Assembly (NCBI RefSeq): GCF_050320075.1
Contig: NZ_CP190018.1
Reading direction: 5' to 3' (one strand)
DNA from: Escherichia coli
Lineage (GTDB): Bacteria > Pseudomonadota > Gammaproteobacteria > Enterobacterales > Enterobacteriaceae
DNA: 64,000 nucleotides
In this document: positions 1 through 64,000 of the stretch, in pieces
Numbering within the stretch: position 1 is the stretch's first letter
How the letters are laid out: every line of letters starts with the position of its first letter
Program-made: the position numbers and the translations under genes
The notes under the pieces: generated by a model
Told to the model about the DNA's origin: nothing
Seen by the model: only the letters and a program-made list of their open reading frames with translations
Databases searched by the model: none

Positions 1-2959
1 TTTTTGCCGTCAGCCGCCCGTCCGGTGTCAGGGAAAATGCCGGAGGATTACCGCCGCTGGTAATGGTGGGAGCCGTCAGATATTTCAGGAACACTTCATT
101 CATAAATATCTGATCGCCCTGACCAACAAACATCGGCTTTGTGTTGCCATTCGCAGGATTAATCATCGCAATCCTGTCTGCCGCCAGCAGCACCTGACTC
201 TGCATGCCGTCAGGGGTGTTTTCAATACCGGCACCAATACCCGCGATATAAAGGCGTCCGTCCTGCATCTGCTGCAGCTTCACAGCCCACATGCTGCTCA
301 GGTTATTATTTGTATCAACCTGAACCTTCTGTATCTGCTGGATCGCTGCACTCTGGTCTTCCAGTTTCTTATTGACGGTCTGCGTGATTTCATTGCTGAC
401 ATCCGTAATGGACGTCCTGATTTCAGCCAGGTCAGGCGCAAGCTGACCGTTATCAATCTGCGTCCACAGCTCCTGAGCCAGATGGGTTTTCCCTATCTCT
501 CCTTTGAAAAAATCCAGATAGCCGGATGCATCATCACTCGGCTGGCCAACAGCCTCCACAAATGCCGATTTGCCAACGGTGTTCACACTGCGGATGTAAA
601 AATAATAATCACGGCCCGGTTTGATATTGATACTGGCGGCTATCCAGTACAGCGCCGTGCCAAGATAGCGGGCTGTGGTTTCAACCTGCCTGATATCGGT
701 AATCCGCGTTTCCGAGAACCAGAACTCAAACTGTACCGTCGGATCATAAACCGCAAGATGCGGCGTGGCAGTTATCTGAAAATAGCCCGGCGTCAGCTCA
801 ATCCGCGACGGCGCTGCCGGTGCGGCAATCCGGAACGATACCGACGCCGGATCGCCCTGCTGCCCCCAGGCATTTGCCGCCCGGACTGTCAGCCTGTAGT
901 TTCCCAACGCCAGTTGCGTGAAGCGGTATGTGGTTTCCGTCGTCCGGGCCGTGCTGACCAGCCGCTCACTGCCGTCATCCGCTGCCACGGTCAGGCGAAG
1001 CATAAAGCTCACGCCCTTCACCACCTTCGGCGTGTCCCAGCGCGCCAGTACCTGATATTCCCCGCTGTCTGCGGTGACTTCGGCAGTCAGGTGCTGCACC
1101 GCTGGCGGCGTGACACCATTCACCGTGCCACTCTGGTCGCCGTCAAAGTGCGCCCCGTTATCCACGATGGCCTCTTTTTCCGGCACATGCTGCACAGCGG
1201 TGATGGCATACGTGCCGTCGTCGTTCTCACGGATACTCACACAGCGGAACAGGCGCTGACGCAGCATCGGCAGCTTCAGCCCCCACACGCTGTATTCGGC
1301 AACGCCGTCAGGAACACGGCTCACTTTTACCTTCACGCCGTCGGTGACGGACTGGACCTCCACGCTCACCGGATTACCCTGCCCGTCAACCAGGCTTATC
1401 AGCGTGGTACCGGAGGATGGCAGCGTGATTTCACGGTCGAGCGTCAGCGTCCGGGTCTGGCTGTTCACCGCCAGCACGCGACCACCGATGCTGATACCGG
1501 CATAGTCATCATCACAGATTTCAATGACATCGCCCGGTACATGGCGAAGCCCTTCGGCACCCACGCTGAAGTCCACGGTCTGCGTTTCCAGCAGTTCCGT
1601 TTTAATCAGCCACAGCCCGGCGCGGTGCGCCTGCCCCCGGCTGGTACAGCCAAAGGCATCCATCTTCGTGACGTTACGACCGTAACGGAGAATGGCCTGC
1701 GTATCTTCAACAAGCTCTGTCGCCGTCTCCCAGCCGTTATTCGGGTCAATCCAGTTCACCTCAACGGCATTATGGCGGTCCTTCAGGGCGCTGAAGCTGT
1801 AGCGGAACGGCGCGCCATCATCCGGCATCACCACATTACTGTGGTTATAGGTCCACACCTTATCCGACGGTCGGTCCTGCACGAACGTCAGCGTCTGCCC
1901 GTTCCATACCGGCATACAGCGCATCGCCGAACAGAAATCACTGAGCACATCCCACGCCTTACGCTGTGTGGTCAGCCAGGCATTACAGGTGATGCGCGGC
2001 TCCGTACCACCAAAGCCATCCGGCACTGACTGATCGCAATACTGGCCGATGACATACAGCGCCCATTTGTCCACATCCGCCGCACCAAGACGTTTCCCCA
2101 TGCCGTAGCGCGGGTGGGTCAGCATATCCCACAGACACCAGGCCATGTTGTTGCTGTATGCCGGTTTAAACGTCCCGTCCCAGATACCGCTGTATTGCCG
2201 CGTCTGCGGGTTATAGTTCGATGGCACCTGCAGAATGCGCCCGCGAAGATGATAATTACGGCTCACCTGCTGGCTGCCGAACTGTTCCGAGTCCACCTGC
2301 ACGCCGACCAGTGCCGTGTTCGGGTAGCACTGTTTCACATCGATGATTTCAGTGTATGACGACCAGAGCGTTTTGTTCTGCAGCTGGTCTGTGGTGCTGT
2401 CCGGCGTCATCCTGCGCATCCGGATATTAAACGGGCGCGGCGGCAGGTTACCCACCACCACCGATGCCAGATACTGTGAGGTGGTTTTGCCTTTAATGGT
2501 GATGTCTTTTTCCGTCACCCAGCCACCGTTACGCTGTATCTGAACCAGCAGGCGGACTTCCGACGGATTCCGGTCCCCCTTTGAGGTGGTTTCCACCAGT
2601 GCCTGCACACCGAAGGTAAAGCGCAGACGGTCGATGTTTGCAGACGTGATGGTCCGGGTAATCGGCGTGTCGTACTTCACTTCCGTACCCAGCACCGTCT
2701 CGGAGCCGGAGGATTCAAATCCCTCCGGCGGTGTCTGCTCCTGCTCACCTGCCCGGAAAACCACCGTGACACCGGAGATATTGGTATTCCCCTCACTGTC
2801 CAGCACTGGCGTACTGTTCAGCAGCACACTTTTTAATCCGTCCACCGGACCTTCAATCGGCCCTTCACTGATGGCGTCTATCACGCTCAGCATCTGCGTG
2901 GACTTCAGGTTGTCCTTCGCTTCGCGCGGGGTATGCCCCTTACTGCTGCCTTTACCCAT
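1..2959 (-). CDS. J: Tail tip / host specificity protein J (N-terminal ~986 codons; 3' end beyond window)
   Basis: Reverse translation from ATG at 2959 reads [43 protein letters not shown], matching the lambda gpJ N-terminus; not in ORF track because the stop lies outside the window. Confidence 0.9.
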
Positions 2960-3019
2960 TCCTCACGCTCCAGAAACGACAAAACCGCCCTGAGGCGGTT
3001 TCACATAAAACGTTTTTCA

Positions 3020-3691
3020 TCAACGACCAATCACCACAACCTGACCACCGTCCCCCTCGTCTGCCGTGCTGATCTCCTGAGAAACCACGCGTGACCCCAC
3101 GCGCATTTCCCCGTACAGAACAGGCAGAACATTGCCCTGGGCAACCATGTTATCCAGTGAGGAGAAATAGGTGTTCTGCTTACCGTTATCCGTTGTCTGT
3201 GTACGGGGAGTTCTGGCTTTCGGTGCCAGCATCTGCGCCACACCACCGAGCACCATACTGGCACCGAGAGAAAACAGGATGCCGGTCATACCACCGGCCC
3301 CAATGGCTGCCCCCCATGCTGCAAGGGTGGCTCCGGCGGTAAAGAATGATCCGGCAATGGCGGCAGCCCCCAGGACAATCTGGAATACGCCACCTGACTT
3401 GGCCCCGGCGACTCTGGGAACAATATGAATCACAGCGCCATCAGGCAGAGTCTCATGTAACTGCGCCGTTAACCCGGACGTGCTGACGTCCCGCCCGGCA
3501 ATCCGTACCTGATACCAGCCGTCGCTCAGTTTCTGACGAAACGCCGGGAGCTGTGTGGCCAGTGCCCGGATGGCTTCAGCCCCCGTTTTCACACGAAGGT
3601 CGATGCGGCGACCAAATCGTTGTAAATTCCCGTAAAGGCAGATGCGCGCCATGCCCGGTGACGCCAGAGGGAGTGTGTGCGTCGCTGCCAT
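3020..3691 (-). CDS. I: Tail assembly protein I
   Basis: 223-aa ORF MAATHTLPLASPGMARICLYGNLQRFGRR... matches lambda gpI in length and sequence. Confidence 0.93.
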   Translation of the reverse strand: MAATHTLPLASPGMARICLYGNLQRFGRRIDLRVKTGAEAIRALATQLPAFRQKLSDGWYQVRIAGRDVSTSGLTAQLHETLPDGAVIHIVPRVAGAKSGGVFQIVLGAAAIAGSFFTAGATLAAWGAAIGAGGMTGILFSLGASMVLGGVAQMLAPKARTPRTQTTDNGKQNTYFSSLDNMVAQGNVLPVLYGEMRVGSRVVSQEISTADEGDGGQVVVIGR

Positions 3692-4332
3692 TTGTCGGTG
3701 TACCTCTCTCGTTTGCTCAGTTGTTCAGGAATATGGTGCAGCAGCTCGCCGTCGCCGCAGTAAATTGCGGCGTGATTCGGCACCGATGAACCAAAACAGC
3801 ACAGCAGCACATCGCCCGGCTGTGCCGCTGACAACGGCACCTGATACAGCCCCGTCGCCTCCAGATTATCCAGATAGAGATTCTGGCCGTTACGCCACCA
3901 GTCATCCTCACGATGAAAGTCCGGCATCTCAATCCCCGCCAGATGATAAGCATCCCGGAACAGGGTGTAACAGTCCGTCACACCGTGCTCAAAGCGCCGC
4001 CCGGTAAGATGCGGCACACAGCGGAACTTATGAATCGTCCCCCGGCAGACCAGCCACCACGGCAAATCACTCTGCACCTGCAGCCGCCGGTCGGCCTCAC
4101 TCAGCCAGGGCAGACCACCGGGGTGGCTGTGGACCAGCGCCACAATCTCACCCTGCATTTCTGCCTGCAGCCAGTCTTCCGGCGACATACGGAAATACGC
4201 CTCCGGCTCACCGGAGATATTCACGCAGGGGAAATATCTTTCCCCCTCCGGCGTGCTTACCACGAAGCCGCACGACTCCGCTGGCGCACATCGCCGGGCG
4301 TGCGCCAGAATCGCTGATTCTGTCTGTGTCAT
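3589..4332 (-). CDS. K: Tail assembly protein K (JAB/MPN plus NlpC/P60-like); alternative start at 4188 would give the 199-aa lambda-annotated form
   Basis: ORF contains MTQTESAILAHARRCAPAESCGFVV and an HSHPGG JAMM-like motif; overlaps I by ~100 bp as in lambda. Confidence 0.88.
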   Translation of the reverse strand: MTQTESAILAHARRCAPAESCGFVVSTPEGERYFPCVNISGEPEAYFRMSPEDWLQAEMQGEIVALVHSHPGGLPWLSEADRRLQVQSDLPWWLVCRGTIHKFRCVPHLTGRRFEHGVTDCYTLFRDAYHLAGIEMPDFHREDDWWRNGQNLYLDNLEATGLYQVPLSAAQPGDVLLCCFGSSVPNHAAIYCGDGELLHHIPEQLSKRERYTDKWQRRTHSLWRHRAWRASAFTGIYNDLVAASTFV

Positions 4333-4336
4333 GGGA

Positions 4337-5035
4337 TTACTGCGAAAGTTTGTTAATGGAAAGGAAGCCGCCAAAGTTGCCGACGTTATTGCGAAACTTA
4401 CAGCCGCTCAGGCATTTGCTGCATTTATCCTTCGTGATATCGGACGTCGGCTGGTCATATTCATCCGCGACCGCCGGACCGTGATAACCGCACTCATCAC
4501 CGCGATAGGTCCAGGTGCAGGTATTAGCAAGCATGATGCGCCCCGGAAAAACAGCGCCGTCCGTTTCCGTCGGCGTGGACAGTACAAAGGAGGCACTGAC
4601 CGCGCTCAGTTCGCTGCACTGCTCAATACGCCAGCGGCTGATCACCTCCTGCTCCGGATCGGCGTCACTGTTTCCGTTGACGAAGTTCACCGCATCCAGA
4701 AAACGGGCGTAAACCTTACGCCTGACCACCGTTCCGCCGACCAGACTCTGCAGGTCTTCCGCCATCCCGGTGACCATACCGTACAGGTTAGAAACCGTCA
4801 GCGTGGGGCGCGTACTGGTGCCTTTGCCATTCAGTTCAAAACCGCTCCCCTGAATGGGATACGGCTGATACTGTCGCCCCTGCCAGGTGACCGGCTCACC
4901 TTTTTCGTTCTGCTCATTACAGAAAAAATAACGTTCTCCACCGACCTCTGTCAGGTCGATTTCCCAGAGCACCAAGCTGGCCGACTGCTCCGCACGGGTG
5001 CATTCATTCAGTGTTTCCTGCCGGATATCCTGCAT
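4337..5035 (-). CDS. L: Minor tail protein L
   Basis: 232-aa ORF MQDIRQETLNECTRAEQSAS... matches lambda gpL. Confidence 0.93.
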   Translation of the reverse strand: MQDIRQETLNECTRAEQSASLVLWEIDLTEVGGERYFFCNEQNEKGEPVTWQGRQYQPYPIQGSGFELNGKGTSTRPTLTVSNLYGMVTGMAEDLQSLVGGTVVRRKVYARFLDAVNFVNGNSDADPEQEVISRWRIEQCSELSAVSASFVLSTPTETDGAVFPGRIMLANTCTWTYRGDECGYHGPAVADEYDQPTSDITKDKCSKCLSGCKFRNNVGNFGGFLSINKLSQ

Positions 5036-5364
5036 CAGTTCACCACCTGTTCAAACTCTGCGCTGAACTCAACACGCAGCATACTGACCCGCGACGACCA
5101 TTTTGCGCAGGTCACCTTTATCTGCCGCCACTCATAAGGCGGCGTCCACAGAAAGGATTTCCAGCCCCCGTGCTCTTCCAGAAACGACTCCAGTACCATG
5201 GCCTCCTCACGGGGGACAGAAAGCGTCACGCTGTACGTTTTCAGGTTGGCATTCAGCCCGGCAGGCGCTCGCTGGGAATAGCCATCACCAAAGCGCACCT
5301 TTCTTACAGAAGGGGCCGAAGCCACATCCATACCGGGTTTCACTTTCCAGCGGAAGGTTTTCAT
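5035..5364 (-). CDS. M: Minor tail protein M
   Basis: 109-aa ORF MKTFRWKVKPGMDVASAPSVRKVRFGDGYSQ... matches lambda gpM. Confidence 0.93.
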   Translation of the reverse strand: MKTFRWKVKPGMDVASAPSVRKVRFGDGYSQRAPAGLNANLKTYSVTLSVPREEAMVLESFLEEHGGWKSFLWTPPYEWRQIKVTCAKWSSRVSMLRVEFSAEFEQVVN

Positions 5365-7940
5365 CGTCCACCTCCGGAGAACAGGCCACCATCACGCATC
5401 TGTGTCTGAATTTCATCACGGGCACCCTTGCGGGCCATGTCATACACCGCCTTCAGAGCAGCCGGACCTATCTGCCCGTTCGTGCCGTCGTTGTTAATCA
5501 CCACATGGTTATTCTGCTCAAACGTCCCGGACGCCTGCGACCGGCTGTCAGCCAGACTGCCCGGTGTACCGACATAACCACCGGTGGCATAGCCGCGCAT
5601 CAGCCGGTAGAGATTCCCCACGCCAATCCGGCTGGTTGCCTCCTTCGTGAAGACAAATTCACCACGGTGAACAATCCCCGCTGGCTCATATTTGCCGCCG
5701 GTTCCTGTGAATCCTCCGGTTGCAAAATGGAATTTCGCCGCAGCGGCCTGAATGGCTGTACCGCCTGACGCGGATGCGCCGCCACCAACAGCCCCGCCAA
5801 TGGCGCTGCCGATACTCCCGACAATCCCCACCATTGCCTGCTTAAGCAAAATTTCTGTCATCATGGACAGCACGGATCGGGTGAAGCTGCGCCAGTTCTG
5901 TTCACTGCCGGTCAGCATCGCCGCCATATTCTGTGCAATACCATCAAAGGTCTGCGTGGCTGCACTTTTAACCTGCGACATACTGTCCGTGGCGCTCTCT
6001 TCCCACTCACTCCAGCCGGACTTCAGGCCTGCCATCCAGTTCCCGCGAAGCTGGTCTTCAGCCGCCCAGGTCTTTTTCTGCTCTGACATGACGTTATTCA
6101 GCGCCAGCGGATTATCGCCATACTGTTCCTTCAGGCGCTGTTCCGTGGCTTCCCGTTCTGCCTGCCGGTCAGTCAGCCCCCGGCTTTTCGCATCAATGGC
6201 GGCCCGTTTTGCCCGTTGCTGCTGTGCGAATTTATCCGCCTGCTGCGCCAGCGCGTTCAGGCGCTCCTGATACGTAACCTTGTCGCCAAGTGCAGCCAGC
6301 TGGCGTTTGTACTCCAGCGTCTCATCTTTATGCGCCAGCAGGGATTTCTCCTGTGCAGACAGCTGGCGACGTTGCGCCGCCTCCTCCAGTACCGCGAACT
6401 GACTCTCCGCCTTCCACAAATCCCGGCGCTGCTGGCTGATTTTCTCATTTGCTCCGGCATGCTTCTCCAGCGTCCGGAGTTCTGCCTGAAGCGTCAGCAG
6501 GGCAGCATGAGCACTGTCTTCCTGACGATCGCCCGCAGACACCTTCACGCCGGACTGTTTCGGCTTTTTCAGCGTCGCTTCATAATCCTTTTTCGCCGCC
6601 GCCATCAGCGTGTTGTAATCCGCCTGCAGGATTTTCCCGTCTTTCAGTGCCTTGTTCAGTTCTTCCTGACGGGCGGTATATTTCTCCAGCGGCGTCTGCA
6701 GCCGTTCGTAAGCCTTCTGCGCCTCTTCGGTATATTTCAGCCGTGATGCCTCAGACTCGGCCCGATCTTTTGCTGCCATCTCACTGGCCTTTTCAAGATC
6801 TGCCTGCAACGTGGCGGCTGAAAGCCCAAGTCGCGCATTCTCTCTCTTCTCCCATGCCCCCCGGAGATTGGCAAGAAATGCTGACGTTTTACCGCGCCGG
6901 TGGCTTCGGCTCTGATACCACTGCCATTTTTTATCCGCTTCATCAAAAGCCTTTTCAGCTTTGGCGAGCATATCTGCAGAGGAGTCCGGGCGGCCAATAT
7001 CCAGCACCGCATCCCACATGGATTTGAATGCCTGTGCAGTCTTGTCTGCCCAGGTCTCCAGCGTACCCATGTTATCTTTCAGTTTACGGGTCTGGTCATC
7101 AAACCCTTTCGTTGCGGCCTCGTTCGCCGCCTGCAATGCCCCGGCCCCATCGCCGGAACGCTGCAACTGAGCAACATACGCAATCTGCTCCGCCGTCACG
7201 TTATGGAACTGGCGCGCCATCGCCGTCAGCCCCGACGTCGGGTCAGTGGTCAGCTTCCCGAAGGCTTCAGCGACCTTGTCCACCTCCACACCGGATGCAG
7301 AGGAGAAACGCGCCACACTCTGGCTGATTGCCTCAAACTGCTCACCACCACGCACACCGGCATTCACCAGCGCCGTCAGTGACTCGCTGGTCTGGTTAAA
7401 CGTCAGCCCTGCCGCCTGCCCGGATCTGGACAGGGCCAGCATACGATCTGCCGTCAGTCCCGCCTGATTACCGGAAAGGACCAGCGTTTTATTGAAATTG
7501 GACAGGGTTGAGTCACCCTGATACCAGGCATACGCCAGCGCACCGGTCGCCACCGCCAGCGAAGTGATACCAACCATCGGCAGGGTGATCGCACCGGCAA
7601 GCCCCCTGAACATGGGGATCATCCCGCCGAAGGAGTCCTTCACCTGACCACCCTGTTGCAGCAGGATGAGCCACGGATTCTGCCCCCCTGCAAGCTGCGT
7701 GGCCACGTCGGTGAACTGCGCAGGCAGCATACGCATGGCAGCTTTATACTGCCCGACGGAAATCCCCGCTTTCTGTGCAGCCAGCGCCTGCCGGTTTATT
7801 GACTGTTCAACGACTGCCGCTGTTTTTTTCGCATCACTTTCCGTACCGGAAAAATGACGCCTGACTCTGGCCATCTGCTCGTCAAATCTGGCCGCATCCA
7901 GACTTAAATCAACGACCAGATCGCCTACCGGTTCAGCCAT
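5361..7940 (-). CDS. H: Tail tape measure protein H
   Basis: 859-aa ORF MAEPVGDLVVDLSLDAARFDEQMARVRRHF... with coiled-coil middle and Gly-rich C-terminus, as in lambda gpH. Confidence 0.93.
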   Translation of the reverse strand: MAEPVGDLVVDLSLDAARFDEQMARVRRHFSGTESDAKKTAAVVEQSINRQALAAQKAGISVGQYKAAMRMLPAQFTDVATQLAGGQNPWLILLQQGGQVKDSFGGMIPMFRGLAGAITLPMVGITSLAVATGALAYAWYQGDSTLSNFNKTLVLSGNQAGLTADRMLALSRSGQAAGLTFNQTSESLTALVNAGVRGGEQFEAISQSVARFSSASGVEVDKVAEAFGKLTTDPTSGLTAMARQFHNVTAEQIAYVAQLQRSGDGAGALQAANEAATKGFDDQTRKLKDNMGTLETWADKTAQAFKSMWDAVLDIGRPDSSADMLAKAEKAFDEADKKWQWYQSRSHRRGKTSAFLANLRGAWEKRENARLGLSAATLQADLEKASEMAAKDRAESEASRLKYTEEAQKAYERLQTPLEKYTARQEELNKALKDGKILQADYNTLMAAAKKDYEATLKKPKQSGVKVSAGDRQEDSAHAALLTLQAELRTLEKHAGANEKISQQRRDLWKAESQFAVLEEAAQRRQLSAQEKSLLAHKDETLEYKRQLAALGDKVTYQERLNALAQQADKFAQQQRAKRAAIDAKSRGLTDRQAEREATEQRLKEQYGDNPLALNNVMSEQKKTWAAEDQLRGNWMAGLKSGWSEWEESATDSMSQVKSAATQTFDGIAQNMAAMLTGSEQNWRSFTRSVLSMMTEILLKQAMVGIVGSIGSAIGGAVGGGASASGGTAIQAAAAKFHFATGGFTGTGGKYEPAGIVHRGEFVFTKEATSRIGVGNLYRLMRGYATGGYVGTPGSLADSRSQASGTFEQNNHVVINNDGTNGQIGPAALKAVYDMARKGARDEIQTQMRDGGLFSGGGR

Positions 7941-8367
7941 ACCGGACTCCTCCTGCGATCCCTTCTGATACTGTCATCAGCATTACGTCATCCTCCGTCA
8001 TGTCCGCCACATACGGGGAAGCGGGGATAACTTCATTCCCGTCCGGGCCAAAACGAACGCCTCCGGCAAGCCCTGCCGCTTTCTGCATCAGCACATCATC
8101 TTCAGGCTCTTCGCCAGCCTCACGCCGGTTCAGCAGACTGAAATCCAGCGGATGCATATCCGGATCGCTGAAAAACAGGCTGAGCACGGTGTACGTCAGC
8201 CCGGAAAAATGCATATCCAGCAGAACATCATGAAAATAATGGGTACTGTAAAAGCGGTGCCAGTCGGCATACTCCGTGGATGACATCCCGGCAAGCATGG
8301 CGCGCCAGTCGGGTCGCCCCATCTCTCGCGCCAGTTTCAGGGCAAAACTCAGCTCACCGTCGAACAC
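7933..8367 (-). CDS. T: T frame of the tail assembly chaperone; expressed only as the G-T fusion by -1 frameshift
   Basis: ORF (V)FDGELSFALKLAREMGRPDWRAMLAGMSSTEYADWHRFY... matches lambda T; no independent start. Confidence 0.85.
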   Translation of the reverse strand: MFDGELSFALKLAREMGRPDWRAMLAGMSSTEYADWHRFYSTHYFHDVLLDMHFSGLTYTVLSLFFSDPDMHPLDFSLLNRREAGEEPEDDVLMQKAAGLAGGVRFGPDGNEVIPASPYVADMTEDDVMLMTVSEGIAGGVRYG

Positions 8368-8762
8368 TTTCCCGCAGAAACAGGCTCTGCAGGCCCGGCG
8401 TCATCTGCCTGTTCAGGGGCATTATTCACCACAAACTCATACATTCCGGACAGCCGGTACACCACGTTTTCAGCATGAGAAATTGCCTCTGTGGGCCAGG
8501 TGGTAAGCACTTCCTGCTCAATCTGTTTAACGGCTTCATTCATGGACGGCATCTGCGTCTTCTGCGGATGGTTATGCCACAGGGACATCGCCACCACAAA
8601 AGCGCCGGTTCTGATGACGTCTTCCACAGTAAACTTCCGGTTGCTGTCGGATTCTGCCTGCTGTTTCATCAGAGCGAGATGCTCAATACGCTGCAGGGCT
8701 GACAGTTCAGAAAGCGTGACGGTCACGCCGTTATATTCAAATGATTCGGTTTTCAGGAACAT
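8349..8762 (-). CDS. G: Tail assembly chaperone G
   Basis: 137-aa ORF MFLKTESFEYNGVTVTLSELSALQRIEHLALMKQQ... matches lambda gpG. Confidence 0.92.
   Translation of the reverse strand: MFLKTESFEYNGVTVTLSELSALQRIEHLALMKQQAESDSNRKFTVEDVIRTGAFVVAMSLWHNHPQKTQMPSMNEAVKQIEQEVLTTWPTEAISHAENVVYRLSGMYEFVVNNAPEQADDAGPAEPVSAGKCSTVS
8367..8373 (-). promoter_or_regulatory. G-T programmed -1 ribosomal frameshift slippery heptamer GGGAAAG
   Basis: Plus strand CTTTCCC at 8367..8373 is the reverse complement of GGGAAAG, located at the 3' end of G where the T frame opens. Confidence 0.8.
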
Positions 8763-8777
8763 CGCTGACTCTCCGGA

Positions 8778-9518
8778 TTAACTGGCGGTGACGGTGATTT
8801 CTGCAACCGCAGCAAACTCACCATTACCGGATACGACCGGAATGTTGACCTTGCCTGCAGCAACGCCGTTCACGGTGATGGTCATACCACTGACCGACAC
8901 GGTGGCTTTTGTTTTATCCGAAGACACCGCACGGAAGCTCTTGTCGGTTACGCCTTCCGGCTGGAATGCCACGGTCAGCGTGGTGCTCTGTCCTTTCACT
9001 ACGGACGCACTGGCTGGCGTTACCGTCATGCCGGTTGCCGCCGTCACCGTACTGCGATCTTCAGCCATCGACGGGCGTCCCACATTGGTGACCTTCACCG
9101 TGCGGGTGATCACTTCCTTCGCCGTCACCGCTTTACCGATACTGCTGACCCAGCCACGGAACACATCGACCGTGCCGTTAGGAAAGCGGATTTTATAGGC
9201 ACGGGTATCACCTTCATTAAACCACGCCAGCAGCGCCTGCTGCCCCTGCTCTCCGGGCATCCACGCCAGCGTGAAGCTGGTATCTCCGGCAGATTTCTGC
9301 CCCTGCCCGGTCGCAGTCCAGTCCGCATCTTCATCATCGAGATAGCTGTCGTCATAGGACTCAGCGGTCAGTTCGCCGGGTGTCAGGTCTTTAACTTTTG
9401 CCAGACGCGACCAGTCAACGTCTGAAAGCGGGTTCGCATAAGGGTCACCGTTCCCCTTATAAACCCACAGTGTGGTCCCGGCCCCTTTCACCGGTGCCAG
9501 AGGATTTGGTGTTGGCAT
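8778..9518 (-). CDS. V: Major tail tube protein V (with C-terminal Ig-like domain)
   Basis: ORF from internal Met [42 protein letters not shown]... matches lambda gpV (246 aa). Confidence 0.92.
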
Positions 9519-9525
9519 ATCGTCC

Positions 9526-9921
9526 TCACATTTCATAGGTAATGACATAAGTCAGATCGGCTGAACTCCACAGGCCCGCATCATCGTCGCGCCGGTAGTC
9601 ATAGCCACTGGCCACCATACTGGTGATCAAATCTGACAGTGCCGGGATATCGCTCATCACCGGATAAATCCGGGACTCCATCCACGCATCCAGCTCTGAA
9701 TCCGGCACCTGAGCAGGCAGGAAAACTTCGATATGCAGCTCCGCCTGCCAGGTATCGCTGTCCAGCTCTTCGCCCGTGTATTCAGCGCCGGTGAGATAAA
9801 CGGCAACTGCCGGAAAATCCGCCTCATCAAAAACAGCGGGGCGACCATCAAAAAGCGTCGCCCCGGTGTCATGCTTCTCCAGTGCATCCAGTACGGCTGC
9901 ACGGAGTTCAGTATGTTTCAT
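9526..9921 (-). CDS. U: Tail terminator protein U
   Basis: 131-aa [51 protein letters not shown]... matches lambda gpU. Confidence 0.93.
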
Positions 9922-10496
9922 CGCTTTATTACCATTCTCAGTTGATGCTGCAGCGCATAGCCCAGCTCTTTCGGAAGACGCTCACGCCGTATCCGCTCAA
10001 TATTCTGTTTAAACGCCGTGGTCAGCGGCACCGCCATCGGGATTTTCACCACATCAATGGGGTAACGGTTTTTCCCGGCCACACGCTGCATGACATGCCA
10101 CCGGCCATTTTTCAGTTGCTGAATAAACGCGCCGGGAATACGACGGTTTCCCACCACAAGCACGCTGCCGCCACCTTTCAGGGATGAACGCTGCCCCTTT
10201 TTACGACGCCTGCGGCGGGACAGGACAACCCGCGCATTACCCAGCCTGATTACGGGCAAATCCCCCCGGTTAACCCTGATTCTGGCCTGCGGATTTTTGA
10301 CCGTGGCCCTTTTCAGCCTGGCCCTTTCCTTTACCAGTTTCCGGCGTACCTTTGTCTCACGGGCAACCTGTGACGCAGACTGCGATATCGCGGATGAAGC
10401 AACGCGGTTAATGGCCATTGCGGCGGCACCGGGCACCGCCGTTTTGCTGATACGGCTGAGGTTTTCAACGGCCTGCTCAAGACCTTTTATGGCCAT
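9918..10496 (-). CDS. Z: Tail completion protein Z
   Basis: 192-aa ORF in the conserved position between U and FII; size and order match lambda gpZ. Confidence 0.88.
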   Translation of the reverse strand: MAIKGLEQAVENLSRISKTAVPGAAAMAINRVASSAISQSASQVARETKVRRKLVKERARLKRATVKNPQARIRVNRGDLPVIRLGNARVVLSRRRRRKKGQRSSLKGGGSVLVVGNRRIPGAFIQQLKNGRWHVMQRVAGKNRYPIDVVKIPMAVPLTTAFKQNIERIRRERLPKELGYALQHQLRMVIKR

Positions 10497-10507
10497 ACAT
10501 CCCCCTT

Positions 10508-10861
10508 TCAGCGGCGACGGTTAACGGCAGGCGGTACGCCCCGCCCAAGCCAGAGATGACAGCTTCCGCCATCATCCGGCGTAACCCGATCTACCCAGAA
10601 GTTTTCCTCACCGATGATCAGCGTGTCTCCACGCCGCAGCTGCCGCACATCATCAGTCCGGACAAACAGGGACGGGCTGGAGCCTTCAACGCGCACGCCC
10701 TGTCCGGCATAGCTGATATTTTCAGGGTCATCAAAAACACCACGTATCACCGCACCGGACTGCTCACCGGATGTAATGGTGGCTGACGTTCCCATGTACC
10801 CGCGTATCGTTTCATCAGCGCGGGCAATGGCAGCATCGAACAGGTTATCGAAATCAGCCAC
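10508..10861 (-). CDS. FII: Head-tail connector protein FII
   Basis: 117-aa ORF in the lambda FII position and of the lambda FII size. Confidence 0.88.
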   Translation of the reverse strand: MADFDNLFDAAIARADETIRGYMGTSATITSGEQSGAVIRGVFDDPENISYAGQGVRVEGSSPSLFVRTDDVRQLRRGDTLIIGEENFWVDRVTPDDGGSCHLWLGRGVPPAVNRRR

Positions 10862-10872
10862 AGCGCCTCCCG

Positions 10873-11271
10873 TTATTGCATTCTGGCCAGGCCACGTTCT
10901 GTCATTTCGGCTGCCACACCGGCAGAGACACGAAACGCCGTTCCCGGCAGCACAAATGCCACAGGTTTATCCCGCGTGGCGTGAAGCGCATCAGTATGCA
11001 GCGTCACCAGTGCCACGACCGTGACCAGTTCAGCCGTATCCTGAATCACGGTATCCGGCTGCGCTGATACCACCTCATTTTCATGCCCGGTCAGCACATT
11101 TTCCCGGCTGAGAGGGGTGTCCTGACCGGCAGTTTCATCCGTGTCATCAAGCTCTTCTTCCAGCTCTGCCACACGAAGCGCCAGTTCTTCTTTCGTTCCC
11201 GTCAAACTGACATCGCGGTTCAGTTGCTCACCCAGCGACCGGAGACGGACAATCAGTTCATCTTTCGTCAT
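10873..11271 (-). CDS. FI: DNA packaging protein FI
   Basis: MTKDELIVRLRSLGEQLNRDVSLTGTKEELALRVAELEEELDD... matches lambda gpFI (132 aa from the MTKDEL start). Confidence 0.9.
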   Translation of the reverse strand: MTKDELIVRLRSLGEQLNRDVSLTGTKEELALRVAELEEELDDTDETAGQDTPLSRENVLTGHENEVVSAQPDTVIQDTAELVTVVALVTLHTDALHATRDKPVAFVLPGTAFRVSAGVAAEMTERGLARMQ

Positions 11272-11312
11272 GAACTCCTCCACAGAGAGAAAATGGCCCC
11301 GAAGGGCCATGA

Positions 11313-12338
11313 TTACGCCAGTTGTACAGACACGAACTCATCAGGATCAGCCAGCAGCATCAGCGGTGCTGACTGAATCATGGTGAACTCACGCGCCGGA
11401 TCGCCGGTGGTCACCCAGTTTTTCGGGTAACGGGCAGAGGCGTTAATGCCTTCGCGCTGTGCGTCCGCATCCTGAATGCAGCCATAGGTGCGCAGACCGC
11501 GTGCCTGAGTGTTCCCCAGCACCATCGTGTTGTCCGGCAGGAAGTTCTTTTTGACGCCGTTTTCCACGTACTGTCCGGAATACACGACGATGGCCACATC
11601 GCCATACATCCCCTTATAGGACACCGCTTTGCCCAGGTCTTTCACCGCTGTCTCCAGCTCGGAATGAGAGCCACGACGGGTATCCAGCTTCTCCTTGACG
11701 GCTTTGAAGGAACGGAACAGCGCCCAGCCTTTCGGATCGAACACGATGATATTCACCACACCGCTGGCGTTCAGCGCGTAGGCTTCGATATCGTCGGTCG
11801 GGTCATACGTGGACTTGTCACGCTTGCTCCACTCCGTGCCGCCGGACTGCGTGATGTTATTCTCCTCACTGCGGCCCATATCCACCTCAACCGGATCGAA
11901 GGCTTCACCGGTCATGGTGTATTTGCCCTTAAGCACGGCAGAAACTGCCTGCATCTCTTCGACCTGAGCAATGGCCAGCTCTTCGTCACGCATGTTCTGC
12001 AGGATGATGCGACGGCGGCGGTAAGCCGGGTCCGCCAGATTCTGCGGATCTTCATCCGGCAGGCGACGCAGGGTCATCTGCGGATTCACTTCATGCTTCG
12101 GCTTGACATATCCCGGCGTAAATTCAGAGGTGGAGCCGCCACGGGAACGGATAACCTCACCGGAAACAATCGGCGAAACGTACAGCGCCATGTTTACCAG
12201 TCCCGGAATTTGTGAGAGATAGACTTTCTCCGTGGTGAAGGGATAGCTCTCACGGAAAAAGAGACGCAGAAACAGCGGATCAAACTTAAATTTCTGCTCA
12301 TTTGCCGCCAGCAGCTGGGCGGTTGTGTACATCGACAT
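11313..12338 (-). CDS. E: Major capsid protein E
   Basis: MSMYTTAQLLAANEQKFKFDPLFLRLFFRESYPFTTEKVYLSQIPGL... matches lambda gpE (341 aa). Confidence 0.95.
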   Translation of the reverse strand: MSMYTTAQLLAANEQKFKFDPLFLRLFFRESYPFTTEKVYLSQIPGLVNMALYVSPIVSGEVIRSRGGSTSEFTPGYVKPKHEVNPQMTLRRLPDEDPQNLADPAYRRRRIILQNMRDEELAIAQVEEMQAVSAVLKGKYTMTGEAFDPVEVDMGRSEENNITQSGGTEWSKRDKSTYDPTDDIEAYALNASGVVNIIVFDPKGWALFRSFKAVKEKLDTRRGSHSELETAVKDLGKAVSYKGMYGDVAIVVYSGQYVENGVKKNFLPDNTMVLGNTQARGLRTYGCIQDADAQREGINASARYPKNWVTTGDPAREFTMIQSAPLMLLADPDEFVSVQLA

Positions 12339-12393
12339 AAAAAAATCCCGTAAAAAAAGCCGCACAGGCGGCCTTTAGTGATGAAGGGTAAAG

Positions 12394-12726
12394 TTAAACG
12401 ATGCTGATTGCCGTTCCGGCAAACGCGGTCCGTTTTTTCGTCTCGTCGCTGGCAGCCTCCGGCCAGAGCACATCCTCATAACGGAACGTGCCGGACTTGT
12501 AGAACGTCAGCGTGGTGCTGGTCTGGTCAGCAGCAACCGCAAGAATGCCAACGGCAGCACCGTCGGTGGTGCCATCCCACGCAACCAGCTTACGGCTGGA
12601 GGTGTCCAGCATCAGCGGGGTCATTGCAGGCGCTTTCGCACTCAATACGCCGGGCGCGGTTGCGGTATGAGCCGGGTCACTGTTGCCCTGCGGCTGGTAA
12701 TGGGTAAAGGTTTCTTTGCTCGTCAT
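12394..12726 (-). CDS. D: Capsid decoration protein D
   Basis: [26 protein letters not shown]... 110 aa, matches lambda gpD. Confidence 0.95.
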
Positions 12727-12735
12727 AAACATCCC

Positions 12736-14035
12736 TTACACTGGTGTGTTCAGCAAATCGTTAACGGCATCAGATGCCGGGTTACCTGCAGCCAGCGGTG
12801 CCGGTGCCCCCTGCATCAGACGATCCAGCGCAGTGTCACTGCGCGCCTGTGCACTCTGTGGTGCAGCTGCCAGAATGCGGCGGGCCGTTTCCACGGTCAT
12901 ACCGGGGGTTTCTGCCAGCACGCGGGCCTGTTCTTCGCGTCCGTGAGCCTCCTCACAGTTGAGGATCCCCATAATGCGGCTGTTTTCTGCCGCAACCGCA
13001 GCGGTGATCTGCGCGTTCACGTCCGGCTGCGCCGCGCTGGCGTTTTCGCCCTCCGTCGCTGGCACCACGTCAGTAACGTCAGCCTGCGAAGCAGTGGCTG
13101 AAACAGTTGTTGATTGAGTCTCTTTGGTCATTCGCCCTCCTGAGAGACGGGATTTACGTGCATCCAGTGCATCACGCATAACGGTGATCGCATCGGTACT
13201 GTTAACAAGTTCATCAGCCAGTCCGGCATCAATGGCCTCCTGACCGCTGTACACTGCAGCCTCGGTATCCAGCACAGCCTGCACAGACAGGCCGGTATAT
13301 GCCGACACCTTCTGCGCAAACATCTGGCGGGTTGCGTCCATCCGGGACTGCAGTGTCTCCCGGACGTCATCCGGAAGATGGCTGTAGGGATTGCCATCCA
13401 CCTTATGGCTGCCGCTGTAAATCAGCGTGATTTCCACGCCCTGTTTCTCCAGCGCAGCACCGTAATTGCTGTGAGCCATCATGACGCCGATGGAGCCTGT
13501 CCGGGCGGTCTGCGTGACCAGACGCCGGGAGGCGGCGCTGGCAAGCAGCTGACCTGCACTGCAGTTCATGTCGTTGGCCAGCGCCCATACCGGTTTTATG
13601 TCTCGCACACGGGCGATGATGTCAGCACAGTCAAATGCTCCCGCCACCATCCCGCCCGGTGTGTCCATATCCAGCAGAATGCCGTCCACCATCGGATCGC
13701 TGGCAGCCTGTTGCAGACGGGCGATAATGCCGTTGTAACCGGTCATCCCCGAGTACGGCTGCAGCGCCCGCGTCCGGCTGACCAGCGTACCGGACACCGG
13801 CAGCACGGCGATGCCGTTCATGACCTGATAGCTGCGGGCCTGTCGTGGTCCGTCATCATCACCGGATAACGCCAGCGCCGCGGGTGCCTCTCCGGCAGTC
13901 AGGCTGTCGCCGGATACTGCATCCGTCAGGCGGCTGATCCCAAGCTGGCCTGCAAGCGCACAAAAGAAAACCCGCGCATAGGCGGGTTCAAGCATCAGCG
14001 GCTCATTAAAAGCCATGCTGGCAATATGCGGGAGA

Positions 14036-14055
<20 letters not shown>
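12736..14055 (-). CDS. C: Capsid assembly protease C (S49 family); scaffold Nu3 is nested in-frame in its 3' part
   Basis: (GTG start preceded by AGGAG) TAELRNLPHIASMAFNEPLMLEPAYARVFFCALAGQLG... matches lambda gpC (439 aa). Confidence 0.92.
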
Positions 14056-17736
<3,681 letters not shown>

Positions 17737-17762
<26 letters not shown>

Positions 17763-18282
17763 TCAGCAACCCCGGTATCAGTTCATCCAGCGCGGCTGCT
17801 TTGTTCATGGCTTTGATGATATCCCGTTTCAGGAAATCAACATGTCGGTTTTCCAGTTCCGGAAAACGCCGCTGTACCGAGAGAGGGATCCCGTCAAGAA
17901 TACTGGCAATTTCACCTGCGATCCGTGACAGCACGAAAGTACAGAATGCGGTTTCCACCACCTCTGCGGAGTCTCTGGCATTCTTCAGCTCCTGTGCGTC
18001 GGCCTGCGCACGCGTAAGTCGATGGCGTTCGTACTCAATAGTCCCAGGCTGGAGATCTGCCTCACTGGCAGCCCTGTAATCCTCAACCTCTTTACGGAGT
18101 TTTTCATTTTCGATATCAGCTTCCCTCTGCGCATACCACTGAATTGCCATGGCGGTATCAAATACAGATTCAACGCCCTTACCACCTCCGGAGACGCAAG
18201 GGAGTCCCTGAGACTGCCAGCGTTCAATCGTTCGCGGATCCACGTTGAAAATTTCGGCAAGTTTCTTTTTATTAACCTTCAT
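17737..18282 (-). CDS. Nu1: Terminase small subunit Nu1 with a divergent (phage-21-like) N-terminal DNA-binding domain
   Basis: 181-aa ORF; C-terminal ~100 aa match lambda Nu1 ([54 protein letters not shown]...) while the first ~80 aa ([54 protein letters not shown]) differ from lambda as I recall it. Confidence 0.9.
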
Positions 18283-18299
18283 GAAACAGTCTCACAATA

Positions 18300-18420
18300 A
18301 ATACAGGGGCCGACATGAAAGTGCCCGAAAATGACTTTTTTAGGCGTTTTCATGTCGGACCTTTTACGGATTCGATATTAGAAAAAACAAATAGTTATGT
18401 TCGAGAAGTACCGACATGAT
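18300..18420. promoter_or_regulatory. cosB: three R-type repeats (CCGACATG at 18310..18317 and 18411..18418, inverted copy CATGTCGG at 18351..18358); putative small-terminase binding sites
   Basis: Three copies of an 8-bp motif, the middle one inverted, between cosN and the Nu1 start; sequence differs from lambda cosB. Confidence 0.6.
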
Positions 18421-18458
18421 TTTCCCCAGAAAATTTTCATAAATAGCGAAAACCCGCG

Positions 18459-18470
18459 AGGTCGCCGCCC
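18459..18470. other. cosN cohesive-end site (12-nt overhang GGGCGGCGACCT on the minus strand)
   Basis: Plus strand AGGTCGCCGCCC is the reverse complement of the lambda cohesive end; flanking sequence (CGCGGGTTTTCGCTATTTATGAAAATTTTC on minus) matches the lambda left end and the sequence to the right matches the lambda right end. Confidence 0.85.
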
Positions 18471-18669
18471 CGTAACCTGTCGGATCACCGGAAAGGACCC
18501 GTAAAGCGATAATGATTATCATCTACATATCACAACGTGCGTGGAGGCCATCAAACCACGTCAAATAATCAATTATGACGCAGGTATCGTATTAATTGAT
18601 CTGCATCAACCTAACGTAAAAACAACTTCAGACAATACAAATCAGCGACACTGAATACAGGGCAACCTC

Positions 18670-18903
18670 ATGTCAACGAAGAACAGAACCCGCAGAACAA
18701 CAACCCGCAACATCCGCTTTCCTAACCAAATGATTGAACAAATTAACATCGCTCTTGTTCAAAAAGGGTCCGGGAATTTCTCAGCCTGGGTCATTGAAGC
18801 CTGCCGCCGGAGACTGTGCTCAGAAAAAAGAGTTTCGCCTGAAGCAAACAAAGAAAAGAGTGACATTACTGAATTGCTCAGAAAACAGGTCAGACCAGAT
18901 TGA
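18670..18903 (+). CDS. YlcI-like small prophage protein
   Basis: 77-aa ORF MSTKNRTRRTTTRNIRFPNQMIEQINIALVQKGSGNFSAWVIEACRRRL... resembles the DLP12 ylcI product. Confidence 0.6.
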   Translation: MSTKNRTRRTTTRNIRFPNQMIEQINIALVQKGSGNFSAWVIEACRRRLCSEKRVSPEANKEKSDITELLRKQVRPD

Positions 18904-18960
18904 AGCAATTTAGATAATCGTGCAGACTACGCCCCCTCATATCACATGGAAGGTACTACA

Positions 18961-19371
18961 ATGGCTCAGATTGCCATTTTTAAACAAATATTCGATAAAG
19001 TGCGAAATAATTTAAACTATCACTGGTTTTATTCTGAACTAAAACGTCACAATGTCTCACATTACATTTACTATTTAGCCACAGAGAATATTCATCTTGT
19101 TCTTGAAAACGATAATACGGTTTTAATAAAAGGACAGGGTAAGGTTGTAAATGTAAGATTTTCAAAAAATAAATGCCTTATAGAAGCCACCTTAAAAGGA
19201 TTCAAATCAGGAGAGTTATCATTTTACGAATACAGGAAAAATCTTGCTACAGCAGGGGTTTTCAGATGGATTACAAATATCCACGAAAACAAAAGGTATT
19301 ACTATACCTTTGATAATTCATTACTCTTTACTGAGAACATTCAGAACACTACACAAATATTTCCGCACTAA
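18961..19371 (+). CDS. YbcV-like prophage protein (DUF1398 family)
   Basis: [58 protein letters not shown]... resembles DLP12 YbcV; low GC. Confidence 0.65.
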
Positions 19372-19678
19372 ATCATAACGTCCGGTTTCTTCCGTGCCAG
19401 AACCGGACTCGCTGGCATGATGAAATATGTGTACCCGGTAACCCCGGTGTGCATCGTTTTTGATTATTCCCCCACACTTGTGCAGAAGGAGTTCCCCGTC
19501 AGGCTACAGTCATAATTAATGCAAGAGTACAGCGACGATACAGCGCACAGAAATAAATCAGGTATCCATTGACTTCACAAAGACGGTACATAGCATCGAC
19601 AGGAGTAATTGCGTAAATTGAACTCTTGGCACACTTTAGCCACCGGCGAATCTTCAGCGGATTATCCTTGGCCGGTTT

Positions 19679-20155
19679 TTATCTGAGGCATTGCTCTCGA
19701 ATGTATAGCTGTGCCCCTTCAAGTTGTTTTTGCATTATTATCAGTCGCGCTCTGAGGGTGAAATAATCCCGTTCAGCGGTGTCTGCCAATCGGGGGGAGG
19801 CTGCATTATCCACGCCGGAGGCGGTGGTGGCTTCACGCACTGACTGACAGACTGCTTTGATGTGCAACCGACGACGACCAGCGGCAACATCATCACGCAG
19901 AGCATCATTTTCAGCTTTCGCATCAGCTAACTCCTTCGTGTATTTTGCATCGAGCGCAGCAACATCACGCTGACGCATCTGCATGTCAGTAATTGCCGCG
20001 TTCGCCAGCTTCAGTTCTCTGGCATTTTTGTCGCGCTGGGCTTTGTAGGTAATGGCGTTATCACGGTAATGATTAACAGCCCATGACAGGCAGACGATGA
20101 TGCAGATAACCAGAGCGGAGATAATCGCGGTTACTCTGTTCATTGCTGACCCCAC
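19679..20155 (-). CDS. Rz: Spanin inner-membrane subunit Rz (i-spanin); likely true start near 20143
   Basis: (...)[59 protein letters not shown]... matches lambda Rz. Confidence 0.9.
19741..19923 (-). CDS. Rz1: Spanin outer-membrane lipoprotein Rz1 (o-spanin), embedded in Rz in the +1 frame
   Basis: 60-aa [63 protein letters not shown]: lipobox LVVVGC and proline-rich segment as in lambda Rz1. Confidence 0.88.
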
Positions 20156-20637
20156 AAACAGATTTCACGCTCAATCTCACGACGAGTCATGAGACCTTTC
20201 CATTGCTTACCGCCAGCATATGTCCAGCGACGTAACTGATCACATGCGCCTTTGATATCGCCCTGGTTTATTTTGCGAAGAAGCGTCGATGTTCTGAAAT
20301 TGCCAGCACCCACGTTGTAAACGAATGAGTAAAGAGCGCCGCGCGTTGTTTCCGGTATATCGACTTTGATGTACGGGTTAATTTGTCTGGCGACAGTGGC
20401 AAGGTCTTTATTCAAGAGTGCTTTGCATTCTGCTTTGGTATACGTTTTACCGAGCATGATGTCTTTTCCTGTATGCCCGTGACATACAGTCCATACACCA
20501 ACAATATCTTTGTATGGTATGTAGCTGACACCCTCCAGACCATCGTTACCACCTGGACCAGTGATTAACACTGATGCTATAGCAATTGCTCCGCCACCAA
20601 TAGCAGCAGCAACGGCTTTTCGTAATGATGGAGGCAT
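20140..20637 (-). CDS. R: SAR endolysin (T4-lysozyme-family muramidase with N-terminal signal-arrest-release domain), phage-21 R type
   Basis: 165-aa [60 protein letters not shown]...: Gly/Ala-rich weakly hydrophobic N-terminus followed by a lysozyme core; not the lambda R transglycosylase. Confidence 0.88.
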
Positions 20638-20852
20638 TATTCACCTCTCGCAGCCTTGCGCTTATCTTCTTTAATCTTGAAATAAAGGTTTGTCAGGTAC
20701 GTCAGCAGGCCAAATACCAAGCTACCCAGCACACCTATTGCTGCCCACTGTGAGGGCGTGACTTTATCGAGCAGCTGTAAAAACCAGTAGCCAGCACTGC
20801 CTGCGGAGGTGCCGTAGGCAATGCCCGTTGTTAACTTATCCATGGATTTCAT
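20637..20852 (-). CDS. S: Pinholin S (class II, two TMDs, dual-start motif MKSM), phage-21 S type
   Basis: 71-aa [74 protein letters not shown] directly upstream of the SAR endolysin. Confidence 0.88.
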
Positions 20853-21045
20853 AGCCTCACCTCCGCAAATAACGGATGGTGTACACGGTTCGGAACGAAG
20901 AGGAAAGGTATAGAAGTTACATTAGCGTAAGGCTTGAACATCTATTCAAAAAGAAAAACGCCAGCGATTATTCTGGCGTAGCTGAAAGCATCATACAATT
21001 ATCAAATACGAAAATTACAAAATCATTAAAACGCATCACGTTACA

Positions 21046-21627
21046 TCATGTCTTTTCTAAAAAAAATCTTGATGAATATTGATGGGGAGGAACACCAAAA
21101 TATCTTCTGAAAACACTTACAAAATATGACGTGTTTTCATAACCGCATATCTCAGCAACTTTTCCAACAGAATATAAATTGTAGCTTAATAACCTTTCCG
21201 CCATCACCATTCGCTCTTCAAGAATTAACTTACTAAATGATAAGCCTTCGTGCTTTAATTTTCTTTTTAACAGACTTTCACTCAGATACAGTCTTGAAGA
21301 TATATCACAAAGTCTCCATGCTGCAGATATATCCGTGTGAATAATAGCCTTAACTTTACTTCCTAAACTATTAAGACATCCAAATAAAAAACTTTGCACT
21401 ATTTTCTCTGAAGATAAGATAGCAAGACATGCAAGTGATATTTGATTTCTAACAAAATCCACAGTTCTGCCATCACAATTCAAGCATGCAATCAAGTTCT
21501 TTAACAATGAAAAATCTTCACATTCCACCATCAAGTATGCCGGATAAAACCTTCTTACAGAAAAAGGTGAGAGTGTGTTGCTTTTAAAGAAATCATTAAC
21601 TGTTTTCTCTTCAACATCTACGATCAT
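21046..21627 (-). CDS. AraC-family transcriptional regulator (prophage cargo)
   Basis: 193-aa ORF with C-terminal AraC-type HTH region (...LSYNLYSVGKVAEICGYENTSYFVSVFRRYFGVPPHQY); ~30% GC. Confidence 0.75.
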   Translation of the reverse strand: MIVDVEEKTVNDFFKSNTLSPFSVRRFYPAYLMVECEDFSLLKNLIACLNCDGRTVDFVRNQISLACLAILSSEKIVQSFLFGCLNSLGSKVKAIIHTDISAAWRLCDISSRLYLSESLLKRKLKHEGLSFSKLILEERMVMAERLLSYNLYSVGKVAEICGYENTSYFVSVFRRYFGVPPHQYSSRFFLEKT

Positions 21628-22121
21628 TGCATGATCTATATTTGATGAAAAAAATCTTTTAAATTTTAATCAATGAGAACAGCACTTCCTTTTTTAAATA
21701 AAATATCTTCTTTACCAATTCGGACATCAAACGAGTTCAACACCAAAATGATAGAACATATGTATGGCATATTATCCACCTGATATCATTGGGGTTACAC
21801 CAAGTAAGTATAGGTGGAAAATCAATATTCGCCAGTTCAACAATAAGGAAAATCTCATTGCATCACAAGTATAAAATTATGTATTTAACTCACAAAGACA
21901 AATTATTAAACCAATCTGTTATATTATATATAGCTGCGTGGAATCATAATATTATATATTTTGACTGGCATGTTTACCAACTTTAAGTTGCATCTCAATG
22001 GTTTCTTCAGCGTAAACAGAGTTTTTATACAAACTGACACTCTGGGTATCATAGTGTAGTTTTTACGATTGTAAATATCCTGCATGCAGGAACTCATCCT
22101 TTTGGATGATATCGCATACAA

Positions 22122-23081
22122 TTAATTTACCATCAGTCTTAGAGCCAGTTCGTCCGGATAGGGATCGAAGTAATTCTGTGTAAGCAAGTAATCATTAGGA
22201 TACTCACCCAGATAATGCTTCAGCAGAGTCAACGGCGCAAGAAGAGGTAATGTGCCAGAACGATAGTTAAGTATAACCTCGCTCAACTCTTTACGCTGGC
22301 GTGTACTTAAGTAGTTACTAAAATACCCCTGTATATGCATCATCACATTCGTGTGATTTTTACGTGATGCAGGTTTTCTGAGAATCGCCATCAGCTTATC
22401 ACGATACACCTCAAAGTATGATTCAAGGTCCGCCCACTCGTGTATTGCAGCCACAAATGGTCCCATATCTTTATAGCCTGCCTGACTATGCGCCAACAAC
22501 TGAAGCTTATAACGACTATGAAAAGCTAATAACTCTCTTCTTGATAATTTCTCCTTGTAAAGGTGATTGAGCTCATGCAAAGCAAAAACTCTTTCAACAA
22601 AATTCTCACGAAGCACTGGATCATGTAATCGCCCATCCTCTTCAACCGGTAGCCAGGAAAACTTTTCCATCAAAGTGCTCGTAAATAGTCCCACTCCATC
22701 TTTACGACCTCGATTACCATTTTCATCATAGACACGCACGCGCTCCATGCCACAGCTGGGAGATTTAGCACAAACCACAAACCCCGATACATCCTTTAAT
22801 TTGTCCATATAAGAACGACTAAACTCTGTCATTCTCTCTGTCACATCCTCATTCTGGTCGTGGCTGAAACACATCCGTATATTTCCTTGCGTCGAGCGCA
22901 CAAGACGTAGAGCAGGACGCGGAACTGGCAGCCCTATAGCCATTTCCGGACATACTGGTCTGAATGTTACCCATTCCACTAATTTGTCCATTAAAAAGTC
23001 AGCTCTTTTGTGACCACCATCAAAACGAACAGCAGAACCGGCCAGACAACCGCTGATTCCAATCACAGGTTTTTTTATCAT
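22122..23081 (-). CDS. DUF523/DUF1722 (YbgA-like) family protein, Cys-rich N-terminal half (prophage cargo)
   Basis: 319-aa ORF MIKKPVIGISGCLAGSAVRFDGGHKRADFLMDKLVEWVTFRPVCPEMAIGLPVPRPALRL... resembles YbgA-type DUF523-DUF1722 proteins. Confidence 0.7.
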   Translation of the reverse strand: MIKKPVIGISGCLAGSAVRFDGGHKRADFLMDKLVEWVTFRPVCPEMAIGLPVPRPALRLVRSTQGNIRMCFSHDQNEDVTERMTEFSRSYMDKLKDVSGFVVCAKSPSCGMERVRVYDENGNRGRKDGVGLFTSTLMEKFSWLPVEEDGRLHDPVLRENFVERVFALHELNHLYKEKLSRRELLAFHSRYKLQLLAHSQAGYKDMGPFVAAIHEWADLESYFEVYRDKLMAILRKPASRKNHTNVMMHIQGYFSNYLSTRQRKELSEVILNYRSGTLPLLAPLTLLKHYLGEYPNDYLLTQNYFDPYPDELALRLMVN

Positions 23082-23273
23082 ATCCTCCCCCTTGACTAAT
23101 TCATTAACACATAAACTGTGTAGTGCACGGAATAAATTGCCTTTCTGGCGTCATCACTGACAATTTTTCTGTTATGGACTATTCCTAATATAGTATGAAA
23201 GTTCTTTAAGTGATCGGTCGTAATCATCTATCTTTCATACTTACTCTCAACTATCAAAAGTACAGGATTTATT

Positions 23274-23798
23274 ATGAAGTTATGGCCTGTGTTGACTGGC
23301 ATTGCACTCTCTTTCACTCTTATAGCATGTAAGGCCCCGACACCACCTAAAGGTGTGCAGCCGATTACAAATTTTGACGCCAACCGCTACCTCGGAAAGT
23401 GGTATGAAATAGCTCGCCTCGAGAACCGGTTCGAACGTGGTCTGGAACAGGTCAGCGCTACTTATGGAAAACGGAACGACGGAGGGATTCGTGTACTTAA
23501 CCGTGGATACGATCCAACGAAAAATAAATGGAGCGAGAGCGAAGGTAAAGCATACTTTACTGGAGATACTAAAACTGCAGCGTTGAAGGTTTCGTTTTTT
23601 GGCCCCTTCTATGGTGGCTATAATGTAATCAAACTGGATGATGAGTATAAGTATGCTCTTGTCAGTGGTCCGAACAGAGAATACCTATGGATTCTGGCAA
23701 GGACCCCAACTATTCCAGATAAAGTAAAAGCAGACTATGTGCGAACCGCTCAAAAGTTGGGATTCAATGTCAATGAATTATTATGGGTTAAACAATAA
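23274..23798 (+). CDS. Bacterial lipocalin (Blc-like outer-membrane lipoprotein) paralog (prophage cargo)
   Basis: 174-aa ORF with lipobox LIAC and NFDANRYLGKWYEIARLENRFERGLEQVSATYG...KVSFFGPFYGGYNVIKLDDEYKYALVSGPNREYLWILARTPT, closely resembling E. coli Blc. Confidence 0.85.
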   Translation: MKLWPVLTGIALSFTLIACKAPTPPKGVQPITNFDANRYLGKWYEIARLENRFERGLEQVSATYGKRNDGGIRVLNRGYDPTKNKWSESEGKAYFTGDTKTAALKVSFFGPFYGGYNVIKLDDEYKYALVSGPNREYLWILARTPTIPDKVKADYVRTAQKLGFNVNELLWVKQ

Positions 23799-23835
23799 AA
23801 TCCCTACCCGAAATAATACTTATTAGAATAAATAT

Positions 23836-23859
23836 CCTCCGGCATAGCCGGAGGTTTTT
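23836..23859 (+). terminator. Rho-independent terminator downstream of the lipocalin gene
   Basis: CCTCCGGCATAGCCGGAGG hairpin followed by TTTTT. Confidence 0.7.
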
Positions 23860-23865
23860 CAAATG

Positions 23866-24575
23866 CGCCTATAAGGCTCTCTTACCAGCCGCGCCCTAAC
23901 AGGCGCACACGATCTGACATTTGCATCCAACTTCGTTACTTACGGCCCGTAAACGGGCTGCCCGGATAGGGAATCGATAACTGCTCTCCCATTTTATCCT
24001 CTTCAAGCTGGTGCTTTATGTAGTCCTGTATCTTCGCCGTGTTCTTACCCACCGTATCGACATAGTACCCTCGGCACCAGAACTCCCTGTTTCTGTATTT
24101 GAATTTCAAATCCCCAAACTGCTCGTAAAGCATCAGACTGCTTTTCCCTTTCAGATATCCCATAAAGCCGGATACGCTCATTTTGGGTGGGATTTCCACA
24201 AGCATATGGATATGATCTGCGCAGCACTCTGCTTCCAGAATCCGTACGCTTTTCCACTCACACAGCTTTCTCAAAATACTGCCTATCGCCCTACGCTTCT
24301 CTCCGTAAAACGCCAGTCTTCGGTATTTCGGCGCAAAAACTATGTGATATTTACAGTTCCAGCGGGTGTGCACTAAGCTCTTTTCGTCCCCCATTGGGAC
24401 CCCCTTTTGATTTCTTGTTTGACACTTGCAGTTGCCAGACCGCAAGGTGTTTTAACAAATCAAAAGGGGTTTTAATAACTGGCTCAAAGCTGAAAGCTTT
24501 CCGGAACCCCCAGCCTAGCTGGGGGTTTTCTGTGCACAAAAAAACCAGCCTTTGGGGAGGCTGGCTAAATCAGGA
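23866..24575 (-). mobile_element. IS200 insertion sequence (boundaries approximate)
   Basis: Contains the IS200 TnpA gene plus end hairpins (GGCCCGTAAACGGGC near 23945; CCCCCAGCCTAGCTGGGGG and CCAGCCTTTGGGGAGGCTGG near 24500..24570). Confidence 0.8.
23936..24394 (-). CDS. tnpA: IS200/IS605-family Y1 (HUH) transposase TnpA
   Basis: MGDEKSLVHTRWNCKYHIVFAPKYRRLAFYGEKRRAIGSILRKLCEWKSVRILEAECCADHIHMLVEIPP... matches IS200 TnpA (152 aa). Confidence 0.93.
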   Translation of the reverse strand: MGDEKSLVHTRWNCKYHIVFAPKYRRLAFYGEKRRAIGSILRKLCEWKSVRILEAECCADHIHMLVEIPPKMSVSGFMGYLKGKSSLMLYEQFGDLKFKYRNREFWCRGYYVDTVGKNTAKIQDYIKHQLEEDKMGEQLSIPYPGSPFTGRK

Positions 24576-24664
24576 AACAAGCTGTTATATGATAATAACT
24601 ACGTTGCGATTCCAACATTTAAAATGTTAGACTAATGAGAATCAGACAGCAACTTTTCCTTTAA

Positions 24665-25057
24665 TTATTTCGAACAATCAGCATCCATCTCCAATCGGAG
24701 ATCCAACACCATCAGCATACCCTCCACTACGCCCTCAGCTTTCTGGAGCATCCTGCCAACCCAACAATCAGATCGCCCATGCTTACGTGCAAGCGCCATA
24801 AAAGTCATGCCGCCGACATAATAGTCCACCAATAAATCATGCAAATCGCTGTTGTTCTTTTTCAGACGGGCCATGCACCCGCAAATGATCATCGCGTCAT
24901 CGTCACAACATTGTGGGCGAGATTTTACTTTTGAAGGAATTAATCCCTTAAAACCGGCGGCAATGGACGACCAGGTCACATCTTCATGATTATTAGCCGC
25001 CCACGCTCCCCAACGCTCAAGAACCATCTGAATATCACGCATCAACTTACTCCACAA
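24665..25057 (-). CDS. Late-gene antiterminator Q (phage-82 / DLP12 QuuD type); possible start at the MRDIQM Met
   Basis: ORF (MWSKL)[62 protein letters not shown]... resembles QuuD. Confidence 0.8.
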
Positions 25058-25264
25058 AACTCAGACCAGAACGCCAATTACAAGCAAAAATCAACAAAAC
25101 AGTATTAGTTGATTGTTATCTCTGACTTCATACTCCTGCTCCTGTCAGGGTTTTGGCGTAATTCTTCAGTATTCGGTAATCGGTCAAAACAGAACCAGGG
25201 AAACGATATAAGCGCAGGCGCATCCAGCGGTGGCGAAGAAGTTCTGCCATATAAAACTCAAACA

Positions 25265-25627
25265 TCATTCATCTCCCTGTTCAGTGATGGTCAGTTCCAG
25301 CTTTCCACCTTTGACAACCGGCATCTTCACAACGCGGTAATCAACGACCTGAGCATCATCCAACCAGAAACCTGCTTTGGTGAGTGCGTCAAAAGCGGCC
25401 TTTTGTAGATTATCCAGGTCACGGCGACGGCGATCCGGCATGTGACACTCAATGCGGATTTTCACAGGCATAGCCAGGCCGATATCCAGCATTGCGTTTT
25501 TAATGATTCGGGCGACGTTTTCGCGGTATGCCTGCCCCTCTGCGCTGATGTGCGTGCGCCCGCGATTATGGCGGTAATAGCGATTATTGCTCGGCGGCCA
25601 GGGTAATGTGATATTGTAGGTATTCAC
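25265..25627 (-). CDS. rusA: Holliday-junction resolvase RusA
   Basis: 120-aa [57 protein letters not shown]... matches DLP12 RusA. Confidence 0.92.
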
Positions 25628-25914
25628 GCCTTAATTACCCCCTCTTTCAGCCAGATAACCTGCGTTCTCGCCATACCTTCCAGCGCGCATTCTTTTGCAT
25701 ATCCAGCGTCAACAAAATGCGTGCGACGGTCGATCTCGTCGTGACAGGCAGAACATGCAATGGTGGCAATCAGGTCTGGCGGTTTGATACCGGTACCGCA
25801 CAATCCAGCCAGCCGGATATGTGCCAGTACAGACGTTTCAGGATTGCCATTACATACGCCAGGGATTCTTACCTGGCATTCCCGACCACGCGCTGCTTTT
25901 CTCAAATCAGCCAT
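25624..25914 (-). CDS. YbcO-like prophage protein (Cys/His-rich, putative nuclease)
   Basis: [64 protein letters not shown]... resembles DLP12 YbcO (96 aa). Confidence 0.85.
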
Positions 25915-26077
25915 GATTCCTCCTTGCTGCCAGTCGCAACCATTTTTTATCAACCAGGCTGGCGGTATATCCGAGCAGTGTTGGTATTTCGGATGGTTTC
26001 AGCTCAGGCCTACGCTTACGACGATTTGGTACTTTGTAGATGTGTCCGTTCATGACACGAATAAGCGGTGTAGCCAT
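25907..26077 (-). CDS. NinE-family small protein
   Basis: Hand-translated 56-aa [59 protein letters not shown], overlapping the ybcO-like start (ATGGCTGA); position between ninB and ybcO. Confidence 0.6.
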   Translation of the reverse strand: MATPLIRVMNGHIYKVPNRRKRRPELKPSEIPTLLGYTASLVDKKWLRLAARRNHG

Positions 26078-26532
26078 TACGCCTCCTGCTTATCACGCAG
26101 CAGCTGGAACTCGCAGCTCTGCGGAATAGTCAGGTGGCAGCCAATATTCATCGCCCAGGCTTCAACCTTACACAGGAAGACATACATCTCTCCGGTATCA
26201 AGGTCGGAGGTATGGCGTAACGACTGGATAGTGGTGATATCACCGGTTACGACATCAACCAGGTCTTTGGTTTCATAACCGAGATATGTGTGTTTGAGAG
26301 CATCTTTTACCCAAGCTGGAGTGGCGAACGTTTTACCCCTGCTGATGAGGTATTCACTGATTTCGCTGTACCACATGTGGCTGAGTGCATTCTGGGAAAG
26401 ACTGCGTCTCTCGCGCCACGGTTTAAGCACCATGCGAAAGCATTTGCCGTCCTCCAGATAAGGCTGGATCTGCCGACCGATAGCGGTGAAGTTACCGCGA
26501 TGTAATTTGATGCCATCTTGTGGGAGGTTCAC
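26077..26532 (-). CDS. ninB: Recombination protein NinB
   Basis: 151-aa [61 protein letters not shown]... resembles NinB family proteins. Confidence 0.85.
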
Positions 26533-26726
26533 GCTTCACCTCCGCAGAGGTCAAACGTTGGATGCAAAGAATCGCAGGTGCATTTCTGCATCTGTGAAGA
26601 GAGAAGAGAGTTTAGATTGTATGTGCGCATAAACGTCCCCGTTTAGCGCAGAAGTCACCGGAGTTGTTCAGGCTCCAATGGCATGATTATGGCTGGTTGA
26701 TTATTGGAAATCAAATGTGCTGAAAA

Positions 26727-27236
26727 TTAGTCTGCCAAGTCTTCCTCAGTCGCAACTGGGTAATTCCAAATATCAAAAAAAGCTATAGCCTCCTGCCATT
26801 TGCTCCATAAGTTATCAAGTACTTGTGTAGGTTCCGTACTTTTAAAAACAGAATCAGCCGCATCACCGTTATGAACTTCCTCGTACAGTTCCATTATTAG
26901 CAGATTAACAAAGTACTGTTTCAACATTAATGCCTGATTACCTTCTTTCTGCTGGCTATCCTGCTTGATGATCTCCATCGCCCGTACTAGGCACCTGATG
27001 ATATCCGCTGCATCATTAACGCTCCATTCAGATCCGCGCTTATCTTTAGCTGATGAATTGGCTCTCTCAGCGCAAGCCTTTAAAGACTCATAAAGGTAAA
27101 CTCTATTTTGTAGCTGCAGCGCTTTTTTTGACGTGTACCAACTTGCAAGCGCCGACCCCGCTGCGGCTAATGTGCCAAACGCAGAAATACCTGCTGCTAT
27201 TGCACTTAAGTCGGCACTGTCAAAGTTCCACATCAT
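26727..27236 (-). CDS. Hypothetical protein with one N-terminal transmembrane segment (prophage cargo, unknown function)
   Basis: 169-aa ORF MMWNFDSADLSAIAAGISAFGTLAAAGSALASWYTSKK... then a hydrophilic acidic tail; low GC; no family recognised. Confidence 0.55.
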   Translation of the reverse strand: MMWNFDSADLSAIAAGISAFGTLAAAGSALASWYTSKKALQLQNRVYLYESLKACAERANSSAKDKRGSEWSVNDAADIIRCLVRAMEIIKQDSQQKEGNQALMLKQYFVNLLIMELYEEVHNGDAADSVFKSTEPTQVLDNLWSKWQEAIAFFDIWNYPVATEEDLAD

Positions 27237-27905
27237 CGTTACACCTTATATAAATACCCCTCAGTAATATCCAATAAGGTATGTGCACAATCAATATAAT
27301 TTTATCCGTATCGGCACATAGCGATTTGAAGGCTACTGGTAATAGTATATTTTAGATTATATCGTCCAGTTTACAGCACCCGTATTTTATGAAATGGACT
27401 CGCATATTACCCAAAAAATGCCAGCACTTCCGTCATCGTAGAATGCTGGCAGTATTTCTAACTAGTGACTTTATTGGAACAGATTCTGACGGAAATATGG
27501 TAACACTCGACTCCACTTATCATCCAGCCACGGCTGGAATTTTACATGTGCCGTTTATCTGGCGAGGATTGCTCGCGCTCTGTTGAGTATCTGGGGATAT
27601 TCATGCTCGATAGAAGTAAAGCGGCCGGCTTCGCGGTGCTCCGCAACCTGAAGTAGTGGAGTAACGTTCTGGCAGGCAGTTAACATCACATCACCTGCTC
27701 GCCATAACCAAGCACGTGCACAAAGTTTGTTATCAGTGAATTGTTTTGTGATTGGGTATTGTTGAACTGCTAGAACGAGAACGCCAGCATCCATTGGCAG
27801 TCCCTATAGTAAAACCATAGCTCAGGACGCTTCGTTCAGGATAGATAATTTTATTGTACTTACCTAACTTTCTTACTATAGCACGGTTGAAAAAGTGATT
27901 ATTAC

Positions 27906-29432
27906 TCAAAAATAAACCTCACCATCAACCATATATTTGAGAGTACTTATCGCCTGCTGGGCGGATATTATTTTCATTAAAGGATAGTGTTTAAAAACAA
28001 TGCCATTCATAAAATAGATATCACAGGTTTTATTATCTGTATTGATTATGATTTTTTCGAATGTTTTATAGGCAAGTGTACGACATAGCTCTCGCCCATT
28101 TTTACTGGTTAAGTCAATAGCATGAAAATCACCAAGTGAACTCACCGCTTTACTCTTCAAAGTTTTTAATGATACAGAAGCCCTTCGTAATTCCTTATCT
28201 AATACTCTGATTTTTTCTGCTATAGCGGTAACTTCAGGCGCAACAGATAATGCAGCAATTAAATTATTAATTTTCATCTGGAGCTCAATAATTTTCAACT
28301 CTAAAGTTTCATTAGCATCTTTCTTGTTTTCAACTGGTTGGATTTTACTACAATTAAAAAGCAACTCATTAATGATATTATAATCAACCAAATCTCTCTT
28401 TATTGATGGCCTGTCACATCGATGCAGTCTTCTCATCGGACAAACATAATAGCCATGCAAACTTCCAGATACCGCATGAACAATCATGGTATTACCACAA
28501 GCCTCGCACTTCATAACTGTTCGAAGTAGATTTATCAACATAGGATTTTTGCTACTATTGCTAATACCAAAAGGTGCCAACCGAATTTCCTGCACAGCGT
28601 AAAACAAATCATCTGATATGACTCTGGGATAATAGCCAGCGATTTCACTTATTCCTTTACCTCTTGCACGATATGAAGGTACGCATATACCTATCAGAGC
28701 TTTATTCGCTAATAATTTTTCAATTACAGAAGGTCCCCATGCACTTTCTTTTCCTGAGAAATTCTTTACAGCATGATCATTTAAATACTTGGCTATTGCA
28801 TTCAATGAGCGCCTTTCCATCCTGAGTTTAAAAATTAGCTCAATAGTTTTCACCCTGTCGGGGTCTGGAACAAAAGCCGTTCTTTTGTCATCCAATGAGA
28901 GCCATCTCGGACAAGACGCCGTCATAATCGTGCCTGACTCCAGTGCATCCTGCCGTTTTTTCTTCCATGATAATTTAACCCGACTTGACTTTATCTCGCT
29001 TTCTTCATTTGCCCTTTGTGCTATAAGTATGGCTTTTATTAATGAATATGGCTCATTCAATGAGTCAATATTATAGACTGTATTATCGCAAAGAGTTATA
29101 ACATCAATACCGTGATTCAAAATCAATTTCAGACGCTCAATCGCTTCACCGACTTTTTCTCTTGAAAGTCTGTCCAGACTTTCAACTAACAATGTAGTCC
29201 CTGGCAATATATAACCATGTTCTATAGCATCTAAAAATTCCGAAAAAGCTCCTGATTGTGCATGCTTTCCATTGAATGCGCTTAACCCCAAATCTTCATA
29301 CGTTACGGTATCAAGGTAATAATCACTATTTACCTTTAGCCATTCAGTAATAAGCCTTCTCTGGCGGTTTAATGAATCACCAGACATCTGACCTGGTGAT
29401 GAAAATCGCATATATGCTATGGCTTTTTTCAT
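27906..29432 (-). CDS. Large serine recombinase (resolvase/invertase catalytic domain plus recombinase and Cys-rich zinc-ribbon-like domains), DLP12 YbcK type
   Basis: 508-aa ORF MKKAIAYMRFSSPGQMSGDSLNRQRRLITEWL... (catalytic Ser in RFSSPGQ) with downstream CEACGN...CPMRRLHRCDRP cysteine cluster; low GC. Confidence 0.85.
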   Translation of the reverse strand: MKKAIAYMRFSSPGQMSGDSLNRQRRLITEWLKVNSDYYLDTVTYEDLGLSAFNGKHAQSGAFSEFLDAIEHGYILPGTTLLVESLDRLSREKVGEAIERLKLILNHGIDVITLCDNTVYNIDSLNEPYSLIKAILIAQRANEESEIKSSRVKLSWKKKRQDALESGTIMTASCPRWLSLDDKRTAFVPDPDRVKTIELIFKLRMERRSLNAIAKYLNDHAVKNFSGKESAWGPSVIEKLLANKALIGICVPSYRARGKGISEIAGYYPRVISDDLFYAVQEIRLAPFGISNSSKNPMLINLLRTVMKCEACGNTMIVHAVSGSLHGYYVCPMRRLHRCDRPSIKRDLVDYNIINELLFNCSKIQPVENKKDANETLELKIIELQMKINNLIAALSVAPEVTAIAEKIRVLDKELRRASVSLKTLKSKAVSSLGDFHAIDLTSKNGRELCRTLAYKTFEKIIINTDNKTCDIYFMNGIVFKHYPLMKIISAQQAISTLKYMVDGEVYF

Positions 29433-29687
29433 GGTGACACCTGCTAAAGTATGCTTTTATAAACCTTAGTGGTGAGATATGATTTTTGTTTAATTTTTAT
29501 TTAAAAAGACAATTAAGGTCACATTATCTTGAATATACAACAATAATCGTATTGCAATTTTCTTACACCATAATCTTGAAAGCACAAAAGAATGAATAAA
29601 AACTAAAGACATTAACAAAAAGCATAAAACGAGGCCCATATAAATATACGAACCTCCATATTTTAGTCGTTTAAAAACAAATTATTT

Positions 29688-30020
29688 TTAATGTGGCGTG
29701 CTTCGTGACAATAAATTAATAACCAACACACCGGCACAAATCAACATCATGCCTATAATGGCTGGCAGGTCCAATCGTTGGCCGAAAAATCCCCATGATA
29801 GTAAGCTAATCAGGACAATACCGACTCCTGACCAGATAGCATAAGCAATCCCTGTAGGAATATAAGCCAGCGTCTGAGCTAATAACCAGAATGATGCACA
29901 ATAACAAATAATTGTACCAACAGATGGCCATAACCGTGTAAAACCTTCTGAAAACTTCATTAAGGTTGTACCAATGACCTCTGCAAGTATTGCACCACCA
30001 AGATAAATATAAGGATTCAT
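29688..30020 (-). CDS. emrE: Small multidrug resistance (SMR) efflux protein EmrE
   Basis: MNPYIYLGGAILAEVIGTTLMKFSEGFTRLWPSVGTIICYCASFWLLAQTLAYIPTGIAYAIWSGVGIVLISLLSWGFFGQRLDLPAIIGMMLICAGVL... essentially identical to E. coli EmrE (110 aa). Confidence 0.95.
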   Translation of the reverse strand: MNPYIYLGGAILAEVIGTTLMKFSEGFTRLWPSVGTIICYCASFWLLAQTLAYIPTGIAYAIWSGVGIVLISLLSWGFFGQRLDLPAIIGMMLICAGVLVINLLSRSTPH

Positions 30021-30087
30021 AGCATATTCTTTCCTGTTCAAACTGGAGAGAATTGTACTACAGTTTGAACTCAACTCACCTGTTTCA

Positions 30088-30390
30088 TCATTGTGTACCC
30101 ATTGATGTTCTTTTATATACCCTCAATACCCGTTTCATCGCGGCACTCTGGCGACACTCCTTAAAAATCAAATTCGTGCTCACCTTTCCTTCCCATTCTT
30201 CTCTGGTAGCGAACCGATAATACACCGTTCGCCAGACCTTACCATCAACGACCAGGATTCCTGCCCGCGCCATTTTAGCCGCAGCCTGATTTATGCTGGT
30301 TACCGTTGCGCCTGTTACCGCGGCAACGTCCTGCGCACAGAATTTCTTATGAGTCCCCAGGTAATGAATAATTGCCTCTTTGCCCGTCAT
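30088..30390 (-). CDS. ren: Ren protein
   Basis: 100-aa ORF MTGKEAIIHYLGTHKKFCAQDVAAVTGATVTSINQAAAKMARAGILVVDGKVWRTVYYRFATREE... matches lambda Ren. Confidence 0.9.
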   Translation of the reverse strand: MTGKEAIIHYLGTHKKFCAQDVAAVTGATVTSINQAAAKMARAGILVVDGKVWRTVYYRFATREEWEGKVSTNLIFKECRQSAAMKRVLRVYKRTSMGTQ

Positions 30391-31088
30391 ACCCTTGCTC
30401 CTTTCAGCCCAAACTTAGCTTTGATTTCTGCGATCTTCGCCAGAGCCTGAGCACGATTTAGAGGTCTACCGCCCATGACAGGAAGTTGTTTTACTGGTTC
30501 AGGTATAGCCTCACCACGGTTAATTCGTGCGGTCATACAGGACAGTTCATCGGCAGCCTTGCGCCGTAATTCCGCGTCAGTCAACGCATTGGCCCGCATG
30601 TTCTGATACAGGTTGGTAACCAGCCAGTAGTGCGCGTTTGATTTCCACGGATAAGACTCTGCATCCGGATACAGCCCGCGCTTCCGGCAATACTCGTAAA
30701 CCATATCAACCAGCTCGCTGGCGTTTGGCAGCCCAGCGGTAACGGATGCTTCTTCCCGGCACCAGGCGACAAACTGCCCGGGTGATGGCAGGAATGGTCG
30801 ATTCTGCCGACGGGCTACGCGCATTCCAGCGTTAACCTGTTCCATTGTGGTGATCCCGTTTTCCCGAAAAGCCAGCACCCACTGGCGGCGGATTTCGTTC
30901 AGTTCATTCTGGTCACGGTTAGCCAGGCTCGCCGGGAAAGTTGCCAGTAACTGGCTGAACACACCGTTGATGATCTGCGCTACCTGCTGTACCTGTGGCT
31001 TTTCGTCGTACTGTTCCGGCATGTTGTTGGCGATCCGACGCATCTGCTCACGGTCAAAGTTAACCATCTGTGCGGCGATGTTTTTCAT
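30387..31088 (-). CDS. P: Replication protein P (DnaB helicase loader)
   Basis: 233-aa ORF MKNIAAQMVNFDREQMRRIANNMPEQYDEKPQVQQVAQIINGVFSQLLATFPASLANRDQNE... matches lambda P. Confidence 0.95.
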   Translation of the reverse strand: MKNIAAQMVNFDREQMRRIANNMPEQYDEKPQVQQVAQIINGVFSQLLATFPASLANRDQNELNEIRRQWVLAFRENGITTMEQVNAGMRVARRQNRPFLPSPGQFVAWCREEASVTAGLPNASELVDMVYEYCRKRGLYPDAESYPWKSNAHYWLVTNLYQNMRANALTDAELRRKAADELSCMTARINRGEAIPEPVKQLPVMGGRPLNRAQALAKIAEIKAKFGLKGARV

Positions 31089-32104
31089 AGATCCACCCCG
31101 TAAATCCAGTCAGTGTTTGTCAGGTCGAGTTTTGGTTTGCCGACTGTCACGCCAGCCTGTTGCTTGTTCCGGTTGATTTCGAGCTGGGTCCACTTGTCGC
31201 GGAGTTTGGCCGGACTCAGCACGTTACCGGACCAGAAGTTGTCCTGGCAGGCCCAGCGGAACAGTACACACATGTCGCGGTGGTTACGTCCATCACGTTC
31301 ACGCATCAGACGGATATCGTTAGCCCACCCTGCAAAATTCGGTTTTCTGGCTGATGGCGCGATGGTCTTCACCATGTCAAACATCCACTCTGCGGCGGTC
31401 AGGTCTTCTGCTGTCCCCCACTTGCTGCCGCTCTGAATTGCAGCATCCGGTTTCACCACAGGAAGATCGTTTTCTGGTTGGTCAGAGGATTCGCCAGAAT
31501 TCTCGGACGAAAAAGGTTTTATATTGTCTTTTGTTAGTTTGTCTTTTGTGTTTACCTGATTCGGGTAAACGCCTTTACCTGATTTGGGTAAACTTTTTTT
31601 ACCTGATTCAGGTAAATTTACCTCTTTCAGGTAAACTTTATTTTTCTTACCTGATTCGGGTAATGTTGACCATTCACTGACCACATTATTAATGCCGGTA
31701 TTCCGCCCGCTCTGAATAAAAATCCCACGCTTTACCAGAACACTTTTTGCAGCAGAACACTTGTGCGGCAATATCCCGGTTAATTCGGAAAGTTGCTCGT
31801 TGCTAACCCAATCCAGTTTTTTATTAAAGCCATATGTTTTGCGCATGACAGCCAGAAAGACCAGAAGCTGGTGCTGTGTTAATCCGGCCAGCATCACAGC
31901 TTCCAGCAACTCATTTGCAATGCGCGTATAACCATCATCGAGATCTGCCACGCGCGGCTCCTTTTGTGCCTCATCCGGCACTGGAAAATTGAATATCTCA
32001 GCAGTGTTTGCCATAATTCCTTCCGCAATGAGTGCGTTACGATTTGCACCTGAAAGTCGGCTCTGTTCCCGCAGACCGGCTTTCGCCATTTCTGAACCTG
32101 TCAT
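31085..32104 (-). CDS. O: Replication initiator O (non-lambda N-terminal iteron-binding domain, lambda-like C-terminal P-interaction domain); alternative start at 32014
   Basis: 339-aa ORF whose C-terminal ~100 aa match lambda O; start overlaps the upstream ydaT-like stop in ATGA; ori iterons inside the gene. Confidence 0.88.
   Translation of the reverse strand: MTGSEMAKAGLREQSRLSGANRNALIAEGIMANTAEIFNFPVPDEAQKEPRVADLDDGYTRIANELLEAVMLAGLTQHQLLVFLAVMRKTYGFNKKLDWVSNEQLSELTGILPHKCSAAKSVLVKRGIFIQSGRNTGINNVVSEWSTLPESGKKNKVYLKEVNLPESGKKSLPKSGKGVYPNQVNTKDKLTKDNIKPFSSENSGESSDQPENDLPVVKPDAAIQSGSKWGTAEDLTAAEWMFDMVKTIAPSARKPNFAGWANDIRLMRERDGRNHRDMCVLFRWACQDNFWSGNVLSPAKLRDKWTQLEINRNKQQAGVTVGKPKLDLTNTDWIYGVDL
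31545..31660. repeat. Replication origin iterons inside O: about five ~18-bp palindromic repeats (TTACCTGATTCGGGTAAA-like) plus AT-rich tract
   Basis: Direct repeats seen in sequence: TACCTGATTCGGGTAAAC, TACCTGATTTGGGTAAAC, TACCTGATTCAGGTAAAT, ACCTCTTTCAGGTAAAC, TACCTGATTCGGGTAATG; position equivalent to lambda ori within O. Confidence 0.8.
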
Positions 32105-32646
32105 ATTGCCCCCAGCATGGTGGTAACCATCGCCATTAATGGACCAGCCAGATCCGGGTCCACACGAAACATCGACACAATACCTTCACTCATTTCCTTC
32201 AGTTTCTGGTGGCGTGGTGCGTTGAGAATGACCGCCTGCTTTGCCTCACAGAGTTCCTTTTCCATTTCAGCCAGCCGAGCCATGAAGCTATCCTGCTCAA
32301 CCAGGTGGCCGCGATATTCCAGCGGTAGTACCGCCAGAATTGCCGGGGTCAGTTCACGCACGTTATTTCGGTATTTTTCAGAATCGAATTTGTTATCGAG
32401 GAAGCGGAACAGCTTCTGGCGTGCACGGCTGACATCATCAGGGAAATCGATGGTGCCGCCGCCCTGCTCCCGATACTCATTCACAATGAGTGCGGCAACA
32501 ACATCCTGATTATCTGCAGCCGACCACGCGCGAACGGCATCACGGATTTTTTCGTGGCCTGGCACCTGTTTTATTTGAGAACGATTTATCACCGCAGTCG
32601 GGCTAAATCCGCTAGTCTGTTGGTATGTAAGTGGTTGCATAGTCAT
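32101..32646 (-). CDS. YdaT-like protein (Rac-prophage ydaT family) in the cII position
   Basis: 181-aa ORF containing ...ELTPAILAVLPLEYRGHLVEQDSFMARLA..., resembling Rac YdaT as I recall it. Confidence 0.6.
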   Translation of the reverse strand: MTMQPLTYQQTSGFSPTAVINRSQIKQVPGHEKIRDAVRAWSAADNQDVVAALIVNEYREQGGGTIDFPDDVSRARQKLFRFLDNKFDSEKYRNNVRELTPAILAVLPLEYRGHLVEQDSFMARLAEMEKELCEAKQAVILNAPRHQKLKEMSEGIVSMFRVDPDLAGPLMAMVTTMLGAI

Positions 32647-32670
32647 TGCCTTATCAGTTAACGCCGCAGT

Positions 32671-32904
32671 TTAGGCGGCAGAATTACTCGCGTTAAACAA
32701 TGGTGCAAGGTCGGGACGAATATCTGCTGGTTTAATCTTTCCACCAGTGGCTGAGACAATTTTCATTACATAGCGGGCATCAATTCCGCCACCGTGTAGC
32801 CAACGCCAAACAGTGGGCTGGGCTACACCGCATAGATCTGCCAGTCGTTTTTGACTACCTGTAATACTGATTGCGAGTTGAATGGTTTGATTTGTCATTA
32901 TCAA
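32671..32904 (-). CDS. Cro/YdaS-like HTH DNA-binding protein (lytic-side regulator)
   Basis: 77-aa ORF ...QKRLADLCGVAQPTVWRWLHGGGIDARYVMKIVSATGG... (helix-turn-helix), divergent from the repressor gene. Confidence 0.75.
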   Translation of the reverse strand: MIMTNQTIQLAISITGSQKRLADLCGVAQPTVWRWLHGGGIDARYVMKIVSATGGKIKPADIRPDLAPLFNASNSAA

Positions 32905-33008
32905 TTCCTATTGGTATTACAATGAATGGATAATAGCAATGCGTATTAATCCAATCAATAGCAAAACGTGTTTTGACCATCAATACGCAAGCGTATAAAT
33001 TAAAACTT
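32905..33008. promoter_or_regulatory. Immunity-region divergent promoter/operator region (OR equivalent) with ATACGC/GCGTAT half-sites including the palindrome ATACGCAAGCGTAT (32983..32996)
   Basis: AT-rich 104-bp spacer between divergent cro-like and cI-like genes; repeated half-sites seen in sequence; operator assignment is inferred. Confidence 0.5.
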
Positions 33009-33701
33009 ATGAAAAAAGAAACTCTTGCTGATCGCTTAAACCTAGCGATGGAACAATCTGGAATGTCTCAAGGCGCTCTTGCAAAGGCGTCTGGCGTAGC
33101 TCAACCCACAATCTGGAGACTGACAAGCGGCAACGCACGCGGCTCAACAAAAATTGTTGAAATAGCTAATGCATTGGGTGTTCGAACAGAGTGGCTCTCA
33201 TCAGGCATAGGCCCGATGAGAAATGACGGTCAACAATCAGGGAAGCCTGCTGTCAACCATTCCAAATACTTCAAAATTGACGTTCTTGATATAGAAGTCA
33301 GTGCTGGGCCGGGTGTCATCAACCGTGAGTTTGTAGAAGTCCTACGCTCGGTTGAGTACTCGTTTGACGATGCTCGTCACATGTTCGATGGCAGGAAGGC
33401 AGAAAATATCCGCATCATTAACGTACGCGGTGACAGCATGTCAGGAACGATCGAACCAGGTGATCTTCTGTTCGTTGATATCACTGTTAAATCTTTCGAC
33501 GGTGATGGTATCTATGCGTTTCTGTACGACGACACAGCCCATGTAAAGCGCCTGCAAATGATGAAGGATAAGCTGCTGGTTATCTCTGATAACAAGAGCT
33601 ACTCACCGTGGGACCCGATCGAAAAAGACGAAATGAATCGGGTATTTATATTTGGGAAAGTTATTGGGAGTATGCCACAGACATATAGAAAACATGGGTA
33701 G
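33009..33701 (+). CDS. CI-type prophage repressor (N-terminal HTH, C-terminal S24 LexA-like autopeptidase domain)
   Basis: MKKETLADRLNLAMEQSGMSQGALAKASGVAQPTIWRLTSGN... plus C-terminal RGDSMSGTIEPGDLLFV...VKRL motifs and a candidate Ala-Gly cleavage site (VSAGPG); not lambda cI. Confidence 0.88.
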   Translation: MKKETLADRLNLAMEQSGMSQGALAKASGVAQPTIWRLTSGNARGSTKIVEIANALGVRTEWLSSGIGPMRNDGQQSGKPAVNHSKYFKIDVLDIEVSAGPGVINREFVEVLRSVEYSFDDARHMFDGRKAENIRIINVRGDSMSGTIEPGDLLFVDITVKSFDGDGIYAFLYDDTAHVKRLQMMKDKLLVISDNKSYSPWDPIEKDEMNRVFIFGKVIGSMPQTYRKHG

Positions 33702-33807
33702 ATTATTAATGACAGATTTCATCAAGATAACCAGATGATGTTTTGGTGAGACATGCTGACATCCTCATAATTTATAGAATGGATGTTTCAAGCAGAGCTT
33801 AAGGTAT

Positions 33808-35415
33808 ATGGATATGTCAAAAAAAATTTTTGAATTCAAAAATTACCCAATAGTCTTTATTGGCTCAGGCATTTCAAAAAGATATTTAGAGAACTACCCA
33901 ACGTGGGAAGAGCTATTAAACGAGTATTGGAAAATAACAAATCCCACAAATGATTTCTATAGTTATCTTTTAACAATAAAAGAATCACATAAAAATAACA
34001 GTGATAATGATATCGATCATAAGATTTATACAGAGGCAGCAAGTAAAATTGAAAATGATTACAATCTATTGTTTAGGACTGGCAAATTAAAATTAAATGG
34101 ACTAGATGCCAAGAGGGTTTTTAGTGAAGATATTTCACCATTTAAATACGCCATATGCCAAAGATTTTCTAATAACACAATCAGAAAGGATGTAAATCTT
34201 GATGAATTAGCATCATTTAAAACATTAATAAAAAAGGCCAAGATAATCATCACTACAAATTATGATGCTTTCATAGAAAATTTACTTCAAGAGCAAAATG
34301 TAACTCCAAAACTCTATATTGGAAATAATGGTTTTTTCGAAGATACTATTGGCTGGAGTGAGTTATACAAAATACATGGTGATATAAAGGATCCACACTC
34401 AATAATCATAAATAAAGATGATTACGAAAAATATGACAACAAATCTATACTCATTAGTGCCAAGATACTATCTAACATGATTAAAAATCCAATAGTTTTT
34501 CTTGGATATTCTTTAACTGACAGGAATGTAAAGAAACTTCTTTCTGATTTTTCCTCACAACTACCTAGAGAAGATGGTCGAAAATCAGCTGAAAGAATAA
34601 TTTTGATTGAATATAAAGAGAATGAACAGGAAGTAGTACCAAAACAGATTACCGATCAACAGCTACAAATTACATATACATCTGTTAAAACAGATAACTA
34701 TAAACAGATCTATGATGAGATCAGTGCTGTTGATGAAGGGCTCTCACCTTATGATGTTTTAAGGTATCAAAGAGCCATTAAAACACTTATCATTAATGAG
34801 GGTGAAAAAGGGCACTTAGATACTCTATTGGTTTCACCTTCTGACTTAGACAGACTTGAAGAAAGTGTTAAACAAGGAAAAAATTTAGTTGTTGCTCTAG
34901 GCGATAAAAAGTATGTATTCACACAAGTTAAAGAAATAAATTATCTTGAAGACTACTTATTTAATAAAAATGAAATATCTAATAAATTAGCTATAGATTT
35001 CATATTAGGTTCAGTAAACTCATTACAACTTCCATTTTCAAAAACTATAACCTCATGTAATTTGAAAGAGTTAAGTTTGCCAGCTAAATATGTGTTAAAA
35101 CTAAATCAACGCATTGAACGCCACGGAAAACTAGACGACTTGCTCAATAAAATCACCTTAGATAAAATCAATGCAAATAAAATTTACACCAACATCAAAG
35201 ATATAAAGGATGCAAAGTTCAAAAAGTACAAAGAATTGTCTATAGTCATTAAGAACATAAAAAATATCCCCAAAGAGGAGATTGAAGATTATGTTAAAAA
35301 AGAAGCGTTTGTTCAATTCAAGGCATGCGACGTTGACAATTTAAAAACCCAGTATAGGAAACTATTTCTTGCCTACGACTTGTTGATTCATGGAAATGTT
35401 GAAAAGATAAATTAA
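33808..35415 (+). CDS. SIR2-like (sirtuin-family, SIR2_2-type) domain protein with uncharacterised C-terminal half; candidate single-gene anti-phage defence protein in the rexAB-equivalent position
   Basis: 535-aa ORF, about 28-30% GC; motifs FIGSGISK (res 17-24), IIITTNYD (N151), YKIHGD (H190), IVFLGYSLTD (229-238) with Asn-His spacing of 39 as in defence-associated SIR2 domains; directly downstream and co-oriented with the repressor. Confidence 0.7.
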   Translation: MDMSKKIFEFKNYPIVFIGSGISKRYLENYPTWEELLNEYWKITNPTNDFYSYLLTIKESHKNNSDNDIDHKIYTEAASKIENDYNLLFRTGKLKLNGLDAKRVFSEDISPFKYAICQRFSNNTIRKDVNLDELASFKTLIKKAKIIITTNYDAFIENLLQEQNVTPKLYIGNNGFFEDTIGWSELYKIHGDIKDPHSIIINKDDYEKYDNKSILISAKILSNMIKNPIVFLGYSLTDRNVKKLLSDFSSQLPREDGRKSAERIILIEYKENEQEVVPKQITDQQLQITYTSVKTDNYKQIYDEISAVDEGLSPYDVLRYQRAIKTLIINEGEKGHLDTLLVSPSDLDRLEESVKQGKNLVVALGDKKYVFTQVKEINYLEDYLFNKNEISNKLAIDFILGSVNSLQLPFSKTITSCNLKELSLPAKYVLKLNQRIERHGKLDDLLNKITLDKINANKIYTNIKDIKDAKFKKYKELSIVIKNIKNIPKEEIEDYVKKEAFVQFKACDVDNLKTQYRKLFLAYDLLIHGNVEKIN

Positions 35416-35919
35416 ATAAACGCCCCGTACAAAGCGATGGCGGGGCTAATAAGTCATTTATGTATCATTTAGCAACTGACTAAAAAAATACACATAAGAA
35501 CTCAGACTACCAATATTCGATTAAATTTGCTGCCAACCTACCGAGCTCACCACAACCCGATGCCCCTCTGTCACGAGGCACATTAAAGCTGTACAAATTT
35601 CAGCCACACCAATAAGTCTTCATACTCTTTTTTATAAAAATTCATTTAATTATCAATCAGAACAAGTATATCAAACATTATCAATACTAATTGCTATTGA
35701 CTACACCAATAGCTATTGCTATTGTCATGCTATTGCATCGATGTTGGTATCACAAAATTTATAACTTCACCGTTGCGATGACCGCTTAGATCCGCAGCTT
35801 GAATTTCAGCAGGCTCCGGGGAGTGCGAGGGGTGAAGCGGACGCGTGAACGTCGGTGTGACCAGCTGAAATCAACTCAACACTTCATACCTCAGTCGCTT
35901 CAACGAGGCGACTTAGTTA

Positions 35920-36209
35920 TGACAACCGGCGGCCATCCACCGCCTGAATACGCGCAGAAGTCTCTATATGTTCAGCAGCCCAGCTTACGGGCAGGAGTTT
36001 TTATGGTTCATCAACATTACGGAACGCAGACCGTTAATCGAGGTGCGGTCATGCCAGGAATGCTGGTCAAACACAAAGATGGTACCTGGACTGCATCAGC
36101 TAATTTACGCGGACGGCTATATCTGCATCGCGGCATCGAGCGCACTTATACCCGTGATTTGCTCGTGGAAGTTTTTCTCGACGGACGCGGTAACGGCCTG
36201 AATCACTAA
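35920..36209 (+). CDS. Hypothetical protein (96 aa from ATG; a TTG-initiated 136-aa version starts at 35799)
   Basis: [38 protein letters not shown]... with upstream GAGG; sits where lambda has N-ral-cIII-kil but resembles none of them. Confidence 0.35.
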
Positions 36210-36284
36210 TCCCCTTTCCTGTTTTCCTAATCAGCCTGGCATTTCGCGGGCGATATTTTCACAGCCATTTTCAGGAGTTCAGCC

Positions 36285-36581
36285 ATGAACGCTTATTACA
36301 TTCAGGATCGTCTTGAGGCTCAGAGCTGGGCGCGTCACTACCAGCAGATCGCCCGTGAAGAGAAAGAGGCAGAACTGGCAGACGACATGGAAAAAGGTCT
36401 GCCCCAGCACCTGTTTGAATCACTCTGCATCGATCATTTGCAACGTCACGGGGCCAGCAAAAAAGCCATTACCCGTGCGTTTGATGACGATGTTGAGTTT
36501 CAGGAGCGCATGGCAGAACACATCCGGTACATGGTTGAAACCATTGCTCACCACCAGGTTGATATTGATTCAGAGGTATAA
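36285..36581 (+). CDS. gam: Gam (RecBCD inhibitor; 98-aa short form)
   Basis: [60 protein letters not shown]... matches lambda Gam. Confidence 0.93.
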
Positions 36582-36586
36582 AACGG

Positions 36587-37372
36587 ATGAGTACAGCACT
36601 CGCAACGCTGGCTGGGAAGCTGGCTGAACGAGTCGGCATGGATTCTGTCGACCCACAGGAACTGATCACCACTCTTCGCCAGACGGCATTTAAAGGTGAT
36701 GCCAGCGATGCGCAGTTCATCGCATTGCTGATCGTCGCCAACCAGTACGGTCTTAATCCGTGGACGAAAGAAATTTACGCCTTCCCTGATAAGCAGAACG
36801 GCATCGTTCCGGTGGTGGGCGTTGATGGCTGGTCCCGCATCATCAACGAAAACCAGCAGTTTGACGGCATGGACTTTGAACAGGACAACGAATCCTGCAC
36901 ATGCCGGATTTACCGCAAAGACCGCAATCATCCGATCTGCGTTACCGAGTGGATGGATGAATGCCGCCGCGAACCATTCAAAACCCGCGAAGGCAGAGAA
37001 ATCACCGGACCGTGGCAGTCGCATCCCAAACGGATGTTACGGCATAAAGCCATGATTCAGTGTGCCCGTCTGGCCTTCGGATTTGCTGGTATCTATGACA
37101 AGGATGAAGCCGAGCGCATTGTCGAAAATACTGCATACACTGCAGAACGTCAGCCGGAACGCGACATCACTCCGGTTAACGATGAAACCATGCAGGAGAT
37201 TAACACTCTGCTGATCGCCTTGGATAAAACATGGGATGACGACTTATTGCCGCTCTGTTCCCAGATATTTCGCCGCGACATTCGCGCATCGTCAGAACTG
37301 ACACAGGCCGAAGCAGTGAAAGCTCTTGGATTCCTGAAACAGAAAGCCACTGAGCAGAAGGTGGCAGCATGA
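36587..37372 (+). CDS. bet: Bet (Red-beta single-strand annealing protein)
   Basis: 261-aa [69 protein letters not shown]... matches lambda Beta. Confidence 0.95.
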
Positions 37373-38049
37373 CACCGGACATTATCCTGCAGCGTACCGG
37401 GATCGACGTGAGAGCTGTCGAACAGGGGGATGATGCATGGCACAAATTACGGCTCGGCGTCATCACCGCTTCAGAAGTTCACAACGTGATAGCAAAGCCC
37501 CGATCAGGAAAGAAGTGGCCTGACATGAAAATGTCCTACTTCCACACCCTGCTAGCTGAGGTTTGCACCGGTGTGGCTCCGGAAGTTAACGCTAAAGCGC
37601 TGGCCTGGGGAAAACAGTACGAGAACGACGCCAGAACCCTGTTTGAGTTCACTTCCGGCGTAAATGTTATTGAATCCCCGATCATCTATCGCGACGAAAG
37701 TATGCGCACCGCCTGCTCTCCCGATGGTTTATGCAGTGACGGCAATGGCCTTGAGCTGAAATGCCCGTTTACCTCCCGGGATTTCATGAAATTCCGGCTC
37801 GGTGGTTTCGAGGCCATAAAGTCGGCTTACATGGCCCAGGTGCAGTACAGCATGTGGGTGACGCGAAAAGATGCCTGGTACTTTGCCAACTATGACCCGC
37901 GTATGAAGCGTGAAGGCCTGCATTATGTCGTGATTGAGCGGAATGAAAAGTATATAGCGAGTTTTGACGAGATGGTGCCGGAGTTCATCGAAAAAATGGA
38001 CGAGGCACTGGCTGAAATTGGTTTTGTATTTGGGGAGCAATGGCGATGA
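37369..38049 (+). CDS. exo: Exo (lambda exonuclease, Red-alpha)
   Basis: 226-aa [68 protein letters not shown]... matches lambda Exo. Confidence 0.95.
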
Positions 38050-38228
38050 AACATCCTCACGATAATATCCGCGTAGGCACGATCACTTTCGTCTACTCCG
38101 TTACGAAGCGAGGCTGGGTATTTCCCGGCCTTTCTGTTATCCGAAATCCCCTGAAAGCACAGCGGCTGGCTGAGGAGATAAATAATAAACGGGGAGCTGT
38201 ATGCACAAAGCATCTCCCGTTGAGTTAA
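38040..38228 (+). CDS. Lambda orf60a-like small protein
   Basis: 62-aa [65 protein letters not shown] in the position of the small lambda ORF following exo. Confidence 0.7.
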
Positions 38229-38392
38229 GAACGAGTATCGAGATGGCACATAGCCTCGCTCAAATTGGAGTCAGGTTTGTGCCAATACCAGTAGAAACAG
38301 ACGAAGAATTTCATACGTTAGCCGCATCCCTTTCACAAAAGCTGGAAATGATGGTGGCGAAAGCAGAAGCAGATGAGAGAGACCAGGTATGA
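38201..38392 (+). CDS. Lambda orf63-like small protein
   Basis: 63-aa [66 protein letters not shown]. Confidence 0.65.
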   Translation: MHKASPVELRTSIEMAHSLAQIGVRFVPIPVETDEEFHTLAASLSQKLEMMVAKAEADERDQV

Positions 38393-38468
38393 CAACCACG
38401 GAATGCATTTTTCTGGCAGCGGGCTTCATATTCTGTGTGCTTATGCTTGCCGACATGGGACTTGTTCA

Positions 38469-38684
38469 ATGACACCTCAGCAGGAAAACGCCCTTCGCAG
38501 CATTGCCCGTCAGGCTAATTCTGAAATCAAAAAAGCCAGACAGCAGTTTCCGGATAAAAACGTCGATGACATTTGCCGTAGCGTACTGAAGAAGCACCGC
38601 GAAACGGTAACGCTGATGGGATTCACACCGACTCATTTAAGCCTGGCAATCGGCATGTTAAACGGCGTCTTTAAGGAACGATGA
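38469..38684 (+). CDS. Lambda orf61-like small protein
   Basis: ORF MTPQQENALRSIARQANSEIKKARQQFPDKNVDDICRSVLKKHRETVTLMGFTPTHLSLAIGMLNGVFKER from internal ATG. Confidence 0.6.
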   Translation: MTPQQENALRSIARQANSEIKKARQQFPDKNVDDICRSVLKKHRETVTLMGFTPTHLSLAIGMLNGVFKER

Positions 38685-38782
38685 ACATGAAAAGCAAAAT
38701 CATCAGGGAGCTACAGGCTCCTTTTTTATTATTCGCATTCACCCTCAAGCGTATTAACCAACAATTCAGGGATTAATGGAAG

Positions 38783-39004
38783 ATGGCAGACATCATTGAT
38801 TCAGCATCAGAAATTGAAGAATTACAGCGCAACACAGCAATAAAAATGCGCCGCCTGAACCACCAGGCTATATCTGCCACTCATTGTTGTGAGTGTGGCG
38901 ATCCGATAGATGAACGAAGACGCCTGGTCGTTCAGGGTTGTCGGACTTGTGCAAGTTGCCAGGAGGATCTGGAGCTTATCAGTAAACAGAGAGGTTCGAA
39001 GTGA
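38783..39004 (+). CDS. TraR/DksA-family C4 zinc-finger protein (lambda orf73-like, probable RNA-polymerase-binding factor)
   Basis: 73-aa ORF with CCECGDPIDERRR...CRTCASCQ four-cysteine motif. Confidence 0.75.
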   Translation: MADIIDSASEIEELQRNTAIKMRRLNHQAISATHCCECGDPIDERRRLVVQGCRTCASCQEDLELISKQRGSK

Positions 39005-39214
39005 GCGAAATTAACTAGAAGCCAAAGATAAAATCATCGCTGAGCAGGAGAAAATCGCTAACGGAGAAAAGACAGTAAGTCAGTATATGAAAACCGCATG
39101 ATATCATCAGATAAAAATCGGTCGTAAAGCGAAATATTAATACCAGAACAAACGAGTCGAGGTAAATTATATTACCTCGATAAATTAACTAAAACTTGCC
39201 CGCTATATACTATA

Positions 39215-39817
39215 TCATTCAGTATCATCACGCGCGGTCTGTGCATATGTCACTACCGCACCTAATATATTAATTTTCTTTTCAACATAGATAATATTAT
39301 CGTACTCATAATTGCCATACGGATAGCAAATGCGAATATTCTCATGTAGATCGGGGTCATCCACCTCAGCTCCAGAACAACTTTTTGAACTACCGGAAGT
39401 ATACCGATACGGTGCAACATAAGACGATGTCTCTCCAGGCAAAAAATAAGTTAGTGTCGTAAGGGGTATAATCAGAAAAAATCCAGCAAATATGCACATC
39501 CCTGCATAAACCTTAAGGTATGCTGACAGACTCTTCCAGCCTCTTTGTTTTACTATCCCCTTCTTAACCCAAAACAGAGATAACAGAAAAGCTATTCCCA
39601 TGCTAAACAGAATGTAATAGTGGGATATACTCTGATTAAGAAACGTGACCCTGTAGATATCTGCCCGCCACCAGAAGAAAAGGAAAATAAAGATCAGCCC
39701 TGAAACTGTCATGCAAATCAAATAAGGATACGAATCTTTTTTCATGTTTAGCGCCCATAAAATTTTTCCTGACCCGGACAAATTTACCATCCATTTTTTG
39801 CGCAGAAAATAGCTCAT
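39215..39817 (-). CDS. Hypothetical polytopic membrane protein (prophage cargo; likely start at the MKKDSY Met, 39745)
   Basis: 200-aa ORF with at least three hydrophobic helices (LICMTVSGLIFIFLFFWW; YYILFSMGIAFLLSLFWV; VYAGMCIFAGFFLIIPLTTLTYFL) and a hydrophilic C-terminal domain; low GC; opposite strand to surrounding early-left genes. Confidence 0.55.
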   Translation of the reverse strand: MSYFLRKKWMVNLSGSGKILWALNMKKDSYPYLICMTVSGLIFIFLFFWWRADIYRVTFLNQSISHYYILFSMGIAFLLSLFWVKKGIVKQRGWKSLSAYLKVYAGMCIFAGFFLIIPLTTLTYFLPGETSSYVAPYRYTSGSSKSCSGAEVDDPDLHENIRICYPYGNYEYDNIIYVEKKINILGAVVTYAQTARDDTE

Positions 39818-40266
39818 TACTTACTGCACAATAATACACAAAATTGCGTAAATTTTTTGCATGGATTTTAGCTCTTTCAGCCGACATTTAAGGGGTAAAT
39901 AGCATTTCCTAAAAGCAACTGCACCAACCCAACAGAATGGGCTACCGCTTACGTTGAGAGCAAAAAAGTGTATAGCAGCAATGAACAGCATCCTCGCACT
40001 GACGAGGATTTCTTTTATCTGAACTCGCTACGGCGGGTTTTGTTTTATGGCGATGATAAATGCACTTCCGAGTCACAGGAGAATGGAATGGAGAGCCATT
40101 CAACAGAGTTATCGAAGCGGAGAACATCAACGACTGCTACGACCACTGGATGATATGGGCGCAGATAGCACATGCAGACATAACCAATATTCGAATTGAA
40201 GAACTGAAAGAACACCAAGCCGCCTGATGGCGGTTTTTTCTTGCGTGTAATTGCGGAGACTTTGCG

Positions 40267-40485
40267 ATGTACTTGACACTTCAGGAGTGGAACGCACGCC
40301 AGCGACGCCCAAGAAGCCTTGAAACAGTTCGTCGATGGGTGCGCGAATGCAGGATATTCCCTCCTCCGGTTAAGGATGGAAGAGAATATCTGTTCCACGA
40401 ATCAGCGGTAAAGGTTGACTTAAATCGACCAGTAACAGGTAGCCTTTTGAAGAGGATCAGAAATGGGAAGAAGGCGAAGTCATGA
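40267..40485 (+). CDS. xis: Excisionase Xis
   Basis: 72-aa ORF MYLTLQEWNARQRRPRSLETVRRWVRECRIFPPPVKDGREYLFHESAVKVDLNRPVTGSLLKRIRNGKKAKS matches lambda Xis. Confidence 0.95.
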   Translation: MYLTLQEWNARQRRPRSLETVRRWVRECRIFPPPVKDGREYLFHESAVKVDLNRPVTGSLLKRIRNGKKAKS

Positions 40486-41533
40486 GCGCCGGGATTTACC
40501 CCCTAACCTTTATATAAGAAACAATGGATATTACTGCTACAGGGACCCAAGGACGGGTAAAGAGTTTGGATTAGGCAGAGACAGGCGAATCGCAATCACT
40601 GAAGCCATACAGGCCAACATTGAGTTATTTTCAGGACACAAACACAAGCCTCTGACAGCGAGAATCAACAGTGATAATTCCGTTACGTTACATTCATGGC
40701 TTGATCGCTACGAAAAAATCCTGGCCAGCAGAGGAATCAAGCAGAAGACACTCATAAATTACATGAGCAAAATTAAAGCAATAAGGAGGGGGCTGCCTGA
40801 TGCTCCACTTGAAGACATCACCACAAAAGAAATTGCGGCAATGCTCAATGGATACATAGACGAGGGCAAGGCGGCGTCAGCCAAGTTAATCAGATCAACA
40901 CTGAGCGATGCATTCCGAGAGGCAATAGCTGAAGGCCATATAACAACAAACCCTGTCGCTGCCACTCGCGCAGCAAAATCAGAGGTAAGGAGATCAAGAC
41001 TTACGGCTGACGAATACCTGAAAATTTATCAAGCAGCAGAATCATCACCATGTTGGCTCAGACTTGCAATGGAACTGGCTGTTGTTACCGGGCAACGAGT
41101 TGGTGATTTATGCGAAATGAAGTGGTCTGATATCGTAGATGGATATCTTTATGTCGAGCAAAGCAAAACAGGCGTAAAAATTGCCATCCCAACAGCATTG
41201 CATGTTGATGCTCTCGGAATATCAATGAAGGAAACACTTGATAAATGCAAAGAGATTCTTGACGGAGAAACCATAATTGCATCTACTCGTCGTGAACCGC
41301 TTTCATCCGGCACAGTATCAAGGTATTTTATGCGCGCACGAAAAGCATCAGGTCTTTCCTTCGAAGGGGATCCGCCTACCTTTCACGAGTTGCGCAGTTT
41401 GTCTGCAAGACTCTATGAGAAGCAGATAAGCGATAAGTTTGCTCAACATCTTCTCGGGCATAAGTCGGACACCATGGCATCACAGTATCGTGATGACAGA
41501 GGCAGGGAGTGGGACAAAATTGAAATCAAATAA
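40463..41533 (+). CDS. int: Integrase Int (tyrosine recombinase)
   Basis: 356-aa ORF MGRRRSHERRDLPPNLYIRNNGYYCYRDPRTGKEFGLGRDRRIAITEAIQANIELFSGHKHKPLTARINSD... matches lambda Int. Confidence 0.95.
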   Translation: MGRRRSHERRDLPPNLYIRNNGYYCYRDPRTGKEFGLGRDRRIAITEAIQANIELFSGHKHKPLTARINSDNSVTLHSWLDRYEKILASRGIKQKTLINYMSKIKAIRRGLPDAPLEDITTKEIAAMLNGYIDEGKAASAKLIRSTLSDAFREAIAEGHITTNPVAATRAAKSEVRRSRLTADEYLKIYQAAESSPCWLRLAMELAVVTGQRVGDLCEMKWSDIVDGYLYVEQSKTGVKIAIPTALHVDALGISMKETLDKCKEILDGETIIASTRREPLSSGTVSRYFMRARKASGLSFEGDPPTFHELRSLSARLYEKQISDKFAQHLLGHKSDTMASQYRDDRGREWDKIEIK

Positions 41534-41606
41534 TGATTTTATTTTGACTGATAGTGACCTGTTCGTTGCAACAAATTGATAAGCAATGCTTTTTTATAAT
41601 GCCAAC

Positions 41607-41621
41607 TTAGTATAAAAAAGC
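41607..41621. other. attL core (15-bp lambda att core, GCTTTTTTATACTAA on the minus strand) with the P' arm toward int
   Basis: Plus strand TTAGTATAAAAAAGC at 41607..41621; P'-arm sequence (minus strand ...GTTGGCATTATAAAAAAGCATTGCTTATCAATTTGTTGCAACGAACAGGTCACTATCAGTCAAAATAAAATCATTA) at 41534..41606; host ybhC-side sequence to the right. Confidence 0.85.
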
Positions 41622-41667
41622 AGGCTTCAACGGATTCATTTTTCTATTTCATAGCCCGGAGCAACCT

Positions 41668-42951
41668 GTGAACACATTTTCAGTTTCCCGTCTGGCGCTG
41701 GCATTGGCTTTTGGCGTGACGCTGACCGCCTGTAGCTCAACACCGCCCGATCAACGTCCTTCTGATCAAACCGCGCCTGGTACCTCTTCTCGCCCGATTC
41801 TGTCGGCAAAAGAAGCGCAGAATTTCGATGCTCAACACTATTTTGCATCCCTGACACCAGGTGCTGCAGCGTGGAATCCTTCCCCGATTACCCTGCCTGC
41901 ACAACCTGACTTTGTTGTCGGCCCGGCGGGTACTCAAGGTGTAACGCATACCACGATTCAGGCGGCGGTAGATGCGGCAATTATCAAGCGTACCAACAAG
42001 CGCCAGTATATTGCCGTGATGCCTGGTGAGTATCAGGGAACGGTGTATGTCCCTGCCGCTCCGGGTGGAATTACTCTGTACGGTACAGGTGAAAAACCGA
42101 TTGATGTGAAAATTGGGCTTTCCCTTGATGGGGGCATGAGCCCAGCCGACTGGCGTCACGACGTCAACCCACGCGGCAAATATATGCCGGGTAAACCAGC
42201 GTGGTATATGTACGATAGCTGCCAGAGCAAACGCAGCGACAGCATTGGCGTGCTCTGTTCTGCGGTCTTCTGGTCACAAAACAATGGCCTGCAACTGCAA
42301 AACCTGACCATCGAAAACACACTGGGCGATAGCGTAGATGCGGGTAACCATCCGGCGGTGGCACTGCGTACTGATGGCGACAAAGTGCAGATCAATAACG
42401 TCAATATTCTCGGTCGCCAGAATACCTTCTTTGTCACCAACAGCGGTGTGCAAAACCGTCTGGAAAGCAACCGTCAGCCGCGTACCCTGGTGACTAACAG
42501 CTACATTGAAGGGGATGTGGATATCGTTTCTGGTCGCGGCGCAGTGGTGTTCGATAACACCGAATTCCGCGTGGTGAACTCCCGTACCCAGCAAGAAGCG
42601 TATGTGTTTGCACCGGCTACGCTGTCCAACATTTACTACGGTTTCCTCGCCGTAAACAGCCGTTTCAATGCTTCCGGGGATGGCGTGGCGCAACTGGGCC
42701 GCTCGCTGGATGTTGATGCCAATACCAACGGTCAGGTAGTGATCCGTGATAGCGCCATCAACGAAGGTTTTAACACGGCGAAACCGTGGGCCGATGCGGT
42801 GATTTCCAATCGTCCGTTTGCGGGTAATACTGGCAACGTTGATGATAACGACGAAGTACAGCGCAATCTGAATGACACTAACTACAACCGCATGTGGGAA
42901 TACAATAACCGCGGCGTGGGTAGCAAAGTGGTTGCAGAGGCGAAGAAGTAA
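41668..42951 (+). CDS. ybhC: Pectinesterase-family outer-membrane lipoprotein / putative acyl-CoA thioester hydrolase YbhC
   Basis: 427-aa ORF MNTFSVSRLALALAFGVTLTACSSTPPDQRP... with lipobox; gene order matches the E. coli gal-bio interval. Confidence 0.9.
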   Translation: MNTFSVSRLALALAFGVTLTACSSTPPDQRPSDQTAPGTSSRPILSAKEAQNFDAQHYFASLTPGAAAWNPSPITLPAQPDFVVGPAGTQGVTHTTIQAAVDAAIIKRTNKRQYIAVMPGEYQGTVYVPAAPGGITLYGTGEKPIDVKIGLSLDGGMSPADWRHDVNPRGKYMPGKPAWYMYDSCQSKRSDSIGVLCSAVFWSQNNGLQLQNLTIENTLGDSVDAGNHPAVALRTDGDKVQINNVNILGRQNTFFVTNSGVQNRLESNRQPRTLVTNSYIEGDVDIVSGRGAVVFDNTEFRVVNSRTQQEAYVFAPATLSNIYYGFLAVNSRFNASGDGVAQLGRSLDVDANTNGQVVIRDSAINEGFNTAKPWADAVISNRPFAGNTGNVDDNDEVQRNLNDTNYNRMWEYNNRGVGSKVVAEAKK

Positions 42952-42993
42952 AAAAGAAAACCCGATAGTCTGAACCATCGGGTTAATGAAACT

Positions 42994-43022
42994 GGGCGCT
43001 ATATTTCATAGCGCCTTTTTTT
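42994..43022. terminator. Bidirectional rho-independent terminator between convergent ybhC and ybhJ
   Basis: GGGCGCTATATTTCATAGCGCC hairpin followed by T7; a second hairpin CCCGATAGTCTGAACCATCGGG lies at 42961..42982. Confidence 0.7.
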
Positions 43023-45282
43023 ACATCTGACGGTTTTTATTGAAGTTAATCAAACTACCCGCCTTGATAATCTCGCGCTCTTCGGCCGTCAGGCTTTCCA
43101 TGTAAAGCGTAATTTCCGTTACCGGCGCATCTTCATGGATCACATAACCTTTAAACGTCGTACCCGGATTATCCAGCGCTGCTTTAATGCCAGGGATGTA
43201 AATGTAATCACCTACGTCAAAGTTCGGTGCTTCCGCCATCTGCAGCGGTAACATCCCCCAGTTGATGACGTTAGAACGATAGCGTTTAGTCGCGTACTCC
43301 TCGGCAATATTCGCCAGACCGCCAATCACACGCTGACAACTCGCCGCCTGTTCACGCGCAGACCCATCGCCTGGTTTCACCGCATAAACCATGCTGCCAA
43401 TTTCAGTTTGCAGCGGATCAATATGCTCCTGACCAGCAATCTGCTTAATGCGCGCAAACACCTCTGTCAGCTCGCTGACATTTCCCGCCAGACGCTGATT
43501 TTCCAGCTCAGCAGTCGCTTTACTTCTACCAACATAACCTGGATCGCGGCGTGACAGGGTAAACTCCGTCAGACCAATCGGATTTGAACGATAAGAAGAG
43601 GTTTCACCGGAAGGAATCAGTTCGTCGGTGGTGGTCACTTCGTCGAGGATCTTCGAGCACACTTTGAGGACGATATTGTCAGTCAGCGCACCCAATTCTG
43701 GCCAGTCTTTAATGTTCGGTCCGTAAATCAGCGGTTGCTGGGTCGCCCCTTTCACAAAGCCCTGATAAACACGGTTTTTATACGGCGTTACATCGAAGGC
43801 GTACTCCGGCACGTTGTCCCAGCAATCCAGCTCGCTGGCAGAGGTTAAATAGCCACCGTTTGCCGCAGTCGCCGCAATAGAACGAGCGTCCATCAACGCC
43901 ACCGCTGACATCTGCCCATTAGCTGGCTTAGAGCCTTCGCGGTTCGGGAAGTTACGCGTGGTGTGGCGAATACTCAAACCGTTGTTGATTGGCGTATCGC
44001 CCGCGCCAAAGCATGGGCCGCAGAACGCGGTTCTGATGATTGAGCCTGCGCCAATCAAATCTGCGACCACACCTTTTTTGGCGAGATCCATAAACACCGG
44101 CTGTGATGACGGGTAAACCGCCAGCGAGAAGGTGTCATTGCCACAGGATTGACCGCGCAGTGCATTCGCCGCCGCGATGACGTTTTCGTAGTTACCGCCA
44201 GAACAGCCCGCGATAATCCCCTGCTGCACTTTCAGGCGACCGTTTTCGACTTTATCCAGCAGCGAGAGTTTGGCTTTACCGTGCGCCACGCGTTCGGACT
44301 CAATTTCAATCTCACGCAGAATGTCGGTCAGGTTCTGGTTCAGCGTGTCGATTTCATAGACGTTGCTCGGGTGGAACGGCAGCGCAATCATTGGTTTGAT
44401 GGCGCTTAAATCAACGCTGATGCAGCCATCGTAGTACGCCATTGGTTGAGGGTTAAGCTGGCAGTAATCCTGGCCGCGACCGTGCAACGCCAGCCAGTTA
44501 TGGACTTCTTCATCGGTTTGCCAGACAGAACTTAAACAGGTCGTTTCAGTGGTCATCACGTCAACGCTGTTGCGGAAATCGGTAGAGAGCGCTGCAACAC
44601 CGGGACCTACGAACTCCATCACTTTGTTTTTGACGTAACCGTTTTTGAACACGGCACCGATGATAGCCAGCGCCACATCCTGCGGCCCCACATACGGCGC
44701 AGGTTTTCCGGTCAGATGCACCGCAACCACGCCCGGATAGTCGATATCCCAGGTGTCATTAAGCAGTTGTTTTACCAACTCGCCGCCGCCCTCGCCAACC
44801 GCCATTGTCCCTAACGCACCGTAACGGGTATGGCTGTCTGACCCGAGGATCATTTTGCCGCCGCCTGCCATCATCTCACGCATATATTGATGGATGACCG
44901 CAATGTGCGGAGGCACAAAAATACCGCCATAACGCTGGGCTGCCGATAAACCAAAAACATGATCATCACCGTTAATAGTGCCGCCGACGGCGCAGAGTGA
45001 GTTATGGCAGTTGGTCAGCACATACGGCAGCGGGAAACGTTCCATACCGGACGCTTTAGCGGTCTGTACAATACCAACAAAGGTAATATCGTGAGAGGCT
45101 AATGAATCAAACTTAATTTTAAGTTTATCCATATTTCCGGACGTATTATGAGAAGAGAGAATAGACCAGGCAATAGTGCCTTTTTTGGCTTCTTCTTTTT
45201 TAATTTCGCCGGTGAAATGTTCTTCGGCAATTATTTCGTTATTACTGGCGAGAAACACGCCTTTTTCAGATAACTTGATCAT
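43021..45282 (-). CDS. ybhJ: Aconitase-family protein YbhJ
   Basis: [79 protein letters not shown]... aconitase-like; 753 aa from the second Met. Confidence 0.88.
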
Positions 45283-45464
45283 CAAATGCTCCAGATATCT
45301 GCGCACCGGAAAGTGCGCAGAAAGATAATAAATGGATATACTCTAAATAATTCGAGTTGCAGGAAGGCGACAAGAGAGTGAATCCCCAGGCGCTTACATA
45401 AGTAAGTGACTGGGGTGAGCGAACGCAGACGCAGCACATGCAACTTGAAGTATGACGAGTATAT

Positions 45465-46898
45465 TTACAGCATGTTCCAGCCGATCAGCATATTCCACCA
45501 CCACACGCCGAGGGTGATATGCACCAGGAAGGTTAATATCGTCAGTACCGCACCGACCAACCACCAGGATTTAATATCGTTGTAACCCACGCCAAAGATG
45601 ACCGGACCTGCCGCGCCGCCATAGTGAGTAACCATGCCGCCATAGGAGTTAGAGAACAACAGTGCCAGCGCGGTTAACATTAACGGTGCGCCGGAGACAT
45701 TCGCCAGCATGGCAAATACCGGTAACATGGCAACGATATAGGCACTACCAGAAGCGAAGAAATAACGCACGATGATGCTGAGGAAAATAATAACGAAGAA
45801 AGCAACGTTCCCGTGACCATCAAATGCCAGGTTATTTTTAAAGACTTCAGCTAACCATTCGAAGAATTTAACTTTCGATAATAAGGAGCTTAAGCCGATA
45901 ATACCGCCGTACCAGATTAAGGTATTCCAGCCGCCTTTATTTTTAACCACGTCTTCCCAGGTAACGATACCCAGCAGCAGCATAGTTGCCATAACAACGA
46001 TTGCCACGGTGGATTCATCAACCCCCAGAGACTTACTGAAAATCCAGCCCAGCAGCGCCAGCACAAAGACACCGAGCAGCATTTTTTCGCGGATTTTCAT
46101 CGGTCCCAGTTCGGCAAGGCCCGCTTTAGCGATGGTTTTGTTATCCACCTTCTTAATTTCTGGTGGATACATGGTGTAAATCACCAGCGGGGTGACCAGC
46201 AGCATAATGATGCCAGGCAATCCGGCGGCTAGCGCCCATCCACCCCAGCTAATTTGCAGGTGCAGAATGTCGTTGATCATTTTCAGCGCCAGAATGTTCC
46301 CCGCCATTGCGGTAAAGAACATATAGCTGGTGGTTTTGGTGACCATGTAAATGGACATCATCAGGTAATGTCCGACACGACGCGGACTTTTTTCCGGTTC
46401 TGACCCCAAAGCCACCGCCACGCTGTTGATGATCGGTAACACAATGCCGCCCGCACGCGCGGTGTTAGACGGTGTTGCCGGAGCCAGTACCAGATCGAGA
46501 AATACCGTAACGTAACCCAGACCCAGGGTAGTGCTACCAATTTTACCAATCAGCAGATAGGCAATACGTTTACCTAAGCCTGTGGTTACAAACGCGGCGC
46601 TTAAAGTAAACGCAGAAAACACCAGCCAGGTGGTACCGGAAGAGTAACCGCTTAATACGGCGGTGGTTTTAAATTCCCCACCTGATAAGTTACCCACCAC
46701 TACCATCGATGCGGCGACGGCAATTAACAGTACGACAGGTTCCGGGAAAGGCTTGATAACCAGCCCCACAATGGCCGCCAGGTAAATACCAAAAAGCACC
46801 CACGCCAGTTCGCTTAATCCTGCTGGAGCTGGCATAAAGCCAATAATACATGGGATTGCTAATATCAGAATTAGCTTCCATAACGATTTCTTATTCAT
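45465..46898 (-). CDS. ybhI: DASS-family anion transporter YbhI
   Basis: 477-aa polytopic membrane ORF MNKKSLWKLILILAIPCIIGFMPAPAGLSELAWVLFGIYLAAIVGLVIKPFPEP... Confidence 0.88.
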   Translation of the reverse strand: MNKKSLWKLILILAIPCIIGFMPAPAGLSELAWVLFGIYLAAIVGLVIKPFPEPVVLLIAVAASMVVVGNLSGGEFKTTAVLSGYSSGTTWLVFSAFTLSAAFVTTGLGKRIAYLLIGKIGSTTLGLGYVTVFLDLVLAPATPSNTARAGGIVLPIINSVAVALGSEPEKSPRRVGHYLMMSIYMVTKTTSYMFFTAMAGNILALKMINDILHLQISWGGWALAAGLPGIIMLLVTPLVIYTMYPPEIKKVDNKTIAKAGLAELGPMKIREKMLLGVFVLALLGWIFSKSLGVDESTVAIVVMATMLLLGIVTWEDVVKNKGGWNTLIWYGGIIGLSSLLSKVKFFEWLAEVFKNNLAFDGHGNVAFFVIIFLSIIVRYFFASGSAYIVAMLPVFAMLANVSGAPLMLTALALLFSNSYGGMVTHYGGAAGPVIFGVGYNDIKSWWLVGAVLTILTFLVHITLGVWWWNMLIGWNML

Positions 46899-46973
46899 TT
46901 AATATCCTGTTCTTTCTGTATGACTCATACAGAAGTCCTTTATTGATTGTCCTTATCCTGACAACGAATTTTT

Positions 46974-48026
46974 TCAGGGAAGATAAACTTCACCGGAAAA
47001 TATTTTTCTGGTCGTCCGAATAACAGATGCGCGTAACGTCGTGGCATCCTGACCTTCATTACTTAAATGAACGTCGAGCGCACCACTGGGGTGTTCAATA
47101 TTGATATTGCCGTATCCTACAGAAGGGACGATTTGTCGGGTGACGGTGCCTTCCAATGCACAACTACTGGAAATAGCAATAGCACCGGTTATCGCCAAAG
47201 CGCGATGGCAAGAATGCGGCATAAAATAACGCACATTAATTGCCCCGCCTTTCTGCGCTGGAGAAATAAGTACAGGTTTAGGGATAACCATATTACTGAC
47301 ATCGCCTAAGCCCATTGCTTTACCCGCTTGTAGACGGATAGATTCAATGCGAGCTAATAATGCTTTGTCGGCATCCAACTCCGTCGGTAATTCATAGCCT
47401 GTTTTTCCCAGATATTCAGCAGGAATAATGACAACTGGCATCGCCATATCGATACAGGTCACCGGGACATCGTCAAAATAATCAATCTGATTATCCGTCG
47501 GGAAGACTTTTCCGGTTTTGGTTCCGGCGGCATTCAGGAAAGTGAGCGCAACCGGTGCGGCAGTACCCGGTACGCCGTCAATTCTGGCGCTGCCCTCGTA
47601 CTCGACAACACCATTTGGCGTTTGCACATCAGCTTCGGTGAACGTACCCGTATTGACGTTGCGGATACGTACGCGGGTAACTGGCGAAGTCGCTGCAATC
47701 AAACCATTTTCAATGGCGAATGCCCCAACGCCAGACAGCATATTGCCGCAGTTAGGCGTGGTATCGACACGTTGCTCATGGACGATAACTTGAGCAAACA
47801 GATAATCGACATCTGCACGCGGATCGCTGGAGCGGCTAATAATGGCGACTTTACTGGTCAGCGGATTACCGCCGCCAATACCGTCAATTTCCAGATCGTT
47901 ACCGGAACCCATAATTGCCATCAATATTTTATCGCGCTGCGTTTGATCTTCGGGTAGATGTTCCGCTAACAGGAACGCGCCCCTCGAGGTTCCACCTCGC
48001 ATCATCACGCAGGGTATTTTTTTCAT
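46974..48026 (-). CDS. ybhH: PrpF-family putative isomerase YbhH
   Basis: 350-aa ORF MKKIPCVMMRGGTSRGAFLLAEHLPEDQTQRDKILMAIMGSGNDLEIDGIGGGNPLTSKVAII... Confidence 0.88.
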   Translation of the reverse strand: MKKIPCVMMRGGTSRGAFLLAEHLPEDQTQRDKILMAIMGSGNDLEIDGIGGGNPLTSKVAIISRSSDPRADVDYLFAQVIVHEQRVDTTPNCGNMLSGVGAFAIENGLIAATSPVTRVRIRNVNTGTFTEADVQTPNGVVEYEGSARIDGVPGTAAPVALTFLNAAGTKTGKVFPTDNQIDYFDDVPVTCIDMAMPVVIIPAEYLGKTGYELPTELDADKALLARIESIRLQAGKAMGLGDVSNMVIPKPVLISPAQKGGAINVRYFMPHSCHRALAITGAIAISSSCALEGTVTRQIVPSVGYGNINIEHPSGALDVHLSNEGQDATTLRASVIRTTRKIFSGEVYLP

Positions 48027-48209
48027 AATAATGCCCTCAATTTAAAAACATAACTTATTGCGATATGGTTACATTAAGGGCAAAGCATCTCTAATGACTT
48101 TAGCTCAACGATTAATAACATTTTTTCATTAATTTAAGTTGGTTAAATGCAGTTAAAATTTTTAACGGTCAGCCACCCAAAATCGACGCTTCCATTTTCC
48201 GGAGTAATA

Positions 48210-49163
48210 ATGAAGCATGAATTATCAAGTATGAAGGCATTTGTCATACTGGCAGAGTCCAGTTCATTTAACAATGCCGCTAAATTACTCAATATTACGC
48301 AACCTGCATTAACGCGAAGAATAAAAAAGATGGAGGAAGATTTACATATCCAACTATTTGAGCGTACAACTCGCAAGGTTACGTTAACAAAAGTAGGAAA
48401 AAGATTGCTCCCGGAGGCGCGGGAATTAATAAAGAAATTCGATGAAACGCTTTTTAATATTCGTGATATGAATGCTTATCATCGTGGTATGGTGACATTA
48501 GCGTGTATTCCGACCGCAGTATTTTATTTTTTACCGCTGGCAATCGGTAAATTTAATGAGCTGTATCCCAATATTAAAGTGCGGATTCTGGAACAAGGCA
48601 CGAATAATTGCATGGAATCGGTGCTGTGTAACGAATCAGACTTTGGCATAAACATGAACAACGTCACAAATTCATCCATCGATTTTACCCCACTGGTCAA
48701 CGAGCCGTTCGTGCTGGCCTGTCGGCGTGACCATCCATTGGTCAAAAAGCAGCTTGTAGAATGGCAGGAGTTAGTGGGTTACAAAATGATTGGCGTACGC
48801 TCCTCCAGCGGCAACCGACTGTTGATAGAACAACAGCTAGCCGACAAGCCCTGGAAGCTGGACTGGTTTTACGAAGTGCGTCATCTTTCGACGTCATTAG
48901 GACTGGTGGAGGCAGGACTGGGGATTTCGGCGCTTCCTGGTCTGGCAATGCCCCATGCGCCCTATTCTTCGATTATTGGTATCCCACTGGTGGAACCCGT
49001 TATACGTCGGACATTGGGGATTATTCGCCGCAAAGATGCCGTGCTTTCTCCGGCAGCTGAACGCTTTTTTGCCTTGCTGATTAATTTGTGGACTGACGAT
49101 AAAGACAATTTGTGGACCAATATCGTCGAACGCCAGAGACATGCGTTACAGGAGATAGGTTAA
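48210..49163 (+). CDS. ybhD: LysR-family transcriptional regulator YbhD (divergent from ybhH)
   Basis: MKHELSSMKAFVILAESSSFNNAAKLLNITQPALTRRIKKMEEDLHIQLFERTTRKVTLTKVGKRLL... LysR HTH; 317 aa from the internal Met. Confidence 0.9.
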   Translation: MKHELSSMKAFVILAESSSFNNAAKLLNITQPALTRRIKKMEEDLHIQLFERTTRKVTLTKVGKRLLPEARELIKKFDETLFNIRDMNAYHRGMVTLACIPTAVFYFLPLAIGKFNELYPNIKVRILEQGTNNCMESVLCNESDFGINMNNVTNSSIDFTPLVNEPFVLACRRDHPLVKKQLVEWQELVGYKMIGVRSSSGNRLLIEQQLADKPWKLDWFYEVRHLSTSLGLVEAGLGISALPGLAMPHAPYSSIIGIPLVEPVIRRTLGIIRRKDAVLSPAAERFFALLINLWTDDKDNLWTNIVERQRHALQEIG

Positions 49164-49167
49164 TACA

Positions 49168-49191
49168 CCGGCGCAGGAGAGACTGCGCCGG
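49168..49191. terminator. Bidirectional terminator hairpin between convergent ybhD and pgl
   Basis: CCGGCGCAG-GAGAGA-CTGCGCCGG inverted repeat. Confidence 0.6.
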
Positions 49192-49203
49192 GTAAATCAG
49201 CGG

Positions 49204-50235
<1,032 letters not shown>

Positions 50236-50353
50236 CTAAAATTAGTCGCTTTTGGCGGTGAATGCTGAATTAAAACGCAGAATTTTGTCCGATAGTGGTA
50301 TCGGTGTACCATTCGCGCAGAAGAAAATTCTTAACCTTAATCTGGAATACGCC

Positions 50354-51172
50354 ATGACCACACGCGTGATTGCTCTCGACTTAGACGGCACCTTATTGAC
50401 CCCGAAAAAGACCTTGCTTCCATCATCGATAGAAGCCCTGGCCCGCGCTCGCGAAGCAGGCTATCAATTAATCATCGTCACAGGTCGCCATCACGTCGCT
50501 ATTCATCCTTTTTATCAGGCGCTGGCGCTGGATACACCTGCTATTTGCTGTAATGGCACCTATTTGTATGATTATCATGCAAAAACAGTGCTGGAAGCGG
50601 ACCCAATGCCCGTTAATAAAGCCCTGCAACTCATTGAGATGCTGAATGAACACCACATTCACGGTCTGATGTATGTCGATGATGCAATGGTCTATGAGCA
50701 CCCGACCGGGCATGTCATTCGCACGTCTAACTGGGCGCAAACCCTGCCGCCGGAACAGCGTCCGACTTTCACACAAGTCGCTTCTCTGGCTGAAACGGCG
50801 CAACAAGTTAACGCCGTATGGAAGTTCGCCCTGACGCACGATGACCTGCCGCAATTGCAGCATTTTGGTAAGCATGTCGAACATGAACTGGGACTTGAGT
50901 GTGAATGGTCCTGGCACGATCAGGTTGATATTGCACGCGGCGGCAACAGCAAAGGTAAACGTTTGGCGAAATGGGTTGAGGCACAAGGTTGGTCGATGGA
51001 AAACGTCGTGGCATTCGGCGATAACTTTAATGATATCAGTATGCTGGAAGCCGCTGGTACAGGCGTGGCGATGGGCAACGCCGATGATGCGGTAAAAGCG
51101 CGCGCCAACATTGTGATTGGTGATAACACCACCGACAGCATTGCCCGGTTCATTTATAGCCACCTGATTTAA
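50354..51172 (+). CDS. ybhA: HAD-family (Cof-type) pyridoxal phosphate phosphatase YbhA
   Basis: MTTRVIALDLDGTLLTPKKTLLPSSIEALARAREAGYQLIIVTGRHH... HAD motif DLDGTLL; 272 aa. Confidence 0.92.
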   Translation: MTTRVIALDLDGTLLTPKKTLLPSSIEALARAREAGYQLIIVTGRHHVAIHPFYQALALDTPAICCNGTYLYDYHAKTVLEADPMPVNKALQLIEMLNEHHIHGLMYVDDAMVYEHPTGHVIRTSNWAQTLPPEQRPTFTQVASLAETAQQVNAVWKFALTHDDLPQLQHFGKHVEHELGLECEWSWHDQVDIARGGNSKGKRLAKWVEAQGWSMENVVAFGDNFNDISMLEAAGTGVAMGNADDAVKARANIVIGDNTTDSIARFIYSHLI

Positions 51173-52231
51173 TCAGGCGGTTATCGACACACTTTTAATT
51201 TGCGCGTACAGCCACAGGCCTGGTTTGATCGCCAGTTCATCCCTGGCCCACGGGCTGATACGCGCCCACAGCGTTTTACCGCCGACTTCCAGCTCCACTT
51301 CCACCTGGCCGTTGTCGTCATAACTATTAACAACTTTTGCCCGCAATACGTTACGAATGCTGGTTTGCTGCGGCGGTTGTAAAACCAGAGAAACATCGGA
51401 AGCCTGAATGCGGATACGTAGCGCAGCTTGCAGCGGTTCGTCCAGCTTATTGACCCACAAATGCTGATCGCCCAGCGCCAGCGCGGTCATCGCGTAATGC
51501 GGATGATGCTCAAGCACCGTCACTTTCAGAATGCTACTTTGTTGCTCTTTCGGCAGCCACGGATTCATCACGCTACTGCCCCACACTTCCTCCAGCGCGC
51601 CAAAGGCTTTCACCTGACCGTTTTCCAGTACCATCACTCTGTCTGCCAGATGGAGGATCTCATCCAGCGAATGGCTGACATACAACATCGGAATGTTGAT
51701 TTCCCGTATCAGCCGTTGCAGATAAGGCAACAGTTCGCGTTTACGCGGAATATCCAGTGACGCCAGCGGTTCATCCAGCAACAGCAATTCCGGTGCTGTC
51801 AGCAAAGCCCGACCAATCGCCACGCGCTGTTTTTCGCCTCCGGACAGGCTGCCTGGTAAACGGTCAAGCAACGGTTCAATGCCTAAAAGCGCCACCAGCT
51901 TATCGAACTGATCGACCATACTTTTCGACATGCCGTAGCGCAGATTGCCACGCACTTTGTAATGCGGGAACAGCCGTGCATCCTGAAAAACATAGCCAAC
52001 GCGACGCTTTTCTGGCGTCAGGCAGATACCTTTTTCGGCATCATTTAGTACCCGCCCATTGAGGACAATCCGCCCTTTTTGCGGGCGCGTCAGTCCACTG
52101 ATGGCGTTAATCAGCGAAGTTTTTCCGGCACCGGAGACGCCAAAGATAGCAGTGATGCCATTGGCGGGCAGCGTTTCATTAATGGTCAGGCAATGGTTGC
52201 CCAACGTCTGGGAAAAATTCAGTTCCAGCAT
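51173..52231 (-). CDS. modC: Molybdate ABC transporter ATP-binding protein ModC
   Basis: 352-aa [50 protein letters not shown]... Walker A and ABC signature ([15 protein letters not shown]). Confidence 0.95.
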
Positions 52232-52233
52232 GA

Positions 52234-52923
52234 TTAGCGCCCCGCCCGTTCACGGCTGATTCTGGCCAGCCATTCTGAAATCAACAGGGAGATCATCGCC
52301 AGTGCAATAGAAATAATGCACAGTCTCGCCGCGCCACTTTCCCCGCCGGGAGTCTGGATCAGGGTATACATGGCAGAAGGAATGGTTCGCGTTTCACCAG
52401 GAATGTTCGACACAAAGGTGATGGTTGCACCAAACTCACCGAGAGAACGAGCAAAAGCCAGTACCGTACCAACAATAATGCCCGGTAAGGTCAGCGGTAA
52501 CGTGATAGTAAAGAAAACGCGCCAGCGCCCGGCACCCAGTGTTCTTGCGGCCTGTTCCAGTTTGACATCAACCCCTTCCAGCGCCAGACGAATTGCCCGC
52601 ACCATCAGCGGAAACGACATGACGGCGGCAGCGAGAACCGCGCCGCGCCAGCTAAACGCGAAAGAAAGACCAAACCAGTCATACAGACGTTCACCGATAA
52701 ATCCGCGCCGTCCCATCGAAACTAATAATAAGTAACCGACGACCACGGGCGGTAACACCAGCGGTAGATGCAGTACGCTATCGAGCAGAGCTTTGCCCGG
52801 AAACGTGCAACGTACCAGTAACCAGGCAAAAAAGATCCCAAACGGCAGGCTAAACAGCACAGCCAGGGAAGAAACTTTCAGGCTTAATAAAACTGCCTGC
52901 CATTCTGGATCGGTCAGTATCAT
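52234..52923 (-). CDS. modB: Molybdate ABC transporter permease ModB
   Basis: 229-aa membrane [52 protein letters not shown]... Confidence 0.95.
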
Positions 52924-53696
52924 TACTTGGTTGTAAATCCGTAACGTTTAAAGATTTCCGCAGCCTGCGGCCCCTTCAGATAATCATAAAATGCTATCAC
53001 TGTCGCATTATTATGCCCTTCCACAACAGCAACCGGATATTCCACTTTTTTATGTGAATCTTCCGGGAAGGTGGCAACCACTTTTACCCCTTTGCTGGCA
53101 ACTGCGTCAGAACCGTAAACAATACCCAGCGGCGCTTCATTGCGTTCGACCAACGCCAGCGCGCCACGAACATCTTCCGCCGGAGCCAGTTTCGGGGAGA
53201 GCGTATCCCATGCGCCCAGTTTTTGCAGTGCTTCTTTTGCATAAATGCCAGCAGGGACATGTTCCGGATCGCCAACCGCGAGGCGACCGCCATTCAGCAG
53301 CGAAGTCCAGTTAGTTTTGCTGTCGATGGTGAAATCTTTCTGCTCGCTGGCTTTCGGTGCTACAACGACCAGGCTATTGCCGAGCAGTGTCTGGCGCGAA
53401 GCCGTATCGATCGCTTTTTTATCAACCGCATAATCCATCCATTTCTGATCGGCAGAAATAAACAGATCCGCAGGCGCACCCGCTTCAATCTGACGGGCCA
53501 AAGTAGATGACGAAGCGAAAGAAGAAACCACATCCACGCCTTTCTCTTTTTTATACTGCGTAGCAATGTCCTGCATTGCGTTAGTCAGTGATGCGGCGGC
53601 GAACACCGTGATTTTCCCTTCATCTGCCAGTGCATTGCCAGCAACAGCGAAAGAGAGTGCCGCCCCGGTAAACAAGTTCAACCATTTACGAGCCAT
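52923..53696 (-). CDS. modA: Molybdate ABC transporter periplasmic binding protein ModA
   Basis: 257-aa ORF MARKWLNLFTGAALSFAVAGNALADEGKITVFAAASLTNAMQDIATQYKKEKG... Confidence 0.95.
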   Translation of the reverse strand: MARKWLNLFTGAALSFAVAGNALADEGKITVFAAASLTNAMQDIATQYKKEKGVDVVSSFASSSTLARQIEAGAPADLFISADQKWMDYAVDKKAIDTASRQTLLGNSLVVVAPKASEQKDFTIDSKTNWTSLLNGGRLAVGDPEHVPAGIYAKEALQKLGAWDTLSPKLAPAEDVRGALALVERNEAPLGIVYGSDAVASKGVKVVATFPEDSHKKVEYPVAVVEGHNNATVIAFYDYLKGPQAAEIFKRYGFTTK

Positions 53697-53713
53697 TGGT
53701 AACCCCTTAATCT

Positions 53714-53740
53714 AACGTTATGTAGGCGTCAATATAACGG
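53714..53740. promoter_or_regulatory. ModE operator in the modABC promoter (CGTTATAT...ATATAACG inverted repeat)
   Basis: Minus-strand sequence CCGTTATATTGACGCCTACATAACGTTAGATTAAGGGGTT upstream of modA matches the known modA operator architecture. Confidence 0.7.
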
Positions 53741-53862
53741 CAAGTTCGGAATTTTCCCAGCAGTTATTTCTAACCTTTGTGAGGTAGATGAGAAAAAATA
53801 TCGGCAGGAAAAGCAGGAAGTTGAGAAAAAGAAAATGCCCGACTAAGCGGGCATTCAGGGAA

Positions 53863-54030
<168 letters not shown>

Positions 54031-54140
54031 TCATGAGACTATTCTAACCGCTAAGCACAGAAAAGCACTCCCCTTTTGTGCGGTCAGCTTTGCGTGGCGT
54101 TCGTTTTCCGTCACAATAAGACTTTTGCCAGGATATTGTT

Positions 54141-54929
54141 ATGCAGGCCGAAATCCTTCTCACCCTTAAGCTCCAACAAAAATTATTCGCCGACCCGCGC
54201 CGCATTTCGCTACTAAAACACATTGCGCTTTCCGGTTCCATTAGCCAGGGAGCGAAAGATGCCGGTATCAGCTATAAAAGCGCCTGGGATGCCATTAACG
54301 AAATGAATCAGTTAAGTGAGCATATTCTGGTCGAGCGCGCAACAGGCGGTAAAGGTGGCGGCGGCGCGATGCTGACTCGCTATGGTCAGCGACTGATTCA
54401 GCTCTATGACTTACTGGCGCAAATCCAGCAAAAAGCCTTTGATGTGTTAAGTGACGATGACGCCCTGCCGCTGAACAGCCTGCTGGCCGCGATCTCACGT
54501 TTTTCACTGCAAACCAGCGCCCGTAACCAGTGGTTCGGTACCATCACCGCCCGCGATCATGATGACGTTCAACAGCATGTTGATGTCTTACTGGCTGATG
54601 GAAAAACACGCCTGAAAGTCGCAATTACCGCACAAAGCGGCGCGCGTCTGGGGCTGGATGAAGGCAAAGAAGTGTTGATATTGCTAAAAGCGCCGTGGGT
54701 AGGCATTACTCAGGACGAAGCGATCGCGCAAAACGCCGACAACCAATTACCGGGTATTATTAGTCATATTGAGCGTGGCGCAGAGCAGTGCGAAGTAATA
54801 ATGTCGCTACCCGACGGGCAAACACTGTGCGCCACAGTGCCGGTAAATGAAGCGACTTCTCTTCAGCAAGGACAGAATGTCACGGCCTACTTTAATGCCG
54901 ACAGCGTGATTATCGCCACGCTGTGCTAA
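54141..54929 (+). CDS. modE: Molybdate-responsive transcriptional regulator ModE
   Basis: 262-aa ORF MQAEILLTLKLQQKLFADPRRISLLKHIALSGSISQGAKDAGISYKSAWDAINEMNQLSEH... Confidence 0.95.
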   Translation: MQAEILLTLKLQQKLFADPRRISLLKHIALSGSISQGAKDAGISYKSAWDAINEMNQLSEHILVERATGGKGGGGAMLTRYGQRLIQLYDLLAQIQQKAFDVLSDDDALPLNSLLAAISRFSLQTSARNQWFGTITARDHDDVQQHVDVLLADGKTRLKVAITAQSGARLGLDEGKEVLILLKAPWVGITQDEAIAQNADNQLPGIISHIERGAEQCEVIMSLPDGQTLCATVPVNEATSLQQGQNVTAYFNADSVIIATLC

Positions 54930-54996
54930 GCGTGTTGACAATTTGTTATGAAACACGTATCCCTGTCAGTAATCGCTGCACAAAATGGGATATAAA

Positions 54997-56469
54997 ATGT
55001 CATCGTTGCAAATTTTGCAAGGCACGTTTCGTCTTAGCGACACAAAAACGCTGCAATTGCCTCAGCTAACGTTAAACGCGGGTGATAGTTGGGCGTTTGT
55101 CGGTTCGAATGGAAGCGGGAAATCGGCCCTGGCCCGCGCGCTGGCGGGGGAACTTCCGCTTTTGAAAGGTGAACGGCAAAGCCAGTTTTCCCACATCACT
55201 CGTCTCTCCTTCGAGCAATTGCAAAAGCTCGTCAGCGACGAATGGCAGCGGAATAACACCGATATGCTTAGTCCTGGCGAAGATGACACCGGGCGTACCA
55301 CGGCTGAGATCATTCAGGATGAAGTAAAGGATACTCCGCGTTGCATGCAACTGGCGCAGCAGTTCGGTATTACCGCCCTCCTCGACCGACGCTTTAAATA
55401 CCTTTCCACTGGCGAGACGCGAAAAACCCTGCTGTGTCAGGCGCTGATGTCGGAGCCTGACTTGTTGATCCTTGATGAACCGTTCGATGGCCTGGATGTT
55501 GCCTCACGTCAGCAGCTGGCTGAGCTACTCGCCTCGTTACATCAGTCCGGTATTACTCTGGTACTGGTGCTCAATCGCTTCGATGAGATACCAGAATTTG
55601 TCCAGTTTGCTGGCGTGCTGGCGGATTGTACGTTAGCGGAAACTGGCGCTAAAGAGGAACTGCTCCAGCAAGCACTCGTCGCGCAACTGGCGCATAGCGA
55701 ACAGCTTGAAGGTGTACAACTGCCGGAGCCGGATGAACCTTCAGCACGTCACGCCTTACCCGCCAACGAACCGCGCATTGTGCTGAACAATGGCGTGGTT
55801 TCTTATAATGATCGCCCCATTCTTAATAACCTTAGCTGGCAGGTGAATCCAGGTGAACACTGGCAAATTGTCGGGCCAAATGGCGCGGGAAAATCGACGT
55901 TATTAAGCCTGATTACTGGCGATCATCCGCAAGGTTACAGCAACGATTTGACGCTTTTCGGACGACGTCGCGGCAGCGGCGAAACCATCTGGGATATCAA
56001 AAAGCATATCGGTTACGTCAGCAGTAGTTTGCATCTGGATTACCGGGTCAGTACTACTGTGCGTAATGTGATTCTTTCTGGCTATTTTGATTCGATTGGC
56101 ATTTATCAGGCCGTTTCGGATCGCCAGCAAAAACTGGTGCAGCAGTGGCTGGATATTCTCGGCATTGATAAACGCACGGCTGACGCTCCGTTCCATAGTC
56201 TTTCCTGGGGGCAACAACGCCTGGCGCTGATCGTCCGCGCGCTGGTGAAACATCCGACGTTGCTTATTCTCGATGAACCACTACAGGGGCTTGATCCGCT
56301 CAATCGCCAGCTTATCCGCCGGTTTGTTGATGTGCTGATTAGCGAAGGTGAAACGCAATTGTTGTTTGTTTCGCACCACGCTGAAGATGCGCCTGCCTGT
56401 ATTACCCATCGTCTTGAGTTCGTGCCAGACGGCGGACTCTATCGCTATGTGCTGACAAAAATAAATTGA
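54997..56469 (+). CDS. modF: ABC-family ATPase ModF (two ATP-binding cassettes)
   Basis: MSSLQILQGTFRLSDTKTLQLPQLTLNAGDSWAFVGSNGSGKSALARALAGEL... two Walker A motifs (GSNGSGKS, GPNGAGKS). Confidence 0.93.
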   Translation: MSSLQILQGTFRLSDTKTLQLPQLTLNAGDSWAFVGSNGSGKSALARALAGELPLLKGERQSQFSHITRLSFEQLQKLVSDEWQRNNTDMLSPGEDDTGRTTAEIIQDEVKDTPRCMQLAQQFGITALLDRRFKYLSTGETRKTLLCQALMSEPDLLILDEPFDGLDVASRQQLAELLASLHQSGITLVLVLNRFDEIPEFVQFAGVLADCTLAETGAKEELLQQALVAQLAHSEQLEGVQLPEPDEPSARHALPANEPRIVLNNGVVSYNDRPILNNLSWQVNPGEHWQIVGPNGAGKSTLLSLITGDHPQGYSNDLTLFGRRRGSGETIWDIKKHIGYVSSSLHLDYRVSTTVRNVILSGYFDSIGIYQAVSDRQQKLVQQWLDILGIDKRTADAPFHSLSWGQQRLALIVRALVKHPTLLILDEPLQGLDPLNRQLIRRFVDVLISEGETQLLFVSHHAEDAPACITHRLEFVPDGGLYRYVLTKIN

Positions 56470-56487
56470 GTCGGTAGTGCTGACCGT

Positions 56488-56560
56488 GCCGGAGGCGGCC
56501 TAAGCGCCCTCTCCGGCCAACGGTTCGACGCATCCAGGCATGAAACCGCGTCTTTTTTTT
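56488..56560 (+). terminator. Probable terminator region downstream of modF
   Basis: GCCGGAGGCGGCCTAAGCGCCCTCTCCGGC hairpin and downstream T8 tract. Confidence 0.5.
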
Positions 56561-56637
56561 CAGATAAAAAGCGCAATCATTCATAAACCCTCTGTTTTAT
56601 AATCACTTAATCGCGCATAAAAAACGGCTAAATTCTT

Positions 56638-56653
56638 GTGTAAACGATTCCAC
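56638..56653. promoter_or_regulatory. gal external operator OE (GalR/GalS site GTGTAAACGATTCCAC) within the galP1/P2 promoter region with adjacent CRP site
   Basis: Exact match to the classical OE sequence, followed by TTTATTCCATGTCACACTTTTCGCATCTTTGTTATGCTATGGTTATTTCATACCATAAGCC. Confidence 0.85.
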
Positions 56654-56731
56654 TAATTTATTCCATGTCACACTTTTCGCATCTTTGTTATGCTATGGTT
56701 ATTTCATACCATAAGCCTAATGGAGCGAATT

Positions 56732-57748
56732 ATGAGAGTTCTGGTTACCGGTGGTAGCGGTTACATTGGAAGTCATACCTGTGTGCAATTACTGCAAAAC
56801 GGTCATGATGTCATCATTCTTGATAACCTCTGTAACAGTAAGCGCAGCGTACTGCCCGTTATCGAGCGTTTAGGCGGCAAACATCCAACGTTTGTTGAAG
56901 GCGATATTCGTAACGAAGCGTTGATGACCGAGATCCTGCACGATCACGCTATCGACACCGTGATCCACTTCGCCGGGCTGAAAGCCGTTGGCGAATCGGT
57001 ACAAAAACCGCTGGAATATTACGACAACAATGTCAACGGTACTCTCCGCCTGATTAGCGCCATGCGCGCCGCGAACGTCAAAAACTTTATTTTTAGCTCC
57101 TCTGCCACCGTTTATGGCGATCAGCCCAAAATTCCATACGTTGAAAGCTTCCCGACCGGCACACCGCAAAGCCCTTACGGCAAAAGCAAACTGATGGTTG
57201 AACAGATCCTCACCGATCTGCAAAAAGCCCAGCCGGACTGGAGCATTGCTCTGCTGCGCTACTTCAACCCGGTTGGCGCACATCCGTCGGGCGATATGGG
57301 CGAAGATCCGCAAGGCATTCCGAATAACCTGATGCCATACATCGCCCAGGTTGCTGTAGGCCGTCGCGACTCGCTGGCGATTTTTGGTAACGATTATCCG
57401 ACCGAAGACGGTACTGGCGTACGCGATTACATCCACGTAATGGATCTGGCGGACGGTCACGTCGTGGCGATGGAGAAACTGGCGAACAAGCCAGGCGTAC
57501 ACATCTACAACCTCGGCGCTGGCGTAGGCAGCAGCGTGCTGGACGTGGTTAATGCCTTCAGCAAAGCCTGCGGCAAACCGGTTAACTATCATTTTGCACC
57601 GCGTCGCGAGGGCGACCTTCCGGCCTACTGGGCGGACGCCAGCAAAGCCGACCGTGAACTGAACTGGCGCGTGACGCGCACACTCGATGAAATGGCGCAG
57701 GACACCTGGCACTGGCAGTCACGCCATCCACAGGGATATCCCGATTAA
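56732..57748 (+). CDS. galE: UDP-glucose 4-epimerase
   Basis: MRVLVTGGSGYIGSHTCVQLLQNGHDVIILDNLCNSKRSVLPVIERLGGKHPTFVEGDIRNEALM... 338 aa. Confidence 0.97.
   Translation: MRVLVTGGSGYIGSHTCVQLLQNGHDVIILDNLCNSKRSVLPVIERLGGKHPTFVEGDIRNEALMTEILHDHAIDTVIHFAGLKAVGESVQKPLEYYDNNVNGTLRLISAMRAANVKNFIFSSSATVYGDQPKIPYVESFPTGTPQSPYGKSKLMVEQILTDLQKAQPDWSIALLRYFNPVGAHPSGDMGEDPQGIPNNLMPYIAQVAVGRRDSLAIFGNDYPTEDGTGVRDYIHVMDLADGHVVAMEKLANKPGVHIYNLGAGVGSSVLDVVNAFSKACGKPVNYHFAPRREGDLPAYWADASKADRELNWRVTRTLDEMAQDTWHWQSRHPQGYPD
56751..56766. promoter_or_regulatory. gal internal operator OI (GTGGTAGCGGTTACAT) inside the 5' end of galE
   Basis: Exact match to the classical OI sequence about 20 bp into galE. Confidence 0.85.
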
Positions 57749-57757
57749 GGAACGACC

Positions 57758-58804
57758 ATGACGCAATTTAATCCCGTTGATCATCCACATCGCCGCTACA
57801 ACCCGCTCACCGGGCAATGGATTCTGGTTTCACCGCACCGCGCTAAGCGCCCCTGGCAGGGGGCGCAGGAAACGCCAGCCAAACAGGTGTTACCTGCGCA
57901 TGATCCAGATTGCTTCCTCTGCGCAGGTAATGTGCGGGTGACAGGCGATAAAAACCCCGATTACACCGGGACTTACGTTTTCACTAATGACTTTGCGGCC
58001 TTGATGTCTGACACGCCAGATGCGCCAGAAAGCAAAGATCCGCTGATGCGTTGCCAGAGCGCGCGCGGTACCAGCCGGGTGATCTGCTTTTCACCGGATC
58101 ACAGTAAAACGTTGCCAGAACTGAGCGTTGCGGCATTGACGGAAATCGTCAAAACCTGGCAGGAGCAAACCGCAGAACTGGGGAAAACATACCCATGGGT
58201 GCAGGTCTTTGAAAACAAAGGTGCGGCGATGGGCTGCTCTAACCCGCATCCGCACGGACAGATTTGGGCAAATAGCTTCCTGCCTAACGAAGCTGAGCGT
58301 GAAGACCGCCTGCAAAAAGAATATTTTGCCGAACAGAAATCACCAATGCTGGTGGATTATGTTCAGCGCGAGCTGGCAGACGGTAGCCGTACCGTTGTCG
58401 AAACCGAACACTGGTTAGCCGTAGTGCCTTACTGGGCTGCCTGGCCGTTCGAAACGCTACTACTGCCCAAAGCCCACGTTTTGCGGATCACCGATTTGAC
58501 CGACGGCCAGCGCAGCGATTTGGCGCTGGCGTTGAAAAAGCTGACCAGTCGTTATGACAACCTCTTCCAGTGCTCCTTCCCCTACTCTATGGGCTGGCAC
58601 GGCGCACCGTTTAATGGCGAAGAGAATCAACACTGGCAGCTGCACGCGCACTTTTATCCGCCTCTGTTGCGCTCCGCCACCGTACGTAAATTTATGGTTG
58701 GTTATGAAATGCTGGCAGAGACCCAGCGAGACCTGACCGCAGAACAGGCAGCAGAGCGTTTGCGCGCAGTCAGCGATATCCATTTTCGCGAATCCGGAGT
58801 GTAA
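57758..58804 (+). CDS. galT: Galactose-1-phosphate uridylyltransferase
   Basis: 348-aa [41 protein letters not shown]... with HPHGQ active-site motif. Confidence 0.97.
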
Positions 58805-58807
58805 GAA

Positions 58808-59956
58808 ATGAGTCTGAAAGAAAAAACACAATCTCTGTTTGCCAACGCATTTGGCTACCCTGCCACTCACACCATTCAGGCGCCTGGCCGCGTGAATTTG
58901 ATTGGTGAACACACCGACTACAACGACGGTTTCGTTCTGCCCTGCGCGATTGATTATCAAACCGTGATCAGTTGTGCGCCACGCGATGACCGTAAAGTTC
59001 GCGTAATGGCAGCCGATTATGAAAATCAGCTCGACGAGTTTTCCCTTGATGCGCCCATTGTCGCACATGAAAACTATCAATGGGCTAACTACGTTCGTGG
59101 CGTGGTGAAACATCTGCAACTGCGTAACAACAGCTTCGGCGGCGTGGACATGGTGATTAGCGGCAACGTGCCGCAGGGTGCCGGGTTAAGTTCTTCCGCC
59201 TCACTGGAAGTCGCAGTCGGAACCGTATTGCAGCAGCTTTATCATCTGCCGCTGGACGGCGCACAAATCGCGCTTAACGGCCAGGAAGCAGAAAACCAGT
59301 TTGTTGGCTGTAACTGCGGGATCATGGATCAGCTAATTTCCGCACTCGGCAAGAAAGATCATGCCTTGCTGATCGATTGCCGTTCACTGGGTACCAAAGC
59401 AGTCTCCATGCCGAAAGGTGTGGCTGTCGTCATTATCAACAGTAACTTCAAACGTACCCTGGTTGGCAGCGAATACAACACCCGTCGTGAACAGTGCGAA
59501 ACCGGTGCGCGTTTCTTCCAGCAGCCAGCCCTGCGCGATGTCACCATTGAAGAGTTCAACGCTGTTGCGCATGAACTGGACCCAATCGTGGCGAAACGCG
59601 TGCGTCATATCCTGACTGAAAACGCCCGCACCGTTGAAGCTGCCAGCGCGCTGGAGCAAGGCGACCTGAAACGTATGGGCGAGTTGATGGCGGAGTCTCA
59701 TGCCTCTATGCGCGATGATTTCGAAATCACCGTTCCGCAAATTGACACTCTGGTAGAAATCGTCAAAGCTGTGATTGGCGACAAAGGTGGCGTACGCATG
59801 ACCGGCGGCGGATTTGGCGGCTGTATCGTCGCGCTGATCCCGGAAGAGCTGGTGCCTGCCGTACAGCAAGCTGTCGCTGAACAATATGAAGCAAAAACAG
59901 GTATTAAAGAGACTTTTTACGTTTGTAAACCATCACAAGGAGCAGGACAGTGCTGA
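58808..59956 (+). CDS. galK: Galactokinase
   Basis: 382-aa [55 protein letters not shown]... Confidence 0.97.
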
Positions 59957-60990
59957 ACGAAACTCCCGCACTGGCACCCGATGGTCAGCCGTACCGACTG
60001 TTAACTTTGCGTAACAACGCAGGGATGGTAGTCACGCTGATGGACTGGGGTTCGACTTTACTTTCCGCCCGTATTCCGCTTTCCGATGGCAGCGTCCGAG
60101 AGGCGCTGCTTGGCTGCGCCAGCCCGGAATGCTATCAGGATCAGGCCGCATTTCTGGGGGCCTCTATTGGTCGTTATGCCAACCGCATCGCCAATAGCCG
60201 TTATACCTTTGACGGTGAAACCGTGACGCTTTCACCAAGTCAGGGCGTTAACCAGCTGCACGGCGGCCCGGAAGGGTTCGACAAACGTCGCTGGCAGATT
60301 GTGAACCAGAATGATCGTCAGGTGCTGTTTGCCCTGAGTTCAGATGATGGCGATCAGGGCTTCCCGGGTAATCTCGGCGCGACGGTGCAATATCGTCTGA
60401 CCGACGATAACCGTATCTCCATTACTTATCGCGCCACAGTTGATAAACCTTGCCCGGTGAATATGACTAATCACGTCTATTTCAATCTTGACGGCGAGCA
60501 GTCTGACGTGCGCAATCACAAGTTGCAGATTCTGGCGGACGAATATCTGCCGGTTGATGAAGGCGGCATTCCGCACGACGGCCTGAAATCTGTCGCCGGA
60601 ACGTCTTTTGATTTCCGCAGCGCCAAAATCATCGCCAGTGAGTTTCTTGCCGACGACGATCAGCGCAAAGTGAAAGGTTACGATCACGCGTTCTTGTTAC
60701 AGGCCAAAGGCGATGGCAAGAAAGTGGCGGCGCATGTCTGGTCAGCAGATGAAAAATTGCAGCTGAAGGTCTACACCACCGCTCCGGCTCTGCAATTCTA
60801 CTCCGGCAACTTCCTCGGCGGCACACCGTCGCGGGGAACCGAACCTTACGCCGACTGGCAAGGGCTGGCTCTGGAAAGCGAATTTCTGCCGGACAGCCCG
60901 AACCACCCTGAATGGCCGCAACCAGACTGCTTCCTGCGTCCTGGCGAAGAGTATTCCAGCCTGACGGAATATCAGTTTATTGCTCAGTAA
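59950..60990 (+). CDS. galM: Aldose 1-epimerase (galactose mutarotase)
   Basis: 346-aa [59 protein letters not shown]... Confidence 0.95.
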
Positions 60991-61192
60991 TGTTAAGCCC
61001 TCGTCATGAGGGCTTTATCCTCATATTGTTCAAATCACCAGCAAACACCGACATATTTGCAACTCAATATTCACAACAACCTTACACTGCGACACTATTT
61101 TCGCTATGGTTATGCGTAAGCATTGCTGTTGCTTCGTCACGGCAATATAATGAGAATTATTATCATTAAAAGATGATTTGAGGAGTAAGTAT

Positions 61193-61945
61193 ATGGCTGT
61201 AACTAAGCTGGTTCTGGTTCGTCATGGCGAAAGTCAGTGGAACAAAGAAAACCGTTTCACCGGTTGGTACGACGTGGATCTGTCTGAGAAAGGCGTAAGC
61301 GAAGCAAAAGCAGCAGGTAAGCTGCTGAAAGAGGAAGGTTACAGCTTTGACTTTGCTTACACCTCTGTGCTGAAACGCGCTATTCATACCCTGTGGAATG
61401 TGCTGGACGAACTGGATCAGGCATGGCTGCCCGTTGAGAAATCCTGGAAACTGAACGAACGTCACTACGGTGCGTTGCAGGGTCTGAACAAAGCGGAAAC
61501 TGCTGAAAAGTATGGCGACGAGCAGGTGAAACAGTGGCGTCGTGGTTTTGCAGTGACTCCGCCGGAACTGACTAAAGATGATGAGCGTTATCCGGGTCAC
61601 GATCCACGTTACGCGAAGCTGAGCGAGAAAGAACTGCCACTGACGGAAAGCCTGGCGCTGACCATTGACCGCGTGATCCCTTACTGGAATGAAACTATTC
61701 TACCGCGTATGAAGAGCGGTGAGCGCGTAATCATCGCTGCACACGGTAACTCGTTACGTGCGCTGGTGAAATATCTTGATAACATGAGCGAAGAAGAGAT
61801 TCTTGAGCTGAATATCCCGACCGGCGTGCCGCTGGTTTATGAGTTTGACGAGAACTTCAAACCGCTGAAACGCTATTATCTGGGTAATGCTGACGAGATC
61901 GCGGCGAAAGCAGCAGCCGTTGCGAACCAGGGTAAAGCGAAGTAA
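61193..61945 (+). CDS. gpmA: 2,3-bisphosphoglycerate-dependent phosphoglycerate mutase
   Basis: [68 protein letters not shown]... 250 aa. Confidence 0.96.
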
Positions 61946-61968
61946 ACGTCTTTCGTTTAAAAATGAGA

Positions 61969-61998
61969 AAGCCGACTGCAAGTGAGTCGGCTTTTTTG
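61969..61998. terminator. Rho-independent terminator downstream of gpmA
   Basis: AGCCGACT-GCAAGTG-AGTCGGCT hairpin followed by TTTTTTG. Confidence 0.8.
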
Positions 61999-62025
61999 TT
62001 TGTCGTTGCTAACAATGGAGCACAT

Positions 62026-62105
62026 TGCCTGATGCTACGCTGCGCGTCTTATCAGGGCTACGGTGATTCATCGGATATGCCACTCTGACGGCGCATCCGA
62101 CAATT
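62026..62105. repeat. REP (repetitive extragenic palindromic) element(s) between gpmA and aroG
   Basis: GCCTGATGCTACGCTGCGCGTCTTATCAGGGCTACG resembles the E. coli REP consensus; a second inverted partial copy (GACGGCGCATCCGACA) follows. Confidence 0.7.
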
Positions 62106-62110
62106 AAACC

Positions 62111-63163
62111 TTACCCGCGACGCGCTTTTACTGCATTCGCCAGTTGACGTAACAGAGCATCGGTATCTTCCCAGCCGATGCAGGCATCAGTGATGCTCTT
62201 GCCATAGGCCAGCGGTTCCCCACTCTCGAGGCTCTGATTGCCTTCCACCAGATGGCTTTCCACCATCACGCCAATAATGGCCTTTTCGCCACCGGCAATC
62301 TGCTGGCAAACGTCAGCACAAACATCCATCTGCTTTTTGAATTGTTTTGACGAGTTAGCATGGCTGAAATCGATCATCACCTGTGCTGGCAGGCCTGCTT
62401 TGTTCAGCCCTTCTTTCACTTCAGCAACGTGCTTCGCGCTGTAGTTAGGCTCTTTACCACCGCGCAGAATGATATGGCAATCGCCGTTACCGCTGGTATT
62501 CACAATCGCCGAATGCCCCCATTTCGTTACGGACAGGAAGCAGTGCGGCGTACCGGCGGCATTAATGGCATCGATAGCCACTTTAATCGTACCGTCGGTG
62601 CCATTTTTGAAGCCTACCGGGCAAGAAAGCCCTGATGCCAGTTCGCGGTGCACCTGCGATTCCGTAGTACGTGCGCCAATTGCGCCCCAGCTCATCAGGT
62701 CAGCGAGATATTGTGGGGTGATCATATCCAGGAATTCACCCGCCGCTGGCAGACCGCTGTCGTTAATATCGAGCAGCAATTTGCGGGCAATACGCAGACC
62801 GTCGTTGATCTGGAAGCTGTTATCCATATGCGGATCGTTAATCAGCCCTTTCCAGCCCACCGTAGTACGCGGCTTTTCAAAATAGACGCGCATCACGATT
62901 TCCAGCTCATCTTGCAGCTCTTCACGCAGCGTCAGCAAGCGAGCGGCATACTCTTTAGCCGCGACAGGATCATGAATTGAGCACGGACCAATCACCACCA
63001 ACAGGCGATCATCATTACCTTTCAGGATTTTATGGATCGCTTTTCGGGCATGGGCGACCGTATTCGCGGCATTTTCAGTAGCGGGGAATTTTTCCAGCAA
63101 TGCGACAGGAGGAAGTAACTCTTTGATTTCTTTGATGCGTAAATCGTCGTTCTGATAATTCAT
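62111..63163 (-). CDS. aroG: Phe-sensitive 3-deoxy-D-arabino-heptulosonate-7-phosphate (DAHP) synthase
   Basis: 350-aa ORF MNYQNDDLRIKEIKELLPPVALLEKFPATENAANTVAHARKAIHKILKGNDDRLLVVIGPCSIHDP... Confidence 0.96.
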   Translation of the reverse strand: MNYQNDDLRIKEIKELLPPVALLEKFPATENAANTVAHARKAIHKILKGNDDRLLVVIGPCSIHDPVAAKEYAARLLTLREELQDELEIVMRVYFEKPRTTVGWKGLINDPHMDNSFQINDGLRIARKLLLDINDSGLPAAGEFLDMITPQYLADLMSWGAIGARTTESQVHRELASGLSCPVGFKNGTDGTIKVAIDAINAAGTPHCFLSVTKWGHSAIVNTSGNGDCHIILRGGKEPNYSAKHVAEVKEGLNKAGLPAQVMIDFSHANSSKQFKKQMDVCADVCQQIAGGEKAIIGVMVESHLVEGNQSLESGEPLAYGKSITDACIGWEDTDALLRQLANAVKARRG

Positions 63164-63478
63164 GTCTGTTCCAGTGTTGCCATACTTATCTTAGTGAATG
63201 CAATACTTCCAATCTATATCTTCCGTCAGAATGTGTAAACGGGGTTTTACACTATGAACGGATTAATCCTGGAATTAGCAAGAAAAACGCCAGATTGTCG
63301 CGAAAAACGAGATCTCTCCTACAATTTCTAACTGTAACTCCTTTGTTTGTTAATTATTTCAAGATTCTCTGCTGGGTATCTTTGCTTGGCTGAAATCTTA
63401 AACCATTGCCTTATATTCACCTGCAAATGCACTGTTGGAAGAGGTTATCCGACATAACGACCATAACAGGAGCATCCT

Positions 63479-63859
63479 ATGAAAATGACAAAACTGGCCA
63501 CACTATTTTTGACTGCCACTCTAAGCCTTGCCAGCGGTGCCGCACTGGCTGCCGATAGCGGAGCGCAAAGCAATAACGGCCAGGCAAACGCCGCAGCTGA
63601 TGCGGGCCAGGTAGCCCCTGATGCCCGTGAAAATGTCGCGCCAAATAACGTCGACAATAACGGGGTAAATACCGGTTCTGGCGGCACAATGCTGCATCCG
63701 GATGGTTCTTCAATGAACAATGACGGCATGACCAAAGATGAAGAGCACAAGAACACCATGTGCAAAGATGGTCGCTGTCCGGATATCAATAAAAAGGTAC
63801 AAACTGGTGATGGCATCAACAATGATGTCGATACCAAAACCGACGGTACCACGCAGTAA
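63479..63859 (+). CDS. ybgS: Secreted Gly/Asn/Asp-rich protein YbgS
   Basis: 126-aa [47 protein letters not shown]... with signal peptide. Confidence 0.9.
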
Positions 63860-63972
63860 CCCTGCGAAATAGCCAATAATGGGAGAGCGGAGTCTCTCCC
63901 TTTTAATTTTTCCCTTCTAAAAGCAGTATGATGTCATAAAGTTAAGTGAGAATAATTAAGGGATGACTCGTC

Positions 63973-64000
63973 ATGGCGCACTCACACTCACACACTTCCT
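63973..64000 (+). CDS. zitB: Zinc efflux transporter ZitB (first 9 codons only; continues beyond window)
   Basis: ATG GCG CAC TCA CAC TCA CAC ACT TCC = MAHSHSHTS, the His-rich ZitB N-terminus; expected gene order after ybgS. Confidence 0.6.

Follow-up and report, generated by a model that had tools for sequence, protein, structure and literature searches.

A SIR2-family protein encoded beside a cI-like repressor in Escherichia coli carries a conserved, unrecognised C-terminal module of putative regulatory function

The gene for a SIR2-family protein was examined within the window, the whole 64,000-nucleotide stretch of E. coli DNA (contig NZ_CP190018.1) that was analysed; the coordinates of the gene, its parts and the features near it are collected in Table 1. 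The 535-aa open reading frame of the initial annotation proved to be real, and RefSeq places its start at position 33814 (533 aa, WP_167784488.1). The gene is flanked by a cI-like repressor gene and kil; it follows the repressor gene in the same orientation after 106 bp, a gap in which no terminator-like site was found. The CTATTG/CAATAG half-sites recur in the cro-cI intergenic region (32908-32962), and the perfect inverted repeat listed in Table 1 is, judged by its sequence, the probable oL/pL; the SIR2 gene would then occupy the interval from cI to the left operator, like rexAB in λ.

Table 1. Window coordinates of the SIR2-family gene, its parts and adjacent features.
Feature	Position	Strand	Basis or remark
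cI-like repressor (XRE HTH + S24 peptidase)	33009..33701	+	RefSeq annotation
SIR2-family gene	33808..35415	+	535 aa ORF (ORF list)
SIR2 (Rossmann-type) NAD-binding catalytic domain, aa 1-306	33808..34725	+	Pfam, sequence matches, AF2, Foldseek
Catalytic Asn151 codon, motif TTNYD	34258..34260	+	aligned with ThsA N112
Catalytic His190 codon, motif KIHGD	34375..34377	+	aligned with ThsA H152
Conserved linker module, aa 307-373	34726..34926	+	conservation; poorly modelled
All-alpha C-terminal domain, family-specific, aa 374-535, about 10 helices	34927..35412	+	putative regulatory/sensor domain
Perfect inverted repeat GCTATTGactacacCAATAGC (probable oL/pL)	35693..35725	+	overlaps promoter-like TTGACT-17-TATTGT

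The repressor-to-kil region was matched in 2238 E. coli genomes, 165 of which carried the SIR2 gene; other cargo in the listed examples with both flanks consisted of DUF6932, ASCH, DUF3800, a HipA-kinase with DUF3037, or nothing. At an identity of at least 99%, the gene was present in 165 of 5426 complete E. coli genomes (~3%), an O157:H7 strain being among the carriers. Its GC content is 29.6%, versus 46-52% in the neighbouring genes. In Morganella, Listeria, Carnobacterium, Bacillus, Atlantibacter, Streptococcus and Lactococcus phages, homologues were located within the lysogeny modules of prophages or at their ends, and the arrangement of a repressor followed by a SIR2 gene was also seen in Morganella and Streptococcus prophages. 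Apart from generic lysogeny genes, no conserved partner gene was found in nine genomic contexts from Proteobacteria and Firmicutes. The phage collection gave no nucleotide match to the gene; at the protein level it held homologues of 27-49% identity, in Gram-positive and mycobacterial phages only.

The SIR2-like core of the protein was confirmed, with the catalytic Asn and His intact: Asn151 was invariant (150 of 150 family members) and His190 was kept in 99% of the same set. Pfam SIR2_2 (PF13289) matched aa 146-285 (E=5.5e-23; model positions 2-137 of 141) and was the sole Pfam assignment on the protein; sequence matches to ThsA and KomC spanned aa 141-288, a GSGxS loop lies at aa 19-23, and a helical insertion occupies aa ~50-145. 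The AF2 model extends the alpha/beta fold of SIR2 through strands at 264-269, 278-283 and 288-295 and a helix at 298-306, which would put the end of the domain at about aa 306; the part outside SIR2 would therefore comprise about 230 aa (307-535), and the boundary near residue 245 with a tail of ~290 residues, as first drawn, was set too early. Foldseek matched the N-terminal part to DSR2, ThsA and KomC, best to DSR2 and ThsA, with alignments to isolated SIR2 domains running over about 312-327 columns. We infer that the SIR2 domain has NADase activity.

SIR2 folds also carry out deacylation and ADP-ribosylation, and the gene sits within the immunity region, where regulators are found too. A conceivable alternative is that the phage encodes an NAD-dependent deacylase or ADP-ribosyltransferase acting on a host or phage protein in prophage lysogeny or physiology, with the C-terminal domain picking the substrate; one homologue (P0038) bears the NCBI name 'NAD-dependent protein deacylase'. 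We consider this reading highly improbable, given that the protein is a SIR2_2 member with defence NADases, not sirtuin deacylases, as its nearest relatives, and that the gene is patchy among E. coli genomes, is replaced by other cargo at the same site and is of foreign GC content, while moron slots of the same kind are occupied across phyla.

The full-length protein is a member of PADLOC family PDC-S25 (PDLC04967; E=6.3e-236, aa 1-528 versus model positions 1-526 of 528) and of PHROG 2695 (whole-protein match, E=8e-204; label 'unknown function'), both single-gene families from which no sequence difference sets it apart; being already catalogued, the family is not an unnoticed one. PDC-S25 is a phage defence candidate (Payne et al. 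2024, bioRxiv 10.1101/2024.01.29.577857), its set having been compiled from genes that lie inside known defence systems and consisting explicitly of candidates, and the entry carries no described domains or mechanism. A characterisation of PDC-S25, of the RefSeq accession or of a SIR2 gene adjoining cI was not found in the literature. The validated E. coli systems PD-T4, PD-lambda and PD-T7 of Vassallo et al. gave no PADLOC match, and the mention of Sir2 by these authors refers to other systems.

The part beyond the SIR2 domain falls into two modules. The linker contains the motifs DEGLSPY, GxKGxLDxxLVSP and GKNxVVALGD and a helix at 314-333; its mean pairwise identity (0.48) is at the level of the SIR2 core, and G311, P314, G332, L337, L341, A363 and G365 are kept in at least 95% of family members. 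It was modelled with a pLDDT of 35-62 in either of two models, and is possibly an interface or switch. The all-alpha domain, modelled alone, reached a pLDDT of 93-99, so that the disorder or want of an autonomous fold that would have told against the initial annotation was not seen. Within this domain P409 is invariant, Y379, Y383, R517 and D524 occur in at least 95% of members and N483 in 92%; C-terminal length and motifs are kept across Enterobacterales, Firmicutes, Fusobacteria and Bacteroidota. The domain is the fastest-diverging part of the protein, with a mean pairwise identity of 0.31 (0.26 for aa 411-490) versus 0.485 for SIR2.

The C-terminal part had at first been described as a Lys/Asn/Ile-rich domain of low complexity towards its end, a description that did not hold. 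Asn and Ile are no more frequent in it than in the SIR2 portion (K 10.8, N 8.5 and I 11.8% in the latter; K 13.3, N 6.8 and I 9.5% in aa 242-535), Lys alone being higher, and the K/N/I bias of the whole protein results from the low GC content of the gene. The peptide quoted in that description, KIYTNIKDIKDAKFKKYKELSIVIKNIKNIPKEEIEDYVKKE, was found at aa 458-499, where Lys accounts for 28.6% of residues; sequence entropy per 30 aa is slightly reduced at aa 451-495 (3.1-3.3 versus 3.3-3.9 bits), but this K-rich stretch lies within helices of pLDDT >93 and includes the near-invariant N483. The lowered entropy and the Lys content are what a disordered, low-complexity tail devoid of a function of its own would have in its favour; that explanation was rejected on the confident fold of the isolated domain and on motifs conserved from Enterobacterales to Bacteroidota, and we see hardly any chance of its being right.

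We examined if the C-terminal module had relatives elsewhere. Pfam, NCBIfam and PDB sequences gave no assignment, and the module alone matched just the PDC-S25 and PHROG 2695 models. Foldseek against AFDB50 returned members of the same family only; structural likeness of the alpha domain was limited to generic helical-repeat scaffolds, none of them of known binding function. When 1.84 billion representatives were searched exhaustively with a profile, 103 matches were obtained, all of them co-linear with the same architecture or fragments of it save one (P0175), in which a 147-aa fragment that by eye resembles a DegT-type aminotransferase is joined to profile positions 336-525, and which is most likely a chimera or deletion remnant. 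The idea of a sensor domain shuffled among effectors was therefore rejected, the domain being always fused to the same SIR2 family (P0175 aside). Several weak matches were set down to noise or composition: Pfam RBB1NT (E 0.035-0.14), HTH_40 and ASCH in single members (E >0.04), ribosomal protein S8 (E 0.064), PADLOC CARF4-PDDEXK (17 bits) and RmrA, PduO_Nterm (13.5 bits versus a cut-off of 108) and phrog_38642. The first view of the C-terminal part as an unrecognised module was thus borne out, the module being conserved, folded and restricted to this SIR2 family.

The further suggestion that this module senses phage or regulates the enzyme fared less decisively: it is consistent with the fast divergence, with the want of a partner gene and with the layout of solved SIR2 defence proteins, in which the regulatory domain stands C-terminal to SIR2 (SLOG in ThsA, helical in DSR2), but this does not amount to proof. 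SIR2 NADases such as ThsA and DSR2 work as tetramers or filaments, and the module might be a scaffold or oligomerisation device that binds no phage component, infection being sensed indirectly (for example by way of a metabolic or host signal) or activity being set by the level of expression. Residues 311-372 of the linker are conserved at core level and could not be folded in a monomer model, as would be expected of an inter-subunit element, the structural likenesses of the alpha domain are to generic helical-repeat scaffolds only, and it was never seen recombined with other effectors. The linker, not the alpha domain, is the best-conserved non-catalytic part, a pattern as compatible with a part in structure or oligomerisation as with one in sensing. 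Yet the faster divergence of the alpha domain is unusual for a pure assembly interface, and a constitutively active NADase would be toxic in the lysogen and so would have to be kept in check by some element, which no partner gene supplies. We regard the scaffold reading as somewhat unlikely.

A sensor whose ligand is a nucleic acid or small molecule, not a phage protein, appears still less likely, although ThsA, the SLOG domain of which binds gcADPR, offers a model for the small-molecule case and is also the nearest relative of the SIR2 domain by sequence. The alpha domain is mildly basic family-wide (median pI 8.8, net charge +3) beside an acidic SIR2 domain (pI 5.1), and HTH_40 was matched very weakly by a single family member (E about 0.08); the net charge is, however, small and ranges from -5 to +12. 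Signatures of SLOG, CARF, SAVED or other nucleotide sensors were not found, the lone CARF-type match (17 bits) falling on a K/I/N-rich stretch and being probably compositional, and genes for TIR, cyclase or other signal-producing enzymes were absent nearby in all contexts examined.

The explanation that we prefer, and to which we give an even chance, is that of a prophage-borne, single-polypeptide NADase that brings about abortive infection, its C-terminal module serving as regulator or sensor. The gene is an accessory gene, or moron, of a lambdoid prophage, carried in the variable slot between cI and the probable oL/pL, and this position makes it probable that it is transcribed with the repressor in lysogens. 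The SIR2 domain would hydrolyse NAD+ by way of N151 and H190 and so stop the infected cell, while the linker and alpha domain would hold the enzyme off until a superinfecting phage was detected; the most likely trigger would be a phage protein, bound directly, that changes the linker or the oligomeric state. The protein would then be a compact analogue of DSR2. In keeping with this are the SIR2_2 match, closest relatives by sequence and fold that are defence NADases (ThsA, KomC, DSR2), the conserved catalytic pair, the full-length PDC-S25 match, the position in a cargo hotspot, the GC content of the gene (0.296 versus about 0.5 in the flanks), homologues in prophage lysogeny modules or ends that share no neighbour gene, and a C-terminal domain that folds alone, is always fused to SIR2 and diverges fastest. 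On the other side, members of the family are known as candidates only (PDC), and the alpha domain has no link to a ligand and no structural relative of known binding function. Its faster divergence may equally reflect weaker constraint; it was never fused to other effectors, unlike typical shuffled sensor modules; it is outranked in conservation by the linker; and the co-transcription with cI is read from gene order. The defence phenotype and the nature of the trigger accordingly stand here as suppositions of the model.

The more specific proposal, that the alpha domain and linker form an undescribed phage-sensing module that binds a phage protein directly and thereby switches on the SIR2 NADase, is tentative, and we would put it somewhat below an even prospect. 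If true, this would be the smallest known self-contained sensor-effector of DSR type, and its gene would serve exclusion in the slot beside the repressor, being passed on by temperate phages of hosts from the Enterobacterales to the Firmicutes. Among the immune effectors of bacteria SIR2 NADases form a major class, and the main question about each of them is how it senses infection; the present family is compact, encoded by a single gene and found in many Firmicutes prophages, and its regulatory half has no known relatives. Its trigger, once found, would add a type of sensor and explain one alternative cargo of the lambdoid repressor-proximal hotspot. Since prophages spread the gene, the matter bears on phage therapy and on dairy and streptococcal phage resistance.

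Among known systems, λ itself expresses an abortive-infection exclusion system, rexAB, between cI and oL/pL. The likeness is one of position and life style only (between cI and oL/pL, on the repressor strand): RexAB is unrelated, two-protein and membrane-depolarising, whereas the SIR2 protein would be a single cytoplasmic enzyme. SIR2-HerA (Gao19/Nezha), KomC of KomBC and SIR2-APAZ/pAgo have the SIR2 NADase fold in common with it (KomC sequence match, E=9e-8; Foldseek TM about 0.6-0.69 on the target for the partner-dependent SIR2 effectors), but their SIR2 proteins are of about 260-400 aa and need an adjacent partner gene; no HerA, KomB or pAgo partner was found at the locus or in the other contexts, and in place of a partner the protein has its own fused C-terminal module. 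ThsA of type I Thoeris has the nearest SIR2 domain by sequence (PDB 6lhx, E=1e-11; PADLOC ThsA1, E=1.5e-21 over aa 147-259, with the catalytic Asn and His aligned) and a layout comparable in length and in the order of its parts, with the regulatory domain placed C-terminal to SIR2. In ThsA that domain is SLOG, a Rossmann-like alpha/beta fold, whereas here the matches to ThsA stop by aa 253-288, aa 374-535 are all-alpha and SLOG is absent; no ThsB/TIR gene was found in any genomic context examined. DSR2 of Bacillus subtilis, where recognition of the phage tail tube by the helical C-terminal domain frees the NADase activity (PDB titles; cited too in PMC11514479), is larger, at about 1000 aa, and no counterpart homologous to its large helical C-terminal domain is present here. 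DSR2 was nonetheless the best Foldseek match of the full-length model (E=3e-10), and like the SIR2 protein it is a single-protein system in which an N-terminal SIR2 NADase is followed by an all-helical C-terminal region.

Replacement of the SIR2 domain boundary was required for the prophage protein annotated by RefSeq as ‘SIR2 family protein’ (WP_167784488.1, with an ATG start six bases further downstream than in the ORF numbered here). Its sole Pfam assignment was SIR2_2 (aa 146-285, E=5.5e-23), and matches to solved-structure sequences covered only aa 141-288 and were all to defence NADases (ThsA, KomC). N151 (within TTNYD) and H190 (within KIHGD) aligned with N112 and H152 of ThsA, and were retained in 100% and 99%, respectively, of 150 full-length relatives; NADase activity would be expected by homology to ThsA, DSR2 and KomC. 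The rival reading, a non-defence deacylase or ADP-ribosyltransferase, must be weighed against these matches. In the full-length AlphaFold2 model (alignment of 36 sequences; mean pLDDT 82) the alpha/beta fold extended over strands 264-269, 278-283 and 288-295 and then helix 298-306, so that the SIR2 domain is predicted to end near aa 306, and not near aa 245 as in the initial annotation; the unassigned C-terminal part shrinks from ~290 to about 230 aa.

Downstream of this boundary the model comprised a helix (314-333), a low-confidence stretch (336-372) and an all-helical region from ~374 to 528. When the C-terminal part was modelled alone from an alignment of 94 sequences, pLDDT was 93-99 for aa 374-535 (the alpha domain) and 44-70 for aa 305-373; by prediction, therefore, the alpha domain folds autonomously and is not disordered. 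The region had been described as low-complexity and Lys/Asn/Ile-rich. The peptide quoted in support (aa 458-499) lies within confident helices, includes the near-invariant N483, and is just slightly reduced in sequence entropy. Lys, Asn and Ile are common along the whole protein because of its low GC, and Asn and Ile are rarer in the supposed C-terminal domain than in the SIR2 part. Thus an unassigned module, matched by nothing outside models of its own family, stands, while its former boundary, length, low complexity and special composition do not. We rejected a functionless disordered tail, given the confident helices and N483.

When PDB sequences and Pfam were searched with a profile of aa 305-535, built from 27 diverse members, even the best matches (E=0.064 and E=0.035, respectively) fell short of significance; in NCBIfam the whole protein was unmatched and the C-terminal part came nowhere near the cut-off. 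Within PADLOC and PHROGs the C-terminal part was matched by PDC-S25 and phrog_2695 only, both of which also match the full protein. Foldseek comparison of the C-terminal module (linker plus alpha domain) with AFDB50, a check suggested at the outset, gave 33 matches at E<0.001; these were ~390-560-aa proteins, mostly annotated SIR2 family or SIR2-like, or fragments thereof, from Proteobacteria, Firmicutes and Fusobacteria (weaker ones reaching Bacteroidota and Campylobacterota), and no relatives apart from SIR2-type proteins were found there. The C-terminal profile was also run exhaustively with HMMER against 1.84 billion representative proteins and matched only 103; with one exception, these were co-linear with the query or else represented pieces of its architecture. 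The C-terminal module is therefore a family-specific invention, always joined to this SIR2 domain, and a shuffled sensor cassette was rejected on the same grounds. The exception (P0175, a metagenome representative of 341 aa) was the sole protein having the C-terminal domain without a preceding SIR2 domain; by eye, its N-terminal 147 aa resemble a DegT/DnrJ-type aminotransferase fragment, followed by family-profile positions 336-525, and it is probably an assembly chimera or deletion remnant.

The candidate defence system PDC-S25 of PADLOC matched the protein end to end (E=6e-236), and PHROG 2695, which it also matches, is labelled ‘unknown function’. PDC systems are candidates compiled from genes that lie within known defence systems (bioRxiv 10.1101/2024.01.29.577857), and are regarded by others as unvalidated. 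The literature searched contained PDC-S25 solely as a prediction made by PADLOC for an O157:H7 strain, and WP_167784488.1 was mentioned in no paper found.

Coordinates of the SIR2 gene and its surroundings in the window, and positions of homologues in other prophages
Feature	Window position	Strand	Remark
SIR2 gene	33808..35415	+	ORF of 535 aa
Linker segment	34738-34923	+	aa 311-372 of the SIR2 protein
Variable cargo slot	33702-36002		between cI-like repressor and kil
Perfect 7-bp inverted repeat GCTATTGactacacCAATAGC	35693-35725		overlaps promoter-like TTGACT-17-TATTGT
CTATTG/CAATAG half-sites	32908-32962		cro-cI intergenic region
GC-rich hairpin GCCCCG-13 nt-CGGGGC	35421-35446		6 nt past SIR2 stop codon; terminator-like site scored for - strand only (35436..35421)
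ybcK-type recombinase and emrE	27906-30074		adjoin ren-P-O
WP_001348592.1 (hypothetical)	39215-39817	-	low GC, 200-aa ORF, several hydrophobic stretches; between TraR/DksA-like gene and xis/int
Morganella prophage homologue			directly past cI/S24 repressor
Streptococcus phages SVep1, Javan227 homologue			between repressor and integrase
Carnobacterium prophage homologue			between ImmA-like/repressor genes and integrase
Listeria prophage homologue			beside serine recombinase
Lactococcus phage BK5-T homologue			ORF30, between lysin and integrase
Bacillus velezensis homologue			past PBSX-like lysis cassette
Atlantibacter homologue			at prophage end, by tail fibre genes

The SIR2 gene lies 106 bp past a cI-like repressor gene (XRE HTH plus S24 peptidase) on the same strand; a scan found no terminator-like site between the two, and the gene order suggests that they are co-transcribed. 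Further GCTATTG copies follow the inverted repeat (extending the site over 35693-35740), half-sites of which recur between cro and cI, and the two sites probably serve as oL and oR for this immunity type. Past the repeat the order is kil, gam, bet, exo, xis, int, and the slot of the SIR2 gene corresponds to that of rexAB in lambda. The repressor-to-kil region was matched in 2238 E. coli genomes, 165 of which carry the SIR2 gene; among the matches listed, with both flanks 95-97% identical, other cargo consisted of DUF6932 plus a hypothetical gene, an ASCH-domain gene plus a hypothetical gene, DUF3800, or a HipA-family kinase plus DUF3037, or there was no insert (~1.25 kb between flanks). The slot is thus a variable cargo hotspot of E. 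coli lambdoid prophages. Of 5426 complete E. coli genomes, 165 had the gene at 99% identity or more, in every case chromosomal and in single copy. Its GC of 0.296, versus 0.46-0.52 for adjoining prophage genes, indicates that it came from a low-GC source.

The ybcK-type recombinase and emrE beside ren-P-O identify the prophage as lambdoid and DLP12-like; GC of the 28-30 kb region is just 0.36. The gene for WP_001348592.1 may be another accessory gene. In E. coli PSJ-14 (NZ_AP027626.1) the SIR2 gene is split by IS1: it matches as two pieces, and the annotation of the matched stretch includes an IS1 transposase. Further, ‘partial’ copies are numerous among database entries (one representative, P0043, of 296 aa, has 273 member sequences); inactivated or broken copies may therefore be frequent.

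Homologues at 41-75% identity were of constant length from Enterobacterales to Firmicutes and occupied equivalent prophage positions. No neighbour gene was common to these contexts, which argues that the protein acts alone. In the Listeria prophage (locus L009, 2154-3113) the homologue lies ~1.9 kb downstream of a Lipoprotein_Ltp-domain gene in the same lysogeny module. In Streptococcus thermophilus phage TP-J34, Ltp is a lipoprotein that acts in superinfection exclusion; if that role holds, the Listeria module combines two exclusion-type genes.

The best-supported reading is an abortive-infection system that consists of one polypeptide and is expressed from the prophage: the C-terminal module would report a superinfecting phage, whereupon the SIR2 domain would deplete NAD+. 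A regulatory or sensing role for the module is plausible. Divergence is fastest in the alpha domain, where pairwise identity averages 0.31 overall and 0.26 over aa 411-490, versus 0.485 for SIR2; solved SIR2 relatives carry their regulatory domains C-terminal to SIR2; and across the family the alpha domain is mildly basic (median pI 8.8) and the SIR2 domain acidic (pI 5.1), which would suit docking within the molecule or a ligand that is acidic. These points do not decide the matter, and the ligand could instead be a nucleic acid or small molecule and not a phage protein. The linker (aa 311-372) has an identity of 0.48, equal to the catalytic core, with G311, P314, G332, L337, L341, A363 and G365 at least 95% conserved, and a pattern by eye of beta(LLVSP)-alpha-beta(NLVVALGD)-beta; despite this conservation it could not be modelled as a monomer (pLDDT 35-62 in both AlphaFold2 models). 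It may represent an inter-subunit element or oligomer interface, as would fit the rival proposal that the C-terminal module is purely structural or serves oligomerisation, or it may be a conformational switch.

Sensor-domain fusions of SIR2 effectors are familiar already; this protein stands out as compact, common in prophages and easily tested in E. coli, with a C-terminal fold without relatives. DSR2 is closest in function, both being single proteins in which a helical C-terminal region comes after the SIR2 domain, but the present protein is half its size and its C-terminal domain has no similarity to that of DSR2, so that it is not a DSR2. ThsA is nearest by sequence for the SIR2 domain, but its SLOG domain and its partner ThsB are lacking, as are the partner genes of SIR2-HerA, KomBC and SIR2-pAgo. 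The protein belongs to PDC-S25 and PHROG 2695, both catalogued and uncharacterised; it is plausibly a SIR2 effector whose regulatory domain is peculiar to its family, and PADLOC has already flagged it as a candidate.

Follow-up and report, generated by a model that had tools for sequence, protein, structure and literature searches.

What occupies the short stretch between a SIR2-like gene and gam in an Escherichia coli prophage, and is it the remains of an N-type antitermination region? We addressed this question in a 64,000-nt stretch of contig NZ_CP190018.1 (the window, from whose first letter positions are counted). From the end of the SIR2-like ORF (35415) to the start of gam (36285) there is a gap of 869 bp, which bears out the short distance (870 bp) given in a preliminary description of this DNA. 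The rexB-gam distance in lambda, with which that description compared it, is about 2.6 kb (rexB start 35825, long-form gam end 33232) rather than about 1.7 kb. We conclude, with a probability of roughly 0.88, that an N-less lambdoid prophage of the DLP12/Bievrevirus type has here the control region of its early-left operon together with that operon's first gene, and not a degenerate or cryptic N region. The interval and its neighbours contain the following genes and elements.

32973-33701, with the early-left operon on the + strand: cI (S24 peptidase and HTH)
33808-35415, + strand: SIR2_2-domain gene, 535 aa
35419-35450, + strand: hairpin GCCCCG...CGGGGC directly 3' of the SIR2-like stop codon (RNAfold, -14.3 kcal/mol)
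35993-35997, + strand: Shine-Dalgarno sequence AGGAG, read from the sequence, 5 nt before the kil ATG at 36003
36003-36209, + strand: kil, 68 aa, KilR/phi80-Kil family (PHROG 294, NCBIfam, phi80 Kil, RefSeq)
36210-36284, + strand: kil-gam spacer, lambda-like and common to about 180 phage records
36285-36581, + strand: gam, short form, 98 aa (Pfam PF06064, E 3e-65, match 1-98 of 98)

Beyond gam, which begins 75 nt after the kil stop codon, the order is bet, exo, small lambda-like ORFs, xis and int, and the opposite strand carries a YdaS-like cro and a YdaT-like 181-aa 'cII'. The gam frame is closed by a TAA at 36228, 57 nt upstream of the gam ATG (about 54 nt in the earlier account), and only the short Gam is encoded, as had been proposed. 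The hairpin behind the SIR2-like gene is possibly the terminator of the cI-SIR2 transcript; its U-tract is weak, and a terminator scan called the same hairpin on the minus strand only.

The only sizeable ORF in the interval runs from 35799 to 36209. Its TTG start and its length of 136 aa are as first described, but its internal ATG lies at 35919, not 35920. We found that residues 69-136 match PHROG 294, 'Kil protein for bacterial septation inhibition', with E values of 1e-38 to 1.3e-37, and that this match is full-length, placing Kil residues 1-68 on profile positions 13-80 of 83. NCBIfam NF008465 (PRK11354, the Rac KilR 'FtsZ inhibitor protein') also matches, at E 1.8e-17 over model positions 1-70 of 73. 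The score of 63.1 bits does not reach the curated cutoff of 92 bits, and this Kil is therefore a homolog outside the narrow Rac KilR subfamily. phi80 Kil is 40% identical to it (E 7e-12), RefSeq has a CDS at the same coordinates (WP_000233576.1, 'phage encoded cell division inhibitor protein'), and tblastn found a Kil match in 146 phage records, 144 of which span at least 80% of the query. Pfam returned no family for the 136-aa ORF, and the identification comes from PHROGs and NCBIfam. No similarity to lambda Kil (47 aa) was found, its best tblastn match (E 0.97) lying on the opposite strand within gam. The product also fits the Kil family in being a small protein with its own start, encoded early-left and upstream of recombination genes, and Kil occupies the equivalent position in 4A7, SEN34, Mulock, phiES15 and phi80.

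The preliminary description had listed kil as missing and the ORF as resembling no lambda product. The last 68 codons of this ORF are Kil by comparison with PHROG 294, NF008465 and phi80 Kil alike, and the ORF does resemble a known early-left product, the Kil of the KilR/phi80 family. When compared with both N and Kil profiles, as had been suggested, it matched Kil but showed no N similarity in Pfam or PHROG. Rac KilR is an inhibitor of FtsZ and of cell elongation (PMC12482147, PMC5793797). By homology, the Kil described here would inhibit FtsZ-dependent division, an activity known for Rac KilR alone. There is nothing unusual in the flagged ORF, a phage cell-division inhibitor already annotated as such, and the feature is already known. 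Beyond correct annotation its importance is slight, since RefSeq already names the ORF and N-less lambdoid phages are a recognised group.

Where would transcription of kil begin? Three features upstream of the gene bear on this question.

35682-35735, strand not assigned: operator-like repeats (oL), two 18-bp near-palindromes, CAATACTAATTGCTATTG and CAATAGCTATTGCTATTG, 25 bp apart
35697-35725, + strand: likely pL, TTGACT-17 nt-TATTGT with TG before the -10, and a transcript start probably near 35732
35732-36002, + strand: leader of the predicted pL transcript, about 270 nt, likely untranslated, from alignment with relatives

The half-site GCTATTG/CAATAGC is present in five copies within 43 bp, at 35693-35735. 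Across the window GCTATTG has 14 matches, with these five clustered here and one in the cI-cro intergenic region at 32956-32962. The motif scan for pL that had been called for returned TTGACT-17-TATTGT as the sole promoter-like site within 35300-36400, and six relatives among the phages, all of other sequence types, have TTGAC/TTGAT and TATTAT/TAAATA aligned with its -35 and -10 hexamers. Because the clustered half-sites overlap the only promoter-like site, and this site is aligned in relatives, we read 35682-35735 as the likely oL/pL region on the basis of its sequence. The predicted location, downstream of cI-linked cargo genes, is like that of pL in lambda, phi80 and HK639.

From 35766 on, the leader and what follows have 95-100% identity with about 16 sequenced phages (4A7, Perceval, the PhiR series, Turner and others) and with 80 IMG/VR loci. 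Taken whole, the leader folds much as its shuffles do (z = -0.96), and Rfam searched over 32000-37000 at E values up to 10 gave only noise matches, to eukaryotic snoRNA and miRNA families inside the SIR2 gene. A sharp mosaic junction lies inside the leader at 35766, about +34 of the transcript. Upstream of this junction ATCGCAACAACACAACGATACGGCAAC...CCTGA is common to all 16 related phages but not to the window, whose version recurs in a few IMG/VR loci (L073, L083 and L090).

Two structures within the leader call for separate treatment.

35803-35871, + strand: imperfect inverted repeat of the preliminary description, arms 35803-35813 and 35861-35871, 11 nt, 91% complementary
35883-35946, + strand: strongly folding two-hairpin block, 64 nt (MFE -25.8 kcal/mol, z = -5.55)

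The inverted repeat reported to span the start of the ORF does exist, but at the level of chance: when the region is shuffled with its dinucleotides preserved, 71% of the shuffles contain a perfect 8-bp inverted repeat within 120 nt, and the segment that holds the reported repeat folds no better than shuffles (z = -0.03). A long 5' hairpin at 35766-35836 likewise folds no better than shuffles (z = -0.87) and is not claimed. This hairpin and the inverted-repeat helix both tolerate common variants.

The 64-nt block folds far more stably than its shuffles, which average -11.4 kcal/mol and none of which (0 of 200) folds as well. It has an extended hairpin of 16 bp (35884-35922) whose GC-rich core is GUCGCUUC-AAC-GAGGCGAC, which buries GAGG and the AUG at 35919, and which is followed by UUAGUUAU; a second hairpin of 5 bp, GGCGG-CCAUCCA-CCGCC, lies at 35928-35944. 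In HK225 a 95% identical block follows an intrinsic terminator and precedes Kil, and its flanks there are unrelated. Among 37 distinct relatives, most variants of the block preserve its pairing by G-U changes, and one breaks a pair.

What might such a block do? It is possible, although we hold the view only tentatively, that it is a leaky intrinsic terminator or attenuator, or else an RNase III or stability element, which would limit toxic Kil and the genes behind it. The exceptional fold is consistent with either role. The GC-rich core of 8-9 bp followed by UUAGUUAU resembles an attenuator, but the U-tract is poor and a simple terminator scan did not call the hairpin. The stretch ahead of the stable hairpin, AAUCAACUCAACACUUCAUACCUCA at 35870-35893, is C-rich and contains no G, which would also suit an attenuator. 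Canonical terminators are found at the equivalent place in phiES15, just before Kil, and directly upstream of the shared block in HK225 (CCCGCCACGGCGGGTTTTTT; locus L005, 2440-2640). NusG-dependent termination silences Rac kilR (PMC5793797), a further point in favour of attenuation. Termination of this kind is Rho-dependent. Against these stand the absence of the block upstream of Kil in mEp237, SEN34, Mulock, phi80 and HK639, and the prospect that its 95% identity in HK225 reflects recent mosaic exchange and nothing else. Compensatory covariation was not seen, no pair being changed on both sides among 37 distinct leaders that are too similar to one another; together with the absence from five other phages, this means that the conservation of the block may come from such an exchange. 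On balance, the exceptional fold, the phiES15 terminator and the silencing of Rac kilR lead us to favour a possible role of the block as a leaky attenuator or in RNA processing or stability. Three loci (L018, L049 and L066) carry a 5-nt insertion (TCAAC/CAACC) in the G-free stretch.

Which start codon does Kil use? The frame remains open upstream of the annotated ATG, and this part of it was the source of the suggested Arg-rich N-terminus.

35799-36002, + strand: upstream extension of the Kil frame (TTG 35799, ATG 35919), including the Arg-rich stretch, judged non-coding

We place the start at 36003 on the evidence of the Shine-Dalgarno sequence, the RefSeq call, the homologs of 68-73 aa in seven other phages (HK225, mEp237, SEN34, Mulock and phiES15, all with 68 aa, as well as phi80 and HK639) and a codon bias found only downstream of this position. 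In a seven-phage alignment, third codon positions account for 10 of the 12 variable sites within 36003-36209, and the variable sites upstream of 36003 are spread evenly over codon positions, with no bias. Of 86 related loci, 39 do not keep the frame from the TTG intact: 33 have TAG (from CAG) at 35892, three a 5-nt insertion, two a 37-nt duplication and one, phage Turner, a 1-nt deletion at 35993 that nevertheless keeps GGAG. The duplication (two loci, L012 type) spans the Kil Shine-Dalgarno sequence and start. The Arg codons themselves (CGG ACG CGT GAA CGT CGG) form a CG-rich near-palindrome, which accounts for the Arg-rich composition without a protein. Judged from these alignments, the 'N-like' Arg-rich stretch is not part of a conserved coding sequence, and its likeness to an N-type motif, raised in the preliminary description, does not extend to a conserved protein.

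Production of Kil as a 96-aa N-extended protein from the ATG at 35919 is unlikely. Although 83 of 86 relatives keep this frame open and in phase, it is shifted in Turner and in the loci with the 37-nt duplication, and its equivalent in HK225 ends after 21 codons. Some gene callers took this or longer starts (96 aa in IdasGreatGrand, 139 aa in Perceval), but the RefSeq call is the 68-aa form. The PHROG profile alignment extends 9 residues upstream of Met69, whereas every diverged homolog is 68-73 aa long. Moreover, the AUG at 35919 and the GAGG 10 nt upstream of it are paired inside a hairpin predicted at -16 kcal/mol. In HK225 the AUG of the block opens the 21-codon ORF (MTIGGHPPP...), which ends before Kil; the conserved N-terminal MT(T/I)GGHPPP of that ORF includes a polyproline run.

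Has antitermination been lost here, or replaced? N, ral and cIII are absent, as the preliminary description held. No credible match came from tblastn searches of the 64-kb window with lambda N, cIII, ral, ea10, sieB and Kil, with phi80 N and with HK022 Nun, and the best match to an N or Nun query (lambda N, phi80 N or HK022 Nun) had an E value of 0.007 and fell inside bet. An N homolog elsewhere in the prophage, which the description had named as the finding that would overturn it, was likewise not found within the window. Just downstream of pL there is no N-homologous protein, as Pfam gave nothing and PHROG just Kil on the ORF, and 35416-36003 has no room for another ORF of at least 30 aa. 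Perceval, a hand-annotated relative, lists Q but no N, and N thus appears to be absent from the whole lineage. SEN34, Mulock and phiES15 have the compact repressor-(cargo)-Kil-Gam order as well, likewise with no N annotated.

RNA elements of known type were not found either. Related nut sites (boxA with a boxB hairpin) in the pL and pR transcripts were not seen, degenerate boxA/boxB motifs being judged by eye only. When 35726-36002 was compared with the window by low-stringency blastn, no leader segment turned up a second time (best E 1.2), and there is consequently no nutR- or putR-like partner; the cro-like/cII-like intergenic gap is only 24 nt. For put, we located the known elements, two in HK022 (putL, putR) and the annotated putL of HK639. 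A degenerate pattern then retrieved 63 distinct put sequences from IMG/VR, and 16 of these went into a calibrated covariance model, R1. Positive controls scored 95.8, 87 and 77 bits. The early region of the window scored at most 5.5 bits with filters off, a search with default filters was negative as well, and the model had no match in 4A7 or Perceval. Paired put elements downstream of both pL and pR were absent, and the leader is not repeated on the pR side. The divergent N-like system that had been envisaged thus found no counterpart, in that tblastn, the covariance model, Rfam and the repeat search detected no N-, nut- or put-like element.

Could the leader (35766-35946) instead be a cis-acting RNA that makes RNA polymerase termination-resistant, a put analog of another sequence family that replaces N? 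N-less lambdoid phages are already recognised, and put-like mechanisms have been guessed for them (PMC12315714). The lineage has no N, the leader is placed like putL, just downstream of pL, and terminator-like hairpins lie downstream in the operon. However, the put covariance model has no match, and no related copy exists in the pR operon. The leader does keep 95-100% identity behind several operator/promoter sequence types, but it is no more conserved than the flanking coding and intergenic DNA, shows no compensatory covariation and has no diverged homologs among 50,697 phage records; nor does its 5' part surpass shuffles in folding (z = -0.87 and +0.28). We consider such an analog very improbable. 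Slimmer still is the chance that the pL leader, especially its 64-nt block, belongs to a new class of cis-acting RNA that replaces N/nut in N-less DLP12/Bievrevirus-type phages, through termination resistance or through read-through gating into kil-gam-bet-exo-xis-int.

The weakest proposal, that the TTG-extended 136-aa ORF is a divergent N-like antiterminator whose Arg-rich N-terminus binds a boxB-like hairpin in its own leader, is already largely refuted and has hardly any chance of being right: RGVKRTRERR is superficially like the lambda N motif TRRRERR, and a small hairpin, GACG-CGUGAA-CGUC at 35840-35853, recalls the short ACG...CGU hairpin in the annotated phi80 nutL core, but the frame is broken in many relatives, no Shine-Dalgarno sequence precedes the TTG, neither profiles nor tblastn show similarity to any N or Nun, the window has no second copy of a leader element and so no nutR, a complete Kil domain with a Shine-Dalgarno sequence of its own makes up the C-terminal half, and the Arg codons coincide with the CG-rich palindrome.

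If the interval is indeed the control region and first gene of an N-less early-left operon, it may work as follows. The hairpin after the SIR2-like gene would end the cI-SIR2 (moron) transcript. CI operators would overlap pL, with the leader of about 270 nt next, then kil from the ATG at 36003 and gam-bet-exo directly after it. Once the S24-type CI repressor was inactivated, pL would presumably fire; Kil would be translated from its own AGGAG and block FtsZ-dependent division, as experiments have shown for Rac KilR, and Gam, Bet and Exo would be made from the same transcript. The stable block 80-120 nt before kil would most likely adjust how strongly toxic Kil and the genes behind it are expressed, whether through partial termination, through RNA processing or through stabilisation. 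In this reading the lineage has neither an N protein nor nut sites nor put RNA, and the Arg-rich peptide is a by-product of the CG-rich leader sequence.

How does this arrangement compare with known systems? The closest are the Bievrevirus-type phages 4A7, Perceval and the PhiR series, which have the same order of pL, leader, Kil, Gam, Bet and Exo and a 68-aa Kil 100% identical to that of the window. They differ from it in the cI-pL cargo (here the SIR2-like PDC-S25 gene), in the first 33 or so nucleotides of the transcript and in the operator sequences. Rac KilR is homologous over its full length (1-70 of 73) and also small, although the window Kil scores 63 bits against a cutoff of 92. In phi80, Kil likewise lies upstream of gam/rec/exo genes, but phi80 has an annotated N, nutL (boxA and core) and tL1 terminators between pL and Kil, none of which is present in the window. 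With lambda, the window shares a common plan of cI-linked cargo, oL/pL, a division inhibitor and gam-bet-exo, and its kil-gam junction and gam, bet and exo are lambda-like. However, N, nutL, ral, sieB, ea10 and cIII of lambda are absent, the Kil has no detectable similarity to lambda Kil, and pL and gam are about 0.55 kb apart in the window and about 2.4 kb apart in lambda. HK022 and HK639 resemble the window in being lambdoid and without N, and in having a conserved element that is transcribed immediately after pL. HK639 also has a Kil of the KilR type, and its 'cII' has 181 aa, as does the YdaT-like protein of the window. Unlike the put RNAs of these two phages, the leader in the window matches the put model in neither sequence nor structure and has no second copy in the right operon.

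Prophages of this lineage are very common in E. coli. Among complete E. coli genomes, part of the query was matched in 3178 of 5426, and the full SIR2-pL-Kil arrangement is present in 165. The early-region content of the window maps entirely onto genes of Perceval, to which it is 97% identical over ybcK-emrE-renD-P-O-cII-cro-cI (27688-33701) and from Kil to dksA (35766-38967). The right arm (24683-33701, compared with Perceval) is DLP12-like, with renD, emrE, the ybcK serine recombinase, ninB/E, ybcO, rusA and a lambda/quuD-type Q, and 26716-27687 is not common to Perceval. On the minus strand, the cro and 'cII' genes (32101-32904) resemble YdaS (Pfam E 1e-14) and YdaT (Pfam E 3e-29), as do those of the Rac prophage. 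In HK639 (locus L092), a user of put RNA, cro and the 181-aa cII match those of the window in size and are followed by an annotated 'M3-like RNA'; the cII-like gene of the window overlaps the O gene, which leaves no room for an element of that type.

The SIR2-like gene (33808-35415) matches the PADLOC candidate defence family PDC-S25 nearly end to end (E 6e-236), with weaker matches to SIR2 proteins of the ThsA type. It sits in the slot equivalent to that of rexAB, between cI and pL. Relatives carry other cargo there: a hypothetical protein and an ASCH-domain protein in 4A7, a hypothetical protein and a transmembrane protein in Perceval, and a lipoprotein in PhiR26_1. The cI-pL slot looks like a hotspot for morons and defence genes.

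Further along the pL operon, between the exo-side genes and xis, terminator-like hairpins lie at 38705-38723, 39990-40040 and 40217-40236 on the + strand. Given those at 38705-38723 and 40217-40236, either read-through of some form or separate promoters for xis and int must exist, and the route by which pL transcription would pass such hairpins to reach xis and int is what leaves a small chance of a new kind of antitermination role for the leader. The hairpins flank a reverse-oriented ORF for a 200-aa membrane protein (39215-39817, - strand), which looks like inserted cargo.

What the first reader, a model, noticed from the sequence alone, without database searches (positions are those of the whole stretch)
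39215..39817. Polytopic membrane protein encoded antisense in the lambda ea/b-region equivalent
Between the TraR-like gene and xis, where lambda carries ea genes, this prophage has a single AT-rich gene on the opposite strand. It encodes a protein with at least three transmembrane helices and a soluble C-terminal domain rich in Tyr/Gly/Ser, with no family I recognise. Opposite-strand membrane proteins near the integration module are typical of lysogenic-conversion or superinfection-exclusion genes expressed in the lysogen.
Basis: inference. Interest (0 to 1): 0.45.

Follow-up and report, generated by a model that had tools for sequence, protein, structure and literature searches.

The report
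Uncharacterised prophage membrane-protein cargo gene
This is a real, strongly conserved but never-studied gene for a small inner-membrane protein. It travels as a self-contained cassette between two unrelated kinds of E. coli and Salmonella prophage, and most likely protects the lysogen's envelope against incoming phages, though that function is inferred and not shown.

Summary
The ORF at 39215..39817 (minus strand) exists as described, but the protein is probably 176 aa and starts at the ATG at 39745. All homologues outside 434-type prophages start there, and in-frame stops interrupt the upstream 24 codons in other alleles.

The region is at least 98% identical to phage 434 ("putative membrane protein") and to O157:H7 Sakai Sp3 gene ECs_0804. 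The gene is in about 18% of complete E. coli genomes and is always annotated hypothetical. It has no Pfam, NCBIfam or PADLOC match, and its only PHROG has no known function.

AlphaFold2 (pLDDT 92.6) gives three transmembrane helices and a C-terminal five-stranded beta domain with two invariant cysteines. The domain is predicted to be periplasmic and has no significant structural match. dN/dS is 0.09-0.17.

A 758-bp AT-rich cassette (upstream region, ORF, hairpin) is shared with P2-like prophages. There, homologues sit between gpA and the portal gene, the known old/tin defence hotspot. The gene stays intact in decayed prophages. More distant relatives are ordinary chromosomal genes.

Best reading: a lysogen-expressed moron encoding a new family of inner-membrane, periplasm-facing exclusion protein. 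Function and expression are inferred, not shown. It is not a member of the SieA family or of any Sie or defence family in the libraries searched.

The parts
39215..39745 (-). Most likely true coding sequence: 176 aa plus stop, starting MKKDSYPYL...
   Evidence: Conserved start in 37 homologues. In-frame stops lie upstream in other alleles. dN/dS is 0.09-0.17. PGAP annotates the 176-aa form in strain RM8082.
39746..39817 (-). The 24 codons that extend the ORF to 200 aa. Probably promoter and 5' leader rather than coding sequence.
   Evidence: The nucleotides are conserved, but the frame is broken by stops in L021, L012 and L027.
39443..39733 (-). Three transmembrane helices (residues 5-29, 38-61 and 71-101 of the 176-aa protein). 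The strongly basic loop 2 is predicted to be cytoplasmic.
   Evidence: AlphaFold2 model, pLDDT 92.6. Hydropathy and charge counts: loop 2 has 5 K+R and 0 D+E.
39233..39439 (-). C-terminal five-stranded beta domain (residues 103-171), predicted periplasmic. The invariant Cys123 (39377..39379) and Cys140 (39326..39328) lie at the base of the beta2-beta3 hairpin.
39781..39789 (-). TGgTAAATT, an extended -10-like element about 35 nt upstream of the Met25 ATG. Candidate promoter only.
   Evidence: Conserved as TGaTAAATT or similar in P2-type alleles and partly in chromosomal relatives. The strict consensus scan did not call it. Inferred, not shown.
39828..39860 (-). Degenerate copies of an ATTGTGCA direct repeat (three clean copies, period 10, in P2-type alleles). 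Includes the TTGT-N6-TTGT that the 434 record labels a CII site.
   Evidence: The TTGY-N6-TTGY pattern is not above chance in the window: 8 found against 15 expected.
39157..39180 (-). Terminator-like hairpin (9-bp stem) 35 nt after the stop codon, followed by CTCGTTTGTT.
   Evidence: the 96-nt region folds with z = -2.1.
39125..39882 (-). Extent of the mobile cassette: 758 bp, 76% identical to a P2-like E. coli prophage locus (L021 5864-6619).
   Evidence: blastn. Flanking sequence is unrelated.
39990..40040 (+). Context only: two terminator-like hairpins on the pL strand, equivalent to tL4 of phage 434. They lie just after the antisense gene.
   Evidence: and the annotation of M60848.

Best explanation
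The locus is an autonomous, AT-rich cargo cassette (a 'moron') of about 0.76 kb. It encodes a 176-aa inner-membrane protein.

Predicted topology: N-terminus in the cytoplasm, three transmembrane helices, a short periplasmic loop 1, a basic cytoplasmic loop 2, and a C-terminal domain of about 70 residues. That domain is a small beta barrel stapled by a conserved cysteine pair and faces the periplasm.

The gene is probably transcribed from its own weak promoter while the prophage is repressed, convergent with the silent pL operon. The protein probably acts at the periplasm/inner-membrane interface to stop superinfecting phages from delivering their DNA. It could do this by binding an incoming tail, tape-measure or ejection component, or by masking an inner-membrane entry factor.

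Shown here: gene reality, start site, predicted topology and fold, cassette mobility, genomic contexts, purifying selection.

Inferred: expression in lysogens, periplasmic disulphide, anti-phage function and target.
For: - The gene is real and constrained. dN/dS is 0.09-0.17. It occurs in 914 of 5426 complete E. coli genomes, plus 77 with a P2-type allele.
- Moron features are present. GC is 0.37-0.39 against 0.50-0.52 around it. A hairpin follows the stop. A conserved upstream non-coding block carries an extended -10-like motif. Only 5 of 216 related phage records carry the gene.
- The cassette, including its upstream region, is shared between 434-type lambdoid and P2-like prophages.
- In P2-like prophages of Salmonella, Klebsiella and E. 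coli, the homologue always sits between gpA and the portal gene and is convergent with gpA. That site is the old/tin defence hotspot (10.1101/2024.10.15.618418).
- The gene is intact where its neighbours are pseudogenes: O157 Sp3/CP-933K (int frameshifted, bet truncated) and the RM8082 remnant.
- The structure is confident (pLDDT 92.6) and conservation is concentrated in the C-terminal domain. The positive-inside rule places that domain in the periplasm, and its two cysteines are invariant.
- Size and architecture parallel P22 SieA, which is 162-164 aa, has three TM segments, sits in the inner membrane and blocks DNA injection (PMC10883804). HK97 gp15 is a moron-encoded inner-membrane exclusion protein that also has chromosomal relatives (PMC3594210).
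Against: - There are no expression data and no phenotype data. Literature and supplement searches found nothing on this gene.
- No consensus sigma-70 promoter was found upstream.
- There is no homology to any known exclusion or defence protein.
- Relatives at 30-56% identity in Enterobacter, Klebsiella, Cedecea and others are lone chromosomal genes outside prophages. The family's ancestral role is therefore probably cellular.
- Hotspot location is guilt by association. The neighbours in those hotspots are themselves unannotated.
Confidence: 0.42

Rival explanations
1. It is a lysogenic-conversion or fitness factor unrelated to phage. The periplasm-facing membrane protein would alter envelope physiology (stress tolerance, permeability, signalling), doing the same job as its chromosomal relatives. 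Prophages would simply carry an extra copy.
For: Distant family members are single chromosomal genes in ordinary neighbourhoods, often beside LysR- or OmpR-type regulators and GGDEF/EAL genes. There is no conserved partner gene. The window's prophage resembles one that carries several non-defence morons (lom, iss, ompC, emrE).
Against: The phage-borne copies sit precisely in sites enriched for anti-phage cargo. HK97 gp15 shows that a chromosomal family (YebO) can give rise to an exclusion protein.
Confidence: 0.25
2. It is an abortive-infection-type membrane effector. The protein would sense infection and depolarise or permeabilise the inner membrane, killing the infected cell rather than blocking entry.
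For: It is a small polytopic membrane protein in defence hotspots. Many defence effectors are membrane proteins (established knowledge, for example RexB).
Against: There are no charged or polar pore-lining residues in the three helices, and the helices are the least conserved part. Conservation lies in the periplasmic domain, away from cytoplasmic infection cues. It is a single gene with no sensor partner. There is no PADLOC match.
Confidence: 0.1
3. It is an orphan immunity protein against a membrane- or periplasm-acting toxin (pore-forming colicin, CDI or T6SS effector), carried by prophages to protect lysogens from competitors.
Confidence: 0.08
4. It serves the phage's own lytic cycle (lysis, injection or assembly), or it is a non-functional leftover ORF.
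For: None specific. The ORF lies within the early-left region.
Against: It is antisense to the pL operon and absent from most lambdoid relatives. It is shared with unrelated P2-like phages, retained in dead prophages, and under strong purifying selection. It has no similarity to structural or lysis families.
Confidence: 0.05

Closest known systems
P22 SieA (superinfection exclusion A)
   Same: Prophage-encoded single gene with its own promoter. About 160-176 aa, three predicted transmembrane segments, no signal peptide, uncertain start codon, inner-membrane location (PMC10883804).
   Different: No detectable homology (hhalign probability 0.3%). SieA's conserved motif FxRYPxEAxxFNK is predicted cytoplasmic and is absent here. 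In this protein the conserved part is a periplasm-facing beta domain with a cysteine pair. No function has been tested here.
HK97 gp15 (YebO-related moron exclusion protein)
   Same: A moron with deviant GC content. It encodes a small inner-membrane protein expressed from the prophage that blocks genome entry without touching the outer-membrane receptor. Its homologues are mostly chromosomal enterobacterial genes (PMC3594210), the same pattern as seen here.
   Different: It is an unrelated sequence (no Pfam hit). gp15 is much smaller with one membrane segment (from memory), and it lies in the tail operon rather than beside int/xis.
P2 old/tin hotspot cargo
   Same: Homologues at 56-78% identity occupy exactly this site, between gpA and the portal gene and convergent with gpA, in P2-like prophages.
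   Different: Old is a cytoplasmic nuclease and Tin a cytoplasmic protein (from memory). Neither resembles this membrane protein. The window's copy is in a lambdoid phage, not in P2.
T4 Imm and Sp; lactococcal Sie2009
   Same: Small membrane-anchored proteins that block DNA entry at the inner membrane or periplasm (PMC11436027). Sie2009 genes lie beside the integrase and are expressed in lysogens (from memory).
   Different: There is no sequence or fold relationship. Imm and Sp belong to a lytic phage.
SNIPE membrane-bound nuclease
   Same: A constitutively membrane-localised E. coli defence that acts at the site of siphovirus genome injection and contacts the tape-measure protein (PMC13190303).
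   Different: SNIPE has a nuclease domain and cleaves DNA. This protein has no enzymatic domain, and its soluble domain is predicted to be periplasmic.

Membership tests
P22 SieA family | Sequence or profile homology to SieA types A-C | tested here: not met
   hhalign of the 37-sequence profile against P22 SieA: probability 0.3%, E 0.22.
P22 SieA family | Conserved C-terminal motif FxRYPxEAxxFNK on the cytoplasmic side | tested here: not met
   The motif is absent from the sequence and from the family consensus. Motif taken from PMC10883804.
P22 SieA family | Inner-membrane protein of about 160 aa with three TM segments | tested here: met
   Three TM helices by hydropathy and AlphaFold2. This is prediction only.
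P22 SieA family | Blocks DNA injection by specific phages | not testable with these tools
   Needs plating-efficiency, adsorption and DNA-entry assays.
Other known exclusion families with Pfam models (T4 Imm, SieB, YebO/HK97 gp15; the existence of these Pfam models is recalled from memory, accessions not checked) | Match to the family HMM | tested here: not met
   The Pfam scan at E up to 10 returned only DUF6057 at E 0.18. None of the 37 members hit such a family. NCBIfam returned nothing.
Known or candidate anti-phage defence systems (PADLOC-DB 2.0) | Match to any of 5027 defence-protein models | tested here: not met
   0 families at E up to 10.
Moron (Juhala/Hendrix definition) | Base composition differs from flanking phage genes | tested here: met
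   GC 0.373 for the cassette against 0.524 (bet-exo) and 0.452 (int).
Moron (Juhala/Hendrix definition) | Present in some but absent from closely related phages; horizontally mobile | tested here: met
   5 of 216 related phage records carry it. The cassette is shared with P2-like prophages.
Moron (Juhala/Hendrix definition) | Own promoter | tested here: inconclusive
   There is a conserved upstream block with the extended -10-like TGgTAAATT, but no consensus promoter was called.
Moron (Juhala/Hendrix definition) | Own terminator | tested here: inconclusive
   A 9-bp-stem hairpin with a T-containing tail lies 35 nt after the stop. The hairpin is poorly conserved in P2-type alleles.
Moron (Juhala/Hendrix definition) | Expressed from the repressed prophage | not testable with these tools
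   No transcript data were found.
P2 old/tin hotspot cargo | Located between gpA (replication) and the portal gene of a P2-like prophage | tested here: met
   True for homologues P0039, P0044, P0048 and P0054. Not applicable to the window copy, which lies in a lambdoid prophage.
PHROG 1416 | HMM match | tested here: met
   E 7.1e-51 over residues 113-200. The family has no known function, and its 90-position profile covers only the C-terminal part (last TM helix and beta domain).

The most novel reading that the evidence does not exclude
The protein founds a new family of periplasm-facing inner-membrane exclusion proteins with a previously unseen small disulphide-stapled beta-barrel. The family is exchanged as a promoter-plus-gene cassette between lambdoid and P2-like prophage hotspots and is present in roughly one E. 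coli genome in six, including phage 434 and O157:H7 Sp3. It would block genome entry of phages by a mechanism distinct from SieA, Imm/Sp, gp15 and Cor. A further possibility is that it was derived from a cellular envelope protein whose own role is also unknown.
Probability: 0.3. Interest if true: 0.6.

Novelty: new variant of a known kind. Interest (0 to 1): 0.42.

Why it matters
If the inference holds, a gene sitting unnoticed in a classic model phage (434) and in about 18% of sequenced E. coli would be a new type of entry-blocking defence. It would have a tractable 176-residue architecture and a confident structural model.

It would add a second lambdoid defence-cargo site beside int/xis that exchanges cargo with the P2 old/tin hotspot. 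It would also affect host-range predictions for phage therapy against E. coli and Salmonella.

If the rival reading holds, the gene still marks an unannotated, conserved enterobacterial envelope protein family. In either case the annotated start codon in most records (200 aa) is probably wrong.

Tried and rejected
- **200-aa start codon:** rejected in favour of Met25.
- **Upstream 56-aa ORF (39821..39991), annotated in the 434 record as a membrane protein:** rejected as a likely non-gene. PGAP does not call it, cassette homology ends inside it, and it has no family.
- **'CII binding site' upstream of the gene (434 record):** the pattern is not above chance (8 found, 15 expected). The same repeats occur in P2-like phages, which as far as I recall have no lambda-type CII. 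The prophage that the window resembles has a YdaT-domain gene at the cII position.
- **Consensus sigma-70 promoter scans:** nothing upstream of the gene.
- **Sequence searches:** PDB sequence search, the Pfam scan of all 37 members and the second profile search gave no annotated relatives.
- **Rfam:** nothing in 38500..40600.
- **Literature:** searches for phage 434 genome papers, mEp332, ECs0804 and neighbouring locus tags, and one microarray supplement, gave no data on this gene.
- **Hotspot neighbours:** the neighbours of homologues in P2 hotspots have no Pfam or PADLOC hits.

Full report
**1. The observation**

The ORF listing shows a 200-codon ORF at 39215..39817 on the minus strand. The genes around it are all on the plus strand:
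- Upstream in the pL direction: gam, bet (36587..37372), exo (37369..38049), and a TraR/DksA zinc-finger gene (38783..39004; Pfam 1.6e-08).
- Downstream in the pL direction: ORF55 (40060..40227), xis (40267..40485), int (40463..41533), then the host gene ybhC (41668..42951).

This is a lambdoid prophage at the lambda attachment site.

The ORF is AT-rich. Its GC is 0.39 and the cassette's is 0.373, against 0.524 for bet-exo and 0.499 for the whole window. Hydropathy gives three hydrophobic segments. The description is therefore correct.

**2. Identity with known sequences**

The 1.1 kb around the gene is 98.5-99.5% identical to phages 434, mEp332 and 2B8. Only 5 of 216 related phage records carry the whole region; the rest share only the part near tL4/ORF55.

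In the curated 434 genome (OL657226) the gene is CPT_434_36, "putative membrane protein". The old 434 int-xis record (M60848) shows its 5' end as "ORF-22+" and places terminator tL4 between it and ORF55.

It is present in 914 of 5426 complete E. coli genomes. All copies are chromosomal and all are annotated "hypothetical protein". In O157:H7 Sakai it is ECs_0804 in prophage Sp3. A diverged allele occurs in a further 77 genomes.

**3. The real start**

Homologues from Salmonella, Klebsiella, Enterobacter, Cedecea and others (26-78% identity to the 176-aa protein in alignment A2) all begin at the position of Met25 of the 200-aa frame.

The 72 nt upstream are conserved as DNA but not as a reading frame. 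In the E. coli and Salmonella P2-type alleles, and in strain RM8082, in-frame stops interrupt them. PGAP annotates the 176-aa form in RM8082. I therefore take 39215..39745 as the coding sequence.

**4. The protein**

There is no Pfam, NCBIfam or PADLOC match. PHROG 1416 (function unknown) matches the C-terminal 88 residues.

The family is small. It has 53 representatives at 50% clustering among 1.84 billion proteins, all about 165-190 aa with the same layout. A profile search adds no annotated relatives.

AlphaFold2 with a 37-sequence alignment gives pLDDT 92.6 and pTM 0.80. The model has helices at 5-29, 38-61 and 71-101, a short strand in loop 1, and a five-stranded beta domain at 105-171. 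The domain modelled alone gives pLDDT 92.3.

Loop 2 has 5 K+R and no acidic residues, whereas the C-terminal domain has a net charge of -6. By the positive-inside rule the N-terminus and loop 2 are cytoplasmic, and loop 1 and the C-terminal domain are periplasmic.

Two cysteines (123 and 140) are invariant in all 37 sequences. In the model they lie at the base of the beta2-beta3 hairpin, which fits a periplasmic disulphide. This is an inference, because I could not read the model coordinates.

Nineteen of the 25 positions that are at least 80% conserved fall in the C-terminal domain. The helices and the cytoplasmic loop are the least conserved parts.

- BFVD viral library: no hit at E <= 1e-3.

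dN/dS against three diverged alleles is 0.09-0.17.

**5. A mobile cassette**

blastn shows that window 39882..39125 (758 bp) is 76% identical to a locus in a P2-like E. coli prophage. This block comprises about 137 bp upstream of the Met25 ATG, the ORF, and about 90 bp downstream. It is 71% identical to Salmonella P2-like loci, and the flanks are unrelated.

The shared upstream block contains an extended -10-like TGgTAAATT (39789..39781). It also contains copies of an ATTGTGCA repeat, three clean copies with period 10 in Salmonella and degenerate copies in the window.

The strict sigma-70 scan calls no promoter there. The promoter is therefore a candidate only.

A 9-bp-stem hairpin lies 35 nt after the stop (39180..39157).

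The TTGT-N6-TTGT that the 434 record labels a CII site (39828..39841) is not above chance: 8 matches against 15 expected.

**6. Genomic contexts of relatives**

Four homologues lie in P2-like prophages between gpA (with a small downstream ORF) and the portal gene. They are convergent with gpA and have variable, unannotated neighbours:
- P0039, E. coli, 78% identity
- P0044, Salmonella, 71%
- P0048, Salmonella, 59%
- P0054, Klebsiella michiganensis, 56%

That interval is the classical old/tin hotspot, a known reservoir of anti-phage systems (10.1101/2024.10.15.618418).

More distant members are single genes in ordinary chromosomal neighbourhoods with no conserved partner (P0055, P0068, P0069, P0086, P0094, P0097).

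In decayed prophages the gene stays intact while its neighbours decay:
- O157 Sp3/CP-933K has a frameshifted int and a truncated bet.
- The RM8082 remnant near torI/dsdC has pseudogenised exo and tail genes and an IS4 element.

**7. Interpretation**

The following all fit a moron that serves the lysogen:
- deviant base composition;
- orientation antisense to the repressed early operon;
- a self-contained layout;
- exchange between two unrelated temperate-phage lineages at sites known for defence cargo;
- survival in dead prophages;
- a conserved periplasm-facing domain.

The closest functional models are P22 SieA and HK97 gp15. [quoted passage not shown]

The protein is not a member of either family. 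hhalign against SieA gives probability 0.3%, and no Pfam exclusion family matches.

I therefore propose an entry-blocking exclusion protein of a new family, with confidence about 0.4. The broader statement, that this is a lysogen-beneficial accessory membrane protein, I hold at about 0.75.

The main rival is an envelope-physiology role inherited from the chromosomal relatives. Abortive-infection effector, orphan toxin-immunity protein, and lytic-cycle or junk readings are less likely, for the reasons given under the rival explanations.

**8. What is missing**

I found no transcript, protein or phenotype data. The promoter, the disulphide, the topology and the function are all predictions. The experiments listed under next steps would settle each of them.

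**9. Verdict**

The feature is real and correctly described, apart from the start codon. It is already catalogued as a hypothetical or putative membrane protein, but it is functionally unknown.

The new points here are:
- the corrected start codon;
- the confident three-TM plus periplasmic beta-domain model with no structural match;
- the cassette shared with the P2 old/tin hotspot;
- retention of the gene in decayed prophages.

It is a good but unproven candidate for a new exclusion-protein family, of moderate interest.

Noticed in passing
window 33808..35415 (+): A 535-aa, very AT-rich ORF lies directly downstream of the CI-like S24 repressor (32973..33701), in the position of lambda rexAB. 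It has a SIR2-like domain (Pfam SIR2_2, 1.2e-23) and a full-length match to the PADLOC candidate defence system PDC-S25 (6e-236). The closest complete genome examined has a different gene pair here (353 aa plus an ASCH domain protein).
   Followed up: partly
L013 about 5878..5912; window 39828..39860 (-): Three direct repeats of ATTGTGCA with a 10-bp period lie upstream of the gene in P2-type alleles. They are degenerate in the window. They might be a binding-site array for an unknown regulator. The first copy also fits the DnaA-box consensus (consensus recalled from memory, checked by eye only). The 434 record labels part of this region a CII site, but that pattern is not above chance.
   Followed up: partly
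window 39821..39991 (-): A 56-aa ORF annotated in the 434 genome record as a second 'putative membrane protein'. PGAP does not call it, it has no family, and only its last 60 nt lie in the conserved cassette. It is probably not a gene.
   Followed up: yes
L012 5284..5888; L006 3281..6623; L013 6703..8185: Unannotated neighbours share the P2 old/tin hotspot with the homologues. In Salmonella there is an 81-aa plus 119-aa pair on the same strand. In Klebsiella there is a 790-aa AAA_16-like protein plus a 279-aa protein. In another Salmonella locus there is a YafO-toxin gene with 200-aa and 137-aa ORFs. The five proteins scanned against Pfam had no hit and the six scanned against PADLOC had none (the YafO-toxin gene was not scanned). 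They may be further untested defence candidates.
   Followed up: partly
L027 (NZ_CP043825.1 2652752-2660354): In E. coli RM8082 the gene survives as an intact 176-aa CDS in a heavily eroded prophage remnant next to torI/dsdC. It is flanked by pseudogenes and an IS4 element. A TGG-to-TAG change lies in the former 5' extension.
   Followed up: yes
L029/L004 (NZ_CP024243.1), 96-98% identical to most of window 1..47745: The closest complete genome examined has a complete lambdoid prophage here that carries several other accessory genes (lom, iss/bor-like, an ompC/nmpC-like porin, emrE). It also has a YdaT-domain gene in the cII position and no lambda-type N, cII or cIII annotated. These features are read from that record's annotation and were not checked in the window, except for the repressor-side block that aligns to window 30886..33701.
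   Followed up: no
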